Part shown: piece after piece, positions 1 to 64,000 of the stretch
How positions within the stretch are numbered: the first letter of the stretch is position 1
Layout of the letters: each line of letters starts with the position of its first letter
Assembly: GCA_025457885.1 (NCBI GenBank)
Contig: JALOTN010000006.1
Coordinates: forward strand, 5,635-69,634
Length of the DNA stretch: 64,000 nucleotides
Reading direction: 5' to 3'
From: Thermoplasmatota archaeon
Lineage (GTDB): Archaea > Thermoplasmatota > E2 > DHVEG-1
Translations under genes and position numbers: made by a program
Notes under the pieces: generated by a model
What the model was told of the DNA's origin: nothing
Databases searched by the model: none
Seen by the model: only the letters and a program-made list of their open reading frames with translations

Positions 1-131
1 AAAGATATAGTATATGATTGTCCATTCGTTCAAGAAGTTTACTCTTTGAAAAAAAGCTGCCAAGTATATCTTTTTTTAACATTGTATTTAACATCGTATC
101 TTTTTTTAACTACAAGCTCTTATCCCCTATA

Positions 132-1289
132 ATGACTTCTCTTGATACTCGCAAGAAACAAAAAATATTCAAAGAATTGACTACCCTACAGCAGCGTGAT
201 TTTACTTTTTCCAGCGGTCGTATCCTTGGTTCTATGTGCACGGTTCCCCATCCTATCGCTCGAGAGATATACCAGCAATTCCTTGAGACCAACCTAGGGG
301 ACCCTGAGCTTTGCCCTGGGACAAAAGAAATCGAAAAACGATACATCGCTTTCATCTCCAAGTTGCTCCATGCACCAGCCTCATCAGCAGGGCAGATAGT
401 GAGTGGAGGCACTGAAGGGAACATAACCGCGATGTGGATCGCAAAACAACTCAGCGGAAAAAAAGAAATCCTTCTCCCAACCAGTGCTCATTTCTCGTTC
501 CAGAAGATAGCATCGTTAATGGACATGAGACTCACTGAGGTCCCTGTCACAAAAGAATATGTCATGGATATCAATGCTTTGAAAAAAAAGATACGGAAAA
601 CCCCAGCAGCAGTTGTTGGTCTTGCAGGATCAACCGAGCTAGGAACAATTGATCCTCTCCCTGAGATTAGTGATCTTTGTTCGGAGGAACATGTTTTCTT
701 CCATGTGGATGCGGCGTTCGGTGGTTTTGTCATCCCTTTCCTTAAAACCCTTCATTATAAGGTTCCAGCGTTTGATTTTTCTCTAAAAGGAGTCAGTTCT
801 GTATCGATAGACTCTCATAAGATGGGGTACGCTGCGATTCCCCTTGGAACAATTGTGATTCGCAGGAAACAATGGCTCAGTACCATCAGTGTGGATTCTC
901 CCTATATCAGCAGCGAAAAACAAACGGGGATTCTTGGGACTCGTTCTGGTGCACCGGTTGCTGCCGCCTACGCCATTGCGCAGTACCTTGGCTTTGCTGG
1001 CTATACACAGATGGTTCGTTCCTGCATGGATGTTACACGGTATGCCCAGAAACGGATCGAAGAGATTGGTCTAAACCTTGTAGTTTCCCCAACCATGAAT
1101 GTGCTTGGGGTCAAACTCAAACGACCAGGGGTCATCGTCAAAAAACTCTCTGAACGAGGCTGGCGGGTCAATAAGGTGGAGCGATTGTCGTGTATCCGTA
1201 TTGTTATGATGCCGCAAATCACAAAACAGATTATTGATGAGTTCATTCCAGTGTTGAAAAAAACTTGTGACGAGGTTGGTGAACTATGA
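132..1289 (+). CDS. mfnA: L-tyrosine/L-aspartate decarboxylase MfnA (PLP-dependent, methanofuran/CoA-type archaeal decarboxylase)
   Basis: About 385 aa from the ATG at 132 in the 18..1289 ORF. Strong archaeal MfnA-like N-terminus (RILGSMCTxPHP, SGGTEGN), a group II decarboxylase fold, and the S-x-HK PLP-lysine region (SIDSHKMGY). The 5' part of the listed ORF is an alternative-start extension. Confidence 0.8.
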   Translation: MTSLDTRKKQKIFKELTTLQQRDFTFSSGRILGSMCTVPHPIAREIYQQFLETNLGDPELCPGTKEIEKRYIAFISKLLHAPASSAGQIVSGGTEGNITAMWIAKQLSGKKEILLPTSAHFSFQKIASLMDMRLTEVPVTKEYVMDINALKKKIRKTPAAVVGLAGSTELGTIDPLPEISDLCSEEHVFFHVDAAFGGFVIPFLKTLHYKVPAFDFSLKGVSSVSIDSHKMGYAAIPLGTIVIRRKQWLSTISVDSPYISSEKQTGILGTRSGAPVAAAYAIAQYLGFAGYTQMVRSCMDVTRYAQKRIEEIGLNLVVSPTMNVLGVKLKRPGVIVKKLSERGWRVNKVERLSCIRIVMMPQITKQIIDEFIPVLKKTCDEVGEL

Positions 1290-1849
1290 GTCTGAAGCAT
1301 TTAGAAAAATCATTGTATGAAGCCCCCATCGTGAAAAAAGGTGAATATGATTATGTTATTCATCCTATCACTGATGGAGTCCCGTTTATCACCCCTGAGT
1401 TGCTTCGAGAGGTGACGGATGCGATGAAAAAACATATCAAGAAATGCGGGAAGTTTGATCGTATCGTCACTATGGAAGCGATGGGTATTCCTCTTGCCTC
1501 TGCCTTATCCCTTGATTTGGGGATCCCTTTTACAATCATCCGGAAACGACAATACGGATTGCCTGGTGAGGTGTCTGTAGAACAGGTGACTGGGTATTCT
1601 AAATCAAAGATGTATGTCAACGGATTGAAAAAAGGAGACACCGTTATTTTAGTAGATGATGTGCTCAGCACCGGTGGGACCTTAAAAGCAGTCCTGTATG
1701 TTCTTAAAGAGATCGGAGTCAATGTCAAAGGTGTGTTCATCGCAGTCTACAAAGGAACCTGCAAAGAACAAATAATGAAAGAATATACTATTCCAATAAC
1801 GACGATAGTGGATATCGATGTGGTTGAAGGAAAAGTACAAATAAAATAA
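1286..1849 (+). CDS. hpt: archaeal hypoxanthine/guanine phosphoribosyltransferase (type I PRTase)
   Basis: 187 aa with the PRPP-binding motif VILVDDVLSTGGTL. Its ATGA start overlaps the mfnA stop, indicating translational coupling. Confidence 0.7.
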   Translation: MSLKHLEKSLYEAPIVKKGEYDYVIHPITDGVPFITPELLREVTDAMKKHIKKCGKFDRIVTMEAMGIPLASALSLDLGIPFTIIRKRQYGLPGEVSVEQVTGYSKSKMYVNGLKKGDTVILVDDVLSTGGTLKAVLYVLKEIGVNVKGVFIAVYKGTCKEQIMKEYTIPITTIVDIDVVEGKVQIK

Positions 1850-1892
1850 TTTTTTCAATCTGTTCTGATGTTAGTTAAGAGCTACCGAATGA

Positions 1893-2255
1893 TTAGATTA
1901 TCTTACTGTTATTTATCTTTCCGTTAATGAATTCTTGTAACCATATCCAAAGTTTATCCAAGGTTCTTCTTATGAAATTAGATAAAGGATTGTTCCCTCC
2001 TATGGTTGCAACCAAGTAATACAAAAATAAAATTCGGTAAACCGACGCATTATGACTCAAGTTAAGGATCCCTGAATTGTTCACGAAAGCATCGACTGTT
2101 GATTGTATTAACAGCATCTGTGAGGGAAGATAGTTTCTGTCATTTCGTTCGCACATTTTTCGAGCAATAAAATCTTGGATAACCCCTGCTTCGCAAACCA
2201 ATGTTCCCATACATAACAAAGAACAGACGATTACAAATAGCATGCTTTTCTTCAT
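1893..2255 (-). CDS. small secreted hypothetical protein (signal peptide)
   Basis: 120 aa with an N-terminal hydrophobic signal (MKKSMLFVIVCSLLCMGTLVCEA). It is the last gene of a three-gene minus-strand cluster with overlapping or abutting ORFs. Confidence 0.4.
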   Translation of the reverse strand: MKKSMLFVIVCSLLCMGTLVCEAGVIQDFIARKMCERNDRNYLPSQMLLIQSTVDAFVNNSGILNLSHNASVYRILFLYYLVATIGGNNPLSNFIRRTLDKLWIWLQEFINGKINNSKII

Positions 2256-2257
2256 GT

Positions 2258-2923
2258 TCAGTACCTCCAGATAACAGCACCTAATGTATCCCAGAAATCT
2301 GTAATGAATCTATCCATAAAACTCATAGGAAACGTAAAGAGTAATATGGCGATAAGAACCAATGCAATAATAGGTAAGACGATCATCCCAATCAGAACAC
2401 CAAGAATACCAAATTGATATATCAGGGTTCTGAAATTCAAAAGTTGATAATCAGAAAAATAAACAAATAACTCTTGAAGAATTACGACCGAGGCGGCAAA
2501 GGAACAAAAAACCATGAGTGCGGGTATTACAATGATAGACGTCAATGCTATCGTCATAAGAATTGTCACCTGATTATGACCGAATAATAGAGCCAGTAAC
2601 ATGTATGTATATTCAATGAGATACACCAAAGACACCCAGATCATAGTAGGTGAATGAGTGCCATTATACCGATATACCATCGCTTCGACAGTTTCATGAA
2701 GTGATTGTAACGTAGAATTCGAAAAATATTTTTCAAGATTTGATTTTGCTCTTAGAAATACTTTCGATTGCACAACCTTTACAATAGTATCCAATGTTCT
2801 GTCCCTTTGTTGAATAATTTGTTGAATTGGTTTAGCGTTTGAATAGGACACAAGTGTCGTTGCAGAGAGAAAAACAACCAGTACCATCATCAGCCTTATT
2901 TTAGATCCTTTTCTTTTTTTCAA
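2258..2923 (-). CDS. hypothetical polytopic membrane protein
   Basis: 221 aa with a signal/TM N-terminus and several C-terminal hydrophobic helices. It overlaps the upstream 76-aa ORF by 23 nt. Confidence 0.45.
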   Translation of the reverse strand: MKKRKGSKIRLMMVLVVFLSATTLVSYSNAKPIQQIIQQRDRTLDTIVKVVQSKVFLRAKSNLEKYFSNSTLQSLHETVEAMVYRYNGTHSPTMIWVSLVYLIEYTYMLLALLFGHNQVTILMTIALTSIIVIPALMVFCSFAASVVILQELFVYFSDYQLLNFRTLIYQFGILGVLIGMIVLPIIALVLIAILLFTFPMSFMDRFITDFWDTLGAVIWRY

Positions 2924-3131
2924 CCTTTTTTCCTCCCTTGGAACATATTGTATGATGGATGATGAAAAAAAACACGAGACTTAATGTGATGTAGAGGAGT
3001 TTTTCTTGCAAAAGAGTCTGGATGTGAATTATTGGTTTTACGGTCACCGTTAAGGCGAAAACTACCAAAAAAGCATTGGTGCCGAAAATCCTAATTCCTG
3101 TGGTAAAAGAGCTCGTGTTCTTTTTCATCAT
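2901..3131 (-). CDS. small two-TM hypothetical protein
   Basis: 76 aa with two hydrophobic segments and a basic C-terminus. It is the first gene of the three-gene cluster. Confidence 0.3.
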   Translation of the reverse strand: MMKKNTSSFTTGIRIFGTNAFLVVFALTVTVKPIIHIQTLLQEKLLYITLSLVFFFIIHHTICSKGGKKVEKKKRI

Positions 3132-3285
3132 TCTACTCCCAGACTTAGTAGATTTTCCAGGGGTGTAATTTTATTTTCATCTATAAATATTTTATAGTGC
3201 AATCATCCAATCTTCATGTGTTTTTTATGTACTAATCCTTTTTTTTCATACAATAAACTATTTCAGCCCCTGCACTATTGCACAG

Positions 3286-3501
3286 TTGAGAACCATGACT
3301 GAGAAAATCCCACAACACATGCATTGTCAAATCTGTGGAAAAGCCATCCAAGCATCAGACTCAGAAACCCTCTGCTCTGAGGAATGTAAACAACGATACC
3401 AGAGTATGACGAAAAAACGCAAACTTTGGGTCTACATCATGTATGCCCTCATCTTTGTCATGATCGCCGTTTTATTCTTTTCCTCATATATTGGATATTA
3501 A
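3286..3501 (+). CDS. DUF2116-like zinc-ribbon protein with C-terminal TM helix
   Basis: 71 aa carrying the motif HCxxCGKxI...CSEECKQRY followed by a hydrophobic tail, the pattern of archaeal DUF2116 Zn-ribbon proteins. Confidence 0.5.
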   Translation: MRTMTEKIPQHMHCQICGKAIQASDSETLCSEECKQRYQSMTKKRKLWVYIMYALIFVMIAVLFFSSYIGY

Positions 3502-3544
3502 CCAAGAAGAATGATGAAAGAAAAATAAGGAGAAGACTATTCGG

Positions 3545-3739
3545 TTATTCTGCGAGTTCTTCCTGAAGATCGATGACCATTTCTGTGAGGACATCTTCGA
3601 ATATCTGATGACGGTATTCTTTGACAGAGCCGTTGGCAAGGTGCGCTCGTGCAACAAAATCTCGGCCGTCTTTCAGGATTTCAATGTGGCAGACTGTTTC
3701 CATGCTTGTCCCGTCCTGTTTCACTCCCGTATTCATCAA
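3545..3739 (-). CDS. small acidic hypothetical protein
   Basis: 64-aa ORF with no recognisable motif. Confidence 0.3.
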   Translation of the reverse strand: MMNTGVKQDGTSMETVCHIEILKDGRDFVARAHLANGSVKEYRHQIFEDVLTEMVIDLQEELAE

Positions 3740-3954
3740 TGATATTTATAATTTTTGTGCGATTGACCAACGATAAGTAAAACATCGCACTACATATCAT
3801 CGGTTCCCATATTTGGCTCACCCGAAGTAATGGTTCTCAGGTGGACGTGTTTGTTTGTTCTGTGTGTTTTCCAATCATAAGCTCTTGAGGTTTAAATATA
3901 AAACATATTTATAGAAGAACATTGATGTAAAATATGAATGCAGGGGGAAATCAA

Positions 3955-5238
3955 ATGAAAAATAGGTTTGGTAAACGTAATCGACTAGAGGCGGCACTCA
4001 TCGTGACTATTTTGATAATACCTATGGCGACGACTGCGTTTGCCTCTTCCCCGCAGATGTTACCATTTAATTCACCAACAAAATCAGTTGCTTATTTCGG
4101 TGATGAAATTGAATTAAAATATTATGATGAAGAAAATCTTGATCAATTAATTGGTATTTCAGGAGATGAGCCACCCTATACCTGGAAATCCGCTATTCGA
4201 TTAACTCATGATGAAATGGAACCATATGCTGATTGGACAATGACAAAAGTCAATGTCGCTTTCTGTGCTGACAATGGACAATCAGAGATTGACGTTCAGA
4301 TTTTCATTTACGATAAGGGGACATCAACACTCCCTGGTCCCATCATTGTTGAGGACACCACCGCTTGTTTGAATACAACGGGTATCACTGCTATCCCATT
4401 GGTCACCCCGGTCGATCTTGCGGGTCATGATGAACTCTGGGTTGCTGTTCAATGGACTCAAACTGCTCCTGGGCCTGGAGTGTATTACGCATGGTTAGAC
4501 ACGTTATCTGGTCCGCATGTTCCCAATAAAAGTGATTTTATCTTTTATAATAACGCTTGGAATCAGTTGCATATTTTGGTTCCATCCGCTGATGGCCGCT
4601 GGGGGTTAGGGGCGATCATCGAAGGCAGTCTCCCCGAACCACCAAATACACCAGTTGTATCAGGGCCAACCAATGGCGAGGTCGGTAGTCACTACTCCTT
4701 TACTCTTAATTCAACCGATCCGGAGGATGATGATATCTATTATCTTGTCGATTGGGGTGATGGTACTTCTGAAGACTGGATGGGACCTTATGACTCAGGT
4801 GAGACTGTCACTGTATCTCATTCGTGGAGCGAAAGAGGAACATATGTATTACAGGCGAAAGCAAAAGACGACCATGGTATGGAAAGTACTTGGTCCGATC
4901 CGTTTTATATAACGATCAGAGGACCGATTCTGATGCTTGGTAATATCACTGGAGGGATTGGTCAGATCTCTGTCGATATTGATAACATCGGTGATGCGAC
5001 TGCAATGAACGTCATTTGGACCATTCAAATCACCGGTGGTTTACTCCATCGAACAATCGTGGATATGTCTGAGACAATCTCGGAGATGGCACCTGCCACT
5101 TCGATAAAGGCAAAAGTACGACCGATTGGTTTTGGGTGGATTACGATTACCGTGACAGTTCATGCTCAATATACTCAGGGGATTCAGAAAACAGATGAAG
5201 GTATTCTTCTGTTTTTCATCACTTCCTTCCCTCCTTAA
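3955..5238 (+). CDS. secreted surface protein with PKD-like domain
   Basis: Signal peptide (MKNRFGKRNRLEAALIVTILIIPMATTAFA) and a PKD-type module YYLVDWGDGTSEDWMGPYDSGETVTVSHSWSERGTYVLQAKAKDDHGMESTWS. A GGGGG RBS lies 8 nt before the ATG at 3955, so the start is preferred over 3934. Confidence 0.6.
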   Translation: MKNRFGKRNRLEAALIVTILIIPMATTAFASSPQMLPFNSPTKSVAYFGDEIELKYYDEENLDQLIGISGDEPPYTWKSAIRLTHDEMEPYADWTMTKVNVAFCADNGQSEIDVQIFIYDKGTSTLPGPIIVEDTTACLNTTGITAIPLVTPVDLAGHDELWVAVQWTQTAPGPGVYYAWLDTLSGPHVPNKSDFIFYNNAWNQLHILVPSADGRWGLGAIIEGSLPEPPNTPVVSGPTNGEVGSHYSFTLNSTDPEDDDIYYLVDWGDGTSEDWMGPYDSGETVTVSHSWSERGTYVLQAKAKDDHGMESTWSDPFYITIRGPILMLGNITGGIGQISVDIDNIGDATAMNVIWTIQITGGLLHRTIVDMSETISEMAPATSIKAKVRPIGFGWITITVTVHAQYTQGIQKTDEGILLFFITSFPP

Positions 5239-5255
5239 ATGAAGAAAGTTAGGTC

Positions 5256-5266
5256 TTTTTTTTTTT
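5256..5266 (+). terminator. oligo-T archaeal terminator after PKD protein gene
   Basis: T11 tract beginning 18 nt after the stop at 5236..5238. Confidence 0.45.
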
Positions 5267-5393
5267 GGCCCTGAAATATACATATGGTTAGTTTTTCCGG
5301 TCTATAAGGAAGCTTTTTTTGGATTGAATTAAATATATTTTGTGCGCAAGGTATATGTGCCTTAGCATCATATCAAGATTGGGACGAGGGAGT

Positions 5394-6275
5394 ATGAAAA
5401 CAATAAGGAATGCGGTCGTCGCAGGCCAGTTTTACCCCGGGTCAGAAAAACATCTCCGGCAACAGATTGAGGAATGTTTTCTTAGCACAAGAGGCTATGG
5501 GAGACTTCCGCAAGTTAATAACAAACAAGGAACCCTGAAAGGCTTAATCGTCCCCCATGCAGGATTCATCTATTCCGGGGCGATCGCCTCACATGCCTAC
5601 GGCAGGCTTGCAGAGGAGGGATTCGCGGACACATTCATCATCCTTGGGCCGAACCATACTGGTATGGGATCTGGTGTTTCCGTGATGACCACGGGAGCCT
5701 GGAAGACGCCCCTGGGGGTTGTTCGAATCGACGAAGAACTCGCCGGGTCCATTGCAACCGGTATCATAGATTCTGATGTCTCTGCTCATACCTACGAGCA
5801 TAGCATTGAAGTACAACTCCCGTTCCTCCAATACCTCTCTTCAGAGAGACCCTTTGAGTTTGTCCCCATTTGTATGATGATGCAGGATTACGACACCGTC
5901 CTTGATGTCGGTGGCATCATTGCTGACGCAATACATCGTTCAAAAAAACAGATCATTATCATCGCCAGTAGTGATTTTTCCCATGCTGGGTTCAATTACC
6001 AAAGTACACCACCTCAAGGGATACGAGTTGATGAATATGCGACCCAACAAGATAACCTTGCCATACAACAGATCCTAACCATGAACCCACAACAATTAAT
6101 CGATACCGTTGAACAGCATAATATCACGATGTGTGGATCAGGGCCGGTCGCATCCCTGCTTCTTGCTGCAAAAAAACTCAAAGCAACCAAAGCGGAACTC
6201 TTAAAATACGGGACGTCCTATGAGGTACACCCGGATTCCTCCTGTGTCGGTTACGGAGCGATCGCGGTATCCTAG
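5394..6275 (+). CDS. MEMO1-family protein (AmmeMemoRadiSam system protein B)
   Basis: About 293 aa from the ATG at 5394, preceded by a GAGGGAG RBS. Motifs include AGQFYPG, PHAGxxYSG and GPNHTG. AMMECR1 and the cognate radical-SAM partner are not adjacent. Confidence 0.7.
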   Translation: MKTIRNAVVAGQFYPGSEKHLRQQIEECFLSTRGYGRLPQVNNKQGTLKGLIVPHAGFIYSGAIASHAYGRLAEEGFADTFIILGPNHTGMGSGVSVMTTGAWKTPLGVVRIDEELAGSIATGIIDSDVSAHTYEHSIEVQLPFLQYLSSERPFEFVPICMMMQDYDTVLDVGGIIADAIHRSKKQIIIIASSDFSHAGFNYQSTPPQGIRVDEYATQQDNLAIQQILTMNPQQLIDTVEQHNITMCGSGPVASLLLAAKKLKATKAELLKYGTSYEVHPDSSCVGYGAIAVS

Positions 6276-6285
6276 GTGACCAATC

Positions 6286-7239
6286 ATGAAGAGACAACCT
6301 GTACGAGACATCCAGCTTCAAAAAAATTTGACTACCAACCAGTTGATAAAAGAGCTATATGATGCGGGAGGTTTTTCAGCAAAGAAACTCGCGGAGGGCG
6401 TCGATATCCTCACCCGGATGATCCAGGAAAAGGATTGTGTGACGTTCCTGTCCTTTCCCGCGTGTATCATCTCCACCGGGACTCGAGGTGTCATCAAGGA
6501 ACTCGTGAAACGAAAACTCGTCGATGTCATCATCACCACCACGGGTACCCTTGATCATGATCTCGCACGTGTCTGGAAGGACTATTACCATGGCTCCTTC
6601 ATGGCCGATGATGCCCAGCTACATCAGCAGGGGATCAACCGCCTGGGGAACATCTTCATTCCCCTGGAATGCTACGGGACCATCCTTGAGAAGAAGATCC
6701 AACCCATCCTTGCTGAGCTGTATTTGAAACAACAGAAATGGTCCACGAAGGATCTCATCTGGGAGTTTGGGAAACGTCTTGAAAAAGAAAAGAACGGTAA
6801 GGACTCAATTCTTTACTGGGCATGGAAAAACAAGATACCCATGCATGTCCCTGGCATCACCGATGGAGCGTTCGGCGCCCAGCTCTGGATGTATTACCAG
6901 GAGCATCGGAACTTCACCATAGATCTCTTCAAAGATGAGCAAGACCTCTCCGACATCGTGTTTGATGCAAAAAAAACTGGGGCTCTCGTCATCGGTGGAG
7001 GCATCTCAAAACATCATGTGATTTGGTGGAACCAGTTCTGCAACGGGCTTTCCCATGTGGTGTATCTGACAACCGCTGTCGAGTACGATGGCAGTCTGTC
7101 TGGTGCACAGACTCGTGAAGCGATCTCTTGGGGAAAAATCGCGGAGAAAGCAGATAATGTGACCATCGAAGGAGACGCAACTGTGCTGCTCCCATTGATG
7201 ATCAGCGCGTTACTTGAACGAATAAAGGGATACGACTAG
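6286..7239 (+). CDS. dys: deoxyhypusine synthase
   Basis: 317 aa matching the DHS family: GGF-AKKLAEGVDIL, KDCxxFLSF, VDVIITTxG and ISWGKI. Confidence 0.8.
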   Translation: MKRQPVRDIQLQKNLTTNQLIKELYDAGGFSAKKLAEGVDILTRMIQEKDCVTFLSFPACIISTGTRGVIKELVKRKLVDVIITTTGTLDHDLARVWKDYYHGSFMADDAQLHQQGINRLGNIFIPLECYGTILEKKIQPILAELYLKQQKWSTKDLIWEFGKRLEKEKNGKDSILYWAWKNKIPMHVPGITDGAFGAQLWMYYQEHRNFTIDLFKDEQDLSDIVFDAKKTGALVIGGGISKHHVIWWNQFCNGLSHVVYLTTAVEYDGSLSGAQTREAISWGKIAEKADNVTIEGDATVLLPLMISALLERIKGYD

Positions 7240-7578
7240 CTAGGGGGTCATCCCTGGTCGTTTCTTCTCAAAAACCCGGTTCAGGATTTCTTTTTCATCC
7301 GTATCACGGATAAGCTCTTCTGGTTCTCTCTCCTGCATCGATGGTTTTTGCAATGAGTCCTGATGCTGATGCTTTCCTTTATGGAACGCACCATAAGCTT
7401 CGTTGATGAACTCGAGTTCTTCACGGGTCGGACACCAGGAAATCATGTTCTTATTGGTAAAAAAATTCGGTGAGTTCCGGTCAAACTGGATAGCGATCAT
7501 TAACTCCCCGGTGGTAACATCTTTTTCAAGCTGGAGAGAAACATAGATATTTTCTTGTTTTTTCATACAAGTTCCCAT
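7240..7578 (-). CDS. hypothetical protein
   Basis: 112 aa. Its stop codon abuts the dys stop on the opposite strand (TAGCTA at 7237..7242). A TATA-like AAAATATAAAAC lies about 30 nt upstream of the ATG, consistent with a leaderless transcript. Confidence 0.4.
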   Translation of the reverse strand: MGTCMKKQENIYVSLQLEKDVTTGELMIAIQFDRNSPNFFTNKNMISWCPTREELEFINEAYGAFHKGKHQHQDSLQKPSMQEREPEELIRDTDEKEILNRVFEKKRPGMTP

Positions 7579-8043
7579 CCTTGTTGTACTGTCGATAACA
7601 CATAGAAGGTTTTATATTTTTTCTTTTTTGTTAGATACAAAATGTTTTTTTTCTAATAAAAAAAATATGAAAAAGAAGAATCACATCTGTTTAGTGCTTT
7701 ATTGTGACTTCTTTAATAAACTCATAATTTTTTAAGGAAGATTTTAGGTACTGCATGATGAGTTGTTTTTGATCCGCGCTTAAGGTCATATGGACACCAT
7801 CAGATGTTAAAATAATCAAGGATTTCGAAAAACTCTTTTTTTAGTATATATCCTTGGTCTGTTTTTTTTATCAAATCATGTTTCAGGCAGAATTCAATTA
7901 CCTCATCCTGTTCTTCACGTTCATACATCTCTTGTTCACCTCACTTGGAATGGAGAGGATTCCATCTCTCTATAGTTTCTGTTGCCTCTGAAGATATTTA
8001 AACATAATCTGGTAGAATACCGGAATGATAATCAGCAGCAGGG

Positions 8044-10707
8044 ATGTTCTCCTGGAGGATTTCTCGGGGAATACCATTAAGATTATATGAAAATAGGAGT
8101 TCTCTTTTTTTTGTCATGCTAAAGAACATCCGAGATGCCACCAGGTTTTTTCCTATCGGCATCCTGTTGACCAATGTGGTATGTGTTTTGTTTGTCCTGA
8201 CGGTTCTTTCTGGTGGTTTTGGATCTGTTATGATCTTTAGTCAGCAGCTACTCGCGGTTTTCCTGATGCTAGGGGTTTCATTGTGTAATGTACCCCTTCT
8301 TTTGATGCTGCGTCATCTTTCCAAACCATCGTTAGGCGCCCGCGTGATCCTTGTTGGGGTCTTCTTTTGGTTTTTTGGATTTCTGATCCTTATAGTATCA
8401 AAGACAAACCTTCTCTGGATCAGTAGTATTTCGATGATCCTCTCTGGGATTTTCCTCTGCCTTCAGGGGTTGGGTCGTCAGCGAAGCGACCTGCGTTTCC
8501 TCACCATTTCATCATTTTTATATGCTCTGGTGTTTCTTCTTCTACAAACCATCCCCTCCCTCTGGTCTGTGTATCAGCAAGGCTCCTTCATGGTGAGCCA
8601 TGCAGTTGGTTATCTCATCGGTTCTCCTCTCGCTTTAGGACCAACCACGAGTGGGGCAGGGATTTTCCTTTTAACTTGTGTGGTTCTCCTGGGTTGTTTC
8701 TTTGTCATAGGCAGGAAAACACGAAGGGATGTGCTCTGGTTTTGTTTCTGGATTGGCTTTTTATGTATTCTTTGGTTTGGGTATCTTCTCCTCCTGGGTC
8801 TACTGTCATATCCAGCATCTGATGCGTTGAACCTTCATCCGGTGTTGTTTCTTTTGTGTCTGATCCCTCTCTTTGTTTCCCTGCTATCCTCTCAAGACAG
8901 AATCATGATCTCAGGATCATCATTCATTCAAAAACACTCTCTTAGACCTCATCTCATGAATGGTGCGGTCTGGGCAGCTGTGTTTCTGTTCCTCTCCACC
9001 TTTCTGTTCACCTTGGTTCTTCCATCAGGATCCCTTCCAGTTGAACCGCAAAAAATCGTTTTCTATGGAGATCATATGGTGGGGACCTGGGATGTACCCG
9101 AATATGGGAAATACGGGAAGGATGCTGTCGGGATGTTCGGTCTTTGGCCGGTGACCCTCACCACCCTGGGGTATTCCACGGAGATTGTTGTAAAGGACCG
9201 CGGAAAATTTCTTAATACCACACAACCTTTGCTGCAGAACATCACCCGGTATCTGAACCTAACGGATTATACAGCCATCCAGGAGTCGTCCCAAGTCACC
9301 ACTTCGCTGCTTCAGGGCGCCTACGTTTTTGTCGTCTCCAACCTGAATGTCTCCTTTACCGAACAGGAACAATCCATCATCTGGGACTATGTGAGAGGCG
9401 GAGGCTCCTTGCTGGTCATCGGGGATCACACGAATGTTGGAGGCATGCAGGAGCCATTAAATGAGCTGCTTACCCCGGTAGGGATCCGATATCGGTTCGA
9501 CGCTGCACTCCCCCTGGATGAGAAATTCAAATGGCTCTCCTGCACACAGCTGCTACATCATCCCATCACAATGTCTCTTCTAAATCTTGATGAACTGCAA
9601 TATGGGGTCGGCGCCTCCCTTGATCTGTCATCCTCTGCCTTCCCCATCATCATCGGATCATCGGTCCTCTCAGATGAAGGGAACCGGTCCAATGCTGATA
9701 TCGCCTACCTTGGTGATTATGAATATAACAAGGGAGAACAACTAGGAGATGTGGTCCTAGTCGCTGGGGCGTTCTACGGTGATGGGAGGGTCCTGGTGTT
9801 TGGGGACACCTCTTCGTTCCAGAACCCTGCATTACCCTCATCCTATCGATTTGTTCAGACGTGTTTTTCCTGGCTCGCTCGTGAACAGACCGGGGTGTTC
9901 TTTTTGATTCAAACCGGTGCCTCCTTAGGGTTTCTCCTCAGTGCAATCCTCGTGTTCGTCTTCTTCAGGAAAAACTCGACATCATTCATCTGGTTCCCCG
10001 CTGTTCTGTGTATCTCCTTGATCCTCACGGTCATCCTCAATCCCCCCCTGGTCGCTCTCCCAAGGAATGATATGGGTTCTGTTGTGTACATCGATGCATC
10101 ACATACCGAACGATTCTCTCTTGAATCATTCACGGATGACTCCCTTAATGGCTTCCTGTTGAACCTGCAACGCAATAACCTTCACCCCCGCATCCTCAGA
10201 GAATTCAACATAGAAACCATCCAAGGAAGCAGCATGATTGTTTTTAACGCGCCAACCACCACGTTTACCTCTGATGAAATCAGGTTCCTCCAAACCTATA
10301 TGACTCAAGGGGGTGTCGTCCTGCTTGCCACAGGATTTGAGGATAAAACAGCCTCCCTTCCTCTTCTTTCATCCTTCGGGTTGGATGTCGAACCAACCCC
10401 GCTTGGTCCAGTCCCGTACGTTGAAGAGAACCTTTCCCTATATCAAAATGAACCACGGTTCGTGGACAGCTGGCCAATCACGTTCAATGGGAACCAAACC
10501 ACCTCCTATTATAACTTCACCTGGGATGATCTGACGTTCCACCTCGTCGTGTTCCAACCATACGGCGCAGGGGGGCTCCTACTTATCGGAGACAGCCAGT
10601 TCCTCCTCAACAAGAACCTGGAGTCCATCTACGATTACTGGCCGGGTAACATCCTGTTCATAAAATACCTCCTCGATGAATTACCATTACAGGAGAACTA
10701 CTCATGA
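8044..10707 (+). CDS. giant polytopic membrane protein with two extracytoplasmic alpha/beta (GldG/DUF4350-like?) modules
   Basis: 887 aa. The N-terminal ~340 aa hold at least 8 hydrophobic helices. Two repeated modules follow, carrying SLLVIGDHTNVGGM and LLLIGDSQF motifs, with an additional TM block around aa 620-670. The protein is a paralogue of the next gene. The family assignment is tentative. Confidence 0.6.
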   Translation: MFSWRISRGIPLRLYENRSSLFFVMLKNIRDATRFFPIGILLTNVVCVLFVLTVLSGGFGSVMIFSQQLLAVFLMLGVSLCNVPLLLMLRHLSKPSLGARVILVGVFFWFFGFLILIVSKTNLLWISSISMILSGIFLCLQGLGRQRSDLRFLTISSFLYALVFLLLQTIPSLWSVYQQGSFMVSHAVGYLIGSPLALGPTTSGAGIFLLTCVVLLGCFFVIGRKTRRDVLWFCFWIGFLCILWFGYLLLLGLLSYPASDALNLHPVLFLLCLIPLFVSLLSSQDRIMISGSSFIQKHSLRPHLMNGAVWAAVFLFLSTFLFTLVLPSGSLPVEPQKIVFYGDHMVGTWDVPEYGKYGKDAVGMFGLWPVTLTTLGYSTEIVVKDRGKFLNTTQPLLQNITRYLNLTDYTAIQESSQVTTSLLQGAYVFVVSNLNVSFTEQEQSIIWDYVRGGGSLLVIGDHTNVGGMQEPLNELLTPVGIRYRFDAALPLDEKFKWLSCTQLLHHPITMSLLNLDELQYGVGASLDLSSSAFPIIIGSSVLSDEGNRSNADIAYLGDYEYNKGEQLGDVVLVAGAFYGDGRVLVFGDTSSFQNPALPSSYRFVQTCFSWLAREQTGVFFLIQTGASLGFLLSAILVFVFFRKNSTSFIWFPAVLCISLILTVILNPPLVALPRNDMGSVVYIDASHTERFSLESFTDDSLNGFLLNLQRNNLHPRILREFNIETIQGSSMIVFNAPTTTFTSDEIRFLQTYMTQGGVVLLATGFEDKTASLPLLSSFGLDVEPTPLGPVPYVEENLSLYQNEPRFVDSWPITFNGNQTTSYYNFTWDDLTFHLVVFQPYGAGGLLLIGDSQFLLNKNLESIYDYWPGNILFIKYLLDELPLQENYS

Positions 10708-13238
10708 GACGGATCCTCTGGCTTGGAGCATTCCTTCTCTCCTCGAGTTGGCTGTTCCTCATCCCCCAGTTCATCACCCCGAATCTCCCCGCTGGGCTGC
10801 TCTGCGTCCTCTTTGGGGTCCTCTGCTTCATCATAGGAATCTCATCAGTTGTGACACCACAACCAAACCTTCGATACCTTGTTCTCCTTTTCCCGCTCAC
10901 TATAGCAGCACTCCTAGTGCCCTTCCCCCACAATCTCGGAGTAATACTCCTTGGCCTTGGGCTTCTTTTTGTCTTGCTTTGTTACCGCTTCGAACGACTC
11001 CAAGCAATCCCCCTAGGTATTTCCCTTGCGGGGGTCCTACTCCTCCTGCAGACCCTGATCTTTCCTTTGTACGTCTCCCTTGCTTCCCATGGACATCGAG
11101 TAGACGTCCTTGCCTCAGTGATCTCCCCGATCGCGAATTTCCTTGGATTCCATACCTCGGCAACCAACGGGTTCCTCTTTGTTCAAACCCTCCAGACCAC
11201 CCCCTTCACCATCACCTGGGAGAGCCTTGGATGCCCCCTAGCCCTTAACCTCTTTCTTGCTGGGTTTTTCCTTCTCCTCCTCTTCTCCAAGACCAAACAA
11301 CAGATGCTGAAAAACACCATCATTTTTCTCATTGCAGGGACATCATACCTCCTCCTACGCTTCATCGCAATCCTCTCATTGTATCTTACGACTACAGAGC
11401 TGTCCGTGTTCTGGGACCCCTTGCTCACCACCCTTAGTTTCCTCCCCTTCAGCCTCCTTCTCATGAAACTAATCCCCCTGCAGAAACACGAAACAGTCAC
11501 CATACAAGCCCCATCGATAAAAATGACAAAAAAACACCTCGCAACCATGGTTCTTTTGATTCTTCTTGTCTCTTCATTGACTGCCGCATTCCTCTATCAT
11601 GACCCTGGGGTGAAAAAAACAGGTCGCGTCCTCATCGATGAATACCACAGCCAATGGGAAGACACCCTCCGACCTCTGGATACCGAATGGTACGGACTGC
11701 TCTCCACCTACAATTATTATTCCTGGGGGCGCTGGATATCCTATCATTATCCTGTGGAGACGAACACCAATGAGACCTTCACCACCTCACTCCTCAGTCA
11801 CTATGATATCCTCATCCTGAAATGCCCCACCGAAAGCTACACCACCCAAGAAATCCAAGCGATCAAAGACTTTGTTACCCATGGCGGAGGACTCTACCTC
11901 ATCGGGGATCATACCAACGTTTTCGGGATGAACACCTTCCTAAACCAAGTCTCTGAGGAGTTCGGGATCCGGTTCAAAACCGATGCCTCCTACGAGCTAG
12001 GCACAGGGGACCTCTCAGTCTACACCCCAGACCGATCCTATGCTCACCCCGTACTTCGTCAGGTCCCCCAGTTCGAATTCATGACCTCCTGCACCCTGGA
12101 GCCCACCTCTCTCTCCGCGTCCCTCCAAATGGAAAACATCATCATCGGCAACCGACTCATCAGCGAACCAGGCACCTATTCAACAGAGAATTTCTTCAGA
12201 GAATCCATCGCCTCCCCAGACTCCGAATACGGATACCTGCTCCAAGCTGCAGCGATCACGTACGGCGCAGGCCGTGTCGTAGCCTTCACCGACAGCACCG
12301 TATTTTCCAGCTTCTGTCTCTACACAGATGGATATCCTGCGTTCACCCTTGGCGCGTTGGAGTACCTGAATCGATCAAACTCACCAGCACCCCTATCAAC
12401 CATCCTTTTCGTCCTCGCCGTCGTCCTGTTCCTCCTCATCGCTTATCTCGTAAAAAATATCAACAAAACATTTCTCCTCTGGATGATCCTGTTTTCCGGA
12501 CTACTTGCGTTCTGCCTCACTGCCCCCCTCTGCTCATATCTCACAGACCTCTCCTATCAACCCACAGAAGCCGCTCTCGATTATCCCACGGTGGTCTTCG
12601 AACAGCAACATTCGACGGTCAACATCTCAGTTAAACCCACCGCATCACTAGGGGTTACCTCCACGAACTACGGGACGTTCTACATCTGGACCCAACGAGT
12701 CGGACTGGTCCCATCACTTGCGCCAACCCTCCATGATGCGACCACAAACGGTGATGTTATAATCCTGATTAACCCAACACGAGCTTTCACAGAAACAGAT
12801 GTGAAGCTCATCACCACCTACCTCGAACACGGCGGACGACTGCTCCTCATGGACAGCATCACAAATCCTGAATCCACTGCCAATGAACTACTTGGGAATT
12901 TTGGACTCTGGATCACCACCGAATCAACAAATAAACCACTTTACACCAATGAAACCGAGAACGGAAGTCTGACGCTCCAAGGTAATATCACCACCCCGTC
13001 GCTCACCATCACCGGCGGAACTCCCCTCCTCATCAGCAATGACAACAACACCTATGCAAGCATGGTTGAAATTACAAACCCAGACAACACCAAAGCACCA
13101 GGATACTTCGTTGTCATTGTCGACTCTGCATCGTTTTCTGATGCTCAGATGGGTGGCACCTTCACGGAACCAACAGATCAGCAACGCCAGATCTACAATA
13201 CCGAGTTTTTCCTTCTCAGAACGCTCTTGTCTTCATAA
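10704..13238 (+). CDS. giant polytopic membrane protein, paralogue of the preceding gene
   Basis: 844 aa with the same architecture: an N-terminal multi-TM region, GLYLIGDHTNVFGM plus VVAFTDSTVF in module 1, RLLLMDSITN in module 2, and an internal TM block. An ATGA overlap with the upstream gene indicates an operon. Confidence 0.6.
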   Translation: MRRILWLGAFLLSSSWLFLIPQFITPNLPAGLLCVLFGVLCFIIGISSVVTPQPNLRYLVLLFPLTIAALLVPFPHNLGVILLGLGLLFVLLCYRFERLQAIPLGISLAGVLLLLQTLIFPLYVSLASHGHRVDVLASVISPIANFLGFHTSATNGFLFVQTLQTTPFTITWESLGCPLALNLFLAGFFLLLLFSKTKQQMLKNTIIFLIAGTSYLLLRFIAILSLYLTTTELSVFWDPLLTTLSFLPFSLLLMKLIPLQKHETVTIQAPSIKMTKKHLATMVLLILLVSSLTAAFLYHDPGVKKTGRVLIDEYHSQWEDTLRPLDTEWYGLLSTYNYYSWGRWISYHYPVETNTNETFTTSLLSHYDILILKCPTESYTTQEIQAIKDFVTHGGGLYLIGDHTNVFGMNTFLNQVSEEFGIRFKTDASYELGTGDLSVYTPDRSYAHPVLRQVPQFEFMTSCTLEPTSLSASLQMENIIIGNRLISEPGTYSTENFFRESIASPDSEYGYLLQAAAITYGAGRVVAFTDSTVFSSFCLYTDGYPAFTLGALEYLNRSNSPAPLSTILFVLAVVLFLLIAYLVKNINKTFLLWMILFSGLLAFCLTAPLCSYLTDLSYQPTEAALDYPTVVFEQQHSTVNISVKPTASLGVTSTNYGTFYIWTQRVGLVPSLAPTLHDATTNGDVIILINPTRAFTETDVKLITTYLEHGGRLLLMDSITNPESTANELLGNFGLWITTESTNKPLYTNETENGSLTLQGNITTPSLTITGGTPLLISNDNNTYASMVEITNPDNTKAPGYFVVIVDSASFSDAQMGGTFTEPTDQQRQIYNTEFFLLRTLLSS

Positions 13239-13328
13239 AAAAACCCTTTTTTTTCTTTTGATTCGTCCTTATTATCCAGGATAAGCATTAAATACAGGAA
13301 CAACGATAAGTTTCTCGGGGAAAGAAAT

Positions 13329-13997
13329 ATGGAGAAAAAAACTCTCATCTTAACCGTATCGGCAGCTGCCCTCATCGTGTTTGCTTCGTTTAGCTCTGTG
13401 GTTGGCTTGACAAACGAACAATCATCAGAACAAACCAAATCACCATTGTTTGCGATTCGTACGCAACGGTCGATTCAAACAACACATGAACAAACTATAC
13501 AATCACAATACCTGGGGAAAGGGATAACCTCTCAGTTGTTCCGCTCACGACAACCATCGCTCGATAGCGCCTTGGATCGAGTAGTGAAACTGCTAAATAC
13601 GAATCCTGATTTTTTTGCAAAAATCCTAAAAACCATCACTTCAAATCCACAGGTACAATCTCTTTTGAAGAAACAAGGGATGACGATGGATGAATTTAGG
13701 ACCTATCTGAATCAACTTAAAAATGATCCATCCCTCTTCATTGAGCAGATCCGCCGTGCGGAACCAAAGTTCTCAGAACAACAGTTACAATCACCGGCTC
13801 CACTGAGTTTGAACACCACAAATCCCTTCGCGTGTGTCATCACTGCGATTGTCATGATCCCTGTTGTGCTGGTAATCGGTCTGATTGTCGTGTTATTCAC
13901 CTTACGTATCCTGCAATGTCTGAACTTTAATGAGGTCATGAATAACCTTATGGAACAGATCTTACAGGGTCTTACTCCTGGAGAGTACCTTCTCTAA
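13329..13997 (+). CDS. secreted/membrane-anchored hypothetical protein (signal peptide + C-terminal TM)
   Basis: 222 aa with an N-terminal signal MEKKTLILTVSAAALIVFASF and a C-terminal hydrophobic helix (VITAIVMIPVVLVIGLIVVLF). It sits on the same strand directly after the giant pair. Confidence 0.45.
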   Translation: MEKKTLILTVSAAALIVFASFSSVVGLTNEQSSEQTKSPLFAIRTQRSIQTTHEQTIQSQYLGKGITSQLFRSRQPSLDSALDRVVKLLNTNPDFFAKILKTITSNPQVQSLLKKQGMTMDEFRTYLNQLKNDPSLFIEQIRRAEPKFSEQQLQSPAPLSLNTTNPFACVITAIVMIPVVLVIGLIVVLFTLRILQCLNFNEVMNNLMEQILQGLTPGEYLL

Positions 13998-14072
13998 TCA
14001 TTTTTCTCTTTCTTTTTATTTTTCCTGCGATATATTTATATAGATTTCCAGAGAATGTGTACTAGTACGAAT

Positions 14073-15113
14073 ATGATTTCTCATTTGAAAACCATCCTTC
14101 ATTGTCTAGGGGTATTGCTCCTTTTAGTAATCGGGAGTGTGCCTCTTGAAGCCCAACCAGAAAAAACGGAATATGCCTCTTCTTCTCCTTCTTATGATAT
14201 GGTCATCCGAGAGGGGCTCTCTGCGATAGAACAGCAACAGAAAAGAGAAGCTGATGACTCCCAGCAGCTCTCATCGCTGGTAACCTGGTATACCACACAT
14301 CCACTCATCGAGTATGCAAGCTGCATTGAACGATCTATCACGGTGCGATTCATCGATGGTTCCTATGTAGTTCTCTTCGATCCCTTGTCTGGCACATCAG
14401 AATCCGTTATTGGTACGCAGTGGCCTTCGATTCATCAAAGATATCTGGGTCCTACAAACAAAACCGCTGTTATCCTTAACCCTGCTGAATCCATGTATGG
14501 TCATCATCAATGCCAGCGGATTATCACCACCTTGTTACAGAAGGATTATTCGATTGAATATCTCGCAAACCAGGCAGTGGATGTATCGTATATCAGAAAC
14601 AATCTGTCCGCATCAATCATCTACATGAACACCCATGCGGGGTACTTTGATATCGATGGGGATCTTTTAGCAGATGCTGTGGTCATCGCAACGGGTGAGC
14701 CTTGGACGAACGAAACAGAAATTAAATACGCTGAGGAGATTCAGAACCATCTGATTGTCAAAGGTATGGTTGGTGACCAGGGGTTTGTGACATTCACCCC
14801 AGCATTTATTGAACAATATTATTCAACAAACCCGTTCCCAGGTTCTCTGGTGTTCATGGCAACGTGTTATGCTTTGGCGGACAGTTCTATGGCACAAGCG
14901 TTCCTTAATACCGGTGCATCGGTTTACCTAGGCTGGTCTCAGAACACGGTGTTCTGGACCAATAGCAGGACCTCCGTGCAGGTGTTTCATCTTCTGGCTC
15001 TGGGTGTTCCTGTTCAGTTGATCTGTCGGATGATTCGCTCGGGAGGATTCTATAACTGGTTGTTCCATTCAAAACTCATGTATATCGGGGATGGTACCTA
15101 CACTATCCCGTAA
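14073..15113 (+). CDS. secreted caspase/gingipain-fold (clan CD-like) protein
   Basis: Signal peptide present. A candidate His (IYMNTHAGYFD) lies about 78 aa upstream of a candidate Cys in a hydrophobic strand (LVFMATCYALADS). The same spacing and pattern occur in the C-terminal domain of the 1239-aa protein. The upstream TATA box sits too close to the 14055 ATG, so 14073 is preferred. Confidence 0.4.
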   Translation: MISHLKTILHCLGVLLLLVIGSVPLEAQPEKTEYASSSPSYDMVIREGLSAIEQQQKREADDSQQLSSLVTWYTTHPLIEYASCIERSITVRFIDGSYVVLFDPLSGTSESVIGTQWPSIHQRYLGPTNKTAVILNPAESMYGHHQCQRIITTLLQKDYSIEYLANQAVDVSYIRNNLSASIIYMNTHAGYFDIDGDLLADAVVIATGEPWTNETEIKYAEEIQNHLIVKGMVGDQGFVTFTPAFIEQYYSTNPFPGSLVFMATCYALADSSMAQAFLNTGASVYLGWSQNTVFWTNSRTSVQVFHLLALGVPVQLICRMIRSGGFYNWLFHSKLMYIGDGTYTIP

Positions 15114-15116
15114 GAA

Positions 15117-15141
15117 TTTTTTTTTTTTTTTTTTTTTTTTT
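15117..15141 (+). terminator. T25 homopolymer filling the entire gap between convergent genes
   Basis: 25 consecutive T directly after the stop at 15111..15113 form a strong oligo-U terminator for the plus gene. The tract also overlaps the TAA stop of the minus-strand gene at 15140..15142. Confidence 0.5.
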
Positions 15142-15991
15142 ACCGTACCCAAAACATCGATCGCATAAGCATCTGAGCCTGCAATGGGAGATCTACTGGT
15201 TTTTTGCCTTCGATCATATCAAGGGTCGCCTGGGTGTAGGTATCAACGATCTGTTGGAAGAACCAGCGGCCATAATCACTATCAGCCCGTGCTGGGCTTC
15301 CGACATACCCCTCGGTTATTCCGATTTCTTTGAAGGTTTTACCTAAGACTCGGGGTGAATACAGATCCCGGTAGATGCTCTGGAGGTCTTTATAGGACGG
15401 GTCCACAAGGTAGGGATATTGATAGTTCATCAGGGAGGTTTCGCGGAAACAGGCATGGACTTCTTTTTTGGTATCAAAACCGACCTGTGGCTCTCGTTTC
15501 TCCACTTCTTTGTTGTAGAAATACGGTCCCCAGGGTTCGATGATTTTTATTGGTTTGTTCTTCATTGCTTTACTCATCGCACTGTAGATGGCTTTGAGAT
15601 GTCCAAGGTCCATGTGAAACGTACATATCACATAATATTTGAAACCGAATTTCGAAAGAGAACTGCAGATGTCAGTGATGATCATCTTGAGTGCTTTTAC
15701 TTGAACCGAGACTGTACCGGGGAAATCAGAGGCCATTTTTGTATATCCCAGGGGGATCGCTGGATAGAGGACACATGTCAGCTCAGGTTTCTTCTTCTTG
15801 ATTGTCCGGATTGTTTCCTTTGCGGTGTCACGTGCGGTCAAGAGATCAGTGCCGACGGGAAGATGAGGTCCATGTTCTTCTAAGGGACTTATCGGGATGA
15901 AGATGATGGTTTTCTCCCGGTCGAGTGCATCAAACTGCTTCCAGGAAAGCTCCTCGAGCTGTATGATTTTAAACTCGGTTTTGTTGTTGTT
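15140..15991 (-). CDS. creatininase-family amidohydrolase (ArfB-like) with undefined start
   Basis: The conserved N-terminal core IIFIPISPLEEHGPHLPVGTD and the preceding IIQLEELSWKQF lie in-frame upstream of the first canonical start, a TTG at 15841 (table ORF 15140..15841). The frame is open to 16015, but no ATG, GTG or TTG precedes the conserved region. Confidence 0.55.
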   Translation of the reverse strand, partial: NNNKTEFKIIQLEELSWKQFDALDREKTIIFIPISPLEEHGPHLPVGTDLLTARDTAKETIRTIKKKKPELTCVLYPAIPLGYTKMASDFPGTVSVQVKALKMIITDICSSLSKFGFKYYVICTFHMDLGHLKAIYSAMSKAMKNKPIKIIEPWGPYFYNKEVEKREPQVGFDTKKEVHACFRETSLMNYQYPYLVDPSYKDLQSIYRDLYSPRVLGKTFKEIGITEGYVGSPARADSDYGRWFFQQIVDTYTQATLDMIEGKKPVDLPLQAQMLMRSMFWVR

Positions 15992-16002
15992 CTTCGCTGA
16001 TT

Positions 16003-16902
16003 TTATGTTATCACCTCACATCCATCTTCTCGTACGATGACGGTGTGTTCTTTCTGAGTGACCATCCCACCTTTTGCTTCAACAAGTTGCGGGTATTGTT
16101 TCACCACACCAAGGATCATGAGTTTTTTCATTGTCAGGTCGTCTTTTGGGAACAAGGTATGGTACCATCGTTGTGCAAACGGTAATGATCCAAAATTGTT
16201 CCGTATCTTCTCACAGACGAGTTTTGTCTTGTTATCTCGGATGAATTTTGCTTTCAAGGTATCTTTACAGAGGTAAATATTGCTGCCTTGGCTGGAGGTC
16301 ACATGTCCTGCCCCGTTTGTGGCAAATGGTTCTATGGCGATTACATCACCATCATGTAACGTACTTTTCCCACCAAGTGCACCGACATTAGGGATGGAGA
16401 CTCCTGAATGAAGCTCATAGCGTTTTAACCCATGACCCATGAGGTTCTCAATGGGTTTGAAGCCATAGGAGGTTATCGTGGACTCGATAGTCTTTCCCGC
16501 CTCAGAAAGAGGCAGCTGGGTGGTGAAGACATTGATTACTTTTGTTAAGGCTTCTTCTGATGCACGGATGAGGTCTGCATACTGGTGTGTCCCCAGTTCA
16601 ATGGTCACCGCGGTATCAGCGATATACCCATCCATATGGGCTCCGACATCGAGTTTCACCACATCCCCCTTTTGGAACATCCGGGGGTCATCATGGGTAG
16701 GACTATAATGGGCAGCTAAGGAGTTGAGAGCAATGTTGACGGGGAATGCCAATCCAGCATCATTTTTGAGGATACGATCTTCAACACATGATGCCACCTC
16801 GAGTAATCGTACCCCTGGTTTAAGGAGGGAGACCCCATAGTCACGGGCTTCTGCGGCGATCCTCCCTGCTTGTTTGTATTTTTCGTAAGTTGCATTATCC
16901 AT
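16003..16902 (-). CDS. map: methionine aminopeptidase, type 2 (archaeal)
   Basis: 299 aa with the MetAP2 pattern: AAHYSP, the DVGAHMDGYIAD metal ligands, and GHG...EPF. Confidence 0.8.
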   Translation of the reverse strand: MDNATYEKYKQAGRIAAEARDYGVSLLKPGVRLLEVASCVEDRILKNDAGLAFPVNIALNSLAAHYSPTHDDPRMFQKGDVVKLDVGAHMDGYIADTAVTIELGTHQYADLIRASEEALTKVINVFTTQLPLSEAGKTIESTITSYGFKPIENLMGHGLKRYELHSGVSIPNVGALGGKSTLHDGDVIAIEPFATNGAGHVTSSQGSNIYLCKDTLKAKFIRDNKTKLVCEKIRNNFGSLPFAQRWYHTLFPKDDLTMKKLMILGVVKQYPQLVEAKGGMVTQKEHTVIVREDGCEVIT

Positions 16903-17491
16903 GTGCTATCACATCCAGAAGCTGTTTCCTACTAATAGAACCTTCGCGGAGCACCCGGGGTGACTTCCCTGAGAGGTCAATGATTGTTGATGCGATTTCT
17001 TGTCTTCGTCCATCGTGGATGCAGACGGGGAATGATGTTTTCAGCTGCTGAAGAATCTCTGTCACGAGGCTTGGTGTCTTCATCTGATGAAGATTCGCAC
17101 TTGTGACCGTCAACGGACCAAAACTGCTGAGAAGCTCTAAGGCGATCGGGTGACGCGGCACCCGGATTGCTATGGTATCAGACCCACTTGTCAGCAGAGC
17201 AGGGATTTTCGGTTTTTTTTTCAGGATAATAGTCAGTTTCCCTGGCAAGAACCTCTCGCAAATGATCCAAGATTGTTCATTCATCCAAGCGATAGATTCA
17301 ATCTCTTCGATGGAGGCGACAGCGACAGGTAAGGGAATCGAATACGGTCGGTGTTTCATCGCAAACACTTTCTTGACCGCTGCTTCATTGAAGATGTCTG
17401 CACCCAAGGCATAGAGGGTGTCGGTCGGATAAAGAATGAGCTCTCCGTGTTTCAGCGCTTGGATTGCATTGGAGATATCGTTTTTTTTCAT
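16895..17491 (-). CDS. tsaC: L-threonylcarbamoyladenylate synthase (YrdC/Sua5 domain, TsaC)
   Basis: 198-aa YrdC fold with LYPTDTLYALGAD and SANLHQ. It overlaps map by 8 nt. Confidence 0.75.
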   Translation of the reverse strand: MKKNDISNAIQALKHGELILYPTDTLYALGADIFNEAAVKKVFAMKHRPYSIPLPVAVASIEEIESIAWMNEQSWIICERFLPGKLTIILKKKPKIPALLTSGSDTIAIRVPRHPIALELLSSFGPLTVTSANLHQMKTPSLVTEILQQLKTSFPVCIHDGRRQEIASTIIDLSGKSPRVLREGSISRKQLLDVIAHG

Positions 17492-17496
17492 GCGTC

Positions 17497-17988
17497 TTAC
17501 TTATCTGTTTTTATGAAATCACCAAGGGTGAATGTTGCAGCGGAGCCTTTCTGGGTTCCTGCTGGGACTTCTTTGACTTCTTCTAAAAGCCTGATGCTGA
17601 GTTCCTTTTCCAATTTTGCTATTGTCTGATCAGATGGCCGCAGGTCACCGTTTTCGAGTTTAGCGATTGTTACCGTCCGCTCCCCGATCTTGAACCCGAG
17701 TTCTTCCCGGCTGAGGCCTTTCTTTTTGCGGGCGTGTTCTATAAGATGGTTCCAGTCGTTCACCAGCTCTTTTTGCATCCCTTTGTCTTTGTAGATGTCC
17801 CGTTCGATGTTCAGGGTCTTCTTCAAGGGTGCTCGCTGGGGTTGTATTGGGCTGCTGGGTCGGGGTGGTTCTTGTTCCACGAATCCTTCCGCGTATTTCA
17901 TGCAGTCTGGGCAGACGAACATTTTCGCCCCATCGATGATTGCTTCTTTTCCTCCTTTACACTCTCTCCCACAAAGTTCACAAGGCAT
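17497..17988 (-). CDS. archaeal multiprotein bridging factor 1 (aMBF1; Zn ribbon + HTH_XRE)
   Basis: An N-terminal CxxC...CPDC zinc ribbon and a C-terminal HTH (LSREELGFKIGERTVTIAKLENG). Confidence 0.75.
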   Translation of the reverse strand: MPCELCGRECKGGKEAIIDGAKMFVCPDCMKYAEGFVEQEPPRPSSPIQPQRAPLKKTLNIERDIYKDKGMQKELVNDWNHLIEHARKKKGLSREELGFKIGERTVTIAKLENGDLRPSDQTIAKLEKELSIRLLEEVKEVPAGTQKGSAATFTLGDFIKTDK

Positions 17989-18019
17989 TAATAACGTCCC
18001 TCCATGAAGGTTTTCTTCG

Positions 18020-18892
18020 TTATAGCAATCCTGCCTTCTGCAGGACCATCAGATCCTCAGTGCTGAGTTTCTCTCCACGTTTGAACCGTTCGAAGATATC
18101 ATCAGCCTCTTTCTGAGCAGCAGACACGTCAGCTAATTTTTTCTTTTTCTCTTTCTTCTTTTCGCTGCTTGAGATGTTTTTCTCCAGTTCATGAATATTG
18201 TTCACATGGTCGATGAATTCTTTATGAAGTTTATCCGCCTCGATTTTTGTTACAACGATATTCTCCTGAATCTCCGTGGTGCGTTTCACAAGTTTATCCA
18301 GCTGTTTGAGCAACTCCAGCATCTCCTGGTGTTCCTCTTGTGCTTTCTTCGCCATCTTCTCAACAAGCTCATGTTGTTTCTCTGCTTTCTGCCGTGTCAG
18401 TTTCTCTTCCTCGATTGCTTTTTTCAGTTTGGGGTCTTTGTTGAGTTTCTCATCAGCTTCCTTTATCTTCAAGGCGATTCCTTTGATTGTCTCAATCAAT
18501 TTTTTTTCTTTCTGGGCAGACATGGGTTGAGTCATCTGCTCTGTTTCTAGTTTCCTGAGATATTGTTTCAACTCGTTGACGTTCACACCAGAATTCGACG
18601 CTCGTTCCCGTTCAAGCTCTTTGATTTGTTTTTTTAAATCAAGATGATGGGTTAAAAACTCGTTGCGCTGCTCTTTTGCATGCTTCACTCGTTCGTTATA
18701 CTCGTCACGTTTCTTCTTATGTTCACTGATCTGGTTACGCATCTGTCGAACCTTTGCGTTCAGCTCGTCGCGCTCGCGCGCCATTTTCTTGGATTGGTCA
18801 TGGAGCTGGTCCCTGCTTTTTTTCAAATGGTTCGCTTTCTCTTGCAGGTCGTCCTTTTTTCGGACCATGTCTTCTAGTGGTTCATCGTCCAT
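18020..18892 (-). CDS. archaeal coiled-coil protein (COG1340-like)
   Basis: 290 aa with K/E/R-rich heptad repeats. It is a paralogue of 27720..28616. Confidence 0.6.
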   Translation of the reverse strand: MDDEPLEDMVRKKDDLQEKANHLKKSRDQLHDQSKKMARERDELNAKVRQMRNQISEHKKKRDEYNERVKHAKEQRNEFLTHHLDLKKQIKELERERASNSGVNVNELKQYLRKLETEQMTQPMSAQKEKKLIETIKGIALKIKEADEKLNKDPKLKKAIEEEKLTRQKAEKQHELVEKMAKKAQEEHQEMLELLKQLDKLVKRTTEIQENIVVTKIEADKLHKEFIDHVNNIHELEKNISSSEKKKEKKKKLADVSAAQKEADDIFERFKRGEKLSTEDLMVLQKAGLL

Positions 18893-19047
18893 TTTCTGCC
18901 TCTTAGGTGACGGAAAAACACGGAGGTAAAATACTGGGTCTTTATTAAAAGCTTTCTGATAATTCTTCCGACTGCCTCCTGTCCTTCTTTTCTCTCGAAT
19001 GTTGAAAGTTTCTTATAAGAGTATCGGTCAATCGTTCGCATGGTTTT

Positions 19048-19584
19048 TTAGAGGAATTCGAATAAGGCCTCTGGATTTGGGTTTTTGATATGATGGTTTT
19101 TTGTTGAAAACATCGCATGCATCAGGGTGACCTTGGCAATCAGATTGGGGTATTTCTCTAATAATACCGAACTAAACTTTTTTGCATCCCGCAGCGACTT
19201 TGCTGTAAAGATGATCATCCAATCATATTCCCCATGGAGATAAAACCCATCCTCAATTAGGATTTCTAGTTTTTCGTATTCCTCGTCATACGATAAATGT
19301 GCTATTTTTTTAACAATCTCCTTGTCAACCTTGTTCATCGAACGTTTGATCAGTACGATATATCGGAGGCGCCCTTGTTTTTTCTCATCAGTAACCGCAG
19401 TATACCCCCAGATTATTCCCTCGTTCTCCAATCGTTTAATAATCCGTTGTACCTTCTGCTGAGAAAACCCACAGGATTTCGCAAGGGACTGCAGGGAGTC
19501 CTTGGAGTTTTTATGCAATGCTTTGACCACTAAAGTATCATCCTCGGAAAGAGATCCTGGGGTGTCCTTGGATTTCGGTTTCAT
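19048..19584 (-). CDS. lrp: Lrp/AsnC-family transcriptional regulator
   Basis: HTH (LSEDDTLVVKALHKNSKDSLQSLAKSCGFSQQKVQRIIKRLENEGII) plus a RAM domain (YIVLIK...EYDWMIIF). The internal ATG at 19584 gives the usual size, and a TATA-like TTTTAAAT lies about 25 nt upstream. The table ORF extends to 19692. Confidence 0.7.
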   Translation of the reverse strand: MKPKSKDTPGSLSEDDTLVVKALHKNSKDSLQSLAKSCGFSQQKVQRIIKRLENEGIIWGYTAVTDEKKQGRLRYIVLIKRSMNKVDKEIVKKIAHLSYDEEYEKLEILIEDGFYLHGEYDWMIIFTAKSLRDAKKFSSVLLEKYPNLIAKVTLMHAMFSTKNHHIKNPNPEALFEFL

Positions 19585-19736
19585 AAGGTACCAGTGAAGC
19601 ACAACCTCTCGGAATTTAAAAGAATTTCCTCTTGGTACATCATCCGTCCCCTCCCGAAGGTCCCTCAGTCTCTTGTTATATTTATATACCAATAAAAGAT
19701 TTCTTCTCAGATACCAAGAAAAAAAAGGAAGATACT

Positions 19737-20216
19737 ATGGTTGAGGAACCACCATATATAAAAAATGAAACCGAGGGTCTTGCCTGGAGAATATCCTTAT
19801 CTATCCTTGTCGCAGTCGGATGGCTTGTGTTTCTTCTCATCTGGCTTTTCTTTTATGCGAACCAGTATCCCTGGGAGAAGAATCTCGCAGTGGTCCTTCT
19901 TTCACTTCTCATCCTCGTTGGGATCCTTGGTGGGCCGTGGGCGTACTGGGCGTTCAAAAAACAAACACCCCCTGAGAAAAACATGTGGAGGCAGAAAGGA
20001 TTTCAATGGCGATTCTGGACCTCCCTTCTCATCGGACTTGCACTCATCTGCTTCCTCATCTATTGGTTCTGGACCTATGCTGCACCATATGATGTGTATC
20101 AGAATTTCGCTATCTTCATCATCACCCTGCTCATCGCAGCGGGTCTCACCGCAGCCATGTGGGTCCCCTGGGGCATGAAATACGGTCCTGACCAGAACCA
20201 ACGGAAGAAAGAATGA
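19737..20216 (+). CDS. hypothetical 4-TM membrane protein
   Basis: 159 aa from the ATG at 19737, with TATA TTTATATA about 50 nt upstream and four hydrophobic helices. It is transcribed divergently from lrp. Confidence 0.45.
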   Translation: MVEEPPYIKNETEGLAWRISLSILVAVGWLVFLLIWLFFYANQYPWEKNLAVVLLSLLILVGILGGPWAYWAFKKQTPPEKNMWRQKGFQWRFWTSLLIGLALICFLIYWFWTYAAPYDVYQNFAIFIITLLIAAGLTAAMWVPWGMKYGPDQNQRKKE

Positions 20217-20248
20217 TGTTCTTCCCCCTGTGATCCCCTCCTTTCGTG

Positions 20249-21031
20249 CTATCCGTTTTTCTTTCGTTTGTCTTGAAGGATGAAGAGACCATCGAGGAAG
20301 ACCGCAAGAATCCCTGTGATAAACACCATATCAAAGACGCTTGCTCCCCCGATCACCGCACTACGCAATGTTGGTGTCTCCTGCTGAAGCAGACTCATCA
20401 GATGTAACCCGTCTGCACCAATGAGGACCCCCAGAGTGCCGATGGAATATGCCAGTGGTGCTGCTTTCTTTTTCTCCCTCCAAACCAACGCCACAGACGT
20501 AATACTTGCGACAAGAATCGGTAGAATCCAATAGGGGAAAACGGAGACGATCCCCTTCTCAGGATCTGGGAATGTGACAAAAAAAGTAACAACCGTGACG
20601 ATACCAATCCCTAAAAAAACCTTCAGAAGTCGCAGGTGATTCTTCCATATAAGAAAACAACTCAATACTATAGGGATCACCGCGCCCCCTATGTTAATCC
20701 CAACTATCCAGTCCGTCTGATATTGAAACAATGGAATATTTGAGAGTGGTATCCCAAGATACTCATCGAGAAGGCCAGATCCTACTAAAAATGAAACAAA
20801 AACGATTAGGATAGCCTCCAGGGTGGAAAACCCCATATCGTTGAATGCCTTGGTAATAATTAGATATACAAAATATAGCACGAGGAGCGGGAGAAGCGCA
20901 AGGAGAAGATACTGCATGATTAGATCGATTATTATTGCACAAACGACCACCCGAGCCACCTTGAGTATTGAGATGAACGGATTCTTTATATACTTGCTGA
21001 GGCAAAAAACAAATGATTCTTTCTCCTCCAC
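20249..21031 (-). CDS. polytopic membrane protein (DUF1614-like?)
   Basis: 260 aa with at least 7 hydrophobic helices. The family call is a guess. Confidence 0.4.
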   Translation of the reverse strand: MEEKESFVFCLSKYIKNPFISILKVARVVVCAIIIDLIMQYLLLALLPLLVLYFVYLIITKAFNDMGFSTLEAILIVFVSFLVGSGLLDEYLGIPLSNIPLFQYQTDWIVGINIGGAVIPIVLSCFLIWKNHLRLLKVFLGIGIVTVVTFFVTFPDPEKGIVSVFPYWILPILVASITSVALVWREKKKAAPLAYSIGTLGVLIGADGLHLMSLLQQETPTLRSAVIGGASVFDMVFITGILAVFLDGLFILQDKRKKNG

Positions 21032-21172
21032 TGAAAGAGGGTTTTCAAAGAAAAAAAAGGAAATGATTCAAGGAGACTGGTTATTCCCCTTTTAGTGGAT
21101 ATTTTTATTACTATAATCGAAACATATATATAATGGCCAGTCATATAATCATTACATTCAAAGGGGGCAAAT

Positions 21173-24100
21173 ATGAGTAATACAAAATATTTTAAAAAGT
21201 CAAAAATTCAGGCAGTTGTCATAGCGCTCTTATTTGTAGGAACAGTACTTATCCCTATAAATAGCATCGCTGCGAACCCAACCTCACCAAATGATACCTC
21301 GAAAAAGAATTATTTTACAGAAGACAATGAAGGAACTTTCATCCTAGATCGAAGTTATTACCTGATGGATGAAAACCCAGCATCTATGGGCACTGCGGAC
21401 AATGATGACGCAGGATATAAGAAAGACGCTGGATTGGATCTCCCCAGATCCTTAGCCCTTTATCCAGGAGAACTGATCGATGAGACACCTGGTCGTGGGA
21501 GATTTGGGAAAATCTCTTCTACGGATAACAGCGATTGGTTTTTCTTCTCCGTCTGTCAAGGACAACAGATTGTCTTTACCGTCACACCACCCTCAGGGTT
21601 TGATGTAAACCTTTCCTTATGGACCTCCGCAGGAGTCATGATGACTTCCTCAAACAACTCCGGAAGTGTCCCAGAGACAATCACCTATACCGCCGCCTAT
21701 ACCGGAAAATGGTATATCTGGATTAAATACGTCAGTGGAAGCGGCACAGGAAGATACTCGTTTGCAGTAAGTTTCACAAATCAAAATGATGCGAACAGCG
21801 GTGCTGACGCCCCGAATGTTCGAACCTCCGCACTGCTCCTCACACCAGGGACCTATTTCGGATTCGTCGATATGAACGACCCCTATGACTGGTATAAGAT
21901 ACAAGCCACAACCGGTCAAGGCATCAACGTTTCATTAAAGATGAAGGACCTCTCGTATCTTACCGATTTTGATCTTCAACTATATAATCCAAGTGGTGCC
22001 CTCGTCTTCGAAGGCAACCAATACTACGATGATGTCTTCAGCTATCCAGCCGACGTCACGGGACAATGGAGCGTCCGTGTGGATATCTTCCCTGGATGGG
22101 TTGATTGTCCTGCACCAACCGAATGGAGTTACTACTCCTATGGTTCTGGAGCTTACAACCTGACCTTAAAACTAGATACCAGTGGAGTTACTCCACCTGG
22201 GCCAATCCCACAAAAGGACATCACCCCTATCGCGAAGACCTACAAGGTCGTTAATGATGCTTCCAGCACCAAAGATGACTTCGCATACCTTGCAGCAATC
22301 CCAGCTTGTAACTACCTTGATGGCGGTCAACGCTATGTAGCACCTATTATTTACACAGGAGACACCACACCAACTGCATACTACGATGATGAGACCTCCT
22401 TTGGGACCGTGGATGATACCACCCAGTACCTCGTTGATGATTGGAATACCTATCTTGCATTATTCGGTAAAACCCCAGAACAATATACCCTAGCAGCCGA
22501 CCCGATCCAAGCCGCAGCTGATATCGCCACACGAGATTGGACGTCTTCCCAAACCGCGGTAGTCGCCGTCGATGGATCTGGTTTTGAAGATACTGTAAAA
22601 ACCGTTCTGAAACGAACCGCGACCCTGAAACGACAGTCAAGTGTTGAGACCGTCACTGGAGATAGCACTAAAATAAGAAGTATTGGAGGGTCGTATGGAT
22701 ACCCGATTTTCCTTGGACCAAAATGGTGCGCCCTGAACGTCAGCATGTATGGAGCTGGAGGAGCAACCCCTACCATTGGTGCAATACTCCCCTTATACAT
22801 GACCATGGCACAGGATTGGTGGCCAATCCCCAACGATGAGACCGTGGGACCTAGAGATGACATGTTCTACCCCGTGAACCGCATGGGAATCTGGGTCGCT
22901 GGAACCGATATCGTCAACCCTGGATGGACCTTGAATGTCACAAAAATCGCTGGAGACCGCTATCGATTCAAGGTCGCCAATGCAGACTCCGTCATCAATG
23001 CAGTAATCACCACTACTGAAGCATCTGATTTGTTAGTCTTCCTCATCGACCCACAGGGTAACCTTCGAGCACCAACCATGCCCGCCTGGAATGGGCCCGT
23101 CAGTCCTATCCATGTCTGGAATGGACTGGAGAACCCACCATCTAACCCCTGGAGATGCTGGAGGCCTGCTCCTCACACAGAATTCTCCGCTGAAGTCCTC
23201 CACCCTGAGACAGGGTTATGGACCGCGATTGTCGTACCTCGTGATGTTGGTGGTTCTAATACGAAATATACTCTCACCGTCGATGTTCGAACCGTCAACT
23301 CTGACCGTTCTGATGCGGAGATCTCCGCTGCGAACGCGGCAGTGATTGCCTCATTGAACCACTACCCGTTACTCTATGTCAACGCGGATAGTATCCCTGC
23401 GGCAACCGCAAGTGCATTCACCACTCTTGGAGTCACCAAGGTTATTTTCGTTGAACGTGGGGAAATCGGCGCAGTCGTCCGAACAAGCCTTCCAACCGTC
23501 GAAAAGGACCTGAAGACCCAACAGGAAATTGTTGATGAGATTAAGAGCTACCCTGCTTCTGAAAACTATGTCACAGCCACCTCCACAAAGACTGGGGAAG
23601 GATACTTTGCCTCAGCAGCAATGCTTGCTGCATACCACGGTGCCCCCGTCATCCGAGTCGAGGATGCACCAGATGGTGATCCCGCTGCGGTCGCACAACG
23701 AATCCACACCTGGCAACGCTGGGATGGAGATTTCTACCATGGATCCCGATCCACAGGGCATCTCCCACAAGCAGATGCACCTGTTGAACAGAACAGACTC
23801 AAAGTCTACATGACCTTGATACGGTTCTTCCTTGGTCAAAACGTCTCAGTCCCACCCTATGGACTTGATGCGAAACGCTACTGGAATGAAGAGATGTACA
23901 CCAAATTCCACAACTACATCGTTAGCCTAGGTCTGGACCTTGACGGCCAAGAAGGATACGTCACCGTCGCACCACGAGACGACATCACCCTTGAATTACA
24001 CTCCGCTCTCATGGGAAACAACTCCTATGCTGGTGACATCCCTGGAATTACCCCAGCATATTCCAGTGACATTGTAGTCCGAAACATTCTCTACCCTGCA

Positions 24101-24892
24101 TTGATTTTCGCCAACCCCAACCGGAACACCACCACAACACAACTGATGAACTACCCGGATGGTGGCTCCTGGCGGACCAACGATGGGAAAACTACACCTT
24201 CCTTCTCTAGCCGGGACGTCAAGAACTCGTTTAGCTCCCATCTCAGGACCTATGAAGGTCACTGTCTCTGGGTCGCTCACCTTGAACGAATGAACGAAGG
24301 TGCCAGTGCCATGTATTACTCAGGGCATGGAACCGGAGGTAGCGGTGTTTCTGCCCAATATGTCCAAACAGAGCACTGTAACTATCCGGAGCAAATCTGG
24401 TGGGACGCCTGGCGTGGATACATGTTCGACAACTGGAAGACCTCTCGAGACACTGGGATGGTATGGTACAATGCAGAACCACCAACTCTCTACGATATCA
24501 TCCACTACAAATGGGTCGATCAGCTGTTGGAGAACCTCCGCAGTCAAGCAACCTTCTACATGTCCTGCACCAGTGCAGATGGAGACATGCCGATGATCTA
24601 CCTTGATCATGGGTCTGTCTGCGTGTATGGGAATGCTGGAACCGGGTTGTGCCCCGAGGCGGACTTACAGGATGACCTGTTCTTCAGAGACGTCATGATC
24701 GATGGAGAACCAATCGGTCCTGCCTACACAAAACAAGTCTGGCTGCACTTCAGAGACTTCACCACCAGTGACCCGACCGCGATGTATGGGACATCATCCA
24801 TGCAGGTCACCACGATTCAGTGTATCTATGGTGACCCAAGTCTCATCGTCTACAGTCCTGAGTGGACAGCACCAGTACCCATTGATGCGTAA
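21173..24892 (+). CDS. giant secreted protein: signal peptide + two PPC (pre-peptidase C-terminal) beta-sandwich domains + C-terminal gingipain(C25)-like catalytic-type domain
   Basis: 1239 aa. A GGGGG RBS precedes the start and a signal peptide is present. PPC-like blocks occur at aa ~100-200 and ~215-330 (DWYKI..., GxYxLxL). The C-terminal region carries YYSGHGTGG (His) and ATFYMSCTSADG (Cys), the clan CD dyad pattern. Confidence 0.6.
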   Translation: MSNTKYFKKSKIQAVVIALLFVGTVLIPINSIAANPTSPNDTSKKNYFTEDNEGTFILDRSYYLMDENPASMGTADNDDAGYKKDAGLDLPRSLALYPGELIDETPGRGRFGKISSTDNSDWFFFSVCQGQQIVFTVTPPSGFDVNLSLWTSAGVMMTSSNNSGSVPETITYTAAYTGKWYIWIKYVSGSGTGRYSFAVSFTNQNDANSGADAPNVRTSALLLTPGTYFGFVDMNDPYDWYKIQATTGQGINVSLKMKDLSYLTDFDLQLYNPSGALVFEGNQYYDDVFSYPADVTGQWSVRVDIFPGWVDCPAPTEWSYYSYGSGAYNLTLKLDTSGVTPPGPIPQKDITPIAKTYKVVNDASSTKDDFAYLAAIPACNYLDGGQRYVAPIIYTGDTTPTAYYDDETSFGTVDDTTQYLVDDWNTYLALFGKTPEQYTLAADPIQAAADIATRDWTSSQTAVVAVDGSGFEDTVKTVLKRTATLKRQSSVETVTGDSTKIRSIGGSYGYPIFLGPKWCALNVSMYGAGGATPTIGAILPLYMTMAQDWWPIPNDETVGPRDDMFYPVNRMGIWVAGTDIVNPGWTLNVTKIAGDRYRFKVANADSVINAVITTTEASDLLVFLIDPQGNLRAPTMPAWNGPVSPIHVWNGLENPPSNPWRCWRPAPHTEFSAEVLHPETGLWTAIVVPRDVGGSNTKYTLTVDVRTVNSDRSDAEISAANAAVIASLNHYPLLYVNADSIPAATASAFTTLGVTKVIFVERGEIGAVVRTSLPTVEKDLKTQQEIVDEIKSYPASENYVTATSTKTGEGYFASAAMLAAYHGAPVIRVEDAPDGDPAAVAQRIHTWQRWDGDFYHGSRSTGHLPQADAPVEQNRLKVYMTLIRFFLGQNVSVPPYGLDAKRYWNEEMYTKFHNYIVSLGLDLDGQEGYVTVAPRDDITLELHSALMGNNSYAGDIPGITPAYSSDIVVRNILYPALIFANPNRNTTTTQLMNYPDGGSWRTNDGKTTPSFSSRDVKNSFSSHLRTYEGHCLWVAHLERMNEGASAMYYSGHGTGGSGVSAQYVQTEHCNYPEQIWWDAWRGYMFDNWKTSRDTGMVWYNAEPPTLYDIIHYKWVDQLLENLRSQATFYMSCTSADGDMPMIYLDHGSVCVYGNAGTGLCPEADLQDDLFFRDVMIDGEPIGPAYTKQVWLHFRDFTTSDPTAMYGTSSMQVTTIQCIYGDPSLIVYSPEWTAPVPIDA

Positions 24893-24907
24893 AAACGCAT
24901 CACCCTC

Positions 24908-24946
24908 TTTTTTTCTTTTTTTTTTCTAACTTTTTTGTTTTTTTGA
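24908..24946 (+). terminator. multi-tract oligo-T terminator; A10 at 24985..24994 serves the convergent minus gene
   Basis: T7, T10, T6 and T7 runs lie within 55 nt after the stop at 24890..24892. Confidence 0.45.
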
Positions 24947-25003
24947 AAACACACCTGTGAATTACGAAGAAGAATTAAGCAAAAAAAAAATGGTAAAGAG
25001 ATG

Positions 25004-25411
25004 TTATCGTTGTTTTTTGAATTTATACCCGTAGTAGATCGCACCGGTTCTTCCGTCTTGTTGGATTTTCCTAAACGTGCTTTCGACTTTCATACCGATC
25101 TTAATCTCATCAAGGGGACAATCTACGATCTGCGCGGTTATCTGTGGCCCTTCCTCGAGTCTAATGATTGCGATGGGATAGGGTGTTTGCTCCTCAAAGC
25201 CGCTGGGACCGACATGAATAATACTATAGGTGATGACTTCTCCTTTCCCTGAGAATTTTAGGTCCTTCATTTTCCCGATGCTTTTCCGTCGACATATCGG
25301 ACAGGATTCCCGGGGTGGGAAAAACATCCTGCTGCAGACTTCACATTTGTTCCCCATGAAGTTATACCGCTGAGGGATCTCCCTCCAGAACCGTGCGACA
25401 CCTTCCTTCAT
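25004..25411 (-). CDS. DUF35 OB-fold/Zn-ribbon protein (scaffold of archaeal thiolase/HMG-CoA synthase complex)
   Basis: 135 aa with a CxxC...CxxC rubredoxin-like ribbon (CEVCSRMFFPPRESCPIC) plus an OB fold. It lies 2 nt downstream of the thiolase. Confidence 0.7.
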   Translation of the reverse strand: MKEGVARFWREIPQRYNFMGNKCEVCSRMFFPPRESCPICRRKSIGKMKDLKFSGKGEVITYSIIHVGPSGFEEQTPYPIAIIRLEEGPQITAQIVDCPLDEIKIGMKVESTFRKIQQDGRTGAIYYGYKFKKQR

Positions 25412-25413
25412 TG

Positions 25414-26580
25414 TTACATCCCCTCCATGATATGAACCACACAGGTTGCGCCTGAGCCGCCTACATTATGGGCAAGTCCGATTCTGGCGTCTTTGACTTG
25501 TCGTTTCCCCGCCTCATTTCGCAATTGTAAGGTGAGCTCTACGATTTGTGCGACACCGGTGGCACCTACCGGGTGGCCTTTTGCTTTCAGACCCCCGCTT
25601 GTATTCACCGGTAAGGAACCGTCCATGGTCGTGATTTTATTATCAATGGCGGTGCCGCCTTTTCCTTTTTCGATAAAACCAAGGTCTTCAATAGCACATA
25701 TCTCTGCGATGGTGAAACAATCATGGACTTCTGCAAAATCAATGTCTTTCGGAGTGACATTCGCCTGATTATAGGCCATTTTCGCGGCATGAACCGTTGC
25801 ATCAAGAGTACAGATGTCTCGTCGTCCATGGAGCGCAAGCGTGTCAGATGCTTGTCCTGAGCCGATAATTTTCACTGGTTTATCGGTGAATTTTTTTGCT
25901 TTATCCGCTGCACAGAGGACTACAGAGGCTGCCCCATCGCTGACCGGGGAGCAATCCATAAGACCTAAGGGGTAGGCCACCATGGTTGCTTTCATCACGG
26001 ATTCAAGGGATATCGCGGATTGATATTGTGCATAGGGATTGTTGACGCCATTGGCATGATTCTTGACTGCCACCTGGGCGAGTTGTTGTTTGGTCGTCCC
26101 ATATTCATGCATGTGTCGGGTGGCGATCATCGCATAAATACCCGGGAATGTCGCTCCGAAGAATGCTTCCCATTCCTGGTCGGATGCAGCTGCGAGGATA
26201 TCAGTTGCTTCTGATCCTCCGACATCATTCATTTTCTCGATACCTCCGACGACGACCACATCGTTGATACCTGAGGCAATCGAAAGATATCCTTCTCGTA
26301 TCGCAAGGCTGCCAGATGCACACGCTCCTTCGACACGGGTCGCAGGGATATGAAGTTGGGAAAATCCTGAGACTTCCGCGACGAGTGCTCCGATGTGTTC
26401 CTGGTCGACGAACCGTCCAGAACTCATAGATCCGACATAGAGGGCATCAATGTCTTTTCCTTCTATTTTCGCATCTAGGATTGCTTTCGAGCCGGCTTCT
26501 GCGATGAGCTGACGAAATGATTTATCCCACAGTTCACCAAATTTCGTTAATCCTACTCCGATGACTGCTACATCTCTCAT
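25414..26580 (-). CDS. acetyl-CoA C-acetyltransferase (archaeal thiolase)
   Basis: 388 aa. The thiolase active-site Cys lies in VEGACASGS and the C-terminal GHPVGATG block is present. Confidence 0.8.
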
Positions 26581-26587
26581 TTTTTTT

Positions 26588-27637
26588 TCACTCCAAGAAC
26601 AGTAAGTTTGTCATTTTTGAATAGACTCCATAATCAACGTATTCTTTATCTGCGACCAGTTCAGCGACAGAGGGTGCTTTTTCTCGAGCGAGTCGTTTGA
26701 TGTTCTCCGTGACGGTCATATCGAACCCATCGCTTCCTGCGCCAGAGCCATAACTGGTCATGAAAATCCGGTCCCCTGGTTTTGCGACGTCTAGAACTGA
26801 GGCAAGACCAATCATTGAGGCACCAGAATACGTATTACCGATATAGGGGACCATGAGTCCTTGTTTGACTTGATCCATGGTAAAACCCAGTTTCTTTGCC
26901 ACATTGACGGGGAATTTCCCGTTTGGCTGATGGAAGATCGCATAGGTGTAATCCTGTGGTTTTGTACATGCCGTGGTCATCAGATTGTTGGCACAGTTCA
27001 TGATATGTTTAAAATAGGCTGGTTCTCCCGTGAAACGTCCTCCATGGGAAGGGTATTTCATCTCCGCTCTTCTCCAGAAATCCGGGGTATCCGTCGTATA
27101 GGAGAGGGTATGGTTAATGGTGGCAATCACATTGGTTTTTCCGATGATGAAGCCTGCACCACCAGCAGAGGCAGAATATTCTAAGGCGTCTCCGGGTGCT
27201 GCTTGGGAGGTATCCGCTCCGATTGCTACTCCGTATTTGATCATCCCTGCTTTGACAAAGGCCAGGCAGGTTTGAATTGCAGCAGTCCCTGCTTTACAGG
27301 CGAATTCATAGTCAGCGACCATAAGGTCCGGGGTGGCTCCGATTGCCTCTCCAACGATGGTCCCTGTTGGTTTGACCGCATAGGGGTGTGATTCACTCCC
27401 GACGTAGATAGCACCAATCTGTGATGGATCAAGGGTGCATCTTTTTAAGGCGTGTCGTATCGCTTCGACTGCGATGGTTGCAGTATCCTGATCGACAGAG
27501 GGGACTGATTTTTCAAAAATCCCAAGTCCTCGGCTGATTGCGTCTCCGTCTTTTCCCCATACTTTTGCGATGACTTCTGCTTTGATACGGTAGCGTGGAA
27601 TGTGTGCCCCGTAACTGACGATTCCGATTTCTTCCAT
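26588..27637 (-). CDS. hydroxymethylglutaryl-CoA synthase
   Basis: 349 aa with archaeal HMGS motifs ([12 protein letters not shown], the catalytic Cys in EFACKAGT, and HQPNGKFP). Confidence 0.8.
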
Positions 27638-27719
27638 GGTGAATCCAGCAAAAGCACAAACTAAAAAGACTACTTAAAAGTGCCGATTATTGTTCGACAA
27701 TTGACGAAATAAAATTGGT

Positions 27720-28616
27720 TTATCCGGAGAGGGTAATCTTCTTTCCACCTTTGAGTGCTTCTACGGATTGTTCTGCGACTTTCTCGAGTTTTTCGCTGTC
27801 CATGAGTTCCTTGCGTGCTTTGAGGTTCTGATTGCGGAGGATTTCCCGGTTTTCTTGGAAGCGTTGCATCCGTTCTTTTTTCACGGTCACAATCTTGGAT
27901 CGCATCTCGAGGGCTTTCTCATGGTTGCTTTGAGCTTCCTCTCTGACTTCGATGTATTTTTTATGTTTCTTATTGGCTTCACCGATGAGCGTGGCGATCT
28001 CATTGACTATTTTTTTGTATTCCTCATGTTTCTGTTGACTCTCATTGTAGTATTTCTGGACTTTTTCATGTTCTGTGTCTGCTTTTTTGAATAATTCTGT
28101 GATTGCTTTATCGGTGTCGGTAAGATCGACTTCTATGAGTTGTTGTTTTTCCATTTGTTTTTTTACTTCGTTGTATTCTTTTCGTTTTTGTTTGATGCGT
28201 TCGATCAGTTTGTTTTCCTTACGGGTGTCCAGGATGGTTGTCTCCTGTTCGTATTCCATCATTTGGATGTCTGCTTTGATTTCCTCTACTCGGAGCGGTA
28301 GGTTTTTTACGACATCCCCTTTTTTCTTTCGTTTCGCGTCAATAAGCTCTTTTGCCTGCTGTTGATACTGGTTCCTCTTCTCCTTGTGTTCCTTCATCTT
28401 TGCAACGAGTTTTTCCCGTTCTTTTTTGACTTTGTCCATGTCGGTTTTGAGTTCTTTGCGTTTATCATTGAGCATGTCTCGTTCGTCTCTGAACTGTTTT
28501 GCGACCTGGTTGAGCTCGTTACGCTTCTCGATGAGGCTTTGGTATTTCTTCTCTGCATTTTTTAGTTGCTCAAGGTCTTCTTTCTTTGTCGTTTCTTTAT
28601 CGCTCACAAGAGACAC
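27720..28616 (-). CDS. archaeal coiled-coil protein (COG1340-like), paralogue
   Basis: 298 aa with heptad K/E-rich repeats, the same family as 18020..18892. Confidence 0.6.
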   Translation of the reverse strand: MSLVSDKETTKKEDLEQLKNAEKKYQSLIEKRNELNQVAKQFRDERDMLNDKRKELKTDMDKVKKEREKLVAKMKEHKEKRNQYQQQAKELIDAKRKKKGDVVKNLPLRVEEIKADIQMMEYEQETTILDTRKENKLIERIKQKRKEYNEVKKQMEKQQLIEVDLTDTDKAITELFKKADTEHEKVQKYYNESQQKHEEYKKIVNEIATLIGEANKKHKKYIEVREEAQSNHEKALEMRSKIVTVKKERMQRFQENREILRNQNLKARKELMDSEKLEKVAEQSVEALKGGKKITLSG

Positions 28617-28657
28617 CCTTTTTCGAATACCGAATTATTCTCCCATTATAAGGTTTA

Positions 28658-31486
28658 CTACTGCTCTTTTACGCGTATCCGAACCTGGTTTTTACCTTTT
28701 TCCGCTATCCAGGGGATTTGGATATCAGCGATATTTCCAGCAGGCAGCGTGACTTCAACCTTGTTCTTCTGTTTTCCGTTGAGGTAGAAAAAGACTTTCA
28801 CGTTTCGTGCTGGGATGGTTCCATTGTTCGTCAGAGTAAAGGAGGTGATCACCTTTTCACCAGGGTTGAATGCTGTTGGCCAGTGGGACACGTTTTCGAG
28901 TGCAAGAAGGGTTGTTCCTTCTTTCATCGTGGTGACCAGATCGACGGATTCCTTCTTCTTTTTCCCGATTTTATTTGCAGACAGGGTCACTTGTGTCCAG
29001 TCTTTTGGTGCTGCAGCATCGGTGGGGGTGACGGTGACATGTATCGTTTTTGATGTTTTTCCTTCGAGTTCGACGGTGGTTGGTTCTATTGATAGTCCCC
29101 ATTTATTTTCTGGGCCGGTCTGGTGTGCAGATATTTCATAGGTCTGTGCTTTTTTAAAGGGGTTTTCAATGGTGATTTCGTAGTCGGCGTTTTGGGTTGA
29201 ATCGATTTCTTTAATCCGGTCTGTGCAGATGATTCGAACAGGTTTTGAGGTGAACACGATAGCTAGAATGATGATGAAGAATAAAATGATTACGACCAGG
29301 AGTATTAAAAGAACGTATTTTCCATCCTCAATGAAACCACCGCCGATAACATTGACCGTGATTTCGATGGTGGTGGTGGCCTCTGTGCTGCTGTCAGAGG
29401 TGACGGTGATGGTGATGGTGTCGGTTTTTTCGGTGGTGTTCTTGGGGACTTCGATGAGGACTTTGGCTTCGTTTGGTTTGCTGGTGTCCCCAATGCCGAG
29501 GTTTCTGATGGATTCTTGCGGGATGAGTTTCCAGTCGTTCTTGGATGCTACGGTGATGGTGTAGCTGTCGACATCATCAACTGCGCCCGTGTTTTTGTTT
29601 TTTACGACGAAGTAGAAGAAACGGTTTTCCCCTTTGCTGATGTTAATGGTGGGAGAGTACCCAAGTATTTCAACGTCATAGGTGATTGCTTCTTCGGAGA
29701 TTTCCCCCGTGACTGTTTGACGGGCGATACCGGTGTTTCCTGAAATTACGATTAATAGGTCGATGATGCTGCCGTAGGCTTCTTTGAGGGTATTGGTGGA
29801 ATTGACGTAGACCGGTATGAGTGCATAGCTTCCAGCGGAGACGCTGACTGAATCAGGCATTGAGAATGCCCATGCACCGGTTTTTCCCCGTTCAATGATG
29901 TGTACCTGTAGGGAATCTGCTTTTTTACTACTGATGTTAATGAGGTACTGTATGCTACCACCGGGGATGATTCTTCCTTCGGGGGGTGTGGTGGTGAAGC
30001 TATTTATCTGGATGTTTTGGGTCTCTTCGTATCGGACTCTGAGCAGTGAGGGGGATTGGCTGGATGGAGCTTGCAGATATAAGGGGGTGATAACAGTTTT
30101 AGTCCCATTGCTCAACGCGATCCCAAGGGAGAGTTTCGAACCATAGGTGATTTCTTTGTCCACCCCCGTGAAATTGAAAACAACGGGGATGATTTTCTTT
30201 CGCAGGAATCCTTGAAGGTCTTTCTTCGTGAGTTGTTTCTCGGAAGTAGCGATGGTGGTGTTTGTCTCATCATATAACGTAACGATAACACCGACTTTCA
30301 GAGGTATAAGACAAAGGGTTCTGGTGAAGTACAGCTCTGCGGTGACATCCTTGATTTTTAGGATCTTGTTTCGTTCCAATCCCTGATCGTTCGTCCAGAT
30401 GGTCGGGGTGGTGGTAATCTTGGCTTTTGAGGCATTCCCCTCTTGTTGTATGTCACTCATCAGTTGGTTGGAGCCTAGGTAGTAAATGCGGATGTCATCC
30501 TTGGAGATTTTTCCGGGGATGGAGACAGACGAGGGGTGTTGGGCGGAGTTGTAAATGAGGGAGGTGGACCGCATCGCGTTGATGATTTTTGCAAAATCCT
30601 CTGATGTGATGTTCGTGAGGGTTTCTTTGGCCATGGAGATGAGGTCTTTGATGGTTGTCCCAAGGGTTTGGAGTTTTGCTAGGTTGCTGCGGTTCTCAAG
30701 CCAGTTTCCTCGTTTCTCCCATCGAGCGAGGAACTTGTTTACATCGACGTATTTGGTGATTAGTGTGGGGAGAGTCTTGTTACTGGGGATGATTTCAACG
30801 CTGAAGAGGAGGCTGTCTCCCTGGGTGAGCGTGTTGGAGACATCAGGGATGGTTATCTGTTGTTTGTAGACGCCGCTGAAGAGTTTGGGCGTCAGCAGTT
30901 GGGTGGTGTTCGCTATTTTTTTGGGGATGGGAAAGGCTGATTCCATGTTGATGGTGTAGAGGGATACCGAGACTTGGTCCCGGAATTTCTTTAGGGTGAC
31001 ATCTGAGGAGAAAAACAGGTTGTAGACGATGTCTCCTGAGATGGTCACCGGTTCGGTCCCATTATACGTGTATCCTTCGACGACTCGGAGCGGATGTGGG
31101 AGGAAGAGTTCGAAGCCTTCGAAACCAGGGATTTCACTAAAGTTGAATTCGGGGAATAAAGCGAGGAGCCAGGAGGTGAACCAGACGAGGATTTCGTCGG
31201 TGTTCGGGCTGGGGATCGGGAGTCTTTTAGAGGCATTTACTATGAGAAGATCAGGGGGGTACTTAGAATCCTTTTGACTTGTCGGCGGGTATTCTGACAG
31301 GGTGATAAAGCCATATTCAGAATAGTTTTCATCTTCCATAAGTGAAAGAGCATTGGTGAAATAAAGAGTGGTTCGTCCGGTGGATTCTTCTGCTCTGACG
31401 GATGGATTCATAAATGCTGGAAAGAGGATTCCACTGAATAGGATGTATAGGACACAGAGTACTTGGAGCGCTTTGTGCGCTAGCAT
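28658..31486 (-). CDS. large surface protein with signal peptide, internal TM segment and C-terminal CARDB-like beta-sandwich repeats
   Basis: 942 aa with a signal peptide (MLAHKALQVLCVLYILFSGILFPAFMNPSVRA). A TM helix (VLLILLVVIILFFIIILAIVF) sits about 230 aa from the C-terminus. The tail has CARDB-like patterns (FTLTNNGTIPARNVKVFFYLNG). Confidence 0.55.
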   Translation of the reverse strand: MLAHKALQVLCVLYILFSGILFPAFMNPSVRAEESTGRTTLYFTNALSLMEDENYSEYGFITLSEYPPTSQKDSKYPPDLLIVNASKRLPIPSPNTDEILVWFTSWLLALFPEFNFSEIPGFEGFELFLPHPLRVVEGYTYNGTEPVTISGDIVYNLFFSSDVTLKKFRDQVSVSLYTINMESAFPIPKKIANTTQLLTPKLFSGVYKQQITIPDVSNTLTQGDSLLFSVEIIPSNKTLPTLITKYVDVNKFLARWEKRGNWLENRSNLAKLQTLGTTIKDLISMAKETLTNITSEDFAKIINAMRSTSLIYNSAQHPSSVSIPGKISKDDIRIYYLGSNQLMSDIQQEGNASKAKITTTPTIWTNDQGLERNKILKIKDVTAELYFTRTLCLIPLKVGVIVTLYDETNTTIATSEKQLTKKDLQGFLRKKIIPVVFNFTGVDKEITYGSKLSLGIALSNGTKTVITPLYLQAPSSQSPSLLRVRYEETQNIQINSFTTTPPEGRIIPGGSIQYLINISSKKADSLQVHIIERGKTGAWAFSMPDSVSVSAGSYALIPVYVNSTNTLKEAYGSIIDLLIVISGNTGIARQTVTGEISEEAITYDVEILGYSPTINISKGENRFFYFVVKNKNTGAVDDVDSYTITVASKNDWKLIPQESIRNLGIGDTSKPNEAKVLIEVPKNTTEKTDTITITVTSDSSTEATTTIEITVNVIGGGFIEDGKYVLLILLVVIILFFIIILAIVFTSKPVRIICTDRIKEIDSTQNADYEITIENPFKKAQTYEISAHQTGPENKWGLSIEPTTVELEGKTSKTIHVTVTPTDAAAPKDWTQVTLSANKIGKKKKESVDLVTTMKEGTTLLALENVSHWPTAFNPGEKVITSFTLTNNGTIPARNVKVFFYLNGKQKNKVEVTLPAGNIADIQIPWIAEKGKNQVRIRVKEQ

Positions 31487-31646
31487 ATCTTCTCAACCTC
31501 GATAGTAACTATCTATCTTATTATTATATAAATCTTTGTTTACAACACTTACCATCTTTGTTAAATTATAATAAGATATATATTTAATAACATTATGGGT
31601 GCGGATTTCTCTGTAAAAACAGATGAAAATTTTGAAAAAAACGTCA

Positions 31647-33164
31647 TTAGAGCAACGGGGTTTTCCGTAACCAGTCAAGGTCACTGATATACAAACTACG
31701 GATATCTGTCAATCCATAACGAAGCATCGCAAGTCGCTCCAGGCCAAGTCCCCAGGCGAGCACCGGGTTTTTCACACCAACCGGTTCAGTCACCTCTGGT
31801 CTGAAGATACCACTGCCTCCCAGCTCCATCCATTTCCCGTTCCAGAACACCTCGACTTCCATGCTTGGTTCAGTATAGGGGAAATATCCAGGTCGGAACC
31901 TGATTTTCTCAAACCCCATCCGGCGATAAAACTCCTTAAGTATCCCAATCAACTGCTTGAAATTCGCTTTCTCCTCATAAATAATCCCTTCGATTTGGTA
32001 GAACTCTGGGAGATGGGTCGTATCAATATCCTCGTTCCTGAACACCCTTTCCAAAGAGAACACCTTGCAGGGAGGCTGCGGATGGTGATACAAGTATCTG
32101 ATCGTATTGACCGTCGTATGGGTACGGAGCAATGCACGTTCCCCCTCTGTTTTCGAAAAGGTGCTCCCCCAACCTGTCGACCCGGTAGTGCCCCCATTCT
32201 CATGGACCAAAGCAACCTCTTGAACCAGCTGTTGGTCCTGAATCGGTACACTTTTAGGGACTTTACAGTAAAAGGTATCCTGCATCTCACGAGCAGGGTG
32301 ATCCTGTGGGATGAACAGGACATCCATATTCCAGAAACAGGACTCAACATAATCCCCTTGTATCTCCTGAAACCCCATCTCCACGAAGATCTGACGAATC
32401 TCTGAGATCAAATGAACCAAGGGATGTGCTTTCCCACCATACACGGCGGGGGCAAACGCATGAATATCATAGGGTCTAATGGCCTTCTGCATCCATTCAT
32501 TGTTCTTGATGATTGCACTGGTGACCTGTGTGATTTCTTCCTGTATCTCAAAACCCTTCTCCAGGATCTTCTTTCCATCATCGGTTAAAATGATGACGCT
32601 GGTGATCAAGTCTTTTTCTTTGATGACGTTCTTACGTGACGCCAACGGTTTAATGGTATTTTTCTCGATTTCCTGCTCTGGATGCTCATGGAGCTGTTGG
32701 AGCAGGGTTTCTTCCGCGGTGACCTCAGAAAGAGCAGTTTTCCCTTTCTCCGTGATTTCAATGATGGTTTCTTGTTCCTTTTTTATCGTCGCCCAACCGT
32801 TGGTCTTCAGCCATCCGATGGCGACTGGGATTTCATCTCCGTCTAGGAACCCGGAGAGCTCCTTTAAAGACAGAATCCCATTTCTTTGCGATAACATCTG
32901 AAGCGCTCGTCGCTCCGGGAGACCTTTTTCAACAAACCGTTTCCCTTCTTTCCCCAGGGAATACACTGTTCTCATATGATTCTCGACCAGCACCAGTTTT
33001 TTCGACTGAAGCCAGGAGGATGCATTGGCAATCTCGACCTCTTGGGTGAACTGTCCGGTCCTGAAAATATCCGCCGGGGAGCCTTTCCCCTGCAGTGTTT
33101 TCAATGCAAGGAGCACTTTTTTTTCGCTGAGGGAAAGTTCCCTGATGCTTTTTTCTATCTCCAT
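31647..33164 (-). CDS. pheS: phenylalanine--tRNA ligase alpha subunit (archaeal long form)
   Basis: 505 aa with N-terminal winged-helix repeats and a class II core (FRPGYFPYTEPS, GWGLGLERLAM). Confidence 0.85.
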   Translation of the reverse strand: MEIEKSIRELSLSEKKVLLALKTLQGKGSPADIFRTGQFTQEVEIANASSWLQSKKLVLVENHMRTVYSLGKEGKRFVEKGLPERRALQMLSQRNGILSLKELSGFLDGDEIPVAIGWLKTNGWATIKKEQETIIEITEKGKTALSEVTAEETLLQQLHEHPEQEIEKNTIKPLASRKNVIKEKDLITSVIILTDDGKKILEKGFEIQEEITQVTSAIIKNNEWMQKAIRPYDIHAFAPAVYGGKAHPLVHLISEIRQIFVEMGFQEIQGDYVESCFWNMDVLFIPQDHPAREMQDTFYCKVPKSVPIQDQQLVQEVALVHENGGTTGSTGWGSTFSKTEGERALLRTHTTVNTIRYLYHHPQPPCKVFSLERVFRNEDIDTTHLPEFYQIEGIIYEEKANFKQLIGILKEFYRRMGFEKIRFRPGYFPYTEPSMEVEVFWNGKWMELGGSGIFRPEVTEPVGVKNPVLAWGLGLERLAMLRYGLTDIRSLYISDLDWLRKTPLL

Positions 33165-33273
33165 TAGAACCTGAAATTCACTTGCTACGTATTAAGATGT
33201 CGATACAGTTGTGGTGATGAGAAAAAATTATAAAACACTAGTCATTCATTGGTTCATCTATGGGGCGTATCCT

Positions 33274-33678
33274 ATGATTGGAAAGTTACCAGACGACATC
33301 TTACAGGCCATTTTAGAGACTATCCCTCTTGAATTTTCCGTGATTGATAAAAACGAAAAGGTTCTTGCATGGAATAAACACACGACCCGTATTTTCAAAC
33401 GACCCGAAGCTGTCGTTGGTCGGGATGTGCGCAACTGTCATCCAAAGAAAAGCCTTGGTAAGGTTGAACAGATACTTGAGGAGATGAAAGCAGGGAAACG
33501 AGAGAAAGCACGTTTCTACATCGATCTCTCATTGGGGCCGAACCAGGAGAAACAGAAAGTCCTGATTGAATATTATGCTTTACGGGATTCGAACGGGAAG
33601 TACTTGGGGTGTCTGGAAGCCTCGCAGAATATCGCGGAGCTGCAAAGGCTCTCTGGAGAAAAACGCTTAGTTGATTAG
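33274..33678 (+). CDS. PAS-domain protein (sensor module only)
   Basis: About 135 aa from the ATG at 33274, with TATA AAATTATAAAAC about 40 nt upstream. PAS-like core (FSVIDKNEKVLAWNK...GRDVRNCHP). Confidence 0.5.
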   Translation: MIGKLPDDILQAILETIPLEFSVIDKNEKVLAWNKHTTRIFKRPEAVVGRDVRNCHPKKSLGKVEQILEEMKAGKREKARFYIDLSLGPNQEKQKVLIEYYALRDSNGKYLGCLEASQNIAELQRLSGEKRLVD

Positions 33679-33959
33679 GGACGCAGCAGTATCTCAAGGT
33701 CCAAGAGGAACAGTTTTTGGATCCATTCCCTGCAGGATTGCTTGTGTTTTTCACGATTCCGGCCTTTTACGATCATATGAGTCCGATGCGGTAGCGGGAT
33801 GCAGATCATCCCATTGATGTGATGCATGTCGACGCTTCTGACATCATATCGAGGGAAGGGGTTGTCGAACAAGGGGAGATACCCAAGATTCCTTTTCTTG
33901 AACCGAGCTTTTCGATTTGCTTCGGGATACGTATATTTCTTCTTGGAATTTCTCCTCAT
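33675..33959 (-). CDS. small basic hypothetical protein with degenerate HNH-like motif
   Basis: 94 aa and K/R-rich. The motif DMHHINGM...CIPLPHRTH loosely resembles an HNH core. It overlaps the PAS gene end by 4 nt, convergently. The ORF may be spurious. Confidence 0.25.
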   Translation of the reverse strand: MRRNSKKKYTYPEANRKARFKKRNLGYLPLFDNPFPRYDVRSVDMHHINGMICIPLPHRTHMIVKGRNREKHKQSCREWIQKLFLLDLEILLRP

Positions 33960-34078
33960 TTACGTCCTCCTACCTTGTTCATCTAAGATGTGAAACATGT
34001 GCAATATCCATCCTCTCAATTATCCCGAATGTTGCAGGGGTGTATATATATGTATAATGAGGGTGATTGTAAGTATTA

Positions 34079-34090
34079 CGTTTTTATAGA
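34079..34090 (+). promoter_or_regulatory. TATA box of tRNA-Ile promoter
   Basis: CGTTTTTATAGA lies about 30-40 nt upstream of the mature tRNA 5' end, and a further AT-rich TATATATATGTATAAT sits upstream. Confidence 0.45.
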
Positions 34091-34119
34091 ACGAGCGTAT
34101 TACCCCTTTTCAACACCCG

Positions 34120-34194
34120 GGGCCCGTAGCTTAGATCGGTTGGAGCAACCGGCTGATAACCGGTAGGTCGAGAGTTCAAATCTCTCCGGGCCCA
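34120..34194 (+). tRNA. tRNA-Ile (anticodon GAT)
   Basis: A 7-bp acceptor stem GGGCCCG/CGGGCCC, the anticodon loop CUGAUAA, the T arm GAGAG-TTCAAAT-CTCTC, and discriminator A. CCA is not encoded. Confidence 0.85.
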
Positions 34195-34283
34195 CTTTGC
34201 TATCTTACAATAAATGATCAGATGATTATCGTGCACCATTCGTCTTTTTTGCTATTATCTATCATATATAGCAAAATGTACTA

Positions 34284-35585
34284 TTAACAGTGGAAATAGT
34301 ACTTGTAATCCTGGTCTGTGATCTCGCCCATGTAATGATGCCATTCTTGTGTCTTTGTGTCAATGAACAGTTCTGCACCATCCCGCCCGATCGCATCCAT
34401 CAACACAGAATCTTGCTTGAACTCCTCTAAAGCCTCCATGAGGTTCGTGGGGAGCCGCTGGATGTTGTTCTCTTTTATCTCCTGGTCAGTCATTTTGTAA
34501 ATGTTCTTGGTGATCGGCTCGTAGTTGATTTTCTTTTTAATCCCGTCTAACCCTGCATGGGTCAATGCGGCAAACAACAGGTAGGGATTTGCTGCTGGGT
34601 CTGCATTGCGAACCTCAACATCCACATTCTTTTTCGAAGGGATCCGTATGAGACTGCTGCGGTTATGTGGCGCCCACGCAAGATAGATAGGTGCCTCATA
34701 ATGCGGAATGAGCCGTTTATAGGAATTCAACGTAGGATTAGCAATAGCAGCAATCCCCCGGGAATGACTCAGAATGCCTCCGATGAAATACCGGGCGGTC
34801 TGATTCAACCCGAACGGGTCGTTTTCATCAACAAACATATTTTTTCCTTTATTATATAACGCAATATGCGCATGCATACCACTCCCTGCCTCGTTGGAGA
34901 ATGGTTTAGGCATGAACGTGATATCAAAATTATACTGTGTCGCGATGTCACGTGCGATATATTTAAAGAAACAACAGAAATCAGCGGCTGGAATGGCATC
35001 TAAATCTGTTATTTCGATTTCATGTTGCGATTTACCTGACTCATGATGATGATATTTCACCTCACATCCACAGTCCATCAACGCATCAGACAGCTTCTTT
35101 CGATAATCCTTCGCATTATCCAATGGTGGAGCGATGAAATACCCCTGATTCTCCTTAATCTCTGTGAACTTACTTTCATTATGGTTAAACACATAAAACT
35201 CGATCTCTGGGGAGATAAGGATGCTGTCAAACCCCTGGTTCTTTGAAAGCTCCACTGCCCGCTGGAGGATATACCGCGGTCCCGCACGGTACAGGTTCCC
35301 CTCGACATCGAACAGGTTCGCACGGATCAATGCCTCCCCTTCAAGATGGGGGAGCACCAAAAATGTTTCAGGGTCAGGGACCGCTATCATGTCTGAGCGT
35401 TCCACCTTCCGGAACCCCACGGAGGATCCATCGAACCGGGAGCCTTTACACAAGAGATTTTCTCTTAAAAAACGCACCGCTGGAACATGAAAGACCCGCA
35501 GTCCCCCCATCAGGTCAGTGAAATGAATCTGAATCCATCGGATATGATGACTTTCGATTTCTTTTTTTATCTGTTGCTGGTTCAT
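34284..35585 (-). CDS. glnA: glutamine synthetase (type I family)
   Basis: 433 aa with an N-terminal beta-grasp (IRWIQIHFTDLMGGLR) and catalytic-domain motifs (GSGMHAHIALY, NPYL). Confidence 0.75.
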   Translation of the reverse strand: MNQQQIKKEIESHHIRWIQIHFTDLMGGLRVFHVPAVRFLRENLLCKGSRFDGSSVGFRKVERSDMIAVPDPETFLVLPHLEGEALIRANLFDVEGNLYRAGPRYILQRAVELSKNQGFDSILISPEIEFYVFNHNESKFTEIKENQGYFIAPPLDNAKDYRKKLSDALMDCGCEVKYHHHESGKSQHEIEITDLDAIPAADFCCFFKYIARDIATQYNFDITFMPKPFSNEAGSGMHAHIALYNKGKNMFVDENDPFGLNQTARYFIGGILSHSRGIAAIANPTLNSYKRLIPHYEAPIYLAWAPHNRSSLIRIPSKKNVDVEVRNADPAANPYLLFAALTHAGLDGIKKKINYEPITKNIYKMTDQEIKENNIQRLPTNLMEALEEFKQDSVLMDAIGRDGAELFIDTKTQEWHHYMGEITDQDYKYYFHC

Positions 35586-35686
35586 GCGGACATTGAAACA
35601 GTACGTATTATAAATTTTTTATGGATATGGATTTCTGAGCAAATAAAAAAAGGAAATAATCTGATTTCCCAAAATGAGACGAGAGA

Positions 35687-36514
35687 ATGCTGAAACGAAA
35701 CAAAATCCACCACATGGATTGCCTCAAGGGAATCCCCCAGCTTCAAGACGCTTCGATAGATGTGATTGTGACCTCCCCGCCGTATAACATCGGAAAACCC
35801 TATCGCTCATATAATGATATCCGGCCACGGGATGAATACCTGACGTGGATGGAGACTATTGCGGCACACTGCGTCTCAAAACTCAAAGAGAACGGGTCGT
35901 TTTTCCTCAACGTGGGGGGAAAACCAACCGATCCCTGGATTGCGTTGGATATCGCCAGCAGATTCCGGAGCCATTATCTTTTACAGAACACGATCCATTG
36001 GATTAAATCCATCGCTATTCCAAAAGAAGACGTCGGAGACTACCCAGCGATTACTGATGACATCGCCGTAGGTCATTACCAGCCGGTGAACAGCAATCGA
36101 TACCTAAGCAATTGCCATGAGTACATCTTTCATTTCACCAAAACCGGTGCTGTTCCCATTGACCCCCTCGCGATAGGGGTGAAATACCAGGATAAAACCA
36201 ATATTGGTCGTTGGAAGAAAGCATCACAAGACCTCCGGGGGCGAGGCAACACTTGGTTCATCCCCTATGAGACCATCCGCTCCGCACGAGCCCATCCAAC
36301 GTTTTACCCAACAAAACTCCCTGAAATGTGCATCCGGCTTCATGGGATCCAAAAAGACATGCTCGTACTCGACCCGTTTATGGGGACTGGTTCGACCGCG
36401 CTTGCATGTCACCAGCTTGGGGTGGATTTCCTCGGTTTTGAGATCGACAAAACATACGTAGAAATCGCAGAACACTCCCTCAAAGGACAAGAAAGAAAAC
36501 ACAAACATCTTTGA
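35687..36514 (+). CDS. beta-class DNA methyltransferase (N4-cytosine or N6-adenine), orphan
   Basis: 275 aa with motif IV SPPY near the N-terminus ([10 protein letters not shown]) and motif I FxGxG near the C-terminus ([15 protein letters not shown]). Confidence 0.75.
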
Positions 36515-36581
36515 TGAAACACATTGGTGTTGCAGAACCCTGTTGTTTTTAATACCTCCGTAGTATAGCAGGGACGTATCT

Positions 36582-37700
36582 ATGAAAAAAATCACCCGCT
36601 GGCTCCATGAAAGCTCCTACTGCGGAGCGCTCTCACCAGCCTGCCGCATGTGTGCAAAAGGATCAAAAATGGTCCTCCTCATCACCGGACAGTGTTCCAC
36701 GAACTGCTTCTACTGTCCCCTCAGCTTCAAAAAAGCAGGGACCGATAAGATTTTTGCTGACGAATGGGAACTGAATGACGAACACGACACAAAAAAACTC
36801 ATCAAGGAGGCGGAAAACATCGAAGCCTCTGGTGCAGGAATCACGGGAGGCGATCCACTCATCGTTTGGCAGCGAACAAAGACCTATATTGCGTTGTTAA
36901 AAGAAACATTTGGTGCATCATTCCACATCCACCTCTATACCTCCGCGCTGAAAAACCCAGAACACCTCACTGACCTTATTGCGGCAGGTCTTGATGAAGT
37001 CCGGTTCCACCCGCTCCCCCACACCTGGGCTCATATGCAGAAAAGCCCGATAAAAAAAACAATACAACGCATGGTTGATTCTTCCATCGATGTTGCAATC
37101 GAAATCCCGGTTCTCCCCAAGAAAGAAACAGACATCCTTTCATTGCTCACCTGGGCCAACGAACAAGGCGTTCAGTACATCAACCTAAATGAGCTAGAGT
37201 TCTCCGAACGAAACTGCGATGAATTCCTCAAAAAAGGATACCAGGTGAAAAATGCGATCTCCGCTGCAGTGAAAGGCAGCCAACAGACCGCTGCAATCAT
37301 CATGAAGAAAGCCCAACAAGAAAACCTACAAATCGGGATCCATTACTGCTCTGTCTCATTCAAGGATGGAGTCCAACTCAAGAATCGTCTTATCCGCAGA
37401 GCATCTCATATTGCGACACCCTACGATGTGATTACCGATGAAGGGACCCTCATAAAAGGAGTCATCTACCCAGAAGATCATTCGTTAGCCTCTCTGCTTT
37501 CCGTCTTACAAAAAACACAGATGCTTCCCTCTCGCTTGTTCCGACTTGATTACGAAAAAGAACGCATCGAGATCGCTGCATGGGTACTACAGAAAATCGC
37601 ACCAGCCCTCACCAAACAAGGATTCCGGTGCTTCATCGTCGAGGAATACCCCACCGCAGATCGACTTGAAGTAGAGCGTACACCACTGCCTGCTCGGTGA
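36582..37700 (+). CDS. radical SAM protein (PFL-activase-like, COG2108-type)
   Basis: 372 aa with CSTNCFYCP (CxxxCxxC) at aa ~38 and a glycine-rich SAM motif (ITGGDP). It may be the distant partner of the MEMO1 gene, which is unverified. Confidence 0.6.
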
Positions 37701-37786
37701 AAGGTTTTTATATAGGAGCTACATTCCCACCTTACCATTCCCTCAGGGATGGATTCGATGAAAGCTCTCAAAGGAGGCTAAAAAAA

Positions 37787-38158
37787 ATGCCGATGTATGT
37801 ACGATTTCAAGCATCAAAAGAACTGCAAGATTTAGCCTATGAATTGATAGAAAAGGCTCGAGATGGGGGAAAACTAGGGAAAGGCGCTAATGAAGCCACC
37901 AAGTACGTCGAACGAGGCCAGGCAAAACTCGTCATCATGGCCGAGGACGTCACCCCTGAAGAAATCCTTGCACACATGCCACTTCTCTGCGAAGAAAAAA
38001 ACATTCCATACACCTATGTTCCTAGCAAAGAAGAACTTGGGAACGCCGCAGGACTTGGGATCCCAACGAGCGCGATTGCGATCGTCAACCCAGGCCGCGA
38101 GAAAGACCTCGTGGAAAACCTTATTAAAAAACTAGAGACAGAAAAGAAGCAGGGTTAA
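37787..38158 (+). CDS. rpl7ae: ribosomal protein L7Ae
   Basis: 123 aa from the ATG at 37787, preceded by AAGGAGG. The K-turn-binding family pattern GANEATK...VIMAEDV is present. The upstream ATG at 37697 is rejected. Confidence 0.85.
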
Positions 38159-38162
38159 GCAT

Positions 38163-38375
38163 ATGGTTATCGAAGGAACCCCTTGTGAAGTCGTTGAAGT
38201 CATCGAACGAACAGGGATGGCTGGTGAAGCGTCTCAAGTCAAAGTCCGTGTCCTTGATGGGCGAGACAAAGGAAAAATCATTACCCGGAACGTCATGGGA
38301 CCCGTTCGACTTGGAGACATCCTGATGTTAAGTGAAACACAACGAGAAGCAAAAAAACTAGGTGGACCACGATAA
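38163..38375 (+). CDS. rps28e: ribosomal protein S28e
   Basis: 70 aa ([16 protein letters not shown]...VRVL...ITRNV). Confidence 0.85.
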
Positions 38376-38388
38376 GAGGGAGACAGGT

Positions 38389-38574
38389 ATGGTCGAGAAA
38401 AGAACATGTTCATTTTGCGGGACAGACATTGAACCAGGAACAGGGAAACTCTTCGTGAAAAAAGATGGCACCTCATTATATTTTTGTAAGATGAAATGCC
38501 AGAAAAACATGTTACATCTGGGTCGTATCCCACGACGGGTACGATGGACGAAAAGTTACCTGAAAAAATCATAA
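38389..38574 (+). CDS. rpl24e: ribosomal protein L24e
   Basis: 61 aa from the ATG at 38389, with a C4 zinc ribbon (CSFCG...CKMKC). Confidence 0.8.
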   Translation: MVEKRTCSFCGTDIEPGTGKLFVKKDGTSLYFCKMKCQKNMLHLGRIPRRVRWTKSYLKKS

Positions 38575-38590
38575 TCGGAACGAAAAAGAA

Positions 38591-39850
38591 ATGCATATCG
38601 AGCTGCCCTATGGGAAAGGGACGCTACCATTGGATGTCCCTGAGAAAAACCTTCTTGAAGTAGCAGTACCAAAAGAATTTATCCAACCACAGCAACCTGA
38701 GCTGATGATTCAAGAGGCGTTAAAAAATCCTTTTGGAACAAAACGACTATCCACCCTTGTCGGAGCAGGAGACACCATTGCGATTGTCATCGATGATTAC
38801 ACTAGACCCTGTCCGACTAAGATGATCCTTCCACCTGTGCTTGCTGAGTTGAAAACCGCTGGCGTCTATGACCTTGACATCCGAATCATCATCGCAACAG
38901 GGACACACACTCCCCCTTCCTCAGATGCCGTTAAGGAACTTGTCGGCGATAAGATTTTCCGCAATTACATGATTCTTTCCAATGATGCCGTACATGGAAC
39001 CCATGTGAATGTTGGAAGAACCAAACGAGGTAACGACATCGAGATTCTCAAGGACTATGTAGAAGCTGATTTTAAAATCCTTCTTGGTGACATCGAATAC
39101 CATTATTTCGCTGGATACGGTGGGACACGAAAAAGCATCCTGCCGGGGATCTCCTCGAAAAATACGATCCAACGGAACCATAGTCTCCTTTTTGAGAAAC
39201 ACTCCTGCATGGGGATGCTTAAGGAAAACCCCATCAACCAGGAGATGAATGAGGCGATGCATCTTGCGGGATGCGATTTCGCCCTCAGTGTCGTACAAAA
39301 TTCCCAGCATCGGATCGTCGGAGCCTGGGCTGGAAAACCAGAGCTTGTAATGGATGCGGGTGTCAAACTCGTCGACACCATGTATAAAAAAGAAATCGCA
39401 GTAGCACCAGATATCATCATCACCGCGGCCAATGGCCATCCCCATGACATCAACCTGTATCAAGCGATGAAAGCCATGCATACCGCGTGTCAGATCATCA
39501 AACCTCATGGCGTTATTATTCTGATCGCTGAATGCCCTCAGCACCATGGTAGCCAACTCTATATCGATTGGATGAGGAACTATAAAACGTCACAAGAGAT
39601 ACAACAAGCGTTGCGTAAGAATTTCATTATTGGTGCTCATAAAGCGTTTTACCATCGGGTGACCATCGAGAACCATCCGGTGTTTTTTATCTCAGAGATG
39701 AACACACCAGATGTAACGGAACTATTTGGTTTTAGAAAAGAAAAAACACCGAATGATGCCTTAGCACATGCATTGAAGATTTCTGGGGAGGATTCCAAAG
39801 TTCTCGTCGTCCCACAGGGGACAACAACGTTCTTACGTATTCAACAATAA
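38591..39850 (+). CDS. larA: LarA-family nickel-pincer-nucleotide-dependent racemase/epimerase homologue
   Basis: 419 aa aligning with lactate racemase LarA: DDYTRPCP (DHTRP), IIATGTHTP (His), YHYFAGYGGTRKSILPGI (the NPN-binding Lys in GGRKS), and RNHS (His). Confidence 0.7.
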   Translation: MHIELPYGKGTLPLDVPEKNLLEVAVPKEFIQPQQPELMIQEALKNPFGTKRLSTLVGAGDTIAIVIDDYTRPCPTKMILPPVLAELKTAGVYDLDIRIIIATGTHTPPSSDAVKELVGDKIFRNYMILSNDAVHGTHVNVGRTKRGNDIEILKDYVEADFKILLGDIEYHYFAGYGGTRKSILPGISSKNTIQRNHSLLFEKHSCMGMLKENPINQEMNEAMHLAGCDFALSVVQNSQHRIVGAWAGKPELVMDAGVKLVDTMYKKEIAVAPDIIITAANGHPHDINLYQAMKAMHTACQIIKPHGVIILIAECPQHHGSQLYIDWMRNYKTSQEIQQALRKNFIIGAHKAFYHRVTIENHPVFFISEMNTPDVTELFGFRKEKTPNDALAHALKISGEDSKVLVVPQGTTTFLRIQQ

Positions 39851-40034
39851 AATTTTGATGTTTTTTTCAACAAAAATGAAGAATCATTTTTCCGAATACT
39901 ATCTTATTCGTTCCAAAAACGTTTTTACAGGGAAAAAGTAACAGATACTCGATATGTATTTAGAGGAAAAAATATATAGAAAGTTTTATTAGTAATGACA
40001 CCTATGTACAATTGTTGTGTTATGGGGGAATCCT

Positions 40035-42152
40035 ATGCATAAAATAATAAAAATTGGTTTAATTATTGGTATTACTATCGCTTTTTTAACGCCAGTATCG
40101 TTAGTTATCGCTGATGATATTGAACCACCGGTCATCACCTCTATCCTCTATACACCCCATGCTGGTGTACGGACTGACCCTGGTTTCTTCTTATACCAAT
40201 CCTGCATTGTCACTGATAATGTCAGTGTCGCTGATGTGAAAATCAACATGACTGGACCAGCGGGATTTACTCCGATAAACACTACCATGACCAATGCAGG
40301 CGGGGGCAACTACTCCTATCAAGTCGATCCTGTTACCTTTTCAGGAACTTACACCTTTTTCATCTGGGCTATTGACACCTCAAACAACACTGCTCAATCA
40401 AGTCTCTATCATATGCTTGTGTTCGAAAATTATCTTCCTTATATTCATGTCGATGGGAATAACACCGTAGGCCCCTGGAATGGGACTGAGGAATATCCGT
40501 TACAGTTCATCAGTGATGCACTCGCGGTGCTTGCCGAGAACGGGACGATCTTTTTACATGCGGGAGTGTATCAGAACACGTCAATCTCTCTTGAAAAAAA
40601 CATGGTTCTCCTAGGTGAAAACCAACAGACCACTATTCTTGACGGCGCAGGGTTGACTGCGATTGAAATCAACGGGAATTATCTGGTCACCATTTCACAA
40701 CTGACGATTCAAAATGCAGGCATTGGAATCTCATTATTTAATGGAACGAATGCGACGATCTCCTCGTGTATCTTCACAAACAATCTCATCAGTGGCATCG
40801 ATCTTTATGAGTATCATAACCTCCTGGTTACGGATTGTGTTTTTCTTGATAACGCAAAAGCGATTCAGCTGACGAATGCGACGGACAATAAGATTTATCA
40901 TAACAACTTCATCAACAATCTTGTTCATGTTTCATGTCACCTCGATACCTCCTACAACATATGGGATAATGGAGTGACTGGGAACTACTGGGATAATTAT
41001 CGGTTGCTGTATCCCGCAGCCGACATCGACCCGTCAACAGGTACTTGGGACACTGCGTATGTGGTCAACGTCTCAGGGATCAATATCGATAATCACCCCT
41101 GGGTCTACCCTTCAGGATATATTGATACGATTCCACCACAGGTGACGGTTCTTTTCCCGAACGGGGGAGAAACCCTCTATGGAGAAATCACTATTCAATG
41201 GACTGCAACTGATGATCAAACCCTGGATTTGGACGGATCCATCCTCCTTGAATACAGCGCTGATAACGGCGCTAGTTGGAATACTATAGCTGCCCAGTTG
41301 AACAACACCGGGTCATATCTTTGGAACACCAGCCTTGTCTCCGATGGAGGCCTGTATCTTATTGCAGTGACTGCGATTGATGAGTTCTACAACGTTGGCA
41401 CAGATCGATCTGATGCAGTGTTCATCATCAATAACTTTGCCATGGAAACACCTGAGATCACTGGTCCTTTCCAGGGGGGAAATGGGATTCCCTTCAGCTT
41501 TACTGCTGTGGCGTATCATCCTGGTGGTGAACAGATTTACTATATCTGGGACTGGGGGGATGGCAACATTAGTGAATGGTATGGTCCGTACAACTCCAGT
41601 GTGCCGATGACGATAACGAACATCTGGGCAAATGACGGAGTCTATGATGTCCGGGTCAAAGCACGATACTCTGGTGGGAGCGAAAGCAACTGGTCCACGG
41701 TTCATCCCATGGTCGTTGCGGAACAGATTAATTTCTCCAATGTAAAACTAGGGACTATCTACTTTAAATTGTTCAATTTCAACCGTTCATTTATTTTCTC
41801 TGAATTCCTTGCTCGTATTGGGATGGTATTTATCCTTACTACCCATGAAATGGAGTTACAGGGTTATGCAACTGATGTAGTCAAAAAAGTGGACTTTCTT
41901 GCAGAAAACCAATTGAAGATTGAGACGGGGCAATTCACTGATGATGACGGCTCCGATGGGTTCTCCTGTGTGTTGAATGTAACCCGAGGAGCATATATCC
42001 TGAATATCACTGCCTATGATGCCAATGGAACCTTAGTCGATAAATATAGCCTCTTTACTGTCTTCTTCATCCGAATCGGGCGGTATGCCACAGGACTTGG
42101 CGGCGAGGGTCGCTTGCAGCGTCTCCAGGATATCCCCCGATTACGCGATTAA
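40035..42152 (+). CDS. secreted right-handed beta-helix (NosD/pectin-lyase-like) protein with PKD module
   Basis: Signal peptide present, with a GGGGG RBS before the ATG at 40035. Parallel beta-helix repeats (ISSCIFTNNLISGIDL..., CVFLDNAKAIQL, YHNNFINN) and the PKD module YYIWDWGDGNISEWYGPY...DGVYDVRVKARYSGGSESNWS. Confidence 0.6.
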   Translation: MHKIIKIGLIIGITIAFLTPVSLVIADDIEPPVITSILYTPHAGVRTDPGFFLYQSCIVTDNVSVADVKINMTGPAGFTPINTTMTNAGGGNYSYQVDPVTFSGTYTFFIWAIDTSNNTAQSSLYHMLVFENYLPYIHVDGNNTVGPWNGTEEYPLQFISDALAVLAENGTIFLHAGVYQNTSISLEKNMVLLGENQQTTILDGAGLTAIEINGNYLVTISQLTIQNAGIGISLFNGTNATISSCIFTNNLISGIDLYEYHNLLVTDCVFLDNAKAIQLTNATDNKIYHNNFINNLVHVSCHLDTSYNIWDNGVTGNYWDNYRLLYPAADIDPSTGTWDTAYVVNVSGINIDNHPWVYPSGYIDTIPPQVTVLFPNGGETLYGEITIQWTATDDQTLDLDGSILLEYSADNGASWNTIAAQLNNTGSYLWNTSLVSDGGLYLIAVTAIDEFYNVGTDRSDAVFIINNFAMETPEITGPFQGGNGIPFSFTAVAYHPGGEQIYYIWDWGDGNISEWYGPYNSSVPMTITNIWANDGVYDVRVKARYSGGSESNWSTVHPMVVAEQINFSNVKLGTIYFKLFNFNRSFIFSEFLARIGMVFILTTHEMELQGYATDVVKKVDFLAENQLKIETGQFTDDDGSDGFSCVLNVTRGAYILNITAYDANGTLVDKYSLFTVFFIRIGRYATGLGGEGRLQRLQDIPRLRD

Positions 42153-42253
42153 AGAAGAATATTTAAATAGTAAGAAATCGAACATACCTATGAAGGAGAA
42201 ATGAGAATCATCCTCTTGTGGATGAAATGATAAAAAATAATATGAGGGATTAT

Positions 42254-43318
42254 ATGAAGAAAAAATATGTTAATATTCTTGTCTGTGTCGGAATGCTGTT
42301 GGCAACCTTCACTAGTTTCGGTTACCCCACTGCATCGGCACAACCTCCTGCCGTGCCTAGCGAACCAATCCCATCACCAGGGTCAAGCAGTGTCACCGTG
42401 TTTGTGGACCTGGAATGGGCTGGTGGTGAGCAGAACGTATCCTTTGATATCTATTTTGGTGTTGAAAACCCACCACCATTGGTCTTAACTGACGTCCTAG
42501 AGCCGAAGTATGAACCTGAGCGTCTTTTGTTGAACACGACGTATTACTGGCAGATTGTTTCTCATAACAGTCTCTATGAATACACCACGGGACCCATCTG
42601 GAATTTCACCACTGCGGGGAATCAACCGCCATTCAAACCAACGGTCCTTGATGGGCCTCAGAACGCTGGGAAAAATATACCCTTGGAGTTCGTGACCGTC
42701 GCCCCTGATCCGGAGGGAGACAAAGTCATGTATCAATGGGACTGGGGGGACGGCAACGTCAGTGACTGGTACGGTCCGTATGAATTCGGTGAGCAAACTA
42801 CGACAACCCATCAATGGGTTGAAAATGGAACCTATGAGGTAAAAGTACGGGCACGAGATGATTCCGGCAAACAGAGCGGCTGGTCAAAGGCTTATAATGT
42901 GACTATCCAACCTCAAGTCGAGTTATCAAACTGTAAACCAGGGTACCTTTACTTTGTGTTCTTAACCTTTGACAAAACCTATGGATATATTTACTCACTG
43001 GATCTCCTAGGTATATCCCTGATCATAAGCACCGGTGGGATGCGGGTCAATGCCATTGGCTCTGATTCTGTTCACTCCGTGGTTTTCCAGATGCAGAATA
43101 AATTTTTAGAGGACCAACGATGGAATGCGACCTCCATCAATGAAACCGGAACTGTGTATGAGGGGTACTTCTACCTCAACGACGGTCTGTATGAGACCTC
43201 CGCGTATGCCTACGACAGCGCGGGTCGCTTGATTGACCGAGCATCCCGTCAGTACGTCATCTACTATGAGTGGAAGTTCATCTTGCTTAAACAACTCCTG
43301 GGTCTTGGTGCAACCTAA
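42254..43318 (+). CDS. secreted PKD-module protein (paralogous C-terminal architecture to upstream gene)
   Basis: Signal peptide present, with a GAGGGA RBS before the ATG at 42254. PKD module MYQWDWGDGNVSDWYGPY...GTYEVKVRARDDSGKQSGWS. Its C-terminal LYFxFLxF domain resembles that of 40035..42152. Confidence 0.55.
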   Translation: MKKKYVNILVCVGMLLATFTSFGYPTASAQPPAVPSEPIPSPGSSSVTVFVDLEWAGGEQNVSFDIYFGVENPPPLVLTDVLEPKYEPERLLLNTTYYWQIVSHNSLYEYTTGPIWNFTTAGNQPPFKPTVLDGPQNAGKNIPLEFVTVAPDPEGDKVMYQWDWGDGNVSDWYGPYEFGEQTTTTHQWVENGTYEVKVRARDDSGKQSGWSKAYNVTIQPQVELSNCKPGYLYFVFLTFDKTYGYIYSLDLLGISLIISTGGMRVNAIGSDSVHSVVFQMQNKFLEDQRWNATSINETGTVYEGYFYLNDGLYETSAYAYDSAGRLIDRASRQYVIYYEWKFILLKQLLGLGAT

Positions 43319-43374
43319 GATACCAAGAGAGAACCACTCGATGGATCGACTCCCCTACTGGAGTCTTTCCCCTG

Positions 43375-43394
43375 TTTTTTTTTTAAAAAAAAAT
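43375..43394 (+). repeat. perfect T10A10 palindrome (bidirectional oligo-T terminator-like)
   Basis: TTTTTTTTTTAAAAAAAAAA lies 57 nt after the stop of 42254..43318. Confidence 0.5.
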
Positions 43395-43454
43395 TGAGAC
43401 CGCTGAGAATTCTTATAGGCTTAAATACCTTAGTGTGATTCCTTTCATCATTAA

Positions 43455-43973
43455 TTGGGGGTGAAATCGATCGATGAGGTAACAATAAAAATCATCGCGA
43501 TAGAAAAAAACGATGATGTGAATTTCATTTTCGGACAAACACATTTCATCAAAACCGTTGAAGACCTGTACGAGGCGATGAAAAATACGGTTCCCAACGG
43601 AAAGTTCGGTATCGCGTTTTGCGAAGCCAGTGGAGCCTGTAAGATCCGCAGCGAGGGCAACGATGCCGCTTTACAGAAACTTGCGGAGAAAAACGCCCAA
43701 AACATCGGAGCAGGACATACCTTTCTGATTTTCATGAAGGACTGTTATCCTCTGAATGTGCTTAATGCCATCAAAAACGTCCCTGAGGTCTGCAATATTT
43801 TCTGTGCAACTGCAAATCCAACCAAGGTCGTGGTGGCCGAATCAAAACTCGGCTCAGGAACTGGTCGAGGCATCCTTGGTGTCATCGACGGATTCATCCC
43901 CACCGGTGTAGAGACCACTGAGGAGATAGCCTGGCGGAAGAACTTCCTACGGCAGATTGGTTATAAACTCTAA
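43455..43973 (+). CDS. conserved archaeal protein, possibly adenosine-specific-kinase family (PF04008-like)
   Basis: 172 aa with conserved-looking blocks (FIFGQTHFIKTVEDL, FCEASG, GAGHTFLIF, EVCNIFCATANP, GILGVIDG, QIGYKL). Assigned from memory of the family consensus. It starts at TTG or GTG. Confidence 0.35.
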   Translation: MGVKSIDEVTIKIIAIEKNDDVNFIFGQTHFIKTVEDLYEAMKNTVPNGKFGIAFCEASGACKIRSEGNDAALQKLAEKNAQNIGAGHTFLIFMKDCYPLNVLNAIKNVPEVCNIFCATANPTKVVVAESKLGSGTGRGILGVIDGFIPTGVETTEEIAWRKNFLRQIGYKL

Positions 43974-44614
43974 CGGTCATGGCCGTGTTTTCCAACCAGC
44001 GGCACAAACACACATCCACCCAGATTTCGGATTGTTTGTTTTTGATGCTCTTTTGTAAGAAGGGTAAGGTCACAGTACATATCACCGACTGGGACAAGGA
44101 GTTTTCCTGGGTCTTGTAATTGATCAATCAACGGTTGTGGAATGCGAGGGGCGGCACAAGTGACATAGATCCGATCATAGGACTGATGCGCAGGAAGCCC
44201 GCAGGATCCATCACCGACTTCCACCACCACGTTAGAACAATGGATCTGCTCAAGGTTCTGTTTAGCGGTCGCTGCCAGCGTCTGAAATCGTTCGATGGTA
44301 TACACCATGCCGGTGTTCCCAACAATGTGTGCTACGATTGCGGCATGATACCCAGAACCTGTACCAACCTCTAAAATTCTCTGGCCCTTGTGGAGGTCCA
44401 ATGCCTCACACATGATTGCGACCATATGAGGAGCCGAGATCGTCTGACCATTCCCAATGTCCAAGGGGGTGTCCACATATGCATAGGTCTTGAGAGCCTC
44501 TGGGACGAAGACTTCTCGGGGAACGTCTCGGAAAGCCTGGATCACTGCATCGGTGTGAAGATACCCTTCCGTGTGCAGTTGATTGACCAGTCGGTCTCGT
44601 TCTTGTTCAAACAT
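43970..44614 (-). CDS. pcm: protein-L-isoaspartate O-methyltransferase
   Basis: 214 aa from the internal ATG at 44614 (table ORF to 44662), matching archaeal PIMT length. Motifs include QTISAPHMVAIM, the SAM motif LEVGTGSGY, and GDG. Confidence 0.8.
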   Translation of the reverse strand: MFEQERDRLVNQLHTEGYLHTDAVIQAFRDVPREVFVPEALKTYAYVDTPLDIGNGQTISAPHMVAIMCEALDLHKGQRILEVGTGSGYHAAIVAHIVGNTGMVYTIERFQTLAATAKQNLEQIHCSNVVVEVGDGSCGLPAHQSYDRIYVTCAAPRIPQPLIDQLQDPGKLLVPVGDMYCDLTLLTKEHQKQTIRNLGGCVFVPLVGKHGHDR

Positions 44615-44701
44615 ATGATACTCTTTGAGTAAATGATCAAGATATATATCACCTTGCACCATTTATTTTTTATACCAAGAATCTATTTTCAGCCTTCTAT
44701 T

Positions 44702-45640
44702 ATGAAGAAACGACTGGTCATAGCGCTTGGTGGAAACGCGTTAATAAAAAAAGGTCAGAAAGGCACTATTTACGAGCAGTTCGCAAACACCCGTGAGAGC
44801 TGTCGATCGATCGTCCGGATGATCAAAGAAGGCTGGGATGTCGTCATCACCCATGGAAACGGTCCTCAAGTAGGAGCCCTTGTGCTTCAAAACCAAGCAG
44901 CAAAAGACATCACCCCGGAGATGCCTCTGGGGATCTGCGTCGCTGAAAGCGAAGGATTAATCGGTTATATGATCCAGCAATGCCTCTCCAATGAGCTGAA
45001 ACGAGAGCAACTGGAAAGACCGGTTATCGCCCTTATCACCCAAGTGATTGTTGATCCAAAGGATCCTTCGTTAGAAAACCCCACGAAACCGATCGGTCCG
45101 TATTATAATGAGGAGGAATCCCTTCGTATGCTTCACGAGGGGTACCATATGACTCGTTTACCCCGAGGCTGGAGGATTGTCGTACCCTCCCCAGACCCGA
45201 TCCGCATCGTCGAAGGTGATATCATCCGCAAGATGCTCGATGATGATATCATTGTCATCGCCTCCGGGGGTGGAGGGATGCCGGTCATCGAGAAAGAAGG
45301 CTGGGGCTTGGACGGTCTTGAAGCAGTAGTCGATAAGGATCTTGCCGCGGAACGACTCGCTGAGGCGGTCGGAGCTCAAGTCCTGCTCATCTTAACCGAT
45401 GTCGAAAAAGTGTATCTTCACTATAACACCCCTTCACAAGAACCCCTGCAGAAGGTCACCTATGATCAGATGAAACAATACTATCTTGATGGGGAATTCC
45501 CTGAAGGGAACATGGGGCCAAAGATCCTAGCAGCCTTGCGTTTCCTAGAATATGGTGGAGAACGCGTCATCATCTCAAACATCGAACAAGGCTGGGAGGC
45601 TCTTGAGGGAAAAACCGGCACCTTAATTGTCCCTAAATAA
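44702..45640 (+). CDS. arcC: carbamate kinase
   Basis: 312 aa from the ATG at 44702, with MKKRLVIALGGNAL and ITHGNGPQVG. Confidence 0.8.
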   Translation: MKKRLVIALGGNALIKKGQKGTIYEQFANTRESCRSIVRMIKEGWDVVITHGNGPQVGALVLQNQAAKDITPEMPLGICVAESEGLIGYMIQQCLSNELKREQLERPVIALITQVIVDPKDPSLENPTKPIGPYYNEEESLRMLHEGYHMTRLPRGWRIVVPSPDPIRIVEGDIIRKMLDDDIIVIASGGGGMPVIEKEGWGLDGLEAVVDKDLAAERLAEAVGAQVLLILTDVEKVYLHYNTPSQEPLQKVTYDQMKQYYLDGEFPEGNMGPKILAALRFLEYGGERVIISNIEQGWEALEGKTGTLIVPK

Positions 45641-45700
45641 GCCGAGGGTCTCTACACGTGTTTTTTATAAGCCTTCAATGCATATACCGCAGGTAACCCC

Positions 45701-46810
45701 ATGGATACCTCAATAGAAAAACAAATCAAAGAAATAGAAGATGAGATTTTCAAGACTCAGAAAAACAAAGCCACTGAGCATCATATCGGGAAACTCAAAG
45801 CAAAAATGGCGCGTCTTCGGGAGATGGGTGAGAAGCGAAAAAGCTCAGGCCAGAAAGGAAAAGGCTTCTCCATTAAAAAATCTGGGGATGCGACCGTCGG
45901 CATCGTCGGGTTCCCCAGTGTTGGGAAAAGCACGCTTTTAAATCAGCTCACCGCGGCGGACAGCAAAGTCGGAGATTACGATTTCACAACCTTAGAAACT
46001 ATCCCGGGGATGCTGAAATACAAGGGGGCGGAAATTCAAATCCTAGACCTCCCTGGTCTCATCGTTGGTGCATCCAAGGGGAGAGGCCGGGGGCGAGAAG
46101 TCATCTCAGCGGTCCGCAGCGTTGATCTGCTTCTCTTGATGATCGATGCATTTGACCTGCACTATCTCAACCTCATCGAAAAAGAGCTTCAGGTGGCAGG
46201 GGTGCGGATGAATCAGAAGAAACCAGAGGTCGTCATCACAAAAAAATCATATGGAGGGATAGTGGTGAACTCCACGGTTCCCCTTACGTATCTGAACGAG
46301 CTGCTTGTGAAATCCATCGCCTCTGAGTTTGTCATCAATGCAGATATCACCCTGCGGGAGGACCTCACTGAGGATCAACTCATTGATACATTTGCGCAAA
46401 ACCGGGTGTATATCCCTGCGTTGGTCGTCATCAATAAAACAGACTTAGTCGCTCCTGAGGTGTTAAAGTCCATGGTCACTCAACTGCATCAACGTCGATG
46501 GGACGTTTGTGCTATCTCTGCGAAAAACAAGCAGAACCTTGATCATCTGAAGGAACAGATTTTTTTGCATTTACGGCTCATCCGAATTTTTATGAAACCG
46601 GTGGGAAAGAAAGCTGACTATATGCAACCAATGATTCTGCGTGAAGGCGAGACGGTTGGTGACGCCTGTCGACATATCCATCGTGATTTCCATCGGAACT
46701 TCCGGTACGCCTCCGTCTGGGGTCCGTCTGCGAAACATGCAGGGCAAAAGGTAGGCCTTGAACACGTCCTGAAGGATCAGGATGTCCTGACGATCGTCGT
46801 GACAAAATAA
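45701..46810 (+). CDS. developmentally regulated GTP-binding protein (Obg/DRG family, TGS C-terminal domain)
   Basis: G1 GFPSVGKST, G3 DLPG, G4 NKTD, and a C-terminal TGS-like segment. Confidence 0.75.
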   Translation: MDTSIEKQIKEIEDEIFKTQKNKATEHHIGKLKAKMARLREMGEKRKSSGQKGKGFSIKKSGDATVGIVGFPSVGKSTLLNQLTAADSKVGDYDFTTLETIPGMLKYKGAEIQILDLPGLIVGASKGRGRGREVISAVRSVDLLLLMIDAFDLHYLNLIEKELQVAGVRMNQKKPEVVITKKSYGGIVVNSTVPLTYLNELLVKSIASEFVINADITLREDLTEDQLIDTFAQNRVYIPALVVINKTDLVAPEVLKSMVTQLHQRRWDVCAISAKNKQNLDHLKEQIFLHLRLIRIFMKPVGKKADYMQPMILREGETVGDACRHIHRDFHRNFRYASVWGPSAKHAGQKVGLEHVLKDQDVLTIVVTK

Positions 46811-46904
46811 AAACGAGTTCCTTCTATGGTTTTTTTTTATGTGATGGAAAGCTTATTTATTTGCCTTCCTGATTACCCCCTGTCGATGAGACAACAGGTG
46901 ATGA

Positions 46905-47582
46905 GTGATGTTGAAAACTCCCGCGATTGTGTTAAACGTGAAAACCTATACGGAATCCACTGGTACAAACGCTCTTGAGCTGACGAGACTCATGGGGAAG
47001 ATTGCTTCTGAGACCAATGTGAGTATGGCAATTGCAGTGCAAGCCTGTGACCTCTCCAGATGTGCTGAACTGGGTAGTATTCCTGTCTATGCACAGCACA
47101 TTGATCCGATTAAACCCGGAAGTAGTACTGGGTGGACGTTACCAGAGGCGGTTAAACAAGCTGGAGCAGTCGGCACGCTGATTAACCATAGTGAGCATCG
47201 GTTGATTCTTGCGGACATCGACACCTGCATATTGCGTGCGAAGGACCTTGGGTTAGAGACCCTTGTCTGTACTAATAATGTGGCGACCTCCAAAGCAGTC
47301 GCTACTTTTTCACCTGGGTTGCTTGCGGTGGAGCCTCCGGAGCTTATCGGTGGGGACATCTCGGTAACTACTGCAGACCCAGGTATCGTCAGTAACACCG
47401 TCCAAGCTGTTCGAAAAATCAACAGTTCCGTAAAAATCCTCTGCGGCGCTGGGGTGAAAAACGGAAAAGATGTGTCTAAAGCAATTGAGCTTGGTGCCGA
47501 TGGTGTGCTTCTCGCCAGTGGTGTGGTCAAAGCAAAAAACAAAGAAGAGGTCCTTCGGGATTTAGCCGCAGGCATTTTTTAG
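46905..47582 (+). CDS. tpiA: triosephosphate isomerase (short archaeal type)
   Basis: 225 aa (NVKTY, INHSEHR, the catalytic Glu in AVEPPELIG, and CGAG). Confidence 0.8.
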   Translation: MMLKTPAIVLNVKTYTESTGTNALELTRLMGKIASETNVSMAIAVQACDLSRCAELGSIPVYAQHIDPIKPGSSTGWTLPEAVKQAGAVGTLINHSEHRLILADIDTCILRAKDLGLETLVCTNNVATSKAVATFSPGLLAVEPPELIGGDISVTTADPGIVSNTVQAVRKINSSVKILCGAGVKNGKDVSKAIELGADGVLLASGVVKAKNKEEVLRDLAAGIF

Positions 47583-47586
47583 AATA

Positions 47587-48234
47587 TTATGCTTCTTTGA
47601 GCTGTCTGATGGCCGTCCGATAATCTTTGCTATGGAAGATGAAGCTTGCTGCAACTAGGACATCAGCCCCGTTCTGTTTCACTAGCCTGGCGTTTTGATT
47701 ATTGATTCCGCCATCGATTTGTAAGTAGATCTTCTTGTGTGTGCGTTGAATGGCTTCATACGCCTGCTTAAGCTTGGGGACCATCTCAGGGATGAAACGC
47801 TGACCTGAAAAACCAGGGTGAACCGACATGATCAATACCAGGTCGACCTCAGGGAGTAGCATGCTGATTTCCTCAAAGGAGGTCTCTGGGTTTATCGAAA
47901 TCCCTGCCTTACCTCCACCTTCCTTGATATGACGCAGGATCGGGACAGGGTCTGCGTTAGCCTCTTTATGAATGGTGATAAGGTCAGCACCCGCTTTCAA
48001 GAAGGCATCGACATACTTTTCCGGATGTTGTATCATCAGATGACAATCCAGGAACAGAGTGGTTTTTTTCCGTATGTTTTCAACCACCACTGGCCCAATT
48101 GTGATGTTTGGGACGAAATGACCATCCATGACATCGATGTGAAGCCATTCTGCCCCTGCATCAGCGACTGCTGTGATTTCCTCTTGGAGTCTTGTAAAAT
48201 CCGCAGATAGAATCGATGGAGCGACAATCACCAT
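47587..48234 (-). CDS. rpe: ribulose-phosphate 3-epimerase
   Basis: 215 aa (PSILSADF, HIDVMDGHFVPN, MSVHPGFSGQ, and QIDGG). Confidence 0.8.
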   Translation of the reverse strand: MVIVAPSILSADFTRLQEEITAVADAGAEWLHIDVMDGHFVPNITIGPVVVENIRKKTTLFLDCHLMIQHPEKYVDAFLKAGADLITIHKEANADPVPILRHIKEGGGKAGISINPETSFEEISMLLPEVDLVLIMSVHPGFSGQRFIPEMVPKLKQAYEAIQRTHKKIYLQIDGGINNQNARLVKQNGADVLVAASFIFHSKDYRTAIRQLKEA

Positions 48235-48529
48235 AGATACTCAGCAGATGATATGACCCAGGTCTTTATAAAACTAAACCATTCTTCTTGAGATGTGATC
48301 CTGTCCTGGAATTATGTCAAAATGATATTCTACCAGCATACGCTTTTATAGATGAAGCACCCTCGTAGGTCTTGGAACACCGATATGGTCAGGCCGAACA
48401 CCATCTTTTTTTCCCAAGGCCTGCCCATCCCATCCCATATCTTTCTTCTCCGAGAACAACAGAGAGTGTTAAAATATATAAAGATTGCACGATATAGCCC
48501 TTGTCAAATCCCATAGAAGGTTGACCGTT

Positions 48530-50053
48530 ATGAAGGAATTAGAGAAAACATCCTCTGTGTGCCCTGCGTGTTTCCAAGAAGGGAAAATCCATAAGATTGA
48601 TGCAAAGATCATTGAAGATGACGGGAAAGTCTGGATTGCCAAAACATGTGATGAACATGGAGAGTTTAAGGATATTTACTTTGGTGATGTCGGGTTGTAT
48701 CAGAAATGGATGAAATTCGGGAAAAGTGGTGACGTTAACCCTGATGTGAAGACCTCATTATTTGACGATCCTTCTTTGTATCCGGAGCATCGGTCGCAAA
48801 GTGTGCTGACGAATCTGTTGGTGACGAACCGATGTAACCTGCGTTGCGGGTATTGTTTCATGAATGCAGGTGCCTCAGGGTACGTCTATGAACCTTCCCT
48901 TGATGAGATTAAAAAAATGCTGGAGCAGGCGCGCAAGGAACGACCGATGGGATCTAAAGCGATCCAGATCACAGGCGGGGAGCCTACGATTCGGGAGGAT
49001 CTCTTTGACATCGTCCGGCTTGCTCGAGAAGCGGGTTTCTCTCATATCCAGCTGAACTCCAATGGGATTAAACTTGCAGAGAGTGTAGAGTATTGTAAGA
49101 AACTGAAAGAAGCAAAGGTCAACACAGTGTACATGAGTTTTGATGGAGTCAGTAAGGAGACGAATCCCTGGATTGACCAGCTTATTCAGACAATTGAGAA
49201 CTTCCGTGAGGCGAATCTCCGTGCAGTGCTTGTCCCAGTGATCATCGGTGAGAAGAATCTTCATGAGACCGGGAAGATTATTCAGTTTGCATTAGATCAT
49301 ATCGACATTATCCGTGGCGTGAACTTCCAGCCGGTCTCGTTCTGCGGGCGGATTACGAAAATTAAGGATGAGAAACGGGAGAAACAACGGGTGGATTACG
49401 TCCGCATGATGGAGGTGATCGAAAAGGAGTTCCATGGTCTGATCAGCCGGGATGATTTCTATCCGGTTCCCTTCGTGTATCCTGTCTCTGAGCTCATCGA
49501 GTCATTGAAGGGAGAAAAACAAGTCGAGTTCACCGCCCATCCAGGGTGCGGTGGTGCGACATACATCTTCCTTGAGGATGGTAAACCGTTGCCGATCACC
49601 CGGTTCATCGATGTGGAAGGATTCATGAAATTCATCAATAAACAAGCTGAGGTGAAAGGACCATTGAAAAAAGTACGGGTCGCGACATCCTTCCTTCGGA
49701 ACGTGGATAAATTCGTTGATAAGGAGAAAGCGCCAAAGGATTTCGATCTGAAAAAGATCCTGATTGATGCCGCGGTCGGTGGAAGCTATGATTCCTTACG
49801 TGGTTTCCATTATAAGAGTCTGTTTGTTGGTTCAATGTGGTTCATGGATACCTTTAATTTGAATCTCCATCGGCTGGAACGATGCTGCATCCATTACACG
49901 ACCGAGGAGGGCATCATTCCCTTCTGTTCCTACAATGGTCTTGGATATGGGGATAAAATCCGTGAGAAGCATTCTCTACCTATCAAGGAATGGGAGGAGA
50001 AAACAGGTCGGCCGATGCGGGATGACCTTTGGAAACATGGCCCGTTAACCTAA
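48530..50053 (+). CDS. large radical SAM protein with N-terminal Cys-rich (zinc-ribbon-like) segment and C-terminal extra Cys residues
   Basis: About 507 aa from the ATG at 48530. It carries CNLRCGYC (CxxxCxxC), ITGGEPT, an N-terminal CPAC...CDEH, and C-terminal Cys residues in CCIHYTTEEGIIPFCSY. The size and architecture match archaeal lipid-modifying radical-SAM enzymes such as tetraether synthase, but this is not demonstrable here. Confidence 0.6.
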   Translation: MKELEKTSSVCPACFQEGKIHKIDAKIIEDDGKVWIAKTCDEHGEFKDIYFGDVGLYQKWMKFGKSGDVNPDVKTSLFDDPSLYPEHRSQSVLTNLLVTNRCNLRCGYCFMNAGASGYVYEPSLDEIKKMLEQARKERPMGSKAIQITGGEPTIREDLFDIVRLAREAGFSHIQLNSNGIKLAESVEYCKKLKEAKVNTVYMSFDGVSKETNPWIDQLIQTIENFREANLRAVLVPVIIGEKNLHETGKIIQFALDHIDIIRGVNFQPVSFCGRITKIKDEKREKQRVDYVRMMEVIEKEFHGLISRDDFYPVPFVYPVSELIESLKGEKQVEFTAHPGCGGATYIFLEDGKPLPITRFIDVEGFMKFINKQAEVKGPLKKVRVATSFLRNVDKFVDKEKAPKDFDLKKILIDAAVGGSYDSLRGFHYKSLFVGSMWFMDTFNLNLHRLERCCIHYTTEEGIIPFCSYNGLGYGDKIREKHSLPIKEWEEKTGRPMRDDLWKHGPLT

Positions 50054-50183
50054 AATCATTATTCTTTTTTTTTCTCTTTATTCTCTTGGTTTTCTCCTTA
50101 TTCTATGATAGTACAAAAATATATAAATAACGTAATCAAATATAGAGGTATAGAAAACCTTTAAGGTCTAAGGGGATTATTGT

Positions 50184-51539
50184 ATGAAACATAGAGGAAA
50201 TAAAACGTATAGGTTCTACAAGGCTTTAGTTATCGTTGTCACATTTGGTCTCTTACTCATTCCAGGTTATGCTCTGGCACATATCTCTGATATAATGAGC
50301 GATCCTACACCACATCACCCTGCATACATACAAAGTAGAGACGACCTAAAAACCGTCGTGATACCTCCCCGTAGTTCTCCATATCATCTGAATCCTCTTT
50401 CCACAATGAATCTTGATATTGCTGAATTGATTCAGCAGGTGGATGAATCTCTTATCCTTGGATATTTGGAGAATCTAACAAGTTTTGGGCCACGGCTCTC
50501 CGGGACAATTGCGTGTAATTTGTCTGCCCAATATCTTTATGAGACATTCCAGGGGATGGGTTTAGAGGTCCGCTATCATAATTACACTGATTATACGGTC
50601 TCTGGAAGGAATGTTGAAGCGACATTACCCGGGACCGGATCTGATAATATCTTTATCATCTGTGGGCATTATGATTCAGTTGCCTCTAGTCCTGGTGCGG
50701 ATGATGACGGCTCTGGTGTCGCAGCAGTCCTTGCTGCAGCAGAAGTGATGAGGAACTATGAGTTTTTCCACACCATACGATTTGTCGCATTTTCCGGGGA
50801 GGAACAAGGATTGGTTGGAAGCTCTCATTACGCGGAGGATGCTTATGCAGCGAATGAAACCATAATCGCAGTCCTCAATGCAGATATGATTGGGTTTGCT
50901 CCTTTACCATCTGATGGCACCAAAGGGAAAATATTTGAGAATGAGGCTTCCGAGTGGATCGTGCAGTACAGCCAAGCGGTAAGCCAAAACTACTGGGATT
51001 ACATTGGTATTGAACTGACGCCTCAGGGTGAGACCTGGGGGAGTGACCATTATTCGTTCTGGCAGTATGGGTATGATGCAGTGTTTTATCATGAACATAA
51101 TTTCAATGATTATTATCACTCTGCAAATGACACAATAAATCATATGAATCTTTCCTACTCTTCTCGATTCACCAGGCTTATTTTAGCAACCCTCGCAGAG
51201 ATGGCGTTGCAACCACGCCCGGTGCTTGAAATCTCCAGCATCAGTGGAGGTCTTGGGATCACCACACAAGTTCGCAACGTCGGTGAGCTCAACGCTAGTG
51301 ATGTGAATATTTCCATTTCTTTGACTGGGGGATTGCTGGGATTGTACGATATGTCTTCTATCACGGGAGTTGATTTGCTCGCACCATTAGAATCAACACA
51401 GCATAAAGCGATTCCATTCCGGATAGGTACTATCGAAATTGAGGTAGCCGCATGGGCATCCAACGCAGATCAAGTGACAAAACATGCGACAGGGTTCCTG
51501 CTAGGTCCTCTTGTGCTGAGGCTTGTTGTCACCCCATAA
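50184..51539 (+). CDS. secreted M28-family Zn aminopeptidase
   Basis: Signal peptide present. M28 metal ligands are in HYDSV, DDGSG, SGEEQGLVGS and YHSANDT. Confidence 0.7.
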   Translation: MKHRGNKTYRFYKALVIVVTFGLLLIPGYALAHISDIMSDPTPHHPAYIQSRDDLKTVVIPPRSSPYHLNPLSTMNLDIAELIQQVDESLILGYLENLTSFGPRLSGTIACNLSAQYLYETFQGMGLEVRYHNYTDYTVSGRNVEATLPGTGSDNIFIICGHYDSVASSPGADDDGSGVAAVLAAAEVMRNYEFFHTIRFVAFSGEEQGLVGSSHYAEDAYAANETIIAVLNADMIGFAPLPSDGTKGKIFENEASEWIVQYSQAVSQNYWDYIGIELTPQGETWGSDHYSFWQYGYDAVFYHEHNFNDYYHSANDTINHMNLSYSSRFTRLILATLAEMALQPRPVLEISSISGGLGITTQVRNVGELNASDVNISISLTGGLLGLYDMSSITGVDLLAPLESTQHKAIPFRIGTIEIEVAAWASNADQVTKHATGFLLGPLVLRLVVTP

Positions 51540-51655
51540 TTTTCTTTTTTTTCTATTTCATCAGTTCCTTTTGCTCCTGATTATGAAGCGAGAACCTTAA
51601 TATCTACTTATTTTATACCTGTCTGAACCCTTTCAGAGAAAAGGGAGGCGCTTCC

Positions 51656-53179
51656 ATGGCAATTATCATTACTGGATCTGGTTTTACTATCGAAAAACTC
51701 ATTGAGGTCGCACGACATCATGAGGAGATACAACTCCATCCGGATGCTCTTGCCCGTATCAAGGCATGTCGGTTGATGCTTGAGAATAAAATCAAAGCCC
51801 ATGAGATTATGTACGGAGTCAACACGGGGATTGGGGAGTTCTCTGAAGTCGTACTGAATGATTCCCAGATGAAGGAGTTCCAGAAATATCTTATTTACAA
51901 CCATGCAGCAGGCATTGGAGATCCCGCCCCGCTGGAGTATGTCCGTGGCGCGATGGTCGCCCGGGTAAATGTCCATGCGCATGGGAACTCAGGGTGTCGC
52001 CCGGAGATCACTCAGACGTTGATTGAGATGTTAAATAAAGGTGTCACCCCGTTTGTCTGTCAGAAAGGCAGTGTTGGTGCTTGTGGAGATTTGGCTCCGA
52101 TGGCACAGATCGCATTACTTATGATGGGGGAGGGAAAAGCATACTATAAAGGAGAATTGCTGCAGGGTCGGGATGCGATGAAGAAAGCAGGGATACCCAT
52201 CCCTGGGTTGCAGGCACGGGATGGTCTGGCGATCATCAACGGATCAAATCTGTTGACTGCGATGAGTGGTTTATTTTTATATGATGCGAATAATTGGTTG
52301 AAGCAAGCAGAAATAGCAGCGGCTATGTCCCTTGAAGCCTTAAAGGCGAACATGAAACCGTACAACGTGAAGATCCATCAGGTGCGCGGGTTCCCTGGGG
52401 CGGTTCGAAGTGCTCTAGCGATTCAGAAATGCATCAAAGGCGGAGACCTAATTGAGGGTAAAATGAAATGTAAAGTCCAGGATGCCTATTCGATGCGGTC
52501 GACTCCCCAGGTGATTGGAGCGGCTCATGATGCTCTTGCGTATGCGCGGTCTCAGGTGGAAATCGAGCTGAATGGTGTGGGGGATAACCCGATTTTCTTC
52601 CCTGATGAGAACCTTCAGTTATCCGGGGCGAACTTCCAGGGATCACCCGTATCACTTCCAATGGATATGGCGGGTACGGCTATTACCATGGTATCTGTGT
52701 TATCAGAGCGTCGGATGAATCGTCTGAACAACCCTGCGTTGAATGTCGGGTTACCCGCGTTTCTAACTAAAGGAGCGGGGATGTTCTCTGGTTTGATGTT
52801 GAGTCAGTACACCGCGGATGCGTTGATTGTCGAACAGCGAATCTTATCAGCTCCTGCGTCGATCCAGTCGATTCCTGCTGCCGCGGACCAGGAGGATTTT
52901 GTCTCAATGGGGATGACAACAGCGATTAAGAATTTCCAGATTCTTGATAATGCCTATGGGATTCTTGGGATCGAGTTTATGGCTGCCGCGCAAGCCCTGG
53001 ATTTCCGTGATTATCAATGCGGGAAAGGGGTGACAAAGGCAAAAGAAATCATCCGAAAACATGTTAAGTTCCTCGATGAGGATCGACCGTTATACCCGGA
53101 TCATACTACAATGAAGGAGCTGGTGAAATCCGGTGAGATTCTCCATGAAGTCGAGACCGCTGTAGGAAGTCTGGAGTAG
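51656..53179 (+). CDS. hutH: histidine ammonia-lyase (MIO-enzyme family) with Ala-Cys-Gly in the MIO-forming position
   Basis: 507 aa aligning over its length with HAL. The MIO loop reads GSVGACGDLAPMAQ (codons GCT TGT GGA at 52079..52087, residues 142-144) in place of the canonical GSVGASGDLAPL. Confidence 0.8.
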   Translation: MAIIITGSGFTIEKLIEVARHHEEIQLHPDALARIKACRLMLENKIKAHEIMYGVNTGIGEFSEVVLNDSQMKEFQKYLIYNHAAGIGDPAPLEYVRGAMVARVNVHAHGNSGCRPEITQTLIEMLNKGVTPFVCQKGSVGACGDLAPMAQIALLMMGEGKAYYKGELLQGRDAMKKAGIPIPGLQARDGLAIINGSNLLTAMSGLFLYDANNWLKQAEIAAAMSLEALKANMKPYNVKIHQVRGFPGAVRSALAIQKCIKGGDLIEGKMKCKVQDAYSMRSTPQVIGAAHDALAYARSQVEIELNGVGDNPIFFPDENLQLSGANFQGSPVSLPMDMAGTAITMVSVLSERRMNRLNNPALNVGLPAFLTKGAGMFSGLMLSQYTADALIVEQRILSAPASIQSIPAAADQEDFVSMGMTTAIKNFQILDNAYGILGIEFMAAAQALDFRDYQCGKGVTKAKEIIRKHVKFLDEDRPLYPDHTTMKELVKSGEILHEVETAVGSLE

Positions 53180-53206
53180 AGTCACAGGTTTCTTTTTCAA
53201 TTTTTT

Positions 53207-54877
53207 TTATTTTTTGATCATCGGGATTTGAATATGTGATTGTTTCACTTGTTGAATCGCTTCTTTGTATCCAGCGTCTGCATGTCGAGCGACCCCCATA
53301 CCTGGGTCGGTGGTGAAGACCCGTCTGATGCGTTCATCGGTTTCTGTGGTGCCGTCACAAACAACAACCATCCCTGCATGTGTGGATAATCCAATGCCGA
53401 CACCCCCGCCATTGTGGATTTGTACGCTATCTGCTCCTGCGGCGCAGTTGAGAAGTGCGTTGAGTAACGGCCAGTCTGCGATTGCGTCACTGCCGTCTCT
53501 CATTGATTCGGTTTCCCGGTATGGTGAGGCAACACTGCCGCTATCGAGATGATCCCTGGTGATGGCGATGGGGCCGATTTTTTTCTCCCGGACCATTTTA
53601 TTGATGACCAGGGCGAACTCTGCTCGCTCCCCGTATCCAAGCCAGCAGACACGCGCGGGAAGTCCTTCCCAGGGGAGGTGCTTCTCGGCAAGGGTGATCC
53701 AGTTTGTTAACACCATGTCTTTTGGAAAGAGTCTTCTGGCTGCTTCATCGGTTTTGAGAATATCCTTTGGGTCACCGGTGAGTGCGAGCCAGCGGAAGGG
53801 TCCTCGGCCGACACAGAACATCGGTCTGATGTATGCGGGGACAAACCCGGGGTAGTCAAACGCGTTTTTCAAGCCTGCTTTCATGGCTTGGCCTCGGAGG
53901 TTGTTCCCGTAATCGAACACTATTGAACCTTTCTTTTGAAAATCAAGGAGTGCAGTACAATGTTGTTTGATGCTTTGCATGGACTGTTTGATGTATAAGG
54001 TGGGGTTCTTTTTTCGTAGTTCATCTGCTTGTCGGAGTGATTCACCGTAGAATTTTGCAGGGACATATCCGTTGAGCTCATCATGTGCTGAGGTCTGATC
54101 GGTGACGATATCCGGGTTGAATCCTTCTTTCACTAACCAGGGCATGATGGTTGCGCAATTTCCCAATAAGCCAATAGAGAGTGGTTTTTTTTCTTTTTTC
54201 GCTTGAGCTGCGAGTGTTACTGCTTCATTGATATCTTTTATTTTTTTGTCACAGAATCCTGCGTTGATTCGTCGGTCGATACGTTTTTCATCACATTCAA
54301 CCGCGAGGCACACGCCTTGGTTCATGGTGACGGCGAGCGGTTGCGCACCACCCATACCACCAAGTCCACCGGTGAGGACGATCTTTCCTTTCAGGGTGCT
54401 TTTGAAATGTTTTTTTGCACAAGCAGCAAACGTCTCATAAGTCCCTTGGATGATTCCTTGGGTGCCGATGTAACACCAGGACCCTGCAGTCATCTGCCCA
54501 TACATGGTTAAGCCTTGGTGTTCGAGGTTTCGAAAGTTCTCCCAGGTGCTCCAGTGTGGGACGAGGTTTGAGTTCGCCATGAGGACCCGTGGTGCGGTCG
54601 TCCAGGTTTTGAAGACCGCGACTGGTTTTCCTGATTGAATGATGAGTGTTTCATCATCGTTGAGTTTTTTTAGAGTGGTGACGATTGCGTCGTAGCATTT
54701 CCAGTTGCGTGCTGCTTTACCGGTGCCACCGTAGATGATGAGGTCCTCTGGTTTTTCTGCGTTCTCCAGATTGTTCTCCAGCATCCGGAGGATTGCTTCT
54801 TGTTTCCAGTTTTTACAGCGCAGCTTGTTTCCCTTTTGAACCTTCACGTGTCGTGTCATGGTTTCGAATTTGCACAA
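53207..54877 (-). CDS. hutU: urocanate hydratase
   Basis: 556 aa with an NAD-binding [11 protein letters not shown] and N-terminal KGNKLxxKxWxxEAxLRML. It is convergent with hutH. Confidence 0.8.
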
Positions 54878-55033
54878 GGAAAACGATATACAAAAACTTT
54901 GTTACATGTAGAATAAAAGGGAAGGACGGCTGGCCTCACTAGGAGGGGATGGGATGCACTCTAACAAAATAACAACTACCAGCCCAATTCCTTCCATGTT
55001 ATAATAAGAATAACCCCTATATATGCTTTTCGA

Positions 55034-55249
55034 TTAAATGAAGGAAATACTGACGACGTTGCTGCCCCGAAGGATAATTCTCCCCAGTCGGCGTTTGGTT
55101 TCATCCTTGGATTCTTCGACTTCATCCAGCACGAGGTTCATGTATTCATCGTATCCTAACAGCTTGCCTTCAATATGTCTGCCATCTTTTAAGAGAAGGA
55201 GTAATTTCTGGTTCACTGCTTTTTCCAGGACATCTAATGGTAAGGACAT
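55034..55249 (-). CDS. Sm-like archaeal protein (SmAP/LSm)
   Basis: 71 aa from the ATG at 55249, with Sm1/Sm2 motifs (LLLLKDGRHIEGKLLGYDEYMNLVL ... RLGRIILRGSNVVSI). Confidence 0.75.
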   Translation of the reverse strand: MSLPLDVLEKAVNQKLLLLLKDGRHIEGKLLGYDEYMNLVLDEVEESKDETKRRLGRIILRGSNVVSISFI

Positions 55250-55319
55250 GGCAGAAGGTAAGGAGAGCACCCTTTTTAAAACTATTCCTTAGCCCCTCGA
55301 AGAACGTGGTTTCATCATC

Positions 55320-56744
55320 CTAGGGGTACCCACCAATACGTAAACTAGGGTCTCCAAACAGTGCCCATGATTCCATGACTTTCGCATCAATCCATGAGTC
55401 ACCAAGCCCTGGGGAATCCCATTTCACGGGGTACGTCTGTGCGTACCAGCTGACTGCAGCAGACCAGGTGTCTCCTAAAATAGTGGCTTGGTTCTGTCCA
55501 TAGGAATGGAAAAACGCGCACTCCAGTTCATTGATGCCCCCTTTAAAGGAGGTCTTATCCTCTTTGGTGAACCCCAAGGCGGTGCACCCAATGCTGCAGA
55601 TCGAACCACCGGTTGGTTCCCGGAGGATACGTTCACTCCAACACTCCGGGACGTACTCCTGTTTCCATCGTGTGTCTTTGTTAAACAGTCGTCTCAGACA
55701 GACATCGAACTGACTATTGTGACAGCCGCTGACCACACAGACCGGAAGTCGGTCCTTATTGCGGAACTTCCACATATCATTACTGTTCGGACCCTGGACA
55801 AAGCCTGTCCCATTGGCTTTGTTGTTCCCCCACTGCTTAGGGCTTCCATGGCCGACAAAGTACACAAACCCGTACCCGTTATGAAACTCCCTGATGACGT
55901 CTTTCTTGTCAGTAAACGTCTCATCCGATGTGTACAGCCGAGTAGGGGTAAACCCCGTCATGTTCTCAATTGCACGATCCCCGTAATATTCTCCCTCATA
56001 CCCGGTCCAGTTCGGATTACCTGACACAGGGTACGTGTCTCCAGCGACTACCAAAATCCGTGAAAACCAGGATTGGCCAAACGCGGTTGTCTCATAATTA
56101 ATGATCTTCTGAACGATGATTCTGACCTCCCGGGGATTGCGACATGGCAGACGACCCACGGCGACATCCGGGGCTAGGTCAATATCGACATCCTGCGCAT
56201 TCTCCCCCATATACCATTCCCCATACACCCCGTCACCATCACTGTCCCAGCTGGAAAACCCCCCGTTCCGATCATAGATATCCGCGAAATACAGGTCACT
56301 GAGATACCCAACATCCCAATCATCCACCATGTTGACGTACCGCACTGGGCAATACCAGGATGGAAGGAACTGGCTGCTTCTCCCCCCCACCAAGAGAACA
56401 TATTCAACGCCCCAGATCTCAACAGCCGCCTTGATGAAATATTTCAGCTTCTCCGCCTCATCACGACCCTCCCAGTACATCTGATGATACACCTCGGAGA
56501 GCGTGACCAGTTTTGTGCTCATACCATGGGCGTTCTTATGCGCAACCAGTGGTTGTAGCTCGTTTTTAAAAACCGTCGGCGTCAGAATCAACAGCGAGTA
56601 CACCACGTTTGACTCCTGCGAAGTCTCTGTAAGCTCAATTCCTCTTGGTTCCCCCTGTGCTTCAACAAAGGGACTCAGACCAGAACAGAGAAAAACCACG
56701 ATAATACCATAGACTTGTAATCGATGTCTTCCTTTCATTTTCAT
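55320..56744 (-). CDS. secreted peptidase C25 (gingipain)-like cysteine peptidase homologue
   Basis: 474 aa with a signal peptide. C25-type N-terminal subdomain (YVLLVGG, DLYFADIYD, VGRLPC...YET), a His in FVYFVGHGSP, and a Cys in LPVCVVSGCHNSQFD. It is a tandem paralogue of the next gene. Confidence 0.6.
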   Translation of the reverse strand: MKMKGRHRLQVYGIIVVFLCSGLSPFVEAQGEPRGIELTETSQESNVVYSLLILTPTVFKNELQPLVAHKNAHGMSTKLVTLSEVYHQMYWEGRDEAEKLKYFIKAAVEIWGVEYVLLVGGRSSQFLPSWYCPVRYVNMVDDWDVGYLSDLYFADIYDRNGGFSSWDSDGDGVYGEWYMGENAQDVDIDLAPDVAVGRLPCRNPREVRIIVQKIINYETTAFGQSWFSRILVVAGDTYPVSGNPNWTGYEGEYYGDRAIENMTGFTPTRLYTSDETFTDKKDVIREFHNGYGFVYFVGHGSPKQWGNNKANGTGFVQGPNSNDMWKFRNKDRLPVCVVSGCHNSQFDVCLRRLFNKDTRWKQEYVPECWSERILREPTGGSICSIGCTALGFTKEDKTSFKGGINELECAFFHSYGQNQATILGDTWSAAVSWYAQTYPVKWDSPGLGDSWIDAKVMESWALFGDPSLRIGGYP

Positions 56745-56790
56745 ACCAACCCCTTCATCAATATACTATTGACTCCATACATATGTATTC

Positions 56791-58302
56791 CTAAATGACG
56801 GATCCCCCTGCTTGCGGATACCCACCAATCTTTAAACTAGGGTCCCCAAACAACGCCCATTGCTGCACGGTTTTTGCATCAATCGCACTATCCCAAGCAG
56901 CAGGTGTGTCCCAATCAATCGGATACCGATTCAGATAATTTGTAATCGCATTGCCCCAGGCGTTCCCAAGAATGGTTGTCCCATTCACCCCATACTCGTA
57001 AAAGAACGTTGGCTCAAGAAAATCACCAGCACCACTGAAGGACTGCTTATCCTCCTTTGACATCCCCAGTCCCGTACACCCAATCGTCGCAATCGACCCA
57101 CCATTGTTCATCCGCGTCAGCTTCCACCCCCAACACTCACGAATCCAGGTGTAATGCCAAAACAACCCTGAGGGTGACGTACGACTCGAGAAATACCGCA
57201 ACCCTTGTTCTTTGATTCCCCACAAGATATTCTTCGGTGTGACATCGAACTCGTTGTTATGACACCCTCCGACGATACACACCGGCAACATCCGTTTGTT
57301 CCGAAGAAGATCCATCGACACCGTGTTTAACCCATTAATCCAGGTCTGCGGTTTGTCCGTCGGATGAGTGCTCCAGGAAAACGCGTTCGCATGCCCCTCA
57401 AACATCAAAAAACCACACCCGCCATTGATCGCGCGAATCACATCCCGCGGCCCGGTAAAAGACTCATCAGACGTCCAGAGTTTCACTGGTTCAAACCCAG
57501 ACATATTATCAATAGCATCCTGCGTGTTTTCCTCCCCTTCATTCCCTGTCCAATTTGGGTTCAATGACTCAGGGTAGGTGTCACCAGCGACAACCACAAA
57601 CCGATGGAACCACTCCTGACCAAACGCAGTGGTCTCATAGGTAATGATCTTCCGTACCATCACCCGGACCTCAGCGTCATTCACACAAGCAAGACGCCCG
57701 ACATACACATCCGGGTACAAATCAATATCCCGGTCCCGCGCAGTCGCACCATACCATTCACCATACACCCCGTTGTTACCTGAATCCCAGCTAGAAAAAT
57801 TATGGTTCCTATCATAGAGATCCGCATAATACAACTCAGAAATAAAACACGGCTCATCCCAGCCGCTGTTATTATCCGCATTATACACATACCGAATGGG
57901 GATGGTTTCGAAATCCCCCACCAACAGGACATACGTGATCCCCCAGGTCTCCTTTGCCGTCTTAATGAAATACTTAATTTTCTCCTGCGGATCCCGCCCA
58001 TACCAGAACATCTGATGGTACACCTCGTTTAGAGTCACCAGGTTGGTCTTCACCCCCACCCGATTTTTATGGGTCACCAACGGCTGCAACTCATTGACAA
58101 ATTTTCTTGGAGCGATGATCAACAAATCATACACCACGGGAGTTGAAATTCCAGGGAAAGACCCCTTCACATACCCCCCAACATTCGTAAAGAGAGATGC
58201 ATTCTGTGCCATAAAAGCAGGACACCATAACAATCCAAAAAATACGACAGCGAGAACAAAAAGCTGTTTGATGAACACCGATTGAGATACCTTCATACGC
58301 AA
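56791..58302 (-). CDS. secreted peptidase C25 (gingipain)-like cysteine peptidase homologue, tandem paralogue
   Basis: 503 aa with a signal peptide, about 55-60% identical by eye to 55320..56744 (YVLLVGD, ELYYADLYD, VGRLAC...YETTAFGQEWF). The His lies in FLMFEGHANA and the Cys in LPVCIVGGCHNNEFD. Confidence 0.6.
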   Translation of the reverse strand: MRMKVSQSVFIKQLFVLAVVFFGLLWCPAFMAQNASLFTNVGGYVKGSFPGISTPVVYDLLIIAPRKFVNELQPLVTHKNRVGVKTNLVTLNEVYHQMFWYGRDPQEKIKYFIKTAKETWGITYVLLVGDFETIPIRYVYNADNNSGWDEPCFISELYYADLYDRNHNFSSWDSGNNGVYGEWYGATARDRDIDLYPDVYVGRLACVNDAEVRVMVRKIITYETTAFGQEWFHRFVVVAGDTYPESLNPNWTGNEGEENTQDAIDNMSGFEPVKLWTSDESFTGPRDVIRAINGGCGFLMFEGHANAFSWSTHPTDKPQTWINGLNTVSMDLLRNKRMLPVCIVGGCHNNEFDVTPKNILWGIKEQGLRYFSSRTSPSGLFWHYTWIRECWGWKLTRMNNGGSIATIGCTGLGMSKEDKQSFSGAGDFLEPTFFYEYGVNGTTILGNAWGNAITNYLNRYPIDWDTPAAWDSAIDAKTVQQWALFGDPSLKIGGYPQAGGSVI

Positions 58303-58413
58303 ACCCCTATCAATAAATATACGCGAGGCTTAATAAATCTTTCATCCTTTGTATATCCCCGAAATACACCCAAATAAAGATATTAATACAGCGTGTACCA
58401 TGGGGGGCGTCAC

Positions 58414-59139
58414 ATGAGAACCACCTGCAACTATCCCTGTTTCCGAACCAAGGAAAAACAGATTTCAAAGAGAGAGCAAAAAACACAACCTCTTCAGCTT
58501 GTATTTTTCGATATGGACGGAGTCCTGCTTGATACCGTCAGCTCATGGAAATACATCCATGAACAATTTGGGACAACCAATGAACGATCCATCATGCCAT
58601 ACCTACGAGGAGACATTGATTATCTCGAGTTCATCCGACGAGATGTCTCCCTCTGGCGAACCAATGGAGAAGCAGTCAGCAAAAAAACCCTTGAAAACAT
58701 CCTGTACTCCATCCCATTTATACCCGGTGTACAAGAAACAATCTCCTATCTAAAAAACCAGGGGATCAGAACCGCGATCGTCACTGCTGGCCTTGACATC
58801 CTTGCTGAAAAAGTCGCTGGCGAGGTTGGAATTGACTACACCTACGCAAACGCGGTAAAGGTCGGAGCAGACGGACGACTAACCGGTGAAGGCGTCCTCC
58901 AAGTAGAACTCATGCAGAAGGATAAAAACGTCCGAGACCTGGTAAAAAAACTCAATCTCCCCTTGACAGCGTGCGCCGCGGTGGGGAACTCCTGTTTCGA
59001 CATCCCCATGCTGGAGGTCTGTGGCATTGGGATCGCATTTAACCCTGAGGATACCTGCATCATTCATAACGCTGATGTAGTGGTCACTGAAAAAGATTTA
59101 CGGAAACTCATCCCCACCTTCCAGAAATACCTCTCCTGA
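58414..59139 (+). CDS. HAD-superfamily phosphatase (phosphoserine-phosphatase-like)
   Basis: HAD motif I FFDMDGVLLDT, motif II TAIVTAG, and motifs III/IV K...GNSCFD. The start is uncertain (GTG at 58393 or ATG at 58414). Confidence 0.6.
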   Translation: MRTTCNYPCFRTKEKQISKREQKTQPLQLVFFDMDGVLLDTVSSWKYIHEQFGTTNERSIMPYLRGDIDYLEFIRRDVSLWRTNGEAVSKKTLENILYSIPFIPGVQETISYLKNQGIRTAIVTAGLDILAEKVAGEVGIDYTYANAVKVGADGRLTGEGVLQVELMQKDKNVRDLVKKLNLPLTACAAVGNSCFDIPMLEVCGIGIAFNPEDTCIIHNADVVVTEKDLRKLIPTFQKYLS

Positions 59140-59268
59140 CCGATTTTTTCTTCACTACGAAAGGGACTGATCGACTGATCATCCTTTCGTTGACAAGATA
59201 TTGAATCATGGAAAATCATCTGTCGATACCTTTTAATCTGTCTTCACCTATGTCGCAGCTCGATAGCT

Positions 59269-60600
59269 ATGGTTCTTGATAATCTTGGGGATTCCCTCAA
59301 AAGGACGATCAAAAAAATCGCAAACGCAGTCCATGTCGACGCAACTCTCGTCAAAGAAATCGTCCGAGACATACAACGCGCGCTCCTCCAATCCGATGTC
59401 AACGTCAAACTCGTCCTAGAGCTTTCAAAAAAGATAGAGCAACGTGCCTTAGAGGAAAAACCACCCGCTGGTATGACCAACCGGGAGCATGTCATCCATA
59501 TCGTCTATGATGAGCTAGTCCATATCATTGGAGCATCCCGGGAGCTGGCTATTCGCAAACAAGTCATCATGATGGTCGGTTTATACGGACAAGGAAAAAC
59601 CACGAGTTGTGGGAAACTAGCGACCTATTTTAAAAGAAAAGGATTACGACCCGTGCTGATCGCCGGGGATGTGCATCGACCAGCTGCCTATGAACAACTC
59701 CAACAAATCTCCGAACAGGTTGAAGTCCCTTTCTATGGGGATAAATCAGAGAAAAACGCAGTCCGCGTCATCAAAGACGGCCTGGATAAATTCAAACGTG
59801 TCGCGGATGTCATCATCGTCGATACCTCCGGTCGACATAAACTTGAGGATGATTTAATCACCGAGATGAAAGATATCTTCAAAACCATCAAACCCGATGA
59901 GAAACTCCTGGTCATGGATGCTGCGATGGGCCAACAAGCTGGTCCGCAAGCAAAAGCCTTCAACGATGCCATCGGCATCACAGGTATAGTCCTCACCAAA
60001 CTTGACGGGACTGCGAAAGGAGGCGGGGCGTTATCAGCGGCAGCAGAAGTCGGTGCCCCTATCGTGTTCGTCGGGACTGGTGAACATTCCACTGATTTTG
60101 AGAAATTCGACCCCTCCGGGTTCATCTCCCGGCTCCTTGGGATGGGTGACATCAAATCACTCTTAGAGCGAGCTGAGGAAAGCATGAAAGGCAAGGATGC
60201 GGAAAAAACCGCTCGAAAACTCATGTCCGGGAAGTTTAACCTCAACGACATGTACGAGCAGATGAACATGATCTCTGGGATGGGGCCTTTATCAAAGATA
60301 GCAGAGATGCTCCCTGGCGGTATGTCCGGGAAACTCAAAAACGTAGACATGGATGAAACCCAGGGGAAACTGAAACGATTCCGGATCATCCTTGATTCCA
60401 TGACTAACCAGGAACGGGAAAACCCCGACTGCATCCAAGCCTCACGCATCCGGCGGATCGCCAAGGGTGCCGGGGTGGAAAATAAGGATGTCAAAGAAGT
60501 ACTGAAATATTATAACATGACGAAACGGATGATGAAAGGATTTTCCAGTGACCGAAAAATGCGTCGGAACCTCATGCGACAACTTGATTTTGGGAAATAA
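59269..60600 (+). CDS. srp54: signal recognition particle protein SRP54
   Basis: 443 aa with an N domain, a G domain (GLYGQGKTTSCGKLA, DTSGR, TKLDG) and an M domain (a Met-rich C-terminal segment). Confidence 0.85.
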   Translation: MVLDNLGDSLKRTIKKIANAVHVDATLVKEIVRDIQRALLQSDVNVKLVLELSKKIEQRALEEKPPAGMTNREHVIHIVYDELVHIIGASRELAIRKQVIMMVGLYGQGKTTSCGKLATYFKRKGLRPVLIAGDVHRPAAYEQLQQISEQVEVPFYGDKSEKNAVRVIKDGLDKFKRVADVIIVDTSGRHKLEDDLITEMKDIFKTIKPDEKLLVMDAAMGQQAGPQAKAFNDAIGITGIVLTKLDGTAKGGGALSAAAEVGAPIVFVGTGEHSTDFEKFDPSGFISRLLGMGDIKSLLERAEESMKGKDAEKTARKLMSGKFNLNDMYEQMNMISGMGPLSKIAEMLPGGMSGKLKNVDMDETQGKLKRFRIILDSMTNQERENPDCIQASRIRRIAKGAGVENKDVKEVLKYYNMTKRMMKGFSSDRKMRRNLMRQLDFGK

Positions 60601-60613
60601 ACCACCAGGGACT

Positions 60614-61948
60614 ATGCAAGTGAAGAATCAACAGGAACTGATTCTGAATGGAACAACACCAATTCTTCAGCAGAAACGACAAGATGTCCTGGAAATGCTC
60701 ACCGCTGCCCTTGATGCAGTACAACCAGCACAGGTCATCAGTCGTGTCATACGAGATTCACAGCTTTTGTTTCCCTCAGAAACCATTGACCTAGCAACGT
60801 TTGACCATGTGTATGTTATCGGTTTTGGAAAAGCAAGTGTTGGGATGACCCAAGCAGTCCTTAATGCGACGACAGTGACGAGAGGAGTGATCATTACAAA
60901 TGACGCCCAAGCAACACTGAACCATCCCTCTCTTGAGGTCGTCCTGGGAGGTCATCCGTTGCCAAATGAAGGAAGCATCCAGGGCACCGAAAAAATCCTT
61001 CAGCTGCTCCATGACTGCTCAGAAAATGATTGTGTCCTTGTCCTCATCTCTGGTGGAGGCTCCTCCTTGTTCTGCAAACCCCGTGTCCCCCTTTCTGATC
61101 TCCAACACACCATTGATCTACTGATCCGATCAGGCGCCATCATCCAGGAGATCAACACCATCCGGAAACACCTTTCATATGTTAAAGGTGGTCAACTCCC
61201 AACACAGACGAAGGCGACGTTATTCTCCTTGATTATCTCTGATGTCATCCATGATTCCCTCAGCACTATTGCCTCAGGTCCAACTGTAGCAGATCCAACC
61301 ACATTTGAGGATGCAGAGGAAATCCTTCAACGATATCAACTCTGGGGAAAGGTTCCCCCCTCTGTTCGAACGGTCATTAGAGACGGACGAAAAGGAAAGA
61401 TACCAGAAACACCAAAAGAAGATGCTGCCGTGTTTCAAAAGGTCTTCAACTACATCGTCGCCAACAACGAGGTAGCCTGCCAGACGGCGATAAACAAGGC
61501 AATCGAACTTGGTTATGATGCAAAACTACTGACGACCGCGTTAGCTGGCGAAGCAAAAACCCTTGGAAGGTATCTCGTTAATCGGATTTACAATAGTATA
61601 GCAAAGGATCGTGCTGCGTTCATCAGTGGCGGTGAGCCAACCGTGACCGTCCAAGGTCCTGGTATTGGGGGGCGGAACCAGGAGCTAGTCCTTGGATGTA
61701 TCCAGGACATCGCAGACAGCGACATGGTTATCGCTTCGATGGCGACGGATGGCATCGATGGCAATAGCATGATGGCCGGGGCGATCGCAGATGGATGTTC
61801 CTTGTATCGTGCACAAAAAAAACAATTAATCCCTGATCGTTTTTTACAGGATAATGACGCTTCTACTTTCTTTTCTGCGCTTGGTGATTGCATAAAGACT
61901 GGTGCCACGGGGACGAATGTAATGGACATCCAGATCATATTACAATGA
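60614..61948 (+). CDS. glycerate 2-kinase (MOFRL family; DUF4147 + MOFRL domains)
   Basis: About 444 aa from the ATG at 60614, directly after the srp54 stop. Motifs include GFGKAS, ISGGGSSL and GTDGIDG. The 60548 start of the table ORF overlaps srp54. Confidence 0.65.
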   Translation: MQVKNQQELILNGTTPILQQKRQDVLEMLTAALDAVQPAQVISRVIRDSQLLFPSETIDLATFDHVYVIGFGKASVGMTQAVLNATTVTRGVIITNDAQATLNHPSLEVVLGGHPLPNEGSIQGTEKILQLLHDCSENDCVLVLISGGGSSLFCKPRVPLSDLQHTIDLLIRSGAIIQEINTIRKHLSYVKGGQLPTQTKATLFSLIISDVIHDSLSTIASGPTVADPTTFEDAEEILQRYQLWGKVPPSVRTVIRDGRKGKIPETPKEDAAVFQKVFNYIVANNEVACQTAINKAIELGYDAKLLTTALAGEAKTLGRYLVNRIYNSIAKDRAAFISGGEPTVTVQGPGIGGRNQELVLGCIQDIADSDMVIASMATDGIDGNSMMAGAIADGCSLYRAQKKQLIPDRFLQDNDASTFFSALGDCIKTGATGTNVMDIQIILQ

Positions 61949-62167
61949 TTCCGAAACACCTTTTTTCAAGGCACTAATAATAAACCTTTTAAGGGAGAAG
62001 TAGATAACAAATTGGGATGAACTCAATCAAAAAACTGTTCCAAAACTAATATATAAATATTTCGTATAATAATACTGACTGAGATAATGGAAATGCTATT
62101 TACTCCTTAAAAATCATGGGAACAAAAGTAATATAAAGAGTAAAAAATCTATATATGGAGATATAAT

Positions 62168-64000
62168 ATGTCCATCATGCGTTCACTTCATACGCCCATT
62201 ACACTGGGAATTAGTACTCTTTTACTACTAGGTCTTGTCGTTCAATACACCGAAGCAAGCTCCCAAGTCTATCCCACCGATGGAATCTGGGAGGATACCT
62301 TCGATGACCGCGCTGATGTTACCTTAACAAACTGTGATGTCCTTGGGGGAGCCATCGTCCTGAACACAACACTCAGCCAGGTCTCCTATAACTTTGCCGC
62401 CCAAAAAAATCATCAGGCGTATGCATTTCAATCCTTCATTTTCTTCCCTCTTTGGAAATACTACTCTCCCCAGCGCCATCTCACACGTGAAACAAAAATC
62501 GGCAGCAATGACCTTTATAAAATCAAAGCCCTCGACCAGGATTACGCAGAACGATCAAGTAAAGGAGTCCTCTTCAGCTACGTAGCCCATCATTTCCGAT
62601 TCAAGATTGATATCGACCCTGAGACCATCGATTATGTCCTTCTCCGTTGGTATGGAAAAGCAGATGCCAGATCAAACGTCAAATTCTATTACTATAACAC
62701 CAGCTACCTCCTCGTAGGAGGCTGGGAATCCCTAAGCAACAACGTTTCAGATGGAAATGACTTCTCGGTCGTTCTAAGAATACGAAGTGGACAACTGAAA
62801 CTTGCCATGAAGGACAGCGACTACCTCGATATCCTCGTTGTTGGCAATATCTTCTCCCGGGTCAGCACACTTTCAACAAACTACATTGAAGTCCTTGCAC
62901 AAACCTCCAAAGGATTCACCTTAAACGCGGCATCGGCAATCACAAAAACCGACATCGTCCCCTATAATCTCTCCACCATCCCCCGTACGAAATTTTATTG
63001 GGAGATGCTCACCTGGGATGATTATCAACCACCATCGACCGAGGCACGCTTTCATGTCCTCTATATGAACTCCACCGGGAAATTTCGAGAAGTAGAAGAA
63101 TCCGTCTTACCAGGAAACCATAACGGGTTTCTCACCAGCCCAGTCTATCTCAACAACCTCTCAAATGATGAATATGGAACAACATACAATAAATTGAAAA
63201 TCCTGGTGAACCTCTCAACTGATTCACCCGCGGTCTCCCCTCGAATTTTCAACTGGGCGTTAACATGGCAAAATAAAAGCCACTGGCATGATTCATTTAA
63301 TACGCTCTACCGGATAGAATCTCGGTCTAAAATCAATCTAGTGAATGGATCGATTATGATATCATCCACCCAAGATGAATGGCCTGTGTTCGGATATGAT
63401 ACTGCAAACACCCGCGCCTCTGCAGGAAAAGGTGCCACAAGCAATAACCTGTATTGGTTCAGCGCAGAAGATGTCGGTGGGGGATACCGTAACCCTATCA
63501 TAGGAAATGGTTTTGTTTATATCATCTCAGATGCAAACACCTTACATCAATACCCTATACTCTTATCAAACAGTGCAGATGAAGGGGAACCATTGGTGAA
63601 TAGTTCTCAAGTCTCCTTTGAATCCGAGTACGGCTTCGACAACCCTGTCGTCAGCTCCCCTGCTGCAACAGATTCTGTGGTGATCGTCGCAACAGGAAAA
63701 CAAGCACCCACCGGGACATCAAATTACATCTATGGGTTTTCCCATGACAATCTCTCCGCGATCTGGCCTGCTTATGAATATCCTGAAAAAATCTGCTATG
63801 ATGCATCACCTATAGTGGATGGTTCTTGGATATTTATCACTACCTGGGGTGGAGACAATAAAAGTTATCTCATGGAATCACAGCGGTACACGAATAATAA
63901 ACTTCTTGCGATGAAATTTAACGCTGTATCCGGAATCCAATCCGTAACCGATTACGAAATACCCGCTCCTAGTTTCTCCAGCCCTGCGGTCACCTCTGAT
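62168..64000 (+). CDS. secreted protein with C-terminal PQQ-like beta-propeller repeats (3'-partial, runs off window)
   Basis: A manual translation from the ATG at 62168 finds no in-frame stop to position 64000 (more than 610 codons). It has a signal peptide (MSIMRSLHTPITLGISTLLLLGLVVQYTEA) and late repeats such as NPIIGNGFVYIISD, SPAATDSVVIVATG and SPIVDGSWIFITTWGG. It is absent from the ORF table, presumably because it has no stop. Confidence 0.6.
   Translation, partial: MSIMRSLHTPITLGISTLLLLGLVVQYTEASSQVYPTDGIWEDTFDDRADVTLTNCDVLGGAIVLNTTLSQVSYNFAAQKNHQAYAFQSFIFFPLWKYYSPQRHLTRETKIGSNDLYKIKALDQDYAERSSKGVLFSYVAHHFRFKIDIDPETIDYVLLRWYGKADARSNVKFYYYNTSYLLVGGWESLSNNVSDGNDFSVVLRIRSGQLKLAMKDSDYLDILVVGNIFSRVSTLSTNYIEVLAQTSKGFTLNAASAITKTDIVPYNLSTIPRTKFYWEMLTWDDYQPPSTEARFHVLYMNSTGKFREVEESVLPGNHNGFLTSPVYLNNLSNDEYGTTYNKLKILVNLSTDSPAVSPRIFNWALTWQNKSHWHDSFNTLYRIESRSKINLVNGSIMISSTQDEWPVFGYDTANTRASAGKGATSNNLYWFSAEDVGGGYRNPIIGNGFVYIISDANTLHQYPILLSNSADEGEPLVNSSQVSFESEYGFDNPVVSSPAATDSVVIVATGKQAPTGTSNYIYGFSHDNLSAIWPAYEYPEKICYDASPIVDGSWIFITTWGGDNKSYLMESQRYTNNKLLAMKFNAVSGIQSVTDYEIPAPSFSSPAVTSD

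Follow-up and report, generated by a model that had tools for sequence, protein, structure and literature searches.

What kind of envelope system do two giant membrane proteins of the same build, followed by two genes for secreted proteins, represent in a Thermoplasmatota archaeon? In the window, the whole stretch of 64 kb that was analysed, the four open reading frames of the locus lie on the plus strand, all of them at the coordinates that a sequence-only reading had proposed:

8044..10707, plus strand: gene A, upstream paralogue; 887 aa counted from the first ATG, or 863 aa with the more probable start at Met25 (8116)
10704..10707, plus strand: ATGA overlap of the stop of A and the start of B, read directly in the sequence
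10704..13238, plus strand: gene B, the downstream paralogue, an ORF of 844 aa
11094..11360, plus strand: polar cluster in the TM block of B, from conservation among 147 sequences and an AF2 model
13329..13997, plus strand: gene C, SPLF-tagged, an ORF of 222 aa
14055..15113, plus strand: gene D, clan-CD fold, an ORF of 352 aa, probably 346 aa from Met7 (14073)
15117..15141, strandless: 25 consecutive T, between D and a convergent creatininase-family gene

Our analysis suggests that this region is the Thermoplasmatota version of an envelope system of three parts, widespread and uncharacterised, in which a heterodimer of A and B would dock SPLF-tagged exported proteins independently of ATP; we hold this reading tentatively, at slightly less than an even chance. 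As the sequence-only reading had supposed, no described system with this domain fusion was found in a literature search.

Architecture of A and B

A and B share one domain layout and are paralogous, aligning with 26% identity over 429 aa (E=3e-24). In A, a block of about nine TM helices extends to aa 333 and is followed by GIFT (class-I-glutamine-amidotransferase-like) module 1 (aa 334-616), a TM hairpin (617-674) and GIFT module 2 (675-887); the corresponding segments of B are a 9-TM block (aa 1-299), module 1 (300-557), a TM hairpin (558-614) and module 2 (615-844). Of the roughly eight N-terminal helices that had been proposed, the TM block stands; the count for B was corrected to nine TM helices, with an extracytoplasmic helix and a beta-hairpin insert. 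The start of A is probably Met25, judging from the gene call in locus L085 and homologue lengths of 861-873 aa. In both proteins hhalign recognises the second module as a repeat of the first, with a probability of 99.1% for B (E 1.9e-18) and 97% for A (E 7.9e-11). The characteristic IGDHTNV and end motifs that had been claimed were each located in their places, and are listed here with two further motifs of B, IDEYHSQWE and VDSASF:

9421-9438, plus strand: GDHTNV of A, aa 460-465, module 1
9802-9819, plus strand: GDTSSF of A, aa 587, module 1
10588-10602, plus strand: GDSQF of A, aa 849, module 2
11634-11660, plus strand: IDEYHSQWE of B, module 1
11904-11921, plus strand: GDHTNV of B, aa 401-406, module 1
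12291-12308, plus strand: DSTVFS of B, aa 530, module 1
12849-12863, plus strand: MDSIT of B, aa 716, module 2
13119-13136, plus strand: VDSASF of B, module 2

Module 1 of both proteins keeps His/Asp-rich motifs (GDHT, (F/T)DA, HP and D(S/T)(S/T)xF), and in B this module contains many invariant residues, both aromatic and acidic (STYNYYSW, EPGTYSTENFFRES). Confinement of the repeated motif to this pair had been named as a finding that would speak against a novel system; IGDHTNV is conserved far beyond A and B. The positive-inside rule and the N-x-S/T sequons, 15 of 18 of which fall in ectodomains, predict that the N-terminus lies inside and both modules outside, a topology with which the C-terminal Ig-like extensions of long homologues agree.

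A conserved pair without an ABC partner

Homologous A/B loci come from about a dozen phyla, all of them represented by MAGs, including Desulfobacterota, Chloroflexota, Planctomycetota, Acidobacteriota, Bacteroidota, Lentisphaerota, Thermotogota, Bacillota, Armatimonadota and Methanothrix. Counting distinct loci, A precedes B in 41 of 41 archaeal and 25 of 32 bacterial cases, and orthology is clear, the upstream gene of the pair scoring as an A and the downstream one as a B; B occurs without A in seven bacterial loci. The ATGA overlap, confirmed at 10704-10707, suggests translational coupling; 31 of the 41 archaeal loci, as well as several of the bacterial loci, have the same 4-nt overlap.

The suspected resemblance to GldG, DUF4350 and class-I-GATase-like domains is borne out by matches above the Pfam cut-offs, to IFT52_GIFT (42.6 bits) and DUF4350 (38.8 bits) for A, and to IFT52_GIFT (53.4), ABC_transp_aux (47.5) and DUF4350 (41.5 bits) for B. 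Among solved structures in the PDB, the best relative by sequence is the GIFT domain of IFT52 (5fmr, 8bd7), matched with E 5e-4 by a single sequence and 1.8e-9 by the family profile of module 2; IFT52 is cytoplasmic and soluble, whereas the modules of A and B are fused to polytopic TM domains. Archaeal proteins with GldG-like ectodomains are also known as arCOG01314/DUF4350, for which a vWA-MoxR complex in secretion or membrane remodelling has been predicted (Makarova et al. 2015, PMC5898192). These have a signal peptide, a single TM helix at the C-terminus and vWA and AAA+ (COG0714) genes as neighbours, whereas A and B have 11 TM helices, two modules and a different conserved partner; no vWA or MoxR neighbour of the pair was found in the window.

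Are A and B then accessory subunits of the GldG type in an ABC-2 exporter, on the model of GldAFG, with the ATPase and permease genes at another place in the genome? ABC_transp_aux and GldG models match both proteins, a protein identical to B is recorded as 'GldG family protein' in a Candidatus Thermoplasmatota MAG, and the TM-ectodomain-TM arrangement around module 1 is GldG-like. Like GldG (TIGR03521/Pfam ABC_transp_aux), an accessory protein of the gliding-motility ABC transporter, A and B have an extracytoplasmic GIFT domain flanked by TM helices, with a hydrophobic strand and GG...D motif in common and a C-terminal strand of the (G/T)D(S/T)xF type. Unlike GldG, they carry two GIFT modules each and a unique N-terminal 9-TM fusion with a conserved polar site, and they form a heteromeric paralogue pair beside which a tagged secreted protein is conserved, and not GldA, GldF or another transporter component. 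Orthology with GldG is rejected, since the cut-off of TIGR03521 is 389.85 bits and the two proteins score 14 and 32. A motif scan of the 64 kb found no ORF with both Walker A and ABC signature, in agreement with the sequence-only reading that this is no canonical GldAFG transporter, and an ABC partner is absent from 84 of 85 related loci, the one ABC ATPase within 10 kb lying on the opposite strand. We therefore consider the GldG-type explanation improbable.

An SPLF-tagged secreted partner

The conserved unit, across archaea and bacteria, is A, B and an SPLF-tagged secreted protein, and not the proposed four-gene block: C belongs in it through its family. C begins with a signal peptide, followed by the SPLF tag (aa 38-41, nt 13440-13451, SPLFAIRTQRS), a YLGKG motif and a helical region, and ends with a TM helix (aa ~166-195, nt 13824-13913) and a short tail; it has no repeat region and matched no Pfam or NCBIfam family. 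Its relatives, among them short Cys-rich archaeal proteins, are secreted and share an invariant Ser-Pro-Leu-Phe and an amphipathic helix. The tag lies about 10 residues past the signal-peptide cleavage site, a distance that is constant across domains. One to three such exported proteins are encoded together with A/B; past the tag they bear Cys-rich repeats in most lineages and a TM anchor in this archaeon.

Within 3 kb of A/B we counted 66 tagged ORFs (18.4 per 100 kb), and farther away 3 (0.6 per 100 kb), an enrichment of about 30-fold; five permuted motifs gave 0-5 near matches. The detector was built after the motif had been seen, a weakness reduced by the far-region and permuted-motif controls and by prospective loci: among four newly fetched loci, all had a Cys-rich neighbour and three showed the tag itself or a variant close to it, while the N-terminus of the fourth lay beyond the locus. 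Among loci with full flanks, the strict motif is present in 14 of 16 archaeal and 10 of 16 bacterial cases; two loci missing it hold a variant or truncated copy, and a recognisable partner is absent in 6 of 32. C-like genes adjoin A/B also where D is missing and gene order is altered (L024, L028, L030, L033 and L049).

How might these components work together? Most likely, A and B, as ancient paralogues, would assemble 1:1 into a heterodimer that puts four GIFT domains outside the membrane. After Sec export of the partner, its SPLF-helix would act as a targeting tag, docking the protein onto the A/B ectodomains, where it would remain at the surface of the membrane for handling that needs no ATP. 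We infer this docking from genomic co-location, the one link between the partner and the pair. Handling could mean tethering, assembly or, in most lineages, modification of Cys/Thr/Asp-rich repeats; in this archaeon, the partner C has no repeats and is itself anchored in the membrane. As the C-terminal parts of the partners vary widely, comprising Cys repeats, a TM anchor or a T9SS tail, one shared handling chemistry is not obvious. Of the earlier suggestion of surface protein handling or degradation, handling would fit the tagged partners, and degradation found no specific support.

A polar cluster in the membrane block of B

The TM block of B matches no Pfam or NCBIfam family and has no PDB neighbour; its AF2 model is confident (pLDDT 93.2). 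Its conserved residues include:

11094-11096, plus strand: His131, motif SHGHRxD, TM block of B
11220-11222, plus strand: Glu173, motif TWEKLG, TM block of B
11358-11360, plus strand: Arg219, motif YLxLRY, TM block of B
11409-11414, plus strand: Phe236-Trp237, 3' of the polar cluster

Among 147 sequences, Arg219 is invariant, and His131, Glu173, Gln116, Phe236, Trp237 and Pro248 are at least 90% conserved. The topology from the positive-inside rule would place the His/Glu/Arg cluster on the outer-leaflet side. Across the bacterial B alignment, mean column identity is 32%, yet some 45 residues are invariant and many of these are polar, a pattern that suggests an enzyme instead of a passive dock; no catalytic family is assignable. 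The TM block of A is degenerate, its family keeping only W174, G199 and G204. As B keeps the polar cluster and A has lost it, one active subunit, B, and one degenerate subunit, A, are suggested.

Could the TM block of B be a diverged exosortase- or archaeosortase-like domain within a protein-sorting transpeptidase system? The block has a fitting size (~300 aa), 8-9 TM helices and conserved residues at the outer face; its Arg lies ~45 residues past the ExxG motif, a spacing resembling that of Cys...Arg in archaeosortase A (ArtA). One of 75 TM domains matches TIGR04178 exo_archaeo (E=0.0066), and the genes alongside encode exported proteins whose short tag is conserved. The A/B system shares its logic with exosortase/PEP-CTERM, archaeosortase/PGF-CTERM, sortase/LPXTG and the T9SS CTD, in which a dedicated membrane protein adjoins genes for exported proteins with a short common motif and variable bodies. 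In contrast to these systems, however, the SPLF tag is N-terminal, with no TM sorting helix after it and not itself a C-terminal TM sorting signal; A and B lack a catalytic Cys and family-level similarity to the sorting enzymes, none of the conserved TM-block positions in 75 sequences being Cys; and 74 of the 75 domains match no exosortase model (Pfam Exosortase_EpsH, 0 of 75). Such a descent thus appears very unlikely.

The same residues could instead serve a machine driven by the proton-motive force, which by SecDF/RND logic would move or release SPLF proteins or Cys-bound metal, across the envelope or along it. Coupled tandem paralogues with large ectodomains and no ATPase, an invariant Arg219 within a TM helix, together with Glu173 and His131, and partners with 4-14% Cys and no haem motifs, compatible with metal binding, would agree with it. 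However, the PDB offers no fold similar to SecDF, RND or any transporter, the polar residues seem to gather at the outer face rather than mid-membrane, and a channel lacks supporting evidence; we give this explanation a low probability.

A further possibility refines our preferred reading of a docking heterodimer by naming its chemistry: A and B would be an extracytoplasmic glycan-handling machine akin to oligosaccharyltransferase, with the outer-face His/Glu/Arg of B binding a polyprenyl-phosphate-linked sugar, the GIFT domains binding sugar and the SPLF-tagged, Thr/Ser/Cys/Asp-rich repeat proteins as acceptors. The GIFT superfamily includes OST48, for which a sugar-binding role has been proposed (PMC7226087), and the luminal domains of OST48/Wbp1 resemble A and B in that a pair of alpha/beta modules faces away from the cytoplasm in a membrane complex. 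Module 2 has weak matches to OST48_N, weak matches to the GH42 beta-galactosidase middle domain were also obtained, the abundant invariant aromatic and acidic residues of B module 1 would suit sugar, the outer-leaflet Arg and His could bind phosphate, and the partners are repeat proteins with 12-26% Ser+Thr. However, the OST48_N scores fall below the Pfam cut-off, the local partner C has no repeat region, and no conserved glycosyltransferase, flippase or sugar-nucleotide gene accompanies the pair; OST48, moreover, has a single TM helix and STT3 as partner, whereas A and B are polytopic, with no AglB/STT3 link seen beside them. We regard glycan handling as unlikely.

Protein D and the surrounding gene order

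D, which by gene calls and the lengths of homologues probably starts at Met7, is a cysteine peptidase of the clan-CD (caspase/gingipain/CHAT-like) fold, either secreted or anchored by its N-terminus, with an intact His/Cys pair as candidate catalytic dyad:

14634-14636, plus strand: candidate catalytic His194, motif NTHAG
14865-14867, plus strand: candidate catalytic Cys271, motif MATC

Compared with gingipains R/K (C25), CHAT, separase and metacaspases, it belongs by sequence to no clan-CD family of Pfam or NCBIfam. A D-like domain, for which Pfam has no model, occurs in some 1000 representative proteins, of which many are large, secreted and multi-domain. The fold proposed for D holds; its link to the module is putative, D being confined to Thermoplasmatota relatives and absent from bacterial and deeper archaeal loci.

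Thermoplasmatota gene order is kept even at 39-52% B identity and reaches into housekeeping genes, with Memo and deoxyhypusine synthase upstream and creatininase, MetAP, Sua5, MBF1 and DUF7121 downstream. Close relatives therefore weigh little as independent evidence for C or D, and membership of D in the module is unproven. Could both C and D be syntenic neighbours, functionally unlinked to a module of A and B, or of single genes? This conserved order, the distribution of D and intergenic regions suggestive of separate transcripts speak for it; for D, nothing counts against it. For C, however, the SPLF family stays linked to A/B in unrelated phyla that differ in gene order and strand, and as an account of both genes we find the unlinked reading doubtful, at a small probability. 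D is a lineage-specific neighbour and may act on the surface proteins that A/B would handle.

Both intergenic regions, B/C and C/D, contain T-rich sequence and TATA-like boxes, so the four genes are probably not co-transcribed as a single unit. Oligo-T runs act in archaeal transcription termination, and the run of 25 T is a probable terminator of this kind at the 3' end of the block.

A conserved pair of GIFT-domain membrane proteins

The four genes considered here lie head to tail on the forward strand by ORF calling. A and B encode the large membrane proteins, C a small exported protein and D a caspase-fold protein:

Genes of the block and the adjoining T run (window coordinates)
8044-10707, +, gene A, ORF
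10704-13238, +, gene B, ORF
13329-13997, +, gene C, ORF
14055-15113, +, gene D, ORF
15117-15141, uninterrupted run of 25 T in the sequence, between the convergent D and creatininase-family genes

In the sequence, the stop of A and the start of B overlap as ATGA. The start of A moves to Met25 (8116, 863 aa) and that of D to Met7 (14073, 346 aa) when homologue lengths and the gene calls of an identical public contig are taken into account. T-rich sequence with TATA-like boxes separates B from C and C from D, so that C and D probably have promoters of their own.

The paralogy of A and B, first proposed in a sequence-only reading, is borne out (26% identity over 429 aa, E 3e-24), as is their common layout of an N-terminal polytopic block, a first ectodomain, a TM hairpin (residues 617-674 in A, 558-614 in B) and a second ectodomain; the motifs cited in that reading are all present where it placed them. 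The supposed duplication of the module is equally clear, since ectodomains 1 and 2 match each other with an hhalign probability of 99.1% in B and 97% in A, and same-numbered modules match between A and B at 99.9% and 99.3%.

What kind of domain are these modules? Taking a profile match over the curated Pfam gathering score as the criterion for GIFT or class-I-GATase-like membership, A scores 42.6 bits against IFT52_GIFT (PF23355, cut-off 27.2) and 38.8 against DUF4350 (PF14258, cut-off 30.4), and B scores 53.4 against IFT52_GIFT, 47.5 against ABC_transp_aux (PF09822, cut-off 34.7) and 41.5 against DUF4350. The closest solved relative is the GIFT domain of IFT52 (E 5e-4 with a single sequence, 1.8e-9 for the family profile against the PDB). 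As both proteins exceed the cut-offs for IFT52_GIFT and DUF4350 and match the IFT52 GIFT domain, the resemblance to GldG, DUF4350 and class-I-GATase-like domains that had been proposed from the sequence alone was correct.

Mean column identity in the bacterial B alignment is 32%, yet about 45 residues are invariant, including (window numbering) E313, W318, Y336-N337, K373, G401-D402-H403-T404-N405, R524 and D530-S531-T532. Module 1 of A and of B have in common the motifs GG...IGDHT, (F/T)DA, HP and D(S/T)(S/T)xF, of which GDHT presumably follows the strand that normally bears the nucleophile in class-I glutamine amidotransferases. Judged from the alignments, polar conservation of this degree suggests that the ectodomains, rather than being a passive scaffold, have a putative pocket for a specific ligand or for catalysis.

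The pair is widespread. Close homologues of B number more than 300 in Thermoplasmatota (~843 aa), and a scan of one genome per GTDB species returned 237 matches. Full-length homologues with 30-36% identity over ~840 aa occur in Methanothrix and in many bacterial phyla, among them Desulfobacterota, Chloroflexota, Planctomycetota (including anammox bacteria), Acidobacteriota, Ignavibacteriota, Bacteroidota, Lentisphaerota, Armatimonadota, Bacillota and Thermotogota; the genomes bearing them are MAGs throughout. Genes were called in 85 loci, and pairs were counted over distinct loci: in 41/41 archaeal and 25/32 bacterial loci, the B-type gene is immediately preceded by an A-type gene. The assignment of orthologues is unambiguous, as the leading gene of each pair scores with A and the following one with B. 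Of the 41 archaeal loci, 31 show the 4-nt overlap, and B stands without A in seven bacterial ones. At four loci from Chloroflexota and an unclassified bacterium (L055, L067, L072, L075), the B-type gene has neither an A-type gene nor a detectable partner of the tagged family described below; in these the system may be reduced or organised differently.

Relation to known systems

The identical B protein is recorded in a Candidatus Thermoplasmatota MAG as 'GldG family protein', a misleading name for A/B genes. The GldG equivalog model TIGR03521 gives 14.0 bits for A and 32.4 for B, from local matches only and with a cut-off of 389.85, and we reject orthology to GldG. Moreover, the partners of GldG are GldA, an ABC ATPase, and GldF, an ABC-2 permease, whereas no ABC ATPase lies beside A/B: none is found in the window, as originally noted (0 ORFs with Walker A plus ABC signature in a motif scan), and an ABC-ATPase-like ORF occurs in the flanks of only 1 of the 85 loci, on the opposite strand. 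Since the window and 84/85 loci lack an ATPase and the TIGR03521 scores fall far short of the cut-off, a role as an ABC transporter accessory is rejected too; nor does any membership test place the system with remote ABC accessories.

The sequence-only reading recognised no described system with this domain fusion, and in the literature on DUF4350, GldG in archaea and PF09822 we found no description of the architecture or of the partners' tag. The nearest counterpart is arCOG01314, archaeal DUF4350 proteins of a predicted vWA-MoxR complex (PMC5898192), which differs in architecture and partners. Its members have a signal peptide, a single C-terminal TM helix and vWA and AAA+ COG0714 neighbours, whereas A and B have 11 TM helices each. 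Around the A/B loci no conserved neighbour cluster of the vWA/AAA+ COG0714 type was found, and the nearest neighbours of A-D in the window are Memo, deoxyhypusine synthase, creatininase, MetAP and Sua5, not vWA/MoxR.

The membrane domain of B

A confident AF2 model of B residues 1-305, computed from 147 diverse sequences (pLDDT 93.2, pTM 0.89), contains nine TM helices, together with an inserted helix at 135-146 and, at 151-169, a three-stranded sheet. By the positive-inside rule, the N-terminus is predicted to be cytoplasmic, with the 130-176 insert and both GIFT modules outside. In A and B, 15/18 N-x-S/T sequons fall in the ectodomains. The Ig-like domains of long homologues sit at the C-terminus, and such domains (SdrD_B, CarboxypepD_reg, SpaA) are all that longer B homologues gain in a search for Rosetta-stone fusions. 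Arg219 is invariant in the 147 sequences, and His131, Glu173, Gln116, Phe236, Trp237 and Pro248 are at least 90% conserved; these TM-block residues are predicted to lie near the outer leaflet. The TM block of A is only marginally related to that of B (hhalign probability 41-47%) and lacks its conserved residues (Arg219, His131, Glu173 and others).

No structural similarity was found between B 1-305 and solved GT-C, ABC-2 permease, SecDF/RND, Rce1/CPBP, WaaL/SEDS or YidC structures, and membership tests identify the system neither as an OST-like glycosylation machine nor as a PMF-driven mover. The 8-9 TM helices and the E..G...R spacing of the B block were the starting point for considering an exosortase-like enzyme. 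Exosortases and archaeosortases have a domain of ~8 TM helices whose outer face bears a catalytic Cys together with a conserved Arg and His. Arg219 of B is likewise conserved, but His131 lies N-terminal to it, not C-terminal, and as no conserved position in 75 B TM domains holds a Cys, an exosortase-like TM domain is rejected. None of the 75 matches Pfam Exosortase_EpsH, and one weakly matches an NCBIfam exosortase model (TIGR04178, E 0.0066); this reading, too, passes no membership test. No exosortase sequence was found among the fetched loci.

Exported partners with a common N-terminal tag

BLAST clustering first implied that C and D were restricted to Thermoplasmatota and that the bacterial neighbours were random. 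It had missed the partners because they are of low complexity and have only a short N-terminal motif in common; the link was recognised by reading the N-termini of neighbouring proteins. In deeper Thermoplasmatota loci, relatives of C are 108-145 aa long, with a signal peptide, an SPLF/Y-x-IRT motif and a variable Cys-rich tail, often in two copies and sometimes upstream of A. Bacterial A/B neighbours carry a signal peptide and then, beginning ~6-13 residues past the likely cleavage site, Ser-Pro-(Leu/Ile/Val)-(Phe/Tyr) and an amphipathic helix, as in SPLFKASLEKSIAKLEG, SPIFEKALQRTLKAWQKQ and SPLFEESLKKTVEEFES. C of the window has only the N-terminal ~70 residues (SPLFAIRTQRS, YLGKG) in common with the family, followed by a helical stretch and a TM anchor, and contains just two Cys.

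A detector requiring a hydrophobic stretch and then the motif within 3-40 residues finds the tag concentrated around A/B:

Occurrence of the SPLF tag
Tagged ORFs at most 3 kb from A/B: 66 (18.4 per 100 kb)
Tagged ORFs farther away: 3 (0.6 per 100 kb), two of them true members at 4.1-4.5 kb
Five permuted control motifs: 0-5 near hits
Strict motif, archaeal loci with at least 3 kb on both sides: 14/16
Strict motif, bacterial loci with at least 3 kb on both sides: 10/16

Two loci missing the strict motif carry a truncated copy or a TPLF variant. In a prospective test of the tag, four additional loci were fetched, all with the A-then-B pair. In the Dehalococcoidales locus, a downstream protein of 366 aa carries NSPLFGAELQKAISTF and WPEC repeats and has a TM helix at its C-terminus. 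An unclassified bacterium encodes a protein of 318 aa that contains SSPAFSVALDRAVNQLEG and 40 Cys, and Methanothrix, in divergent orientation, an ORF of 433 aa with GAPLFDYRYSQVAEEL and 43 Cys. The fourth, on a 5-Mb contig, has a 1431-aa protein of TFDPxxxxC repeats whose N-terminus is off the locus.

Cys makes up 4-14% of the partners' bodies, which in some cases are (x-x-T-C)n arrays and in others ~80 tandem 12-residue units (TFDPDDPRCExT, EPTMDPGDPEC) with 30% Asp+Glu. No partner has a Pfam or NCBIfam family, and multihaem cytochromes are rejected, with zero CxxCH motifs in 19 partners. Giant secreted proteins of 1000-1450 aa, which consist almost wholly of ~80-120 tandem units of ~12 residues and one Cys each, adjoin bacterial A/B at L083:4234-7350, L066:3985-7017, L070:2865-7208 and L087:1-3417. 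Haem and CxxC motifs are absent from them, as is any Pfam/NCBIfam match, and their composition (~30% Asp+Glu, 14% Pro) suggests metal or mineral binding or a possible modification substrate. In deeper Thermoplasmatota where D is absent, a ~500-aa protein that combines a BPL_N domain, also class-I-GATase-like, with an Ig domain of the Big_7 type is encoded in opposite orientation, between A/B and the genes for the short Cys-rich SPLF proteins:

Genes for the BPL_N + Big_7 protein
L024:8589-10016 (-)
L028:6474-7955 (-)
L030:7198-8742 (-)
L033:13173-14783 (-)

Protein D

The caspase-fold call for D is confirmed by its AF2 model (pLDDT 87), in which the predicted fold is unambiguously that of clan CD (caspase/hemoglobinase), alongside metacaspases, caspases, legumain, GPI transamidase and clostripain. 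By sequence, D matches no Pfam or NCBIfam family and falls into none of C25, C14, C13, C11 and CHAT. Its candidate dyad, His194 (NTHAG) and Cys271 (MATC), follows predicted strands at 188-191 and 265-268 and is invariant in 63 sequences. All 121 close homologues are from Thermoplasmatota; a full-library profile search (E<=1e-3) adds 1012 more distant representatives. Many of these are large and secreted, with NosD/beta-helix, PKD, Ig or propeller domains, and no Pfam model covers their D-like region.

Of the four-gene module originally proposed, A, B and the SPLF family of C remain as the conserved core, and D is a lineage-specific, putative clan-CD peptidase: it adjoins A/B/C only where the entire neighbourhood is syntenic, and where gene order is reshuffled, D is gone and C-like genes are retained. 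No D-like domain was found elsewhere in the window or in the other loci. Other exported peptidases do lie beside B, a Peptidase_C25 protein in L043 and an S41 protein in L044, which is a weak hint and not evidence; kinship of D with the former is rejected, as hhalign shows no relation.

A possible tag-directed envelope system

What can be said about the function of A/B? The reading with the best support is an envelope system of three parts, A, B and the SPLF proteins, that would work independently of ATP and is built in part from a known domain class, the GIFT domain. A and B would form a heterodimer of one conserved and one degenerate TM subunit, with four GIFT modules outside the membrane, and would recognise exported proteins by their N-terminal SPLF-helix tag; tethering, assembly or modification of the Cys/Thr repeats may follow. 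As an invariant tag and invariant pockets are conserved together in two domains of life, direct recognition would be the simplest explanation of the sequence pattern. Tentatively, and as a possibility rather than the probable outcome, we propose a new archaeal-bacterial envelope pathway in which Sec-exported proteins, most of them with Cys repeats, are led by the tag to a heterodimeric membrane enzyme, with GIFT domains and a new TM fold, for ATP-free modification, cross-linking or tethering. Such a pathway would be comparable in kind to exosortase/PEP-CTERM, though its parts are unrelated.

GIFT domains are common to bacterial gliding (GldG), intraflagellar transport (IFT52) and oligosaccharyltransferase (OST48), and we know of no biochemical role for them in these three proteins. 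A/B and the exported proteins with their four-residue tag provide a GIFT-domain system with a definable, testable partner, ranging over at least 237 matches in species-representative genomes of both prokaryotic domains, all uncultured to date. If the tag docks on the GIFT modules, it would be the first ligand for this domain class, and would imply a new route of surface-protein handling in anaerobic sediment and wastewater microbes and a function for highly unusual secreted proteins of up to ~100 single-Cys repeats.

Surroundings of the block in the window

A-D are flanked by archaeal housekeeping genes (Memo, deoxyhypusine synthase, creatininase-family, MetAP, Sua5, MBF1 and DUF7121). The 25-T run downstream of D is of unusual length even among archaeal terminators. 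A Pro-rich ORF of 190 aa at 10676-11248, which overlaps B in a different frame, is spurious. GC skew is strongly negative (-0.26 to -0.29) at 10001-14000, over genes B and C, and again near 56-58 kb (56001-58000), and ~0 elsewhere in the window. The window is rich in further predicted surface proteins, among which neither the SPLF tag nor a D-like domain was found:

Other predicted surface proteins with PKD, PPC, CARDB or NosD/beta-helix + PKD domains
3934-5238
21173-24892
28658-31486 (-)
40017-42152
42218-43318

DUF7121 is represented by two paralogues, coiled-coil and rich in Lys/Glu, at 18020-18892 (-) and 27720-28616 (-), a distance of 9 kb; the first lies within the block that is syntenic across Thermoplasmatota.

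Follow-up and report, generated by a model that had tools for sequence, protein, structure and literature searches.

A histidine ammonia-lyase (HAL)-family gene of a Thermoplasmatota archaeon encodes Ala-Cys-Gly (ACG), not the usual Ala-Ser-Gly (ASG), at the tripeptide that precedes the methylidene-imidazolone (MIO) prosthetic group, the central Ser being replaced by Cys. Judged from sequence, this natural ACG triad is real and fairly new, and its carriers apparently form a large, widespread, and undescribed group of HAL-type enzymes in which Cys is the usual state. We consider it likely that the gene product is an active MIO-dependent histidine-type ammonia-lyase that has a Cys-derived MIO, accepts Ser and Cys interchangeably as precursor, and passes urocanate to an adjacent urocanase. 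The features concerned, all within the 64-kb stretch of DNA that was analyzed (the window), were as follows.

51643..51648, plus strand: GGGAGG, read from the sequence, a probable ribosome-binding site 7 bases 5' of the ATG.
51656..53179, plus strand: HAL-family (PF00221) gene of 507 aa (ORF and translation), a member of the paralogous clade here called "Asn-His".
51899..51904, plus strand: AAC CAT, Asn82-His83, at the "substrate switch" position, where canonical HAL has Ser-His (from alignment).
52067..52099, plus strand: MIO loop GSVGACGDLAP, residues 138 to 148 (from sequence and alignment).
52079..52087, plus strand: MIO-precursor triad GCT TGT GGA, Ala142-Cys143-Gly144, Ser replaced by Cys, in frame with the 507-aa ORF.
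53207..54877, minus strand: hutU, urocanate hydratase, a convergent neighbor (TIGR01228, 879 bits; cut-off 375).

The product is identical to NCBI MCU0850066.1 (exact database match). As the sequence-only reading had proposed, it aligned throughout with HAL in both phmmer searches of PDB chains and a MAFFT alignment, the best PDB sequence matches being the HALs of T. acidophilum (7tqr, E 1.5e-93) and P. putida (E 8e-87). An AF2 model built with 117 diverse sequences as input had a pLDDT of 97 and superposed on P. putida HAL entries, e.g., 1b8f and 1gkj, with a TM-score of 0.94. Both sequence and fold place the protein in the PF00221 superfamily, and PF00221 was precomputed for all close homologs. 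The two alignment methods agreed that Cys143 is the counterpart of Ser143 of P. putida HAL, where the earlier reading had located the substitution. Its description of the MIO loop as otherwise canonical also held, since G138, S139, G141, A142, G144, D145, L146, and P148 match the family consensus of 117 diverse relatives and, among sampled close homologs, every loop position except 143 was invariant. The tripeptide therefore departs from X-Ser-Gly in its central residue, Cys, and keeps the Ala and Gly that form the ring.

The likeness to canonical HutH (P. putida HAL 1B8F/1GKM; T. acidophilum HAL 7TQR) extends over fold (TM-score 0.94), length, a numbering that is identical through residue 195, eight active-site residues, the MIO loop except residue 143, and a link to hutU and, in some genomes, hutI and ftcD, whereas canonical HutH has Ser143 and Ser-His where the paralog has Cys143 and Asn-His. 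Y53, H83, N195, Q275, Y278, R281, F327, and E413, the counterparts of the mutationally defined P. putida residues Y53, H83, N195, Q277, Y280, R283, F329, and E414, were invariant in 198 orthologs, as was N311. Of these residues, a preprint (10.1101/2025.08.13.670108) assigns Gln, Arg, and Asn to carboxylate binding, His and Glu to imidazole binding, and Tyr to acceptance of the beta-proton. This invariance, together with the alternation of Ser and Cys among near-identical orthologs, makes an inactive paralog, one of the options first raised for this gene, unlikely. N82 was likewise invariant in the 198 orthologs, while Ser occupied this position in 22/22 tandem canonical hutH products and 119/125 cluster representatives, so that the Ser/His substrate-switch motif (PMC11432326) of canonical HutH is replaced by Asn82-His83.

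According to the proposed mechanism, the amide nitrogen of Gly144 would attack the carbonyl of Ala142, closing the ring with loss of water, and the side chain of Cys143 would be beta-eliminated as H2S, where the Ser of ordinary HAL loses water instead. The methylidene-imidazolone so formed would be identical to that of ordinary HAL, which would make Ser and Cys functionally interchangeable MIO precursors at residue 143. In this Thermoplasmatota archaeon, the enzyme would supply urocanate to the neighboring urocanase. The sequence-only reading had offered a natural variant of MIO biogenesis with H2S loss as one of three options; this is the option favored by the retained triad, the Ser/Cys alternation, and the conserved active site, and it is MIO formation with H2S loss, along with L-histidine as substrate, that we infer. 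The chemistry itself was foreshadowed by a mutant: the S143C variant of P. putida HAL reportedly matured to full activity (Langer, Lieber, and Retey, Biochemistry 1994). That mutant carries the same substitution at the same residue; however, it is a laboratory derivative of a Ser enzyme, whereas ACG is natural, predominant, and long kept in Archaea and many bacterial phyla.

Of the 120 closest matches in the databases (84 to 95% identical; JGI, ENA, NCBI, and Logan assemblies), 117 had ACG, as did the species-level orthologs of 53 out of 80 species-representative genomes, and Cys143 was the state in 169/199 sampled clade members. The clade spans Thermoplasmatota and no fewer than eight bacterial phyla at 74 to 100% identity, and many members already carry the JGI label "histidine ammonia-lyase". 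The triad also occurs in at least two further HAL lineages and accounts for approximately 5% of the nearest clusters formed at 50% identity. Other triads seen in the 147 nearest representatives were SSG (n = 11) and TSG (n = 1), and four representatives show "GSVGY---L", with the triad lost. The genomic context of one ACG HAL unrelated to the clade (P0204) was not a hut operon and gave no hint of function. The literature searched contained no description of a natural ACG triad, in agreement with the novelty first claimed for it, but the count of Cys among homologs proposed as a check revealed that ACG is not rare, being the majority state in the clade and recurring in other HAL lineages, which by the standard of the sequence-only reading itself takes away part of the novelty.

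Within the clade, Fitch parsimony applied to a 205-sequence NJ tree gave at least approximately 23 Ser/Cys changes, a count that may be inflated by closely spaced sequences; 15 of the changes ran from Cys to Ser and 8 in reverse. The ancestral state at residue 143 was probably Cys. Each ASG ortholog had an ACG ortholog at a median identity of 86% (maximum 93%), the family median being 83%. No second-site column covaried convincingly with Cys versus Ser (maximum mutual information 0.20 bit). The top-scoring columns look like lineage effects. Cys codons in 51 re-extracted ACG orthologs were TGC (28) and TGT (23), a choice that tracks gene GC content (0.51 vs. 0.45), and Ser codons were divided between AGY (13) and TCN (14). 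The only single-step neighbors of both Ser codon sets are Cys and Thr (PMC6872785); no Thr was seen at the central triad position among the aligned orthologs and representatives, where P0235 is ambiguous as "-TG". Because TGY is one mutation from both Ser sets, lineages may drift among TCN, TGY, and AGY. The Ser/Cys state showed no relation to the occurrence of a canonical hutH in tandem, with 11 tandem pairs being ACG and 11 ASG.

Reviews treat the Ser in the middle of the MIO triad as invariant. The same holds for PROSITE PS00488 and for the "didehydroalanine (Ser)" annotation of UniProt. Previously described natural variation concerns residue 1 of the triad, whereas here the central, methylidene-forming residue differs, and the Cys precursor residue occurs naturally in hundreds of proteins of Archaea and many bacterial phyla, interchanging freely with Ser. 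If the favored reading is right, there would be a natural second route of MIO biogenesis in which H2S is lost instead of water, filters for an x-S-G motif would lose genuine MIO enzymes or give them wrong labels, and the clade would provide a clean natural example of a catalytically essential Ser that passes from one codon set to the other (TCN, AGY) via a functional Cys intermediate. The finding also draws attention to a highly conserved HAL paralog, often beside a true hutH.

The gene had been called hutH, yet it is not the canonical one. It scored 508 bits on the hutH equivalog model TIGR01225, below the cut-off of 539.15, and passed the broader subfamily model NCBIfam NF006871 (539 bits; cut-off 524), while three scanned examples of neighboring canonical hutH reached 604 to 695 bits on TIGR01225. 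The clade differs from canonical HutH at 17 invariant positions, including S82N of the Asn-His motif, H330Q, H151Q, L149M, C284S, and P135C, which counts against the favored reading. In 22/80 genomes the paralog lies directly downstream of a canonical hutH, and the members of such a pair are only 33 to 41% identical; beside a true hutH it would be redundant if both did the same job. These data leave some room for a different, though clearly less probable, assignment, in which the "Asn-His" clade would represent a separate enzyme with the same Cys-derived MIO, namely a lyase acting on a modified (N-methyl- or thio-) histidine, a histidine aminomutase, or a hetero-oligomer partner of HutH. The low equivalog score, the 17 differences with S82N at the Ser/His substrate switch, and the position directly after a bona fide hutH would all fit, and there is a precedent in the second, dispensable hutH homolog of Pseudomonas hut loci, in which, of hutH1 and hutH2, one serves as the histidase and growth on histidine does not require the other (PMC8034625). 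The hutH1/hutH2 tandem in one hut locus resembles the hutH and paralog pairs in arrangement. The distinct-enzyme proposal bears on the substrate alone, and Cys could be the MIO precursor under it as well.

Against a different substrate, there is no variation in the imidazole binders His83 and Glu413 or in any carboxylate binder, and the adjoining hydratase is a canonical urocanase rather than a thiourocanate-type enzyme, its scores on the models for thiourocanate and S-methyl-thiourocanate hydratases falling short of the respective cut-offs. In the window, the stop codons of the paralog gene and hutU are separated by a 27-base T-rich spacer, and hutU was found within 8 kb of the ortholog in seven loci (a gene family of seven members, including that of the window). 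The same adjacency of hutU and paralog recurs in the Thermoplasmatota loci L001, L002, and L052. Association with the hut pathway also extends to hut clusters elsewhere, with the order hutH - paralog (ACG) - x - hutU - x - hutI - x - ftcD in locus L023 and hutH - hutU - paralog (ACG) - ftcD-family gene in L036, where the last gene owes its assignment solely to its clustering with the annotated FtcD of L023. In the window, hutI, hutG, and ftcD were not found among the annotated ORFs, which included 28 further ones and made up most but not all ORFs of that stretch; this counts against the favored reading. No canonical hutH occurred within 8 kb of the paralog-hutU pair in the Thermoplasmatota loci, which argues against the distinct enzyme and suggests that the paralog provides the HAL step there.

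Selection for Cys in the clade, e.g., because H2S is a better leaving group that allows faster or fuller MIO maturation at a price affordable in anoxic habitats, in which oxidation would not claim the thiol beforehand, is a weaker proposal that we regard as rather unlikely. It would agree with the Cys ancestry inferred above and with the frequency of Cys, 65% of species-level orthologs and 85% of sampled clade members against a neutral estimate of 25% (a back-of-envelope value from two of the eight Ser and Cys codons). The carriers are metagenome-assembled genomes of mostly anaerobic lineages such as Thermoplasmatota, Bacteroidales, Zixibacteria, Cloacimonetes, and Ignavibacteria. However, the 15 changes from Cys to Ser outnumber the 8 in the opposite direction and give no sign of a pull toward Cys, the ASG orthologs come from the same kinds of organisms and so offer no habitat contrast, and phylogenetic inertia of an ancestral Cys would account for the excess. 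A broader version, that the "Asn-His" clade is an unrecognized MIO family with a function unlike that of HutH, such as a modified-histidine lyase, an aminomutase, or an obligate HutH partner, in which Cys is preferred and H2S release is an anoxic adaptation and not a neutral variation, appears more doubtful still.

It is improbable that Cys143 escapes elimination and that the protein lacks MIO, as would be the case for a dead or regulatory paralog or for a MIO-independent lyase that resembles ergothionase or histidine-betaine lyase and acts on substrates whose leaving group is better. HAL-family lyases without MIO do exist and are routinely misannotated as HAL, the paralog often co-occurs with canonical hutH, and the model fits ergothionase 6s7j as well as it does HAL (TM-score 0.95). 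The MIO-less trimethylammonia-lyases (ergothionase 6S7J; histidine-betaine lyase Swoo_3913; SO_3057/SO_3299) have the PF00221 fold and the imidazole and carboxylate binders in common with the paralog and, like it, are often annotated as HAL and depart from the Ala-Ser-Gly rule. In contrast to the paralog, which keeps triad and loop and alternates with ASG, they no longer have the triad and depend on trimethylammonium as leaving group. An ergothionase-type identity was rejected on the retained triad (GSVG-ACG-DLAP, compared with GSVGY---L in MIO-less relatives). While the characterized MIO-less enzymes have no triad, no variation occurs here in Ala142, Gly144, Asp145, or the loop as a whole; one-third of the orthologs carry the standard ASG in a protein that is otherwise equivalent and shows no clear covarying change; and the sequence is closer to HAL (295 to 317 bits) than to ergothionase (219 bits). 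Trimethylamine-related genes were not found among the annotated neighbors, and the engineered S143C enzyme reportedly matures to an active form.

A sequencing or assembly error at a true TCT or AGT codon, the remaining option of the sequence-only reading, has TGT being one base from either codon as its sole point in favor and is refuted for practical purposes by Cys in 117/120 nearest proteins and 53/80 genomes, by the use of both TGT and TGC, and by the presence of the same protein in NCBI, JGI/IMG, and Logan within a 90%-identity cluster of 29 members. Elsewhere in the clade, a possible in-frame stop or Sec in one ortholog (L035) was ruled out, and that gene is intact.

The ACG (Ala-Cys-Gly) triad of a conserved HAL paralogue is a recurrent, naturally occurring version of a motif already known to form a cofactor. 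The ORF and its triad, in the loop GSVG-ACG-DLAP, were read from the window sequence, as was a GGGAGG motif 7 bases upstream of the ATG.

51656..53179, plus strand: HAL-family ORF, 507 aa
52079-52087, within this ORF: GCT TGT GGA, encoding Ala142-Cys143-Gly144

When all PDB chains were scanned with phmmer, the protein aligned end-to-end with histidine ammonia-lyases (T. acidophilum 7tqr, E 1.5e-93; P. putida 1gkm/1b8f, E about 1e-86), with Cys143 exactly aligned to P. putida Ser143, a correspondence repeated in a MAFFT alignment of 347 sequences. An AlphaFold model, for which the input was 117 diverse relatives, had a pLDDT of 97 and matched P. putida HAL with a TM-score of 0.94. A sequence-only reading had described a HAL-family protein with Cys at the Ser143 equivalent of an otherwise canonical loop, and all of these details were borne out. 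The exact protein is held at NCBI (MCU0850066.1, 'aromatic amino acid ammonia-lyase [Candidatus Thermoplasmatota archaeon]') as well as in JGI/IMG and Logan, and it belongs to a 90%-identity cluster of 29.

The same reading had called the product that of hutH; the family assignment stood but canonical hutH did not, as the protein passed the broad subfamily model NF006871 (539 bits, cut-off 524) and failed the hutH equivalog TIGR01225 (508 bits, cut-off 539.15). In 22 of 80 genomes the paralogue was preceded on its own strand by a second HAL-family gene, always ASG (Ala-Ser-Gly) and just 33-41% identical to the query; the three such genes that were scanned scored 604-695 bits on TIGR01225 and hence represent bona fide hutH. 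Together, the failed equivalog and the distinct upstream hutH place the query, by sequence, in a separate paralogous clade. The upstream hutH was about 1.5-4 kb from the match and usually directly adjacent to the paralogue, except at L036, where hutU separates them, and L064, with two intervening genes. The two hutH homologues of Pseudomonas, hutH1/hutH2 (PMC8034625), are a possible analogue of this side-by-side arrangement.

Loci encoding both hutH and the paralogue: L015, L017, L022, L023, L024, L028, L030, L036, L040, L041, L043, L047, L049, L054, L056, L060, L064, L066, L069, L073, L078, L079

An alignment filter returned 17 invariant-position differences between this clade and canonical HutH, among them Ser82->Asn, His330->Gln, His151->Gln, Leu149->Met, Cys284->Ser, and Pro135->Cys; His416->Phe, though missed by the filter, is also clade-wide. 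The Ser/His 'substrate switch' motif defined in PMC11432326 is Asn-His here. Members of this Asn-His clade (74-100% identity, median 83%) occur in Thermoplasmatota and in Bacteroidales, Zixibacteria, Ignavibacteria, Clostridia, Cloacimonetes, Lentisphaeria, Delongbacteria, Aminicenantes, and others. Such high identity across Archaea and Bacteria suggests inter-domain horizontal transfer, putatively among sediment or anaerobic-digester organisms. The orthologue loci L001-L080 span Archaea and at least eight bacterial phyla, with identities across domains far above the HutH norm.

The P. putida HAL residues that Rother et al. are said to have defined by mutagenesis in 2001 (Y53, H83, N195, Q277, Y280, R283, F329, and E414) are all found in the query, and none of them varies among the 198 orthologues; Asn313 is likewise invariant. 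According to a preprint (10.1101/2025.08.13.670108), Gln, Arg, and Asn bind the carboxylate, His and Glu the imidazole N-tau/N-pi, and Tyr accepts the beta-proton. Given this conservation, the substrate is likely an amino acid with an imidazole group, with L-histidine itself the somewhat favored candidate for the physiological substrate in the host archaeon. That members of the clade have a different, though related, substrate or role is possible, if doubtful, and this reading owes its remaining weight to the Asn-His in place of the Ser-His switch and to the frequent co-occurrence with true hutH. An inactive paralogue, one of the options raised from the sequence alone, is disfavored, since active-site residues that are invariant in 198 orthologues argue against decay.

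The query is probably catalytically active as an MIO enzyme, with this electrophilic cofactor built from Cys. Both ring-forming residues, Ala142 and Gly144, are invariant, and compared with ordinary HAL only the group eliminated from the central residue would differ. On the most economical reading, the triad would cyclize and H2S would then be lost from Cys by beta-elimination, giving an MIO identical to the Ser-derived one. Langer, Lieber and Retey reportedly found in 1994 that P. putida HAL S143C matures to a fully active enzyme; whereas that laboratory mutant anticipated the chemistry, the Cys of this clade is natural. Unlike the known MIO-independent ergothionases and histidine-betaine lyases, in which the triad is lost entirely, the query keeps it. 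Our literature search found no paper mentioning a natural Ala-Cys-Gly triad. Databases already contain hundreds of the clade proteins, labelled 'histidine ammonia-lyase' or 'aromatic amino acid ammonia-lyase'. As the chemistry was foreseen by S143C, the surprise is moderate.

ACG was found in 117 of the 120 nearest cluster representatives (84-95% identical; ASG in 3) and, when each species was represented by a single genome, at 53 of the 80 best loci (78-91% identity; ASG at 27). Among 51 re-extracted ACG orthologues, Cys was encoded by TGC in 28 and TGT in 23, a split that tracks gene GC content (0.51 vs 0.45) and shows that Cys has been kept over the long term while its codon drifted synonymously. 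These counts, the use of both Cys codons, and the presence of the exact protein in several collections rule out chance or the single-base sequencing error once considered for Cys143, and ACG here is neither artefact nor singleton.

A 205-sequence NJ tree, built with site 143 masked, required at least 23 switches between Ser and Cys under Fitch parsimony (15 Cys->Ser, 8 Ser->Cys), a count that depends on this approximate tree, and gave a Cys state for the clade ancestor. On the same tree, the 30 Ser-bearing orthologues and one nested representative were scattered over 22 separate small groups; irrespective of the tree, Ser occurs in Thermoplasmatota (L052), Clostridia (L024, L049), and many Bacteroidales. 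The nearest ACG orthologue of each ASG orthologue had a median identity of 86%, and up to 93%, against a family median of 83%, and no other column of the orthologue alignment clearly covaried with Ser/Cys (maximum mutual information 0.20 bit). Ser and Cys are, as far as these alignments indicate, interchangeable at the central position. Orthologue Ser codons were near-evenly divided (AGY 13, TCN 14), and the only single-step neighbors of both codon sets encode Cys and Thr (PMC6872785). No central Thr was present in orthologues or representatives, bar one ambiguously aligned '-TG' (P0235), and the pattern fits TGY as a putative functional bridge and hub between the Ser codon sets.

Beyond the clade, we scrutinized 1.84 billion 50%-identity cluster representatives in a full HMMER scan. 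The triad, readable in 147 of the best 150 matches, was ASG in 123, SSG in 11, ACG in 7, TSG in 1, deleted ('GSVGY---L') in 4, and ambiguous in 1. Three of the seven ACG representatives among these matches (P0204, P0161, P0183) lie outside the Asn-His clade, which indicates several independent origins of the natural triad. P0204 has all canonical HAL residues and occurs on 7 contigs, the three places listed coming from three different samples. P0161 and P0183 belong to one HAL-like clade combining ACG with Q277R/Y280L (L084 6457-9536; L085 811-3890; L086 542-2077); P0161 follows another HAL gene in tandem, within a gene cluster of 71% GC that, by Pfam, also contains urocanase, amidohydrolase (hutI-like), and ABC-transporter genes. 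The triad-deleted representatives (P0193, P0194, P0196, P0252) look like the MIO-less trimethylammonia-lyase type (ergothionase/histidine-betaine lyase).

The window also contained the following.

53207..54877, minus strand: canonical urocanate hydratase (TIGR01228, 879 bits), convergent with the HAL gene
50184-51539, plus strand: weak aminopeptidase match (LapA model, 92 bits, far below cut-off), directly upstream of the HAL gene
48485-50053, plus strand: tetraether lipid synthase Tes (572 bits)
46905-47582, plus strand: archaeal-type triose-phosphate isomerase
18-1289, plus strand: MfnA tyrosine decarboxylase
38591-39850: LarA-family nickel-dependent 2-hydroxyacid racemase homologue
55320-56744 and 56791-58302, both minus strand: tandem paralogues (474 and 503 aa) with weak PorU matches (70 and 47 bits)

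Tes, triose-phosphate isomerase, and MfnA confirm the archaeal host. The hydratase fell below the cut-offs of thiourocanate-type models, and its pairing with the HAL paralogue recurs in Thermoplasmatota loci L001, L002, and L052; neither hutI nor ftcD was among the annotated ORFs of the window. Gene order was hutH - paralogue(ACG) - x - hutU - x - hutI - x - ftcD in bacterial locus L023 and hutH - hutU - paralogue(ACG) - ftcD-family gene in L036, the latter ftcD-family assignment being made solely by clustering with the annotated L023 protein. In Bacteroidales, hisS followed by the HAL paralogue was the usual order (25 loci; e.g., L004 6575-7960 and L039 129-1505). In these Bacteroidales-type loci hisS (TIGR00442, 387 bits) is immediately upstream of the paralogue or HAL pair, and a 147-aa membrane protein without family match and a large-ORF pair resembling SusC/SusD by eye often lie downstream. 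The aminopeptidase-like neighbor might connect the degradation of peptides with histidine catabolism; L001 and L002 have similar-sized ORFs at its position. PorU models describe the type IX secretion sortase (C25-peptidase-like), an unexpected match in an archaeon, and Thermoplasmatales locus L002 encodes a protein similar to the PorU-like pair.

Follow-up and report, generated by a model that had tools for sequence, protein, structure and literature searches.

The gingipains RgpB and Kgp of Porphyromonas gingivalis (MEROPS C25, PF01364; PDB 1cvr, 4ief, 4rbm, 4tkx) are exported via the T9SS and have the catalytic dyads His211/Cys244 (RgpB) and His444/Cys477 (Kgp), together with an acidic S1 residue, Asp163 in RgpB and Asp516 in Kgp, that gives Arg/Lys specificity. 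Their catalytic domain is accompanied by an inhibitory prodomain of ∼200 residues and by Ig-like, haemagglutinin/adhesin and T9SS C-terminal domains. A C25 core is also present in PorU (PDB 6za2), the C-terminal signal peptidase/sortase of the T9SS, which is a protein of ∼1100 residues with extra domains. In archaea, gingipain-like C25 peptidases were described in MBG-D and Bathyarchaeota (Lloyd et al. 2013, as cited in PMC9585477 and PMC6752024). The C25 genes of Thermoprofundales metagenome-assembled genomes (MAGs) are multi-copy, predicted to be extracellular and highly transcribed (Zhou et al. 2018, PMC6461988), while in White Oak River sediments C25 makes up 41–45% of the signal-peptide-bearing peptidase genes and Arg-specific endopeptidase substrates are rapidly hydrolysed (PMC6752024). 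Multiple exported and expressed C25 genes are on record for this lineage (PMC6461988, PMC6752024, PMC9585477), and such peptidases are regarded as a major means of attack on buried protein by the abundant uncultured archaea of sediments, which bears on carbon burial (PMC6752024, PMC6461988). A search of the literature yielded no biochemically characterised archaeal C25 enzyme.

The window analysed here is a stretch of 64,000 nucleotides from a Thermoplasmatota archaeon. It contains two adjacent C25-type genes, termed P2 and P1 in the order of their reading, with the following features.

55320–56744, minus strand: P1, 474 residues from an ATG start; C25-family cysteine peptidase comprising a signal peptide and the catalytic domain alone
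56791–58302, minus strand: P2, 503 residues from a TTG start; C25-family cysteine peptidase, paralogue of P1
56745–56790, minus strand: P2–P1 spacer of 46 nt, its sequence read directly
56658–56744, minus strand: P1 signal-peptide-like N-terminus (residues 1–29; basic MKMKGRHR, hydrophobic core, putative cleavage site VEA↓QG)
58204–58302, minus strand: P2 signal-peptide-like N-terminus from hydropathy (residues 1–33; putative cleavage site FMA↓QN)
55848–55850, minus strand: codon of P1 catalytic His299 (VGHGS)
55722–55724, minus strand: codon of P1 catalytic Cys341 (SGCHN)
55989–55991, minus strand: codon of P1 Glu252, candidate S1 specificity residue
57391–57393, minus strand: codon of P2 catalytic His304 (EGHAN)
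57262–57264, minus strand: codon of P2 catalytic Cys347 (GGCHN)

The strand, lengths, positions and 46-nt spacing of the two ORFs are exactly as the initial annotation had them. An ATG at 58296, two codons past the P2 TTG, gives a protein of 501 residues and is the start used by gene callers on an identical public (Logan) contig; the exact P1 protein is also present on JGI and Logan contigs. The spacer includes an AT-rich stretch and a Shine–Dalgarno-like AGGGGTT motif ahead of the P1 ATG, a similar motif precedes the P2 ATG, and inspection of the 46 nt revealed no oligo-T run. The proteins are 51% identical by BLASTP (E 1e-161) and 53% by MAFFT, slightly below the 55–60% claimed initially.

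P1 and P2 match the PF01364 (Peptidase_C25) profile over positions 2–373 of 374, with 203.5 bits for P1 (E 7.8e-60, residues 52–469 of 474) and 179.2 bits for P2 (E 1.9e-52, residues 61–491 of 503) compared with a gathering cut-off of 23 bits. RgpB is matched by P1 in a PDB profile search (E 2e-17), and close homologues of both proteins are named ‘C25 family cysteine peptidase’ by NCBI. By sequence, P1 and P2 belong to peptidase family C25 (clan CD), and the full-length profile coverage suggests that they adopt the two-subdomain (A and B) α/β catalytic fold. The motifs from which the C25-type call was originally made (YVLLVG, DLY[FY]AD[IL]YD, VGRLxC, YETTAFGQxWF, VGHG/EGHA and SGCHN/GGCHN) were all found, and the call holds for both proteins, with the aligned catalytic residues intact. 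His299 and Cys341 of P1 align with His211 and Cys244 of RgpB, and Cys341 also with Cys477 of Kgp, single-sequence and profile alignments being in agreement, and His304 and Cys347 of P2 share their alignment columns. The dyad is kept in 103 of 103 relatives, and Asp236 and Glu252 are each kept in 102 of them. Two alignments place Glu252 opposite RgpB Asp163, so that the S1 position would be acidic in both proteins, as Glu rather than Asp, a placement that rests on sequence alignment at ∼15–20% identity to the gingipains. Insertions add ∼90 residues to P1 and P2 relative to the latter, among them a DxDxDG-like loop (WDSDGDG) and, past the catalytic Cys, a segment rich in Cys. We consider it probable that P1 and P2 are catalytically competent, Sec-exported C25 cysteine endopeptidases of a Thermoprofundales/MBG-D-like Thermoplasmatota archaeon.

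In P1 the C25 domain starts at residue ∼50 and in P2 at residue ∼60, which is ∼20–30 residues past the predicted signal peptide, and the GDPSL[RK]I motif, which aligns with the terminal strand of the gingipain catalytic domain (RgpB 341–346), lies 4 (P1) or 10 (P2) residues from the C-terminus. Since the catalytic domain starts so soon after the predicted cleavage site and ends so near the terminus, both proteins lack the ∼200-residue inhibitory prodomain of gingipains (by Pfam, alignments and hydropathy), the Ig-like and haemagglutinin/adhesin domains and the T9SS C-terminal sorting domain, and Pfam detects no other domain in either. Whereas gingipains leave the cell through the T9SS, P1 and P2 would use the archaeal Sec route. 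To our knowledge the T9SS is a Bacteroidota system and would not be expected in archaea. The pre-proteins would traverse the membrane unfolded and then fold extracellularly, which would make an inhibitory prodomain unnecessary. Its absence was nonetheless counted against the proposed reading, which does not account for the control of latency.

Signal peptides had been claimed for both proteins, and both N-termini are signal-peptide-like as judged solely from hydropathy and residue pattern: they are basic, then hydrophobic, with a small-x-small pattern, and no further transmembrane segment follows. In P1 the sole transmembrane-like segment spans residues 9–29, and cytoplasmic control proteins have none. 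Export and signal-peptide cleavage are accordingly predictions, and the same single hydrophobic segment of ∼20 residues would suit an uncleaved signal anchor equally well by hydropathy and pattern, in which case P1 and P2 would be active ectoenzymes tethered to the cell rather than freely diffusing. Neither protein has a C-terminal anchor or binding domain as an alternative means of retention, and on general reasoning hydrolysis close to the cell would pay better energetically where diffusion in the sediment is limiting. However, the conserved small-x-small sequence after the hydrophobic core (VEA↓Q in P1, FMA↓Q in P2) resembles signal peptidase I sites and the family consensus N-terminus shows a P...A pattern. 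The C25 proteins of Thermoprofundales are also mostly predicted to be extracellular (PMC6461988), and we regard tethering as unlikely.

A role in maturing the cell surface, in which P1 and P2 would trim S-layer and other surface proteins or attach them, acting as processing proteases or as PorU-like transpeptidases, is a more doubtful alternative, and we hold it to be quite improbable. It derives from the T9SS sortases PorU and PorU2 being the only NCBIfam models matched (E 7.5e-20 and 8.9e-14 for P1), from the recovery of PorU in the PDB profile search (E 7e-7), from the wealth in the window of exported surface-type proteins with PKD, CARDB, β-helix and PPC domains, and from the location of the pair in a conserved housekeeping neighbourhood beside SRP54. 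The PorU matches (NF033707) are partial, covering profile positions 363–647 of 1095, and their scores of 70.2 and 47.1 bits fall far below the 420-bit equivalog cut-off and reflect the shared C25 core only. Moreover, RgpB is the better PDB match, P1 and P2 are catalytic domains alone without the T9SS C-terminal domain, and C25 genes are so numerous and abundant in these archaea and in sediments that bulk proteolysis is a better fit than a dedicated processing role (PMC6461988, PMC6752024).

The P1 and P2 proteins form sister clades that each span many MAGs. As the deep orthologue clades of the two copies are separate, a recent tandem duplication is ruled out; the initial description of tandem duplicated genes is right in that the paralogues are adjacent, although the copy is not recent, as the separate orthologue clades and the conserved arrangement show. 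The duplication is ancient and has been maintained under purifying selection. The clades differ in residues near the active site: the catalytic His lies in V-G-H-G-S in the P1 clade and in [E/D]-G-H-A-N in the P2 clade, and the candidate S1 Glu lies in E-Y-Y-G and E-[E/Q]-N-T, respectively. These clade-specific residues beside the His and the Glu suggest diverged subsite preferences rather than redundancy, and by analogy with Rgp and Kgp one enzyme might, for example, be Arg-specific and the other Lys-specific. That one paralogue is instead a non-catalytic partner of the other, whether a pseudo-peptidase or a subunit that regulates or inhibits it, is highly improbable: the P2 clade has His-Ala in place of the near-universal clan-CD His-Gly (26 of 27) with extra insertions past the Cys, and the tight pairing is conserved, but His, Cys, Asp236 and Glu252 are kept in all 27 P2-clade proteins, and an obligate complex is unlikely given that the orthologues lie ∼1 Mb apart in the complete chromosome CP070724.1 and that several genomes have only one of the two at the syntenic site. 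A pseudo-enzyme was ruled out because the dyad is invariant.

The gene order MOFRL-SRP54-HAD-P2-P1-LSM-hutU-hutH-M28 is conserved, and its part from HAD to M28 is found again across numerous Thermoplasmatota MAGs, among them Thermoprofundales (MBG-D) bins already in the literature. On the P1 side of the pair the window contains the following genes.

50184–51539, plus strand: M28-family peptidase (PF04389, E 7.5e-40), with a signal-like N-terminus by hydropathy; syntenic with the C25 pair
51656–53179, plus strand: hutH, histidine catabolism (Pfam Lyase_aromatic on the identical contig)
53207–54877, minus strand: hutU, histidine catabolism (Pfam Urocanase on the identical contig)
55034–55249, minus strand: LSM (Sm-like) protein of 71 residues (PF01423 on the identical contig), directly downstream of P1 in a conserved position

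The M28 peptidase noted initially is thus present. The hutH and hutU genes lie beside the C25 pair in more than 10 loci, although the synteny of hutH, hutU and M28 with the pair may be mere conserved gene order, as SRP54 and LSM are equally syntenic and functionally unrelated. A plasmid or mobile origin of the locus is ruled out by this synteny across MAGs and by the housekeeping neighbours, which include PheRS, SRP54, deoxyhypusine synthase, TIM, GlnA and tRNA-Ile. Relatives of P1 and P2 are almost all from Thermoplasmatota MAGs, and the closest loci are in Thermoplasmata/Thermoplasmatota MAGs that include M11B2D, M9B1D and SG8-52-3. M11B2D carries a P1 orthologue (71%) and a P2 orthologue (80%) in the identical arrangement, and M9B1D and M11B2D are listed as mangrove Thermoprofundales (MBG-D) MAGs (PMC6461988). 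The likeness to protein-degrading sediment archaea that the initial annotation drew is therefore borne out by the nearest loci.

As secreted endopeptidases, P1 and P2 would cut detrital proteins with the His299/Cys341 and His304/Cys347 dyads, probably after basic residues in view of the essentially invariant Glu at the position of the Arg-binding Asp163 of RgpB. Exported exopeptidases, for example the syntenic M28 enzyme, could then trim the peptides released, and the amino acids would be fermented; hutH and hutU lie adjacent. Activity, specificity at the P1 substrate position and a nutritional role are predictions. P1 and P2 share family, lineage, predicted extracellular location and multi-copy occurrence with the published C25 peptidases of MBG-D/Thermoprofundales and Bathyarchaeota. 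The density of clan-CD peptidases that had been called unusual is so for archaea in general, but for this lineage it is the norm and has been published before (PMC6461988, PMC6752024). The secreted C25 pair was correctly called, yet with C25 genes documented and homologues already named by NCBI it is an ordinary and known hallmark of a protein-degrading lineage, and the locus leaves the picture of buried-protein degradation fundamentally unchanged. What is mildly new is confined to the conserved P1/P2 paralogue pair and two unannotated clan-CD families. In the text consulted, the published archaeal C25 papers treat the genes as a class, with no account of the P2–P1 pair or its synteny, nor of the active-site signatures that set the two clades apart. 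As a vertically conserved, minimal, catalytic-domain-only pair, P1 and P2 are convenient targets for the first biochemistry of archaeal gingipain homologues.

Two further secreted proteins in the window were considered as clan-CD homologues.

21173–24892, plus strand: secreted multidomain protein of 1239 residues with a signal peptide, two PPC domains, an unassigned middle region, a CWB2-like repeat and a C-terminal gingipain-like domain (His1052, Cys1132)
14055–15113, plus strand: secreted caspase-fold (clan CD-like) protein of 352 residues with a His194/Cys271 dyad, outside the curated families

The smaller ORF had been reported as 347 residues starting at 14073; the ORF exists, but it starts at 14055 and 14073 is an internal Met. 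Four clan-CD homologues were originally counted, and this stands by sequence for P1 and P2, whereas for the other two it follows from predicted folds and dyads and not from sequence searches. A C25-family HMM recovered only P1 and P2 among 518 ORFs of the window, giving E 8.6 for the 1239-residue protein, which has no match to PF01364 even at E≤10. BLASTP of the two proteins against P1 gave nothing significant, and searches of both and of their sub-fragments against Pfam (E≤10) and NCBIfam (E≤1) gave no clan-CD match. Profiles of the two families likewise found no clan-CD match among PDB sequences, that of the 1239-residue family matching only the CWB2 repeat. When the C25 alignment was compared by hhalign with the 1239-residue family, the GHG and GDPSL motifs were paired at a non-significant probability of 4.6%, and the value of 7.1% for the 352-residue family is meaningless. 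The 352-residue protein falls outside the curated C11, C13, C14, C25, C50 and CHAT families in Pfam, NCBIfam and PDB sequences.

The AlphaFold2 model of the C-terminus of the 1239-residue protein has a caspase-type α/β fold with gingipains as the nearest structures, and His1052 and Cys1132 follow strands 347–351 and 427–431 (model numbering), respectively. All of 28 homologues keep GHGTGGSG (His1052), and Cys1132 is conserved in at least 90% of them. The model of the 352-residue protein also has a caspase-type fold, and all of 33 homologues retain His194 and Cys271. As modelled, both proteins have in common with CHAT, separase (C50), metacaspase/caspase (C14), legumain (C13) and clostripain (C11) the caspase/haemoglobinase fold and a His...Cys dyad placed after consecutive β-strands. 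The 1239-residue protein could come from a gingipain-like family that has diverged strongly and carries PPC and CWB2-like modules, and the 352-residue protein could be the founder of a minimal secreted caspase-fold family. It is possible, though less probable than not, that the two represent peptidase families outside the curated libraries and that P1 and P2 form a two-enzyme system of diverged specificity. If both additional proteins are active, Pfam- and MEROPS-based surveys under-count the extracellular clan-CD peptidases of sediment Thermoplasmatota. With at least two further clan-CD families in the same genomes missed by profile-based annotation, counts of peptidases in these archaea probably fall short of the true number. 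The 352-residue family comprises at least 963 cluster representatives and often occurs in fusions with PKD, Ig, NosD or PQQ-propeller modules, and its remote relatives likewise lack Pfam coverage of the caspase-fold region, with the His194/Cys271 dyad present in 112 of 117 remote representatives.

P1 and P2, two adjacent genes on the minus strand of the window, encode members of peptidase family C25:

55320-56744, minus strand: P1, 474 aa, ATG start
56791-58302, minus strand: P2, 503 aa from a TTG start

The positions reported for both open reading frames in the initial annotation are correct, and all of the motifs quoted there are found in the two proteins. On an identical public contig, gene callers start P2 at an ATG two codons downstream, which yields 501 aa. 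P2 and P1 are separated by 46 nt, and the spacer sequence contains no oligo-T run. The proteins are paralogues, as proposed, with an identity of 51% across 479 columns by BLASTP (E 1e-161) and 53% by MAFFT, slightly short of the visual estimate of 55-60%. A similar Shine-Dalgarno-like motif, AGGGGTT, is located 5-7 nt 5' of the ATG of both genes, and AT-rich TATA-like stretches are present ~20-40 nt upstream of each (56745-56790 and 58297-58330, minus strand).

Pfam PF01364 (Peptidase_C25) covers nearly the whole length of both proteins, which score far above its gathering score of 23 bits, with 203.5 bits for P1 (E 7.8e-60, residues 52-469) and 179.2 bits for P2 (E 1.9e-52, residues 61-491). 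A single-sequence search of PDB sequences with P1 retrieved the Porphyromonas gingivalis gingipains RgpB (E 3.5e-9) and Kgp (6.5e-4), together with the T9SS sortase PorU (5.8e-3), and a 27-sequence family profile improved the RgpB and PorU matches to 2e-17 and 7e-7, respectively.

The N-termini of P1 and P2 consist of a basic stretch, one hydrophobic segment of ~20 residues and then a small-x-small motif, with putative cleavage at VEA|QG in P1 and FMA|QN in P2. Hydropathy analysis revealed no further transmembrane-like segment in either protein and nothing comparable to the N-terminal segment in the cytoplasmic neighbours hutU and SRP54. These N-termini are compatible with a Sec signal peptide. 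The single hydrophobic segment could instead be an uncleaved signal anchor, and cell-tethered ectoenzymes are the likeliest of three alternatives to the exported enzymes proposed below, even with the small-x-small motif in place. The C25 domain begins ~20-30 residues beyond the predicted cleavage site, and P1 and P2 end 4 and 10 residues, respectively, past the strand GDPSL[RK]I, the counterpart of RgpB 341-346 in the alignment. Hence, unlike the gingipains, P1 and P2 lack a prodomain, an Ig-like domain, adhesin domains and a T9SS C-terminal domain. Participation in PorU-like surface-protein processing ranks second among the alternatives; the only NCBIfam matches of P1 and P2 are to PorU sortase models, at 70 and 47 bits against a cut-off of 420, and the architecture is neither gingipain-type nor PorU-type.

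Counting along the PDB alignments, P1 His299 occupies the position of RgpB His211, and P1 Cys341 that of RgpB Cys244 and Kgp Cys477. P1 Glu252 aligns with RgpB Asp163, the floor residue of the S1 pocket to which the substrate Arg binds, and Asp236/Thr237 align adjacent to RgpB Glu152 and Kgp Asp388. In a set of 103 C25 domains of near-full length, taken from the window and from 82 related loci, every member keeps His299 and Cys341, and 102 keep Asp236 and Glu252. Given the strong PF01364 matches and this conservation, the C25 assignment made in the initial annotation clearly holds. The least likely alternative, that one of the pair is a pseudo-enzyme, has to be set against this invariant dyad, which is unsubstituted in both proteins.

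An identical copy of P1, with the same neighbours, is found on a JGI metagenome contig and in a Logan assembly. A word-indexed search returned 2802 homologues (E≤1e-5), of which those with names are from Thermoplasmata, Thermoplasmatota or 'Euryarchaeota' MAGs; several close homologues are already named 'C25 family cysteine peptidase' by NCBI. Scanning a single genome for each species gave 387 relatives, and the 80 loci kept are nearly all from Thermoplasmata, Thermoplasmatales or Thermoplasmatota MAGs. These include SG8-52-3 as well as M9B1D and M11B2D, the latter two listed as mangrove Thermoprofundales (MBG-D) MAGs (PMC6461988). Two close homologues (43-55% identity) are filed under bacteria, L060 (QNBN01000119.1) and protein P0116, labelled as a 'Spirochaetes bacterium' MAG (Guaymas) and a 'Petrotogales bacterium' MAG; they could be mis-binned or the product of lateral transfer.

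Many of the related loci share the gene order MOFRL-SRP54-HAD-P2-P1-LSM-hutU-hutH-M28. In the window hutH and hutU (51656-54877) are syntenic with the peptidase genes, and neither hutI nor hutG was seen in the subset of ORFs scanned with Pfam. Identity to P2 is 60-87% among its orthologues, which share only ~48% with P1; orthologues of P1 share 53-81% with P1 and ~50% with P2. In a neighbour-joining tree the P1 clade (36 sequences) is sister to the P2 clade (27 sequences), and both fall inside a broader radiation of C25 paralogues from Thermoplasmatota. Judged from these sequences, the duplication is ancient and the two copies were each retained, because the clades are sisters and each copy has its own orthologues. 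The clades differ near the catalytic residues, with V-G-H-G-S-P and E-Y-Y-G in P1 and [E/D]-G-H-A-N-P and E-[E/Q]-N-T in P2, the pattern expected if subsite specificity had diverged. In some genomes only one C25 gene stands between HAD and LSM. On the complete Thermoplasmatales chromosome CP070724.1 the orthologues are ~1 Mb apart, the P1-like gene beside LSM-hutU-hutH (L017) and the P2-like gene beside HAD (L040), which indicates that a rearrangement broke the conserved pair exactly between P2 and P1. Linkage of the pair is thus not obligatory.

In the best-supported reading, which we put forward as a proposal, P1 and P2 would leave the cell through the Sec pathway and acquire their fold on the outside, so that no prodomain would be needed, and would then cleave extracellular protein as His/Cys endopeptidases. 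Cleavage would probably occur after basic residues, because of Glu252. The released peptides could feed exported exopeptidases, of which the syntenic M28 enzyme is one example, and amino-acid fermentation; hutH and hutU are adjacent. Such a nutritional role is consistent with published work. In Thermoprofundales MAGs, C25 genes are multi-copy, predicted to be extracellular and highly transcribed (PMC6461988), and gingipain genes are also recorded for a set of 146 Thermoprofundales genomes (PMC9585477). C25 accounts for 41-45% of signal-peptide-bearing peptidase genes in White Oak River sediment, and Arg-type endopeptidase substrates rank there with those hydrolysed most rapidly (PMC6752024).

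P1 and P2 therefore belong to a type of C25 protein already known from MBG-D/Thermoprofundales, and their annotation is correct and largely expected. In the literature searched, we found no description of the conserved pair with its clade-specific active-site neighbours, of its stable synteny, or of two further clan-CD families in these genomes that neither Pfam nor NCBIfam detects, and no biochemically characterised archaeal C25 enzyme was apparent. The density of clan-CD genes, which had been called unusual for archaea, is so for archaea at large and is characteristic of this lineage.

The two further families are represented by a 352-aa and a 1239-aa protein:

14055-15113, plus strand: 352-aa protein
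21173-24892, plus strand: 1239-aa protein

At E≤10 Pfam matches the 1239-aa protein only in two PPC domains and the 352-aa protein nowhere, and neither protein matches NCBIfam. BLASTP against P1 was insignificant, the C25 HMM found only P1 and P2 among the window ORFs, and hhalign against C25 gave probabilities of 4.6% (1239-aa family) and 7.1% (352-aa family). Each belongs to a well-populated Thermoplasmata 'hypothetical protein' family. GHGTGGSG (His1052) is invariant and Cys1132 at least 90% conserved in the 1239-aa family, and T-H-A-G (His194) and T-C (Cys271) are invariant in the 352-aa family. In AlphaFold2 models of both, His and Cys follow consecutive β-strands, as in clan CD, and at the level of these models we regard the clan-CD fold as settled. 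The count of four caspase-fold peptidase homologues is consequently supported by predicted fold and dyad; as sequence-family membership it does not extend to the 1239-aa and 352-aa proteins. An exhaustive profile search with the 352-aa family gave 963 cluster representatives (E≤1e-3). Its remote relatives are extracellular-type proteins of large size that carry PKD, Ig, NosD β-helix, PQQ-propeller or Lcl_C modules and have no Pfam annotation over the matched region, and His and Cys are kept in 112 of the 117 that span both positions. The family lacks a curated model and may represent a peptidase family not yet described.

Signal-like N-termini were seen by hydropathy on P1, P2, the 352-aa and 1239-aa proteins and the M28 peptidase, and the window is generally rich in secreted proteins. 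Further exported surface-type proteins (3934-5238, 28658-31486, 40017-42152 and 42218-43318) carry PKD, CARDB, β-helix/NosD and Ig domains, every one with a signal-like N-terminus. Two DUF7121 paralogues lie ~9 kb apart (18020-18892 and 27720-28616, minus strand). Two adjoining paralogous large polytopic membrane proteins of 887 and 844 aa (8044-13238, plus strand; 4-nt overlap) have GIFT/ABC_transp_aux/DUF4350-type domains and ~9-11 transmembrane-like segments, and the GC skew of this region is strongly negative (−0.26 to −0.29).
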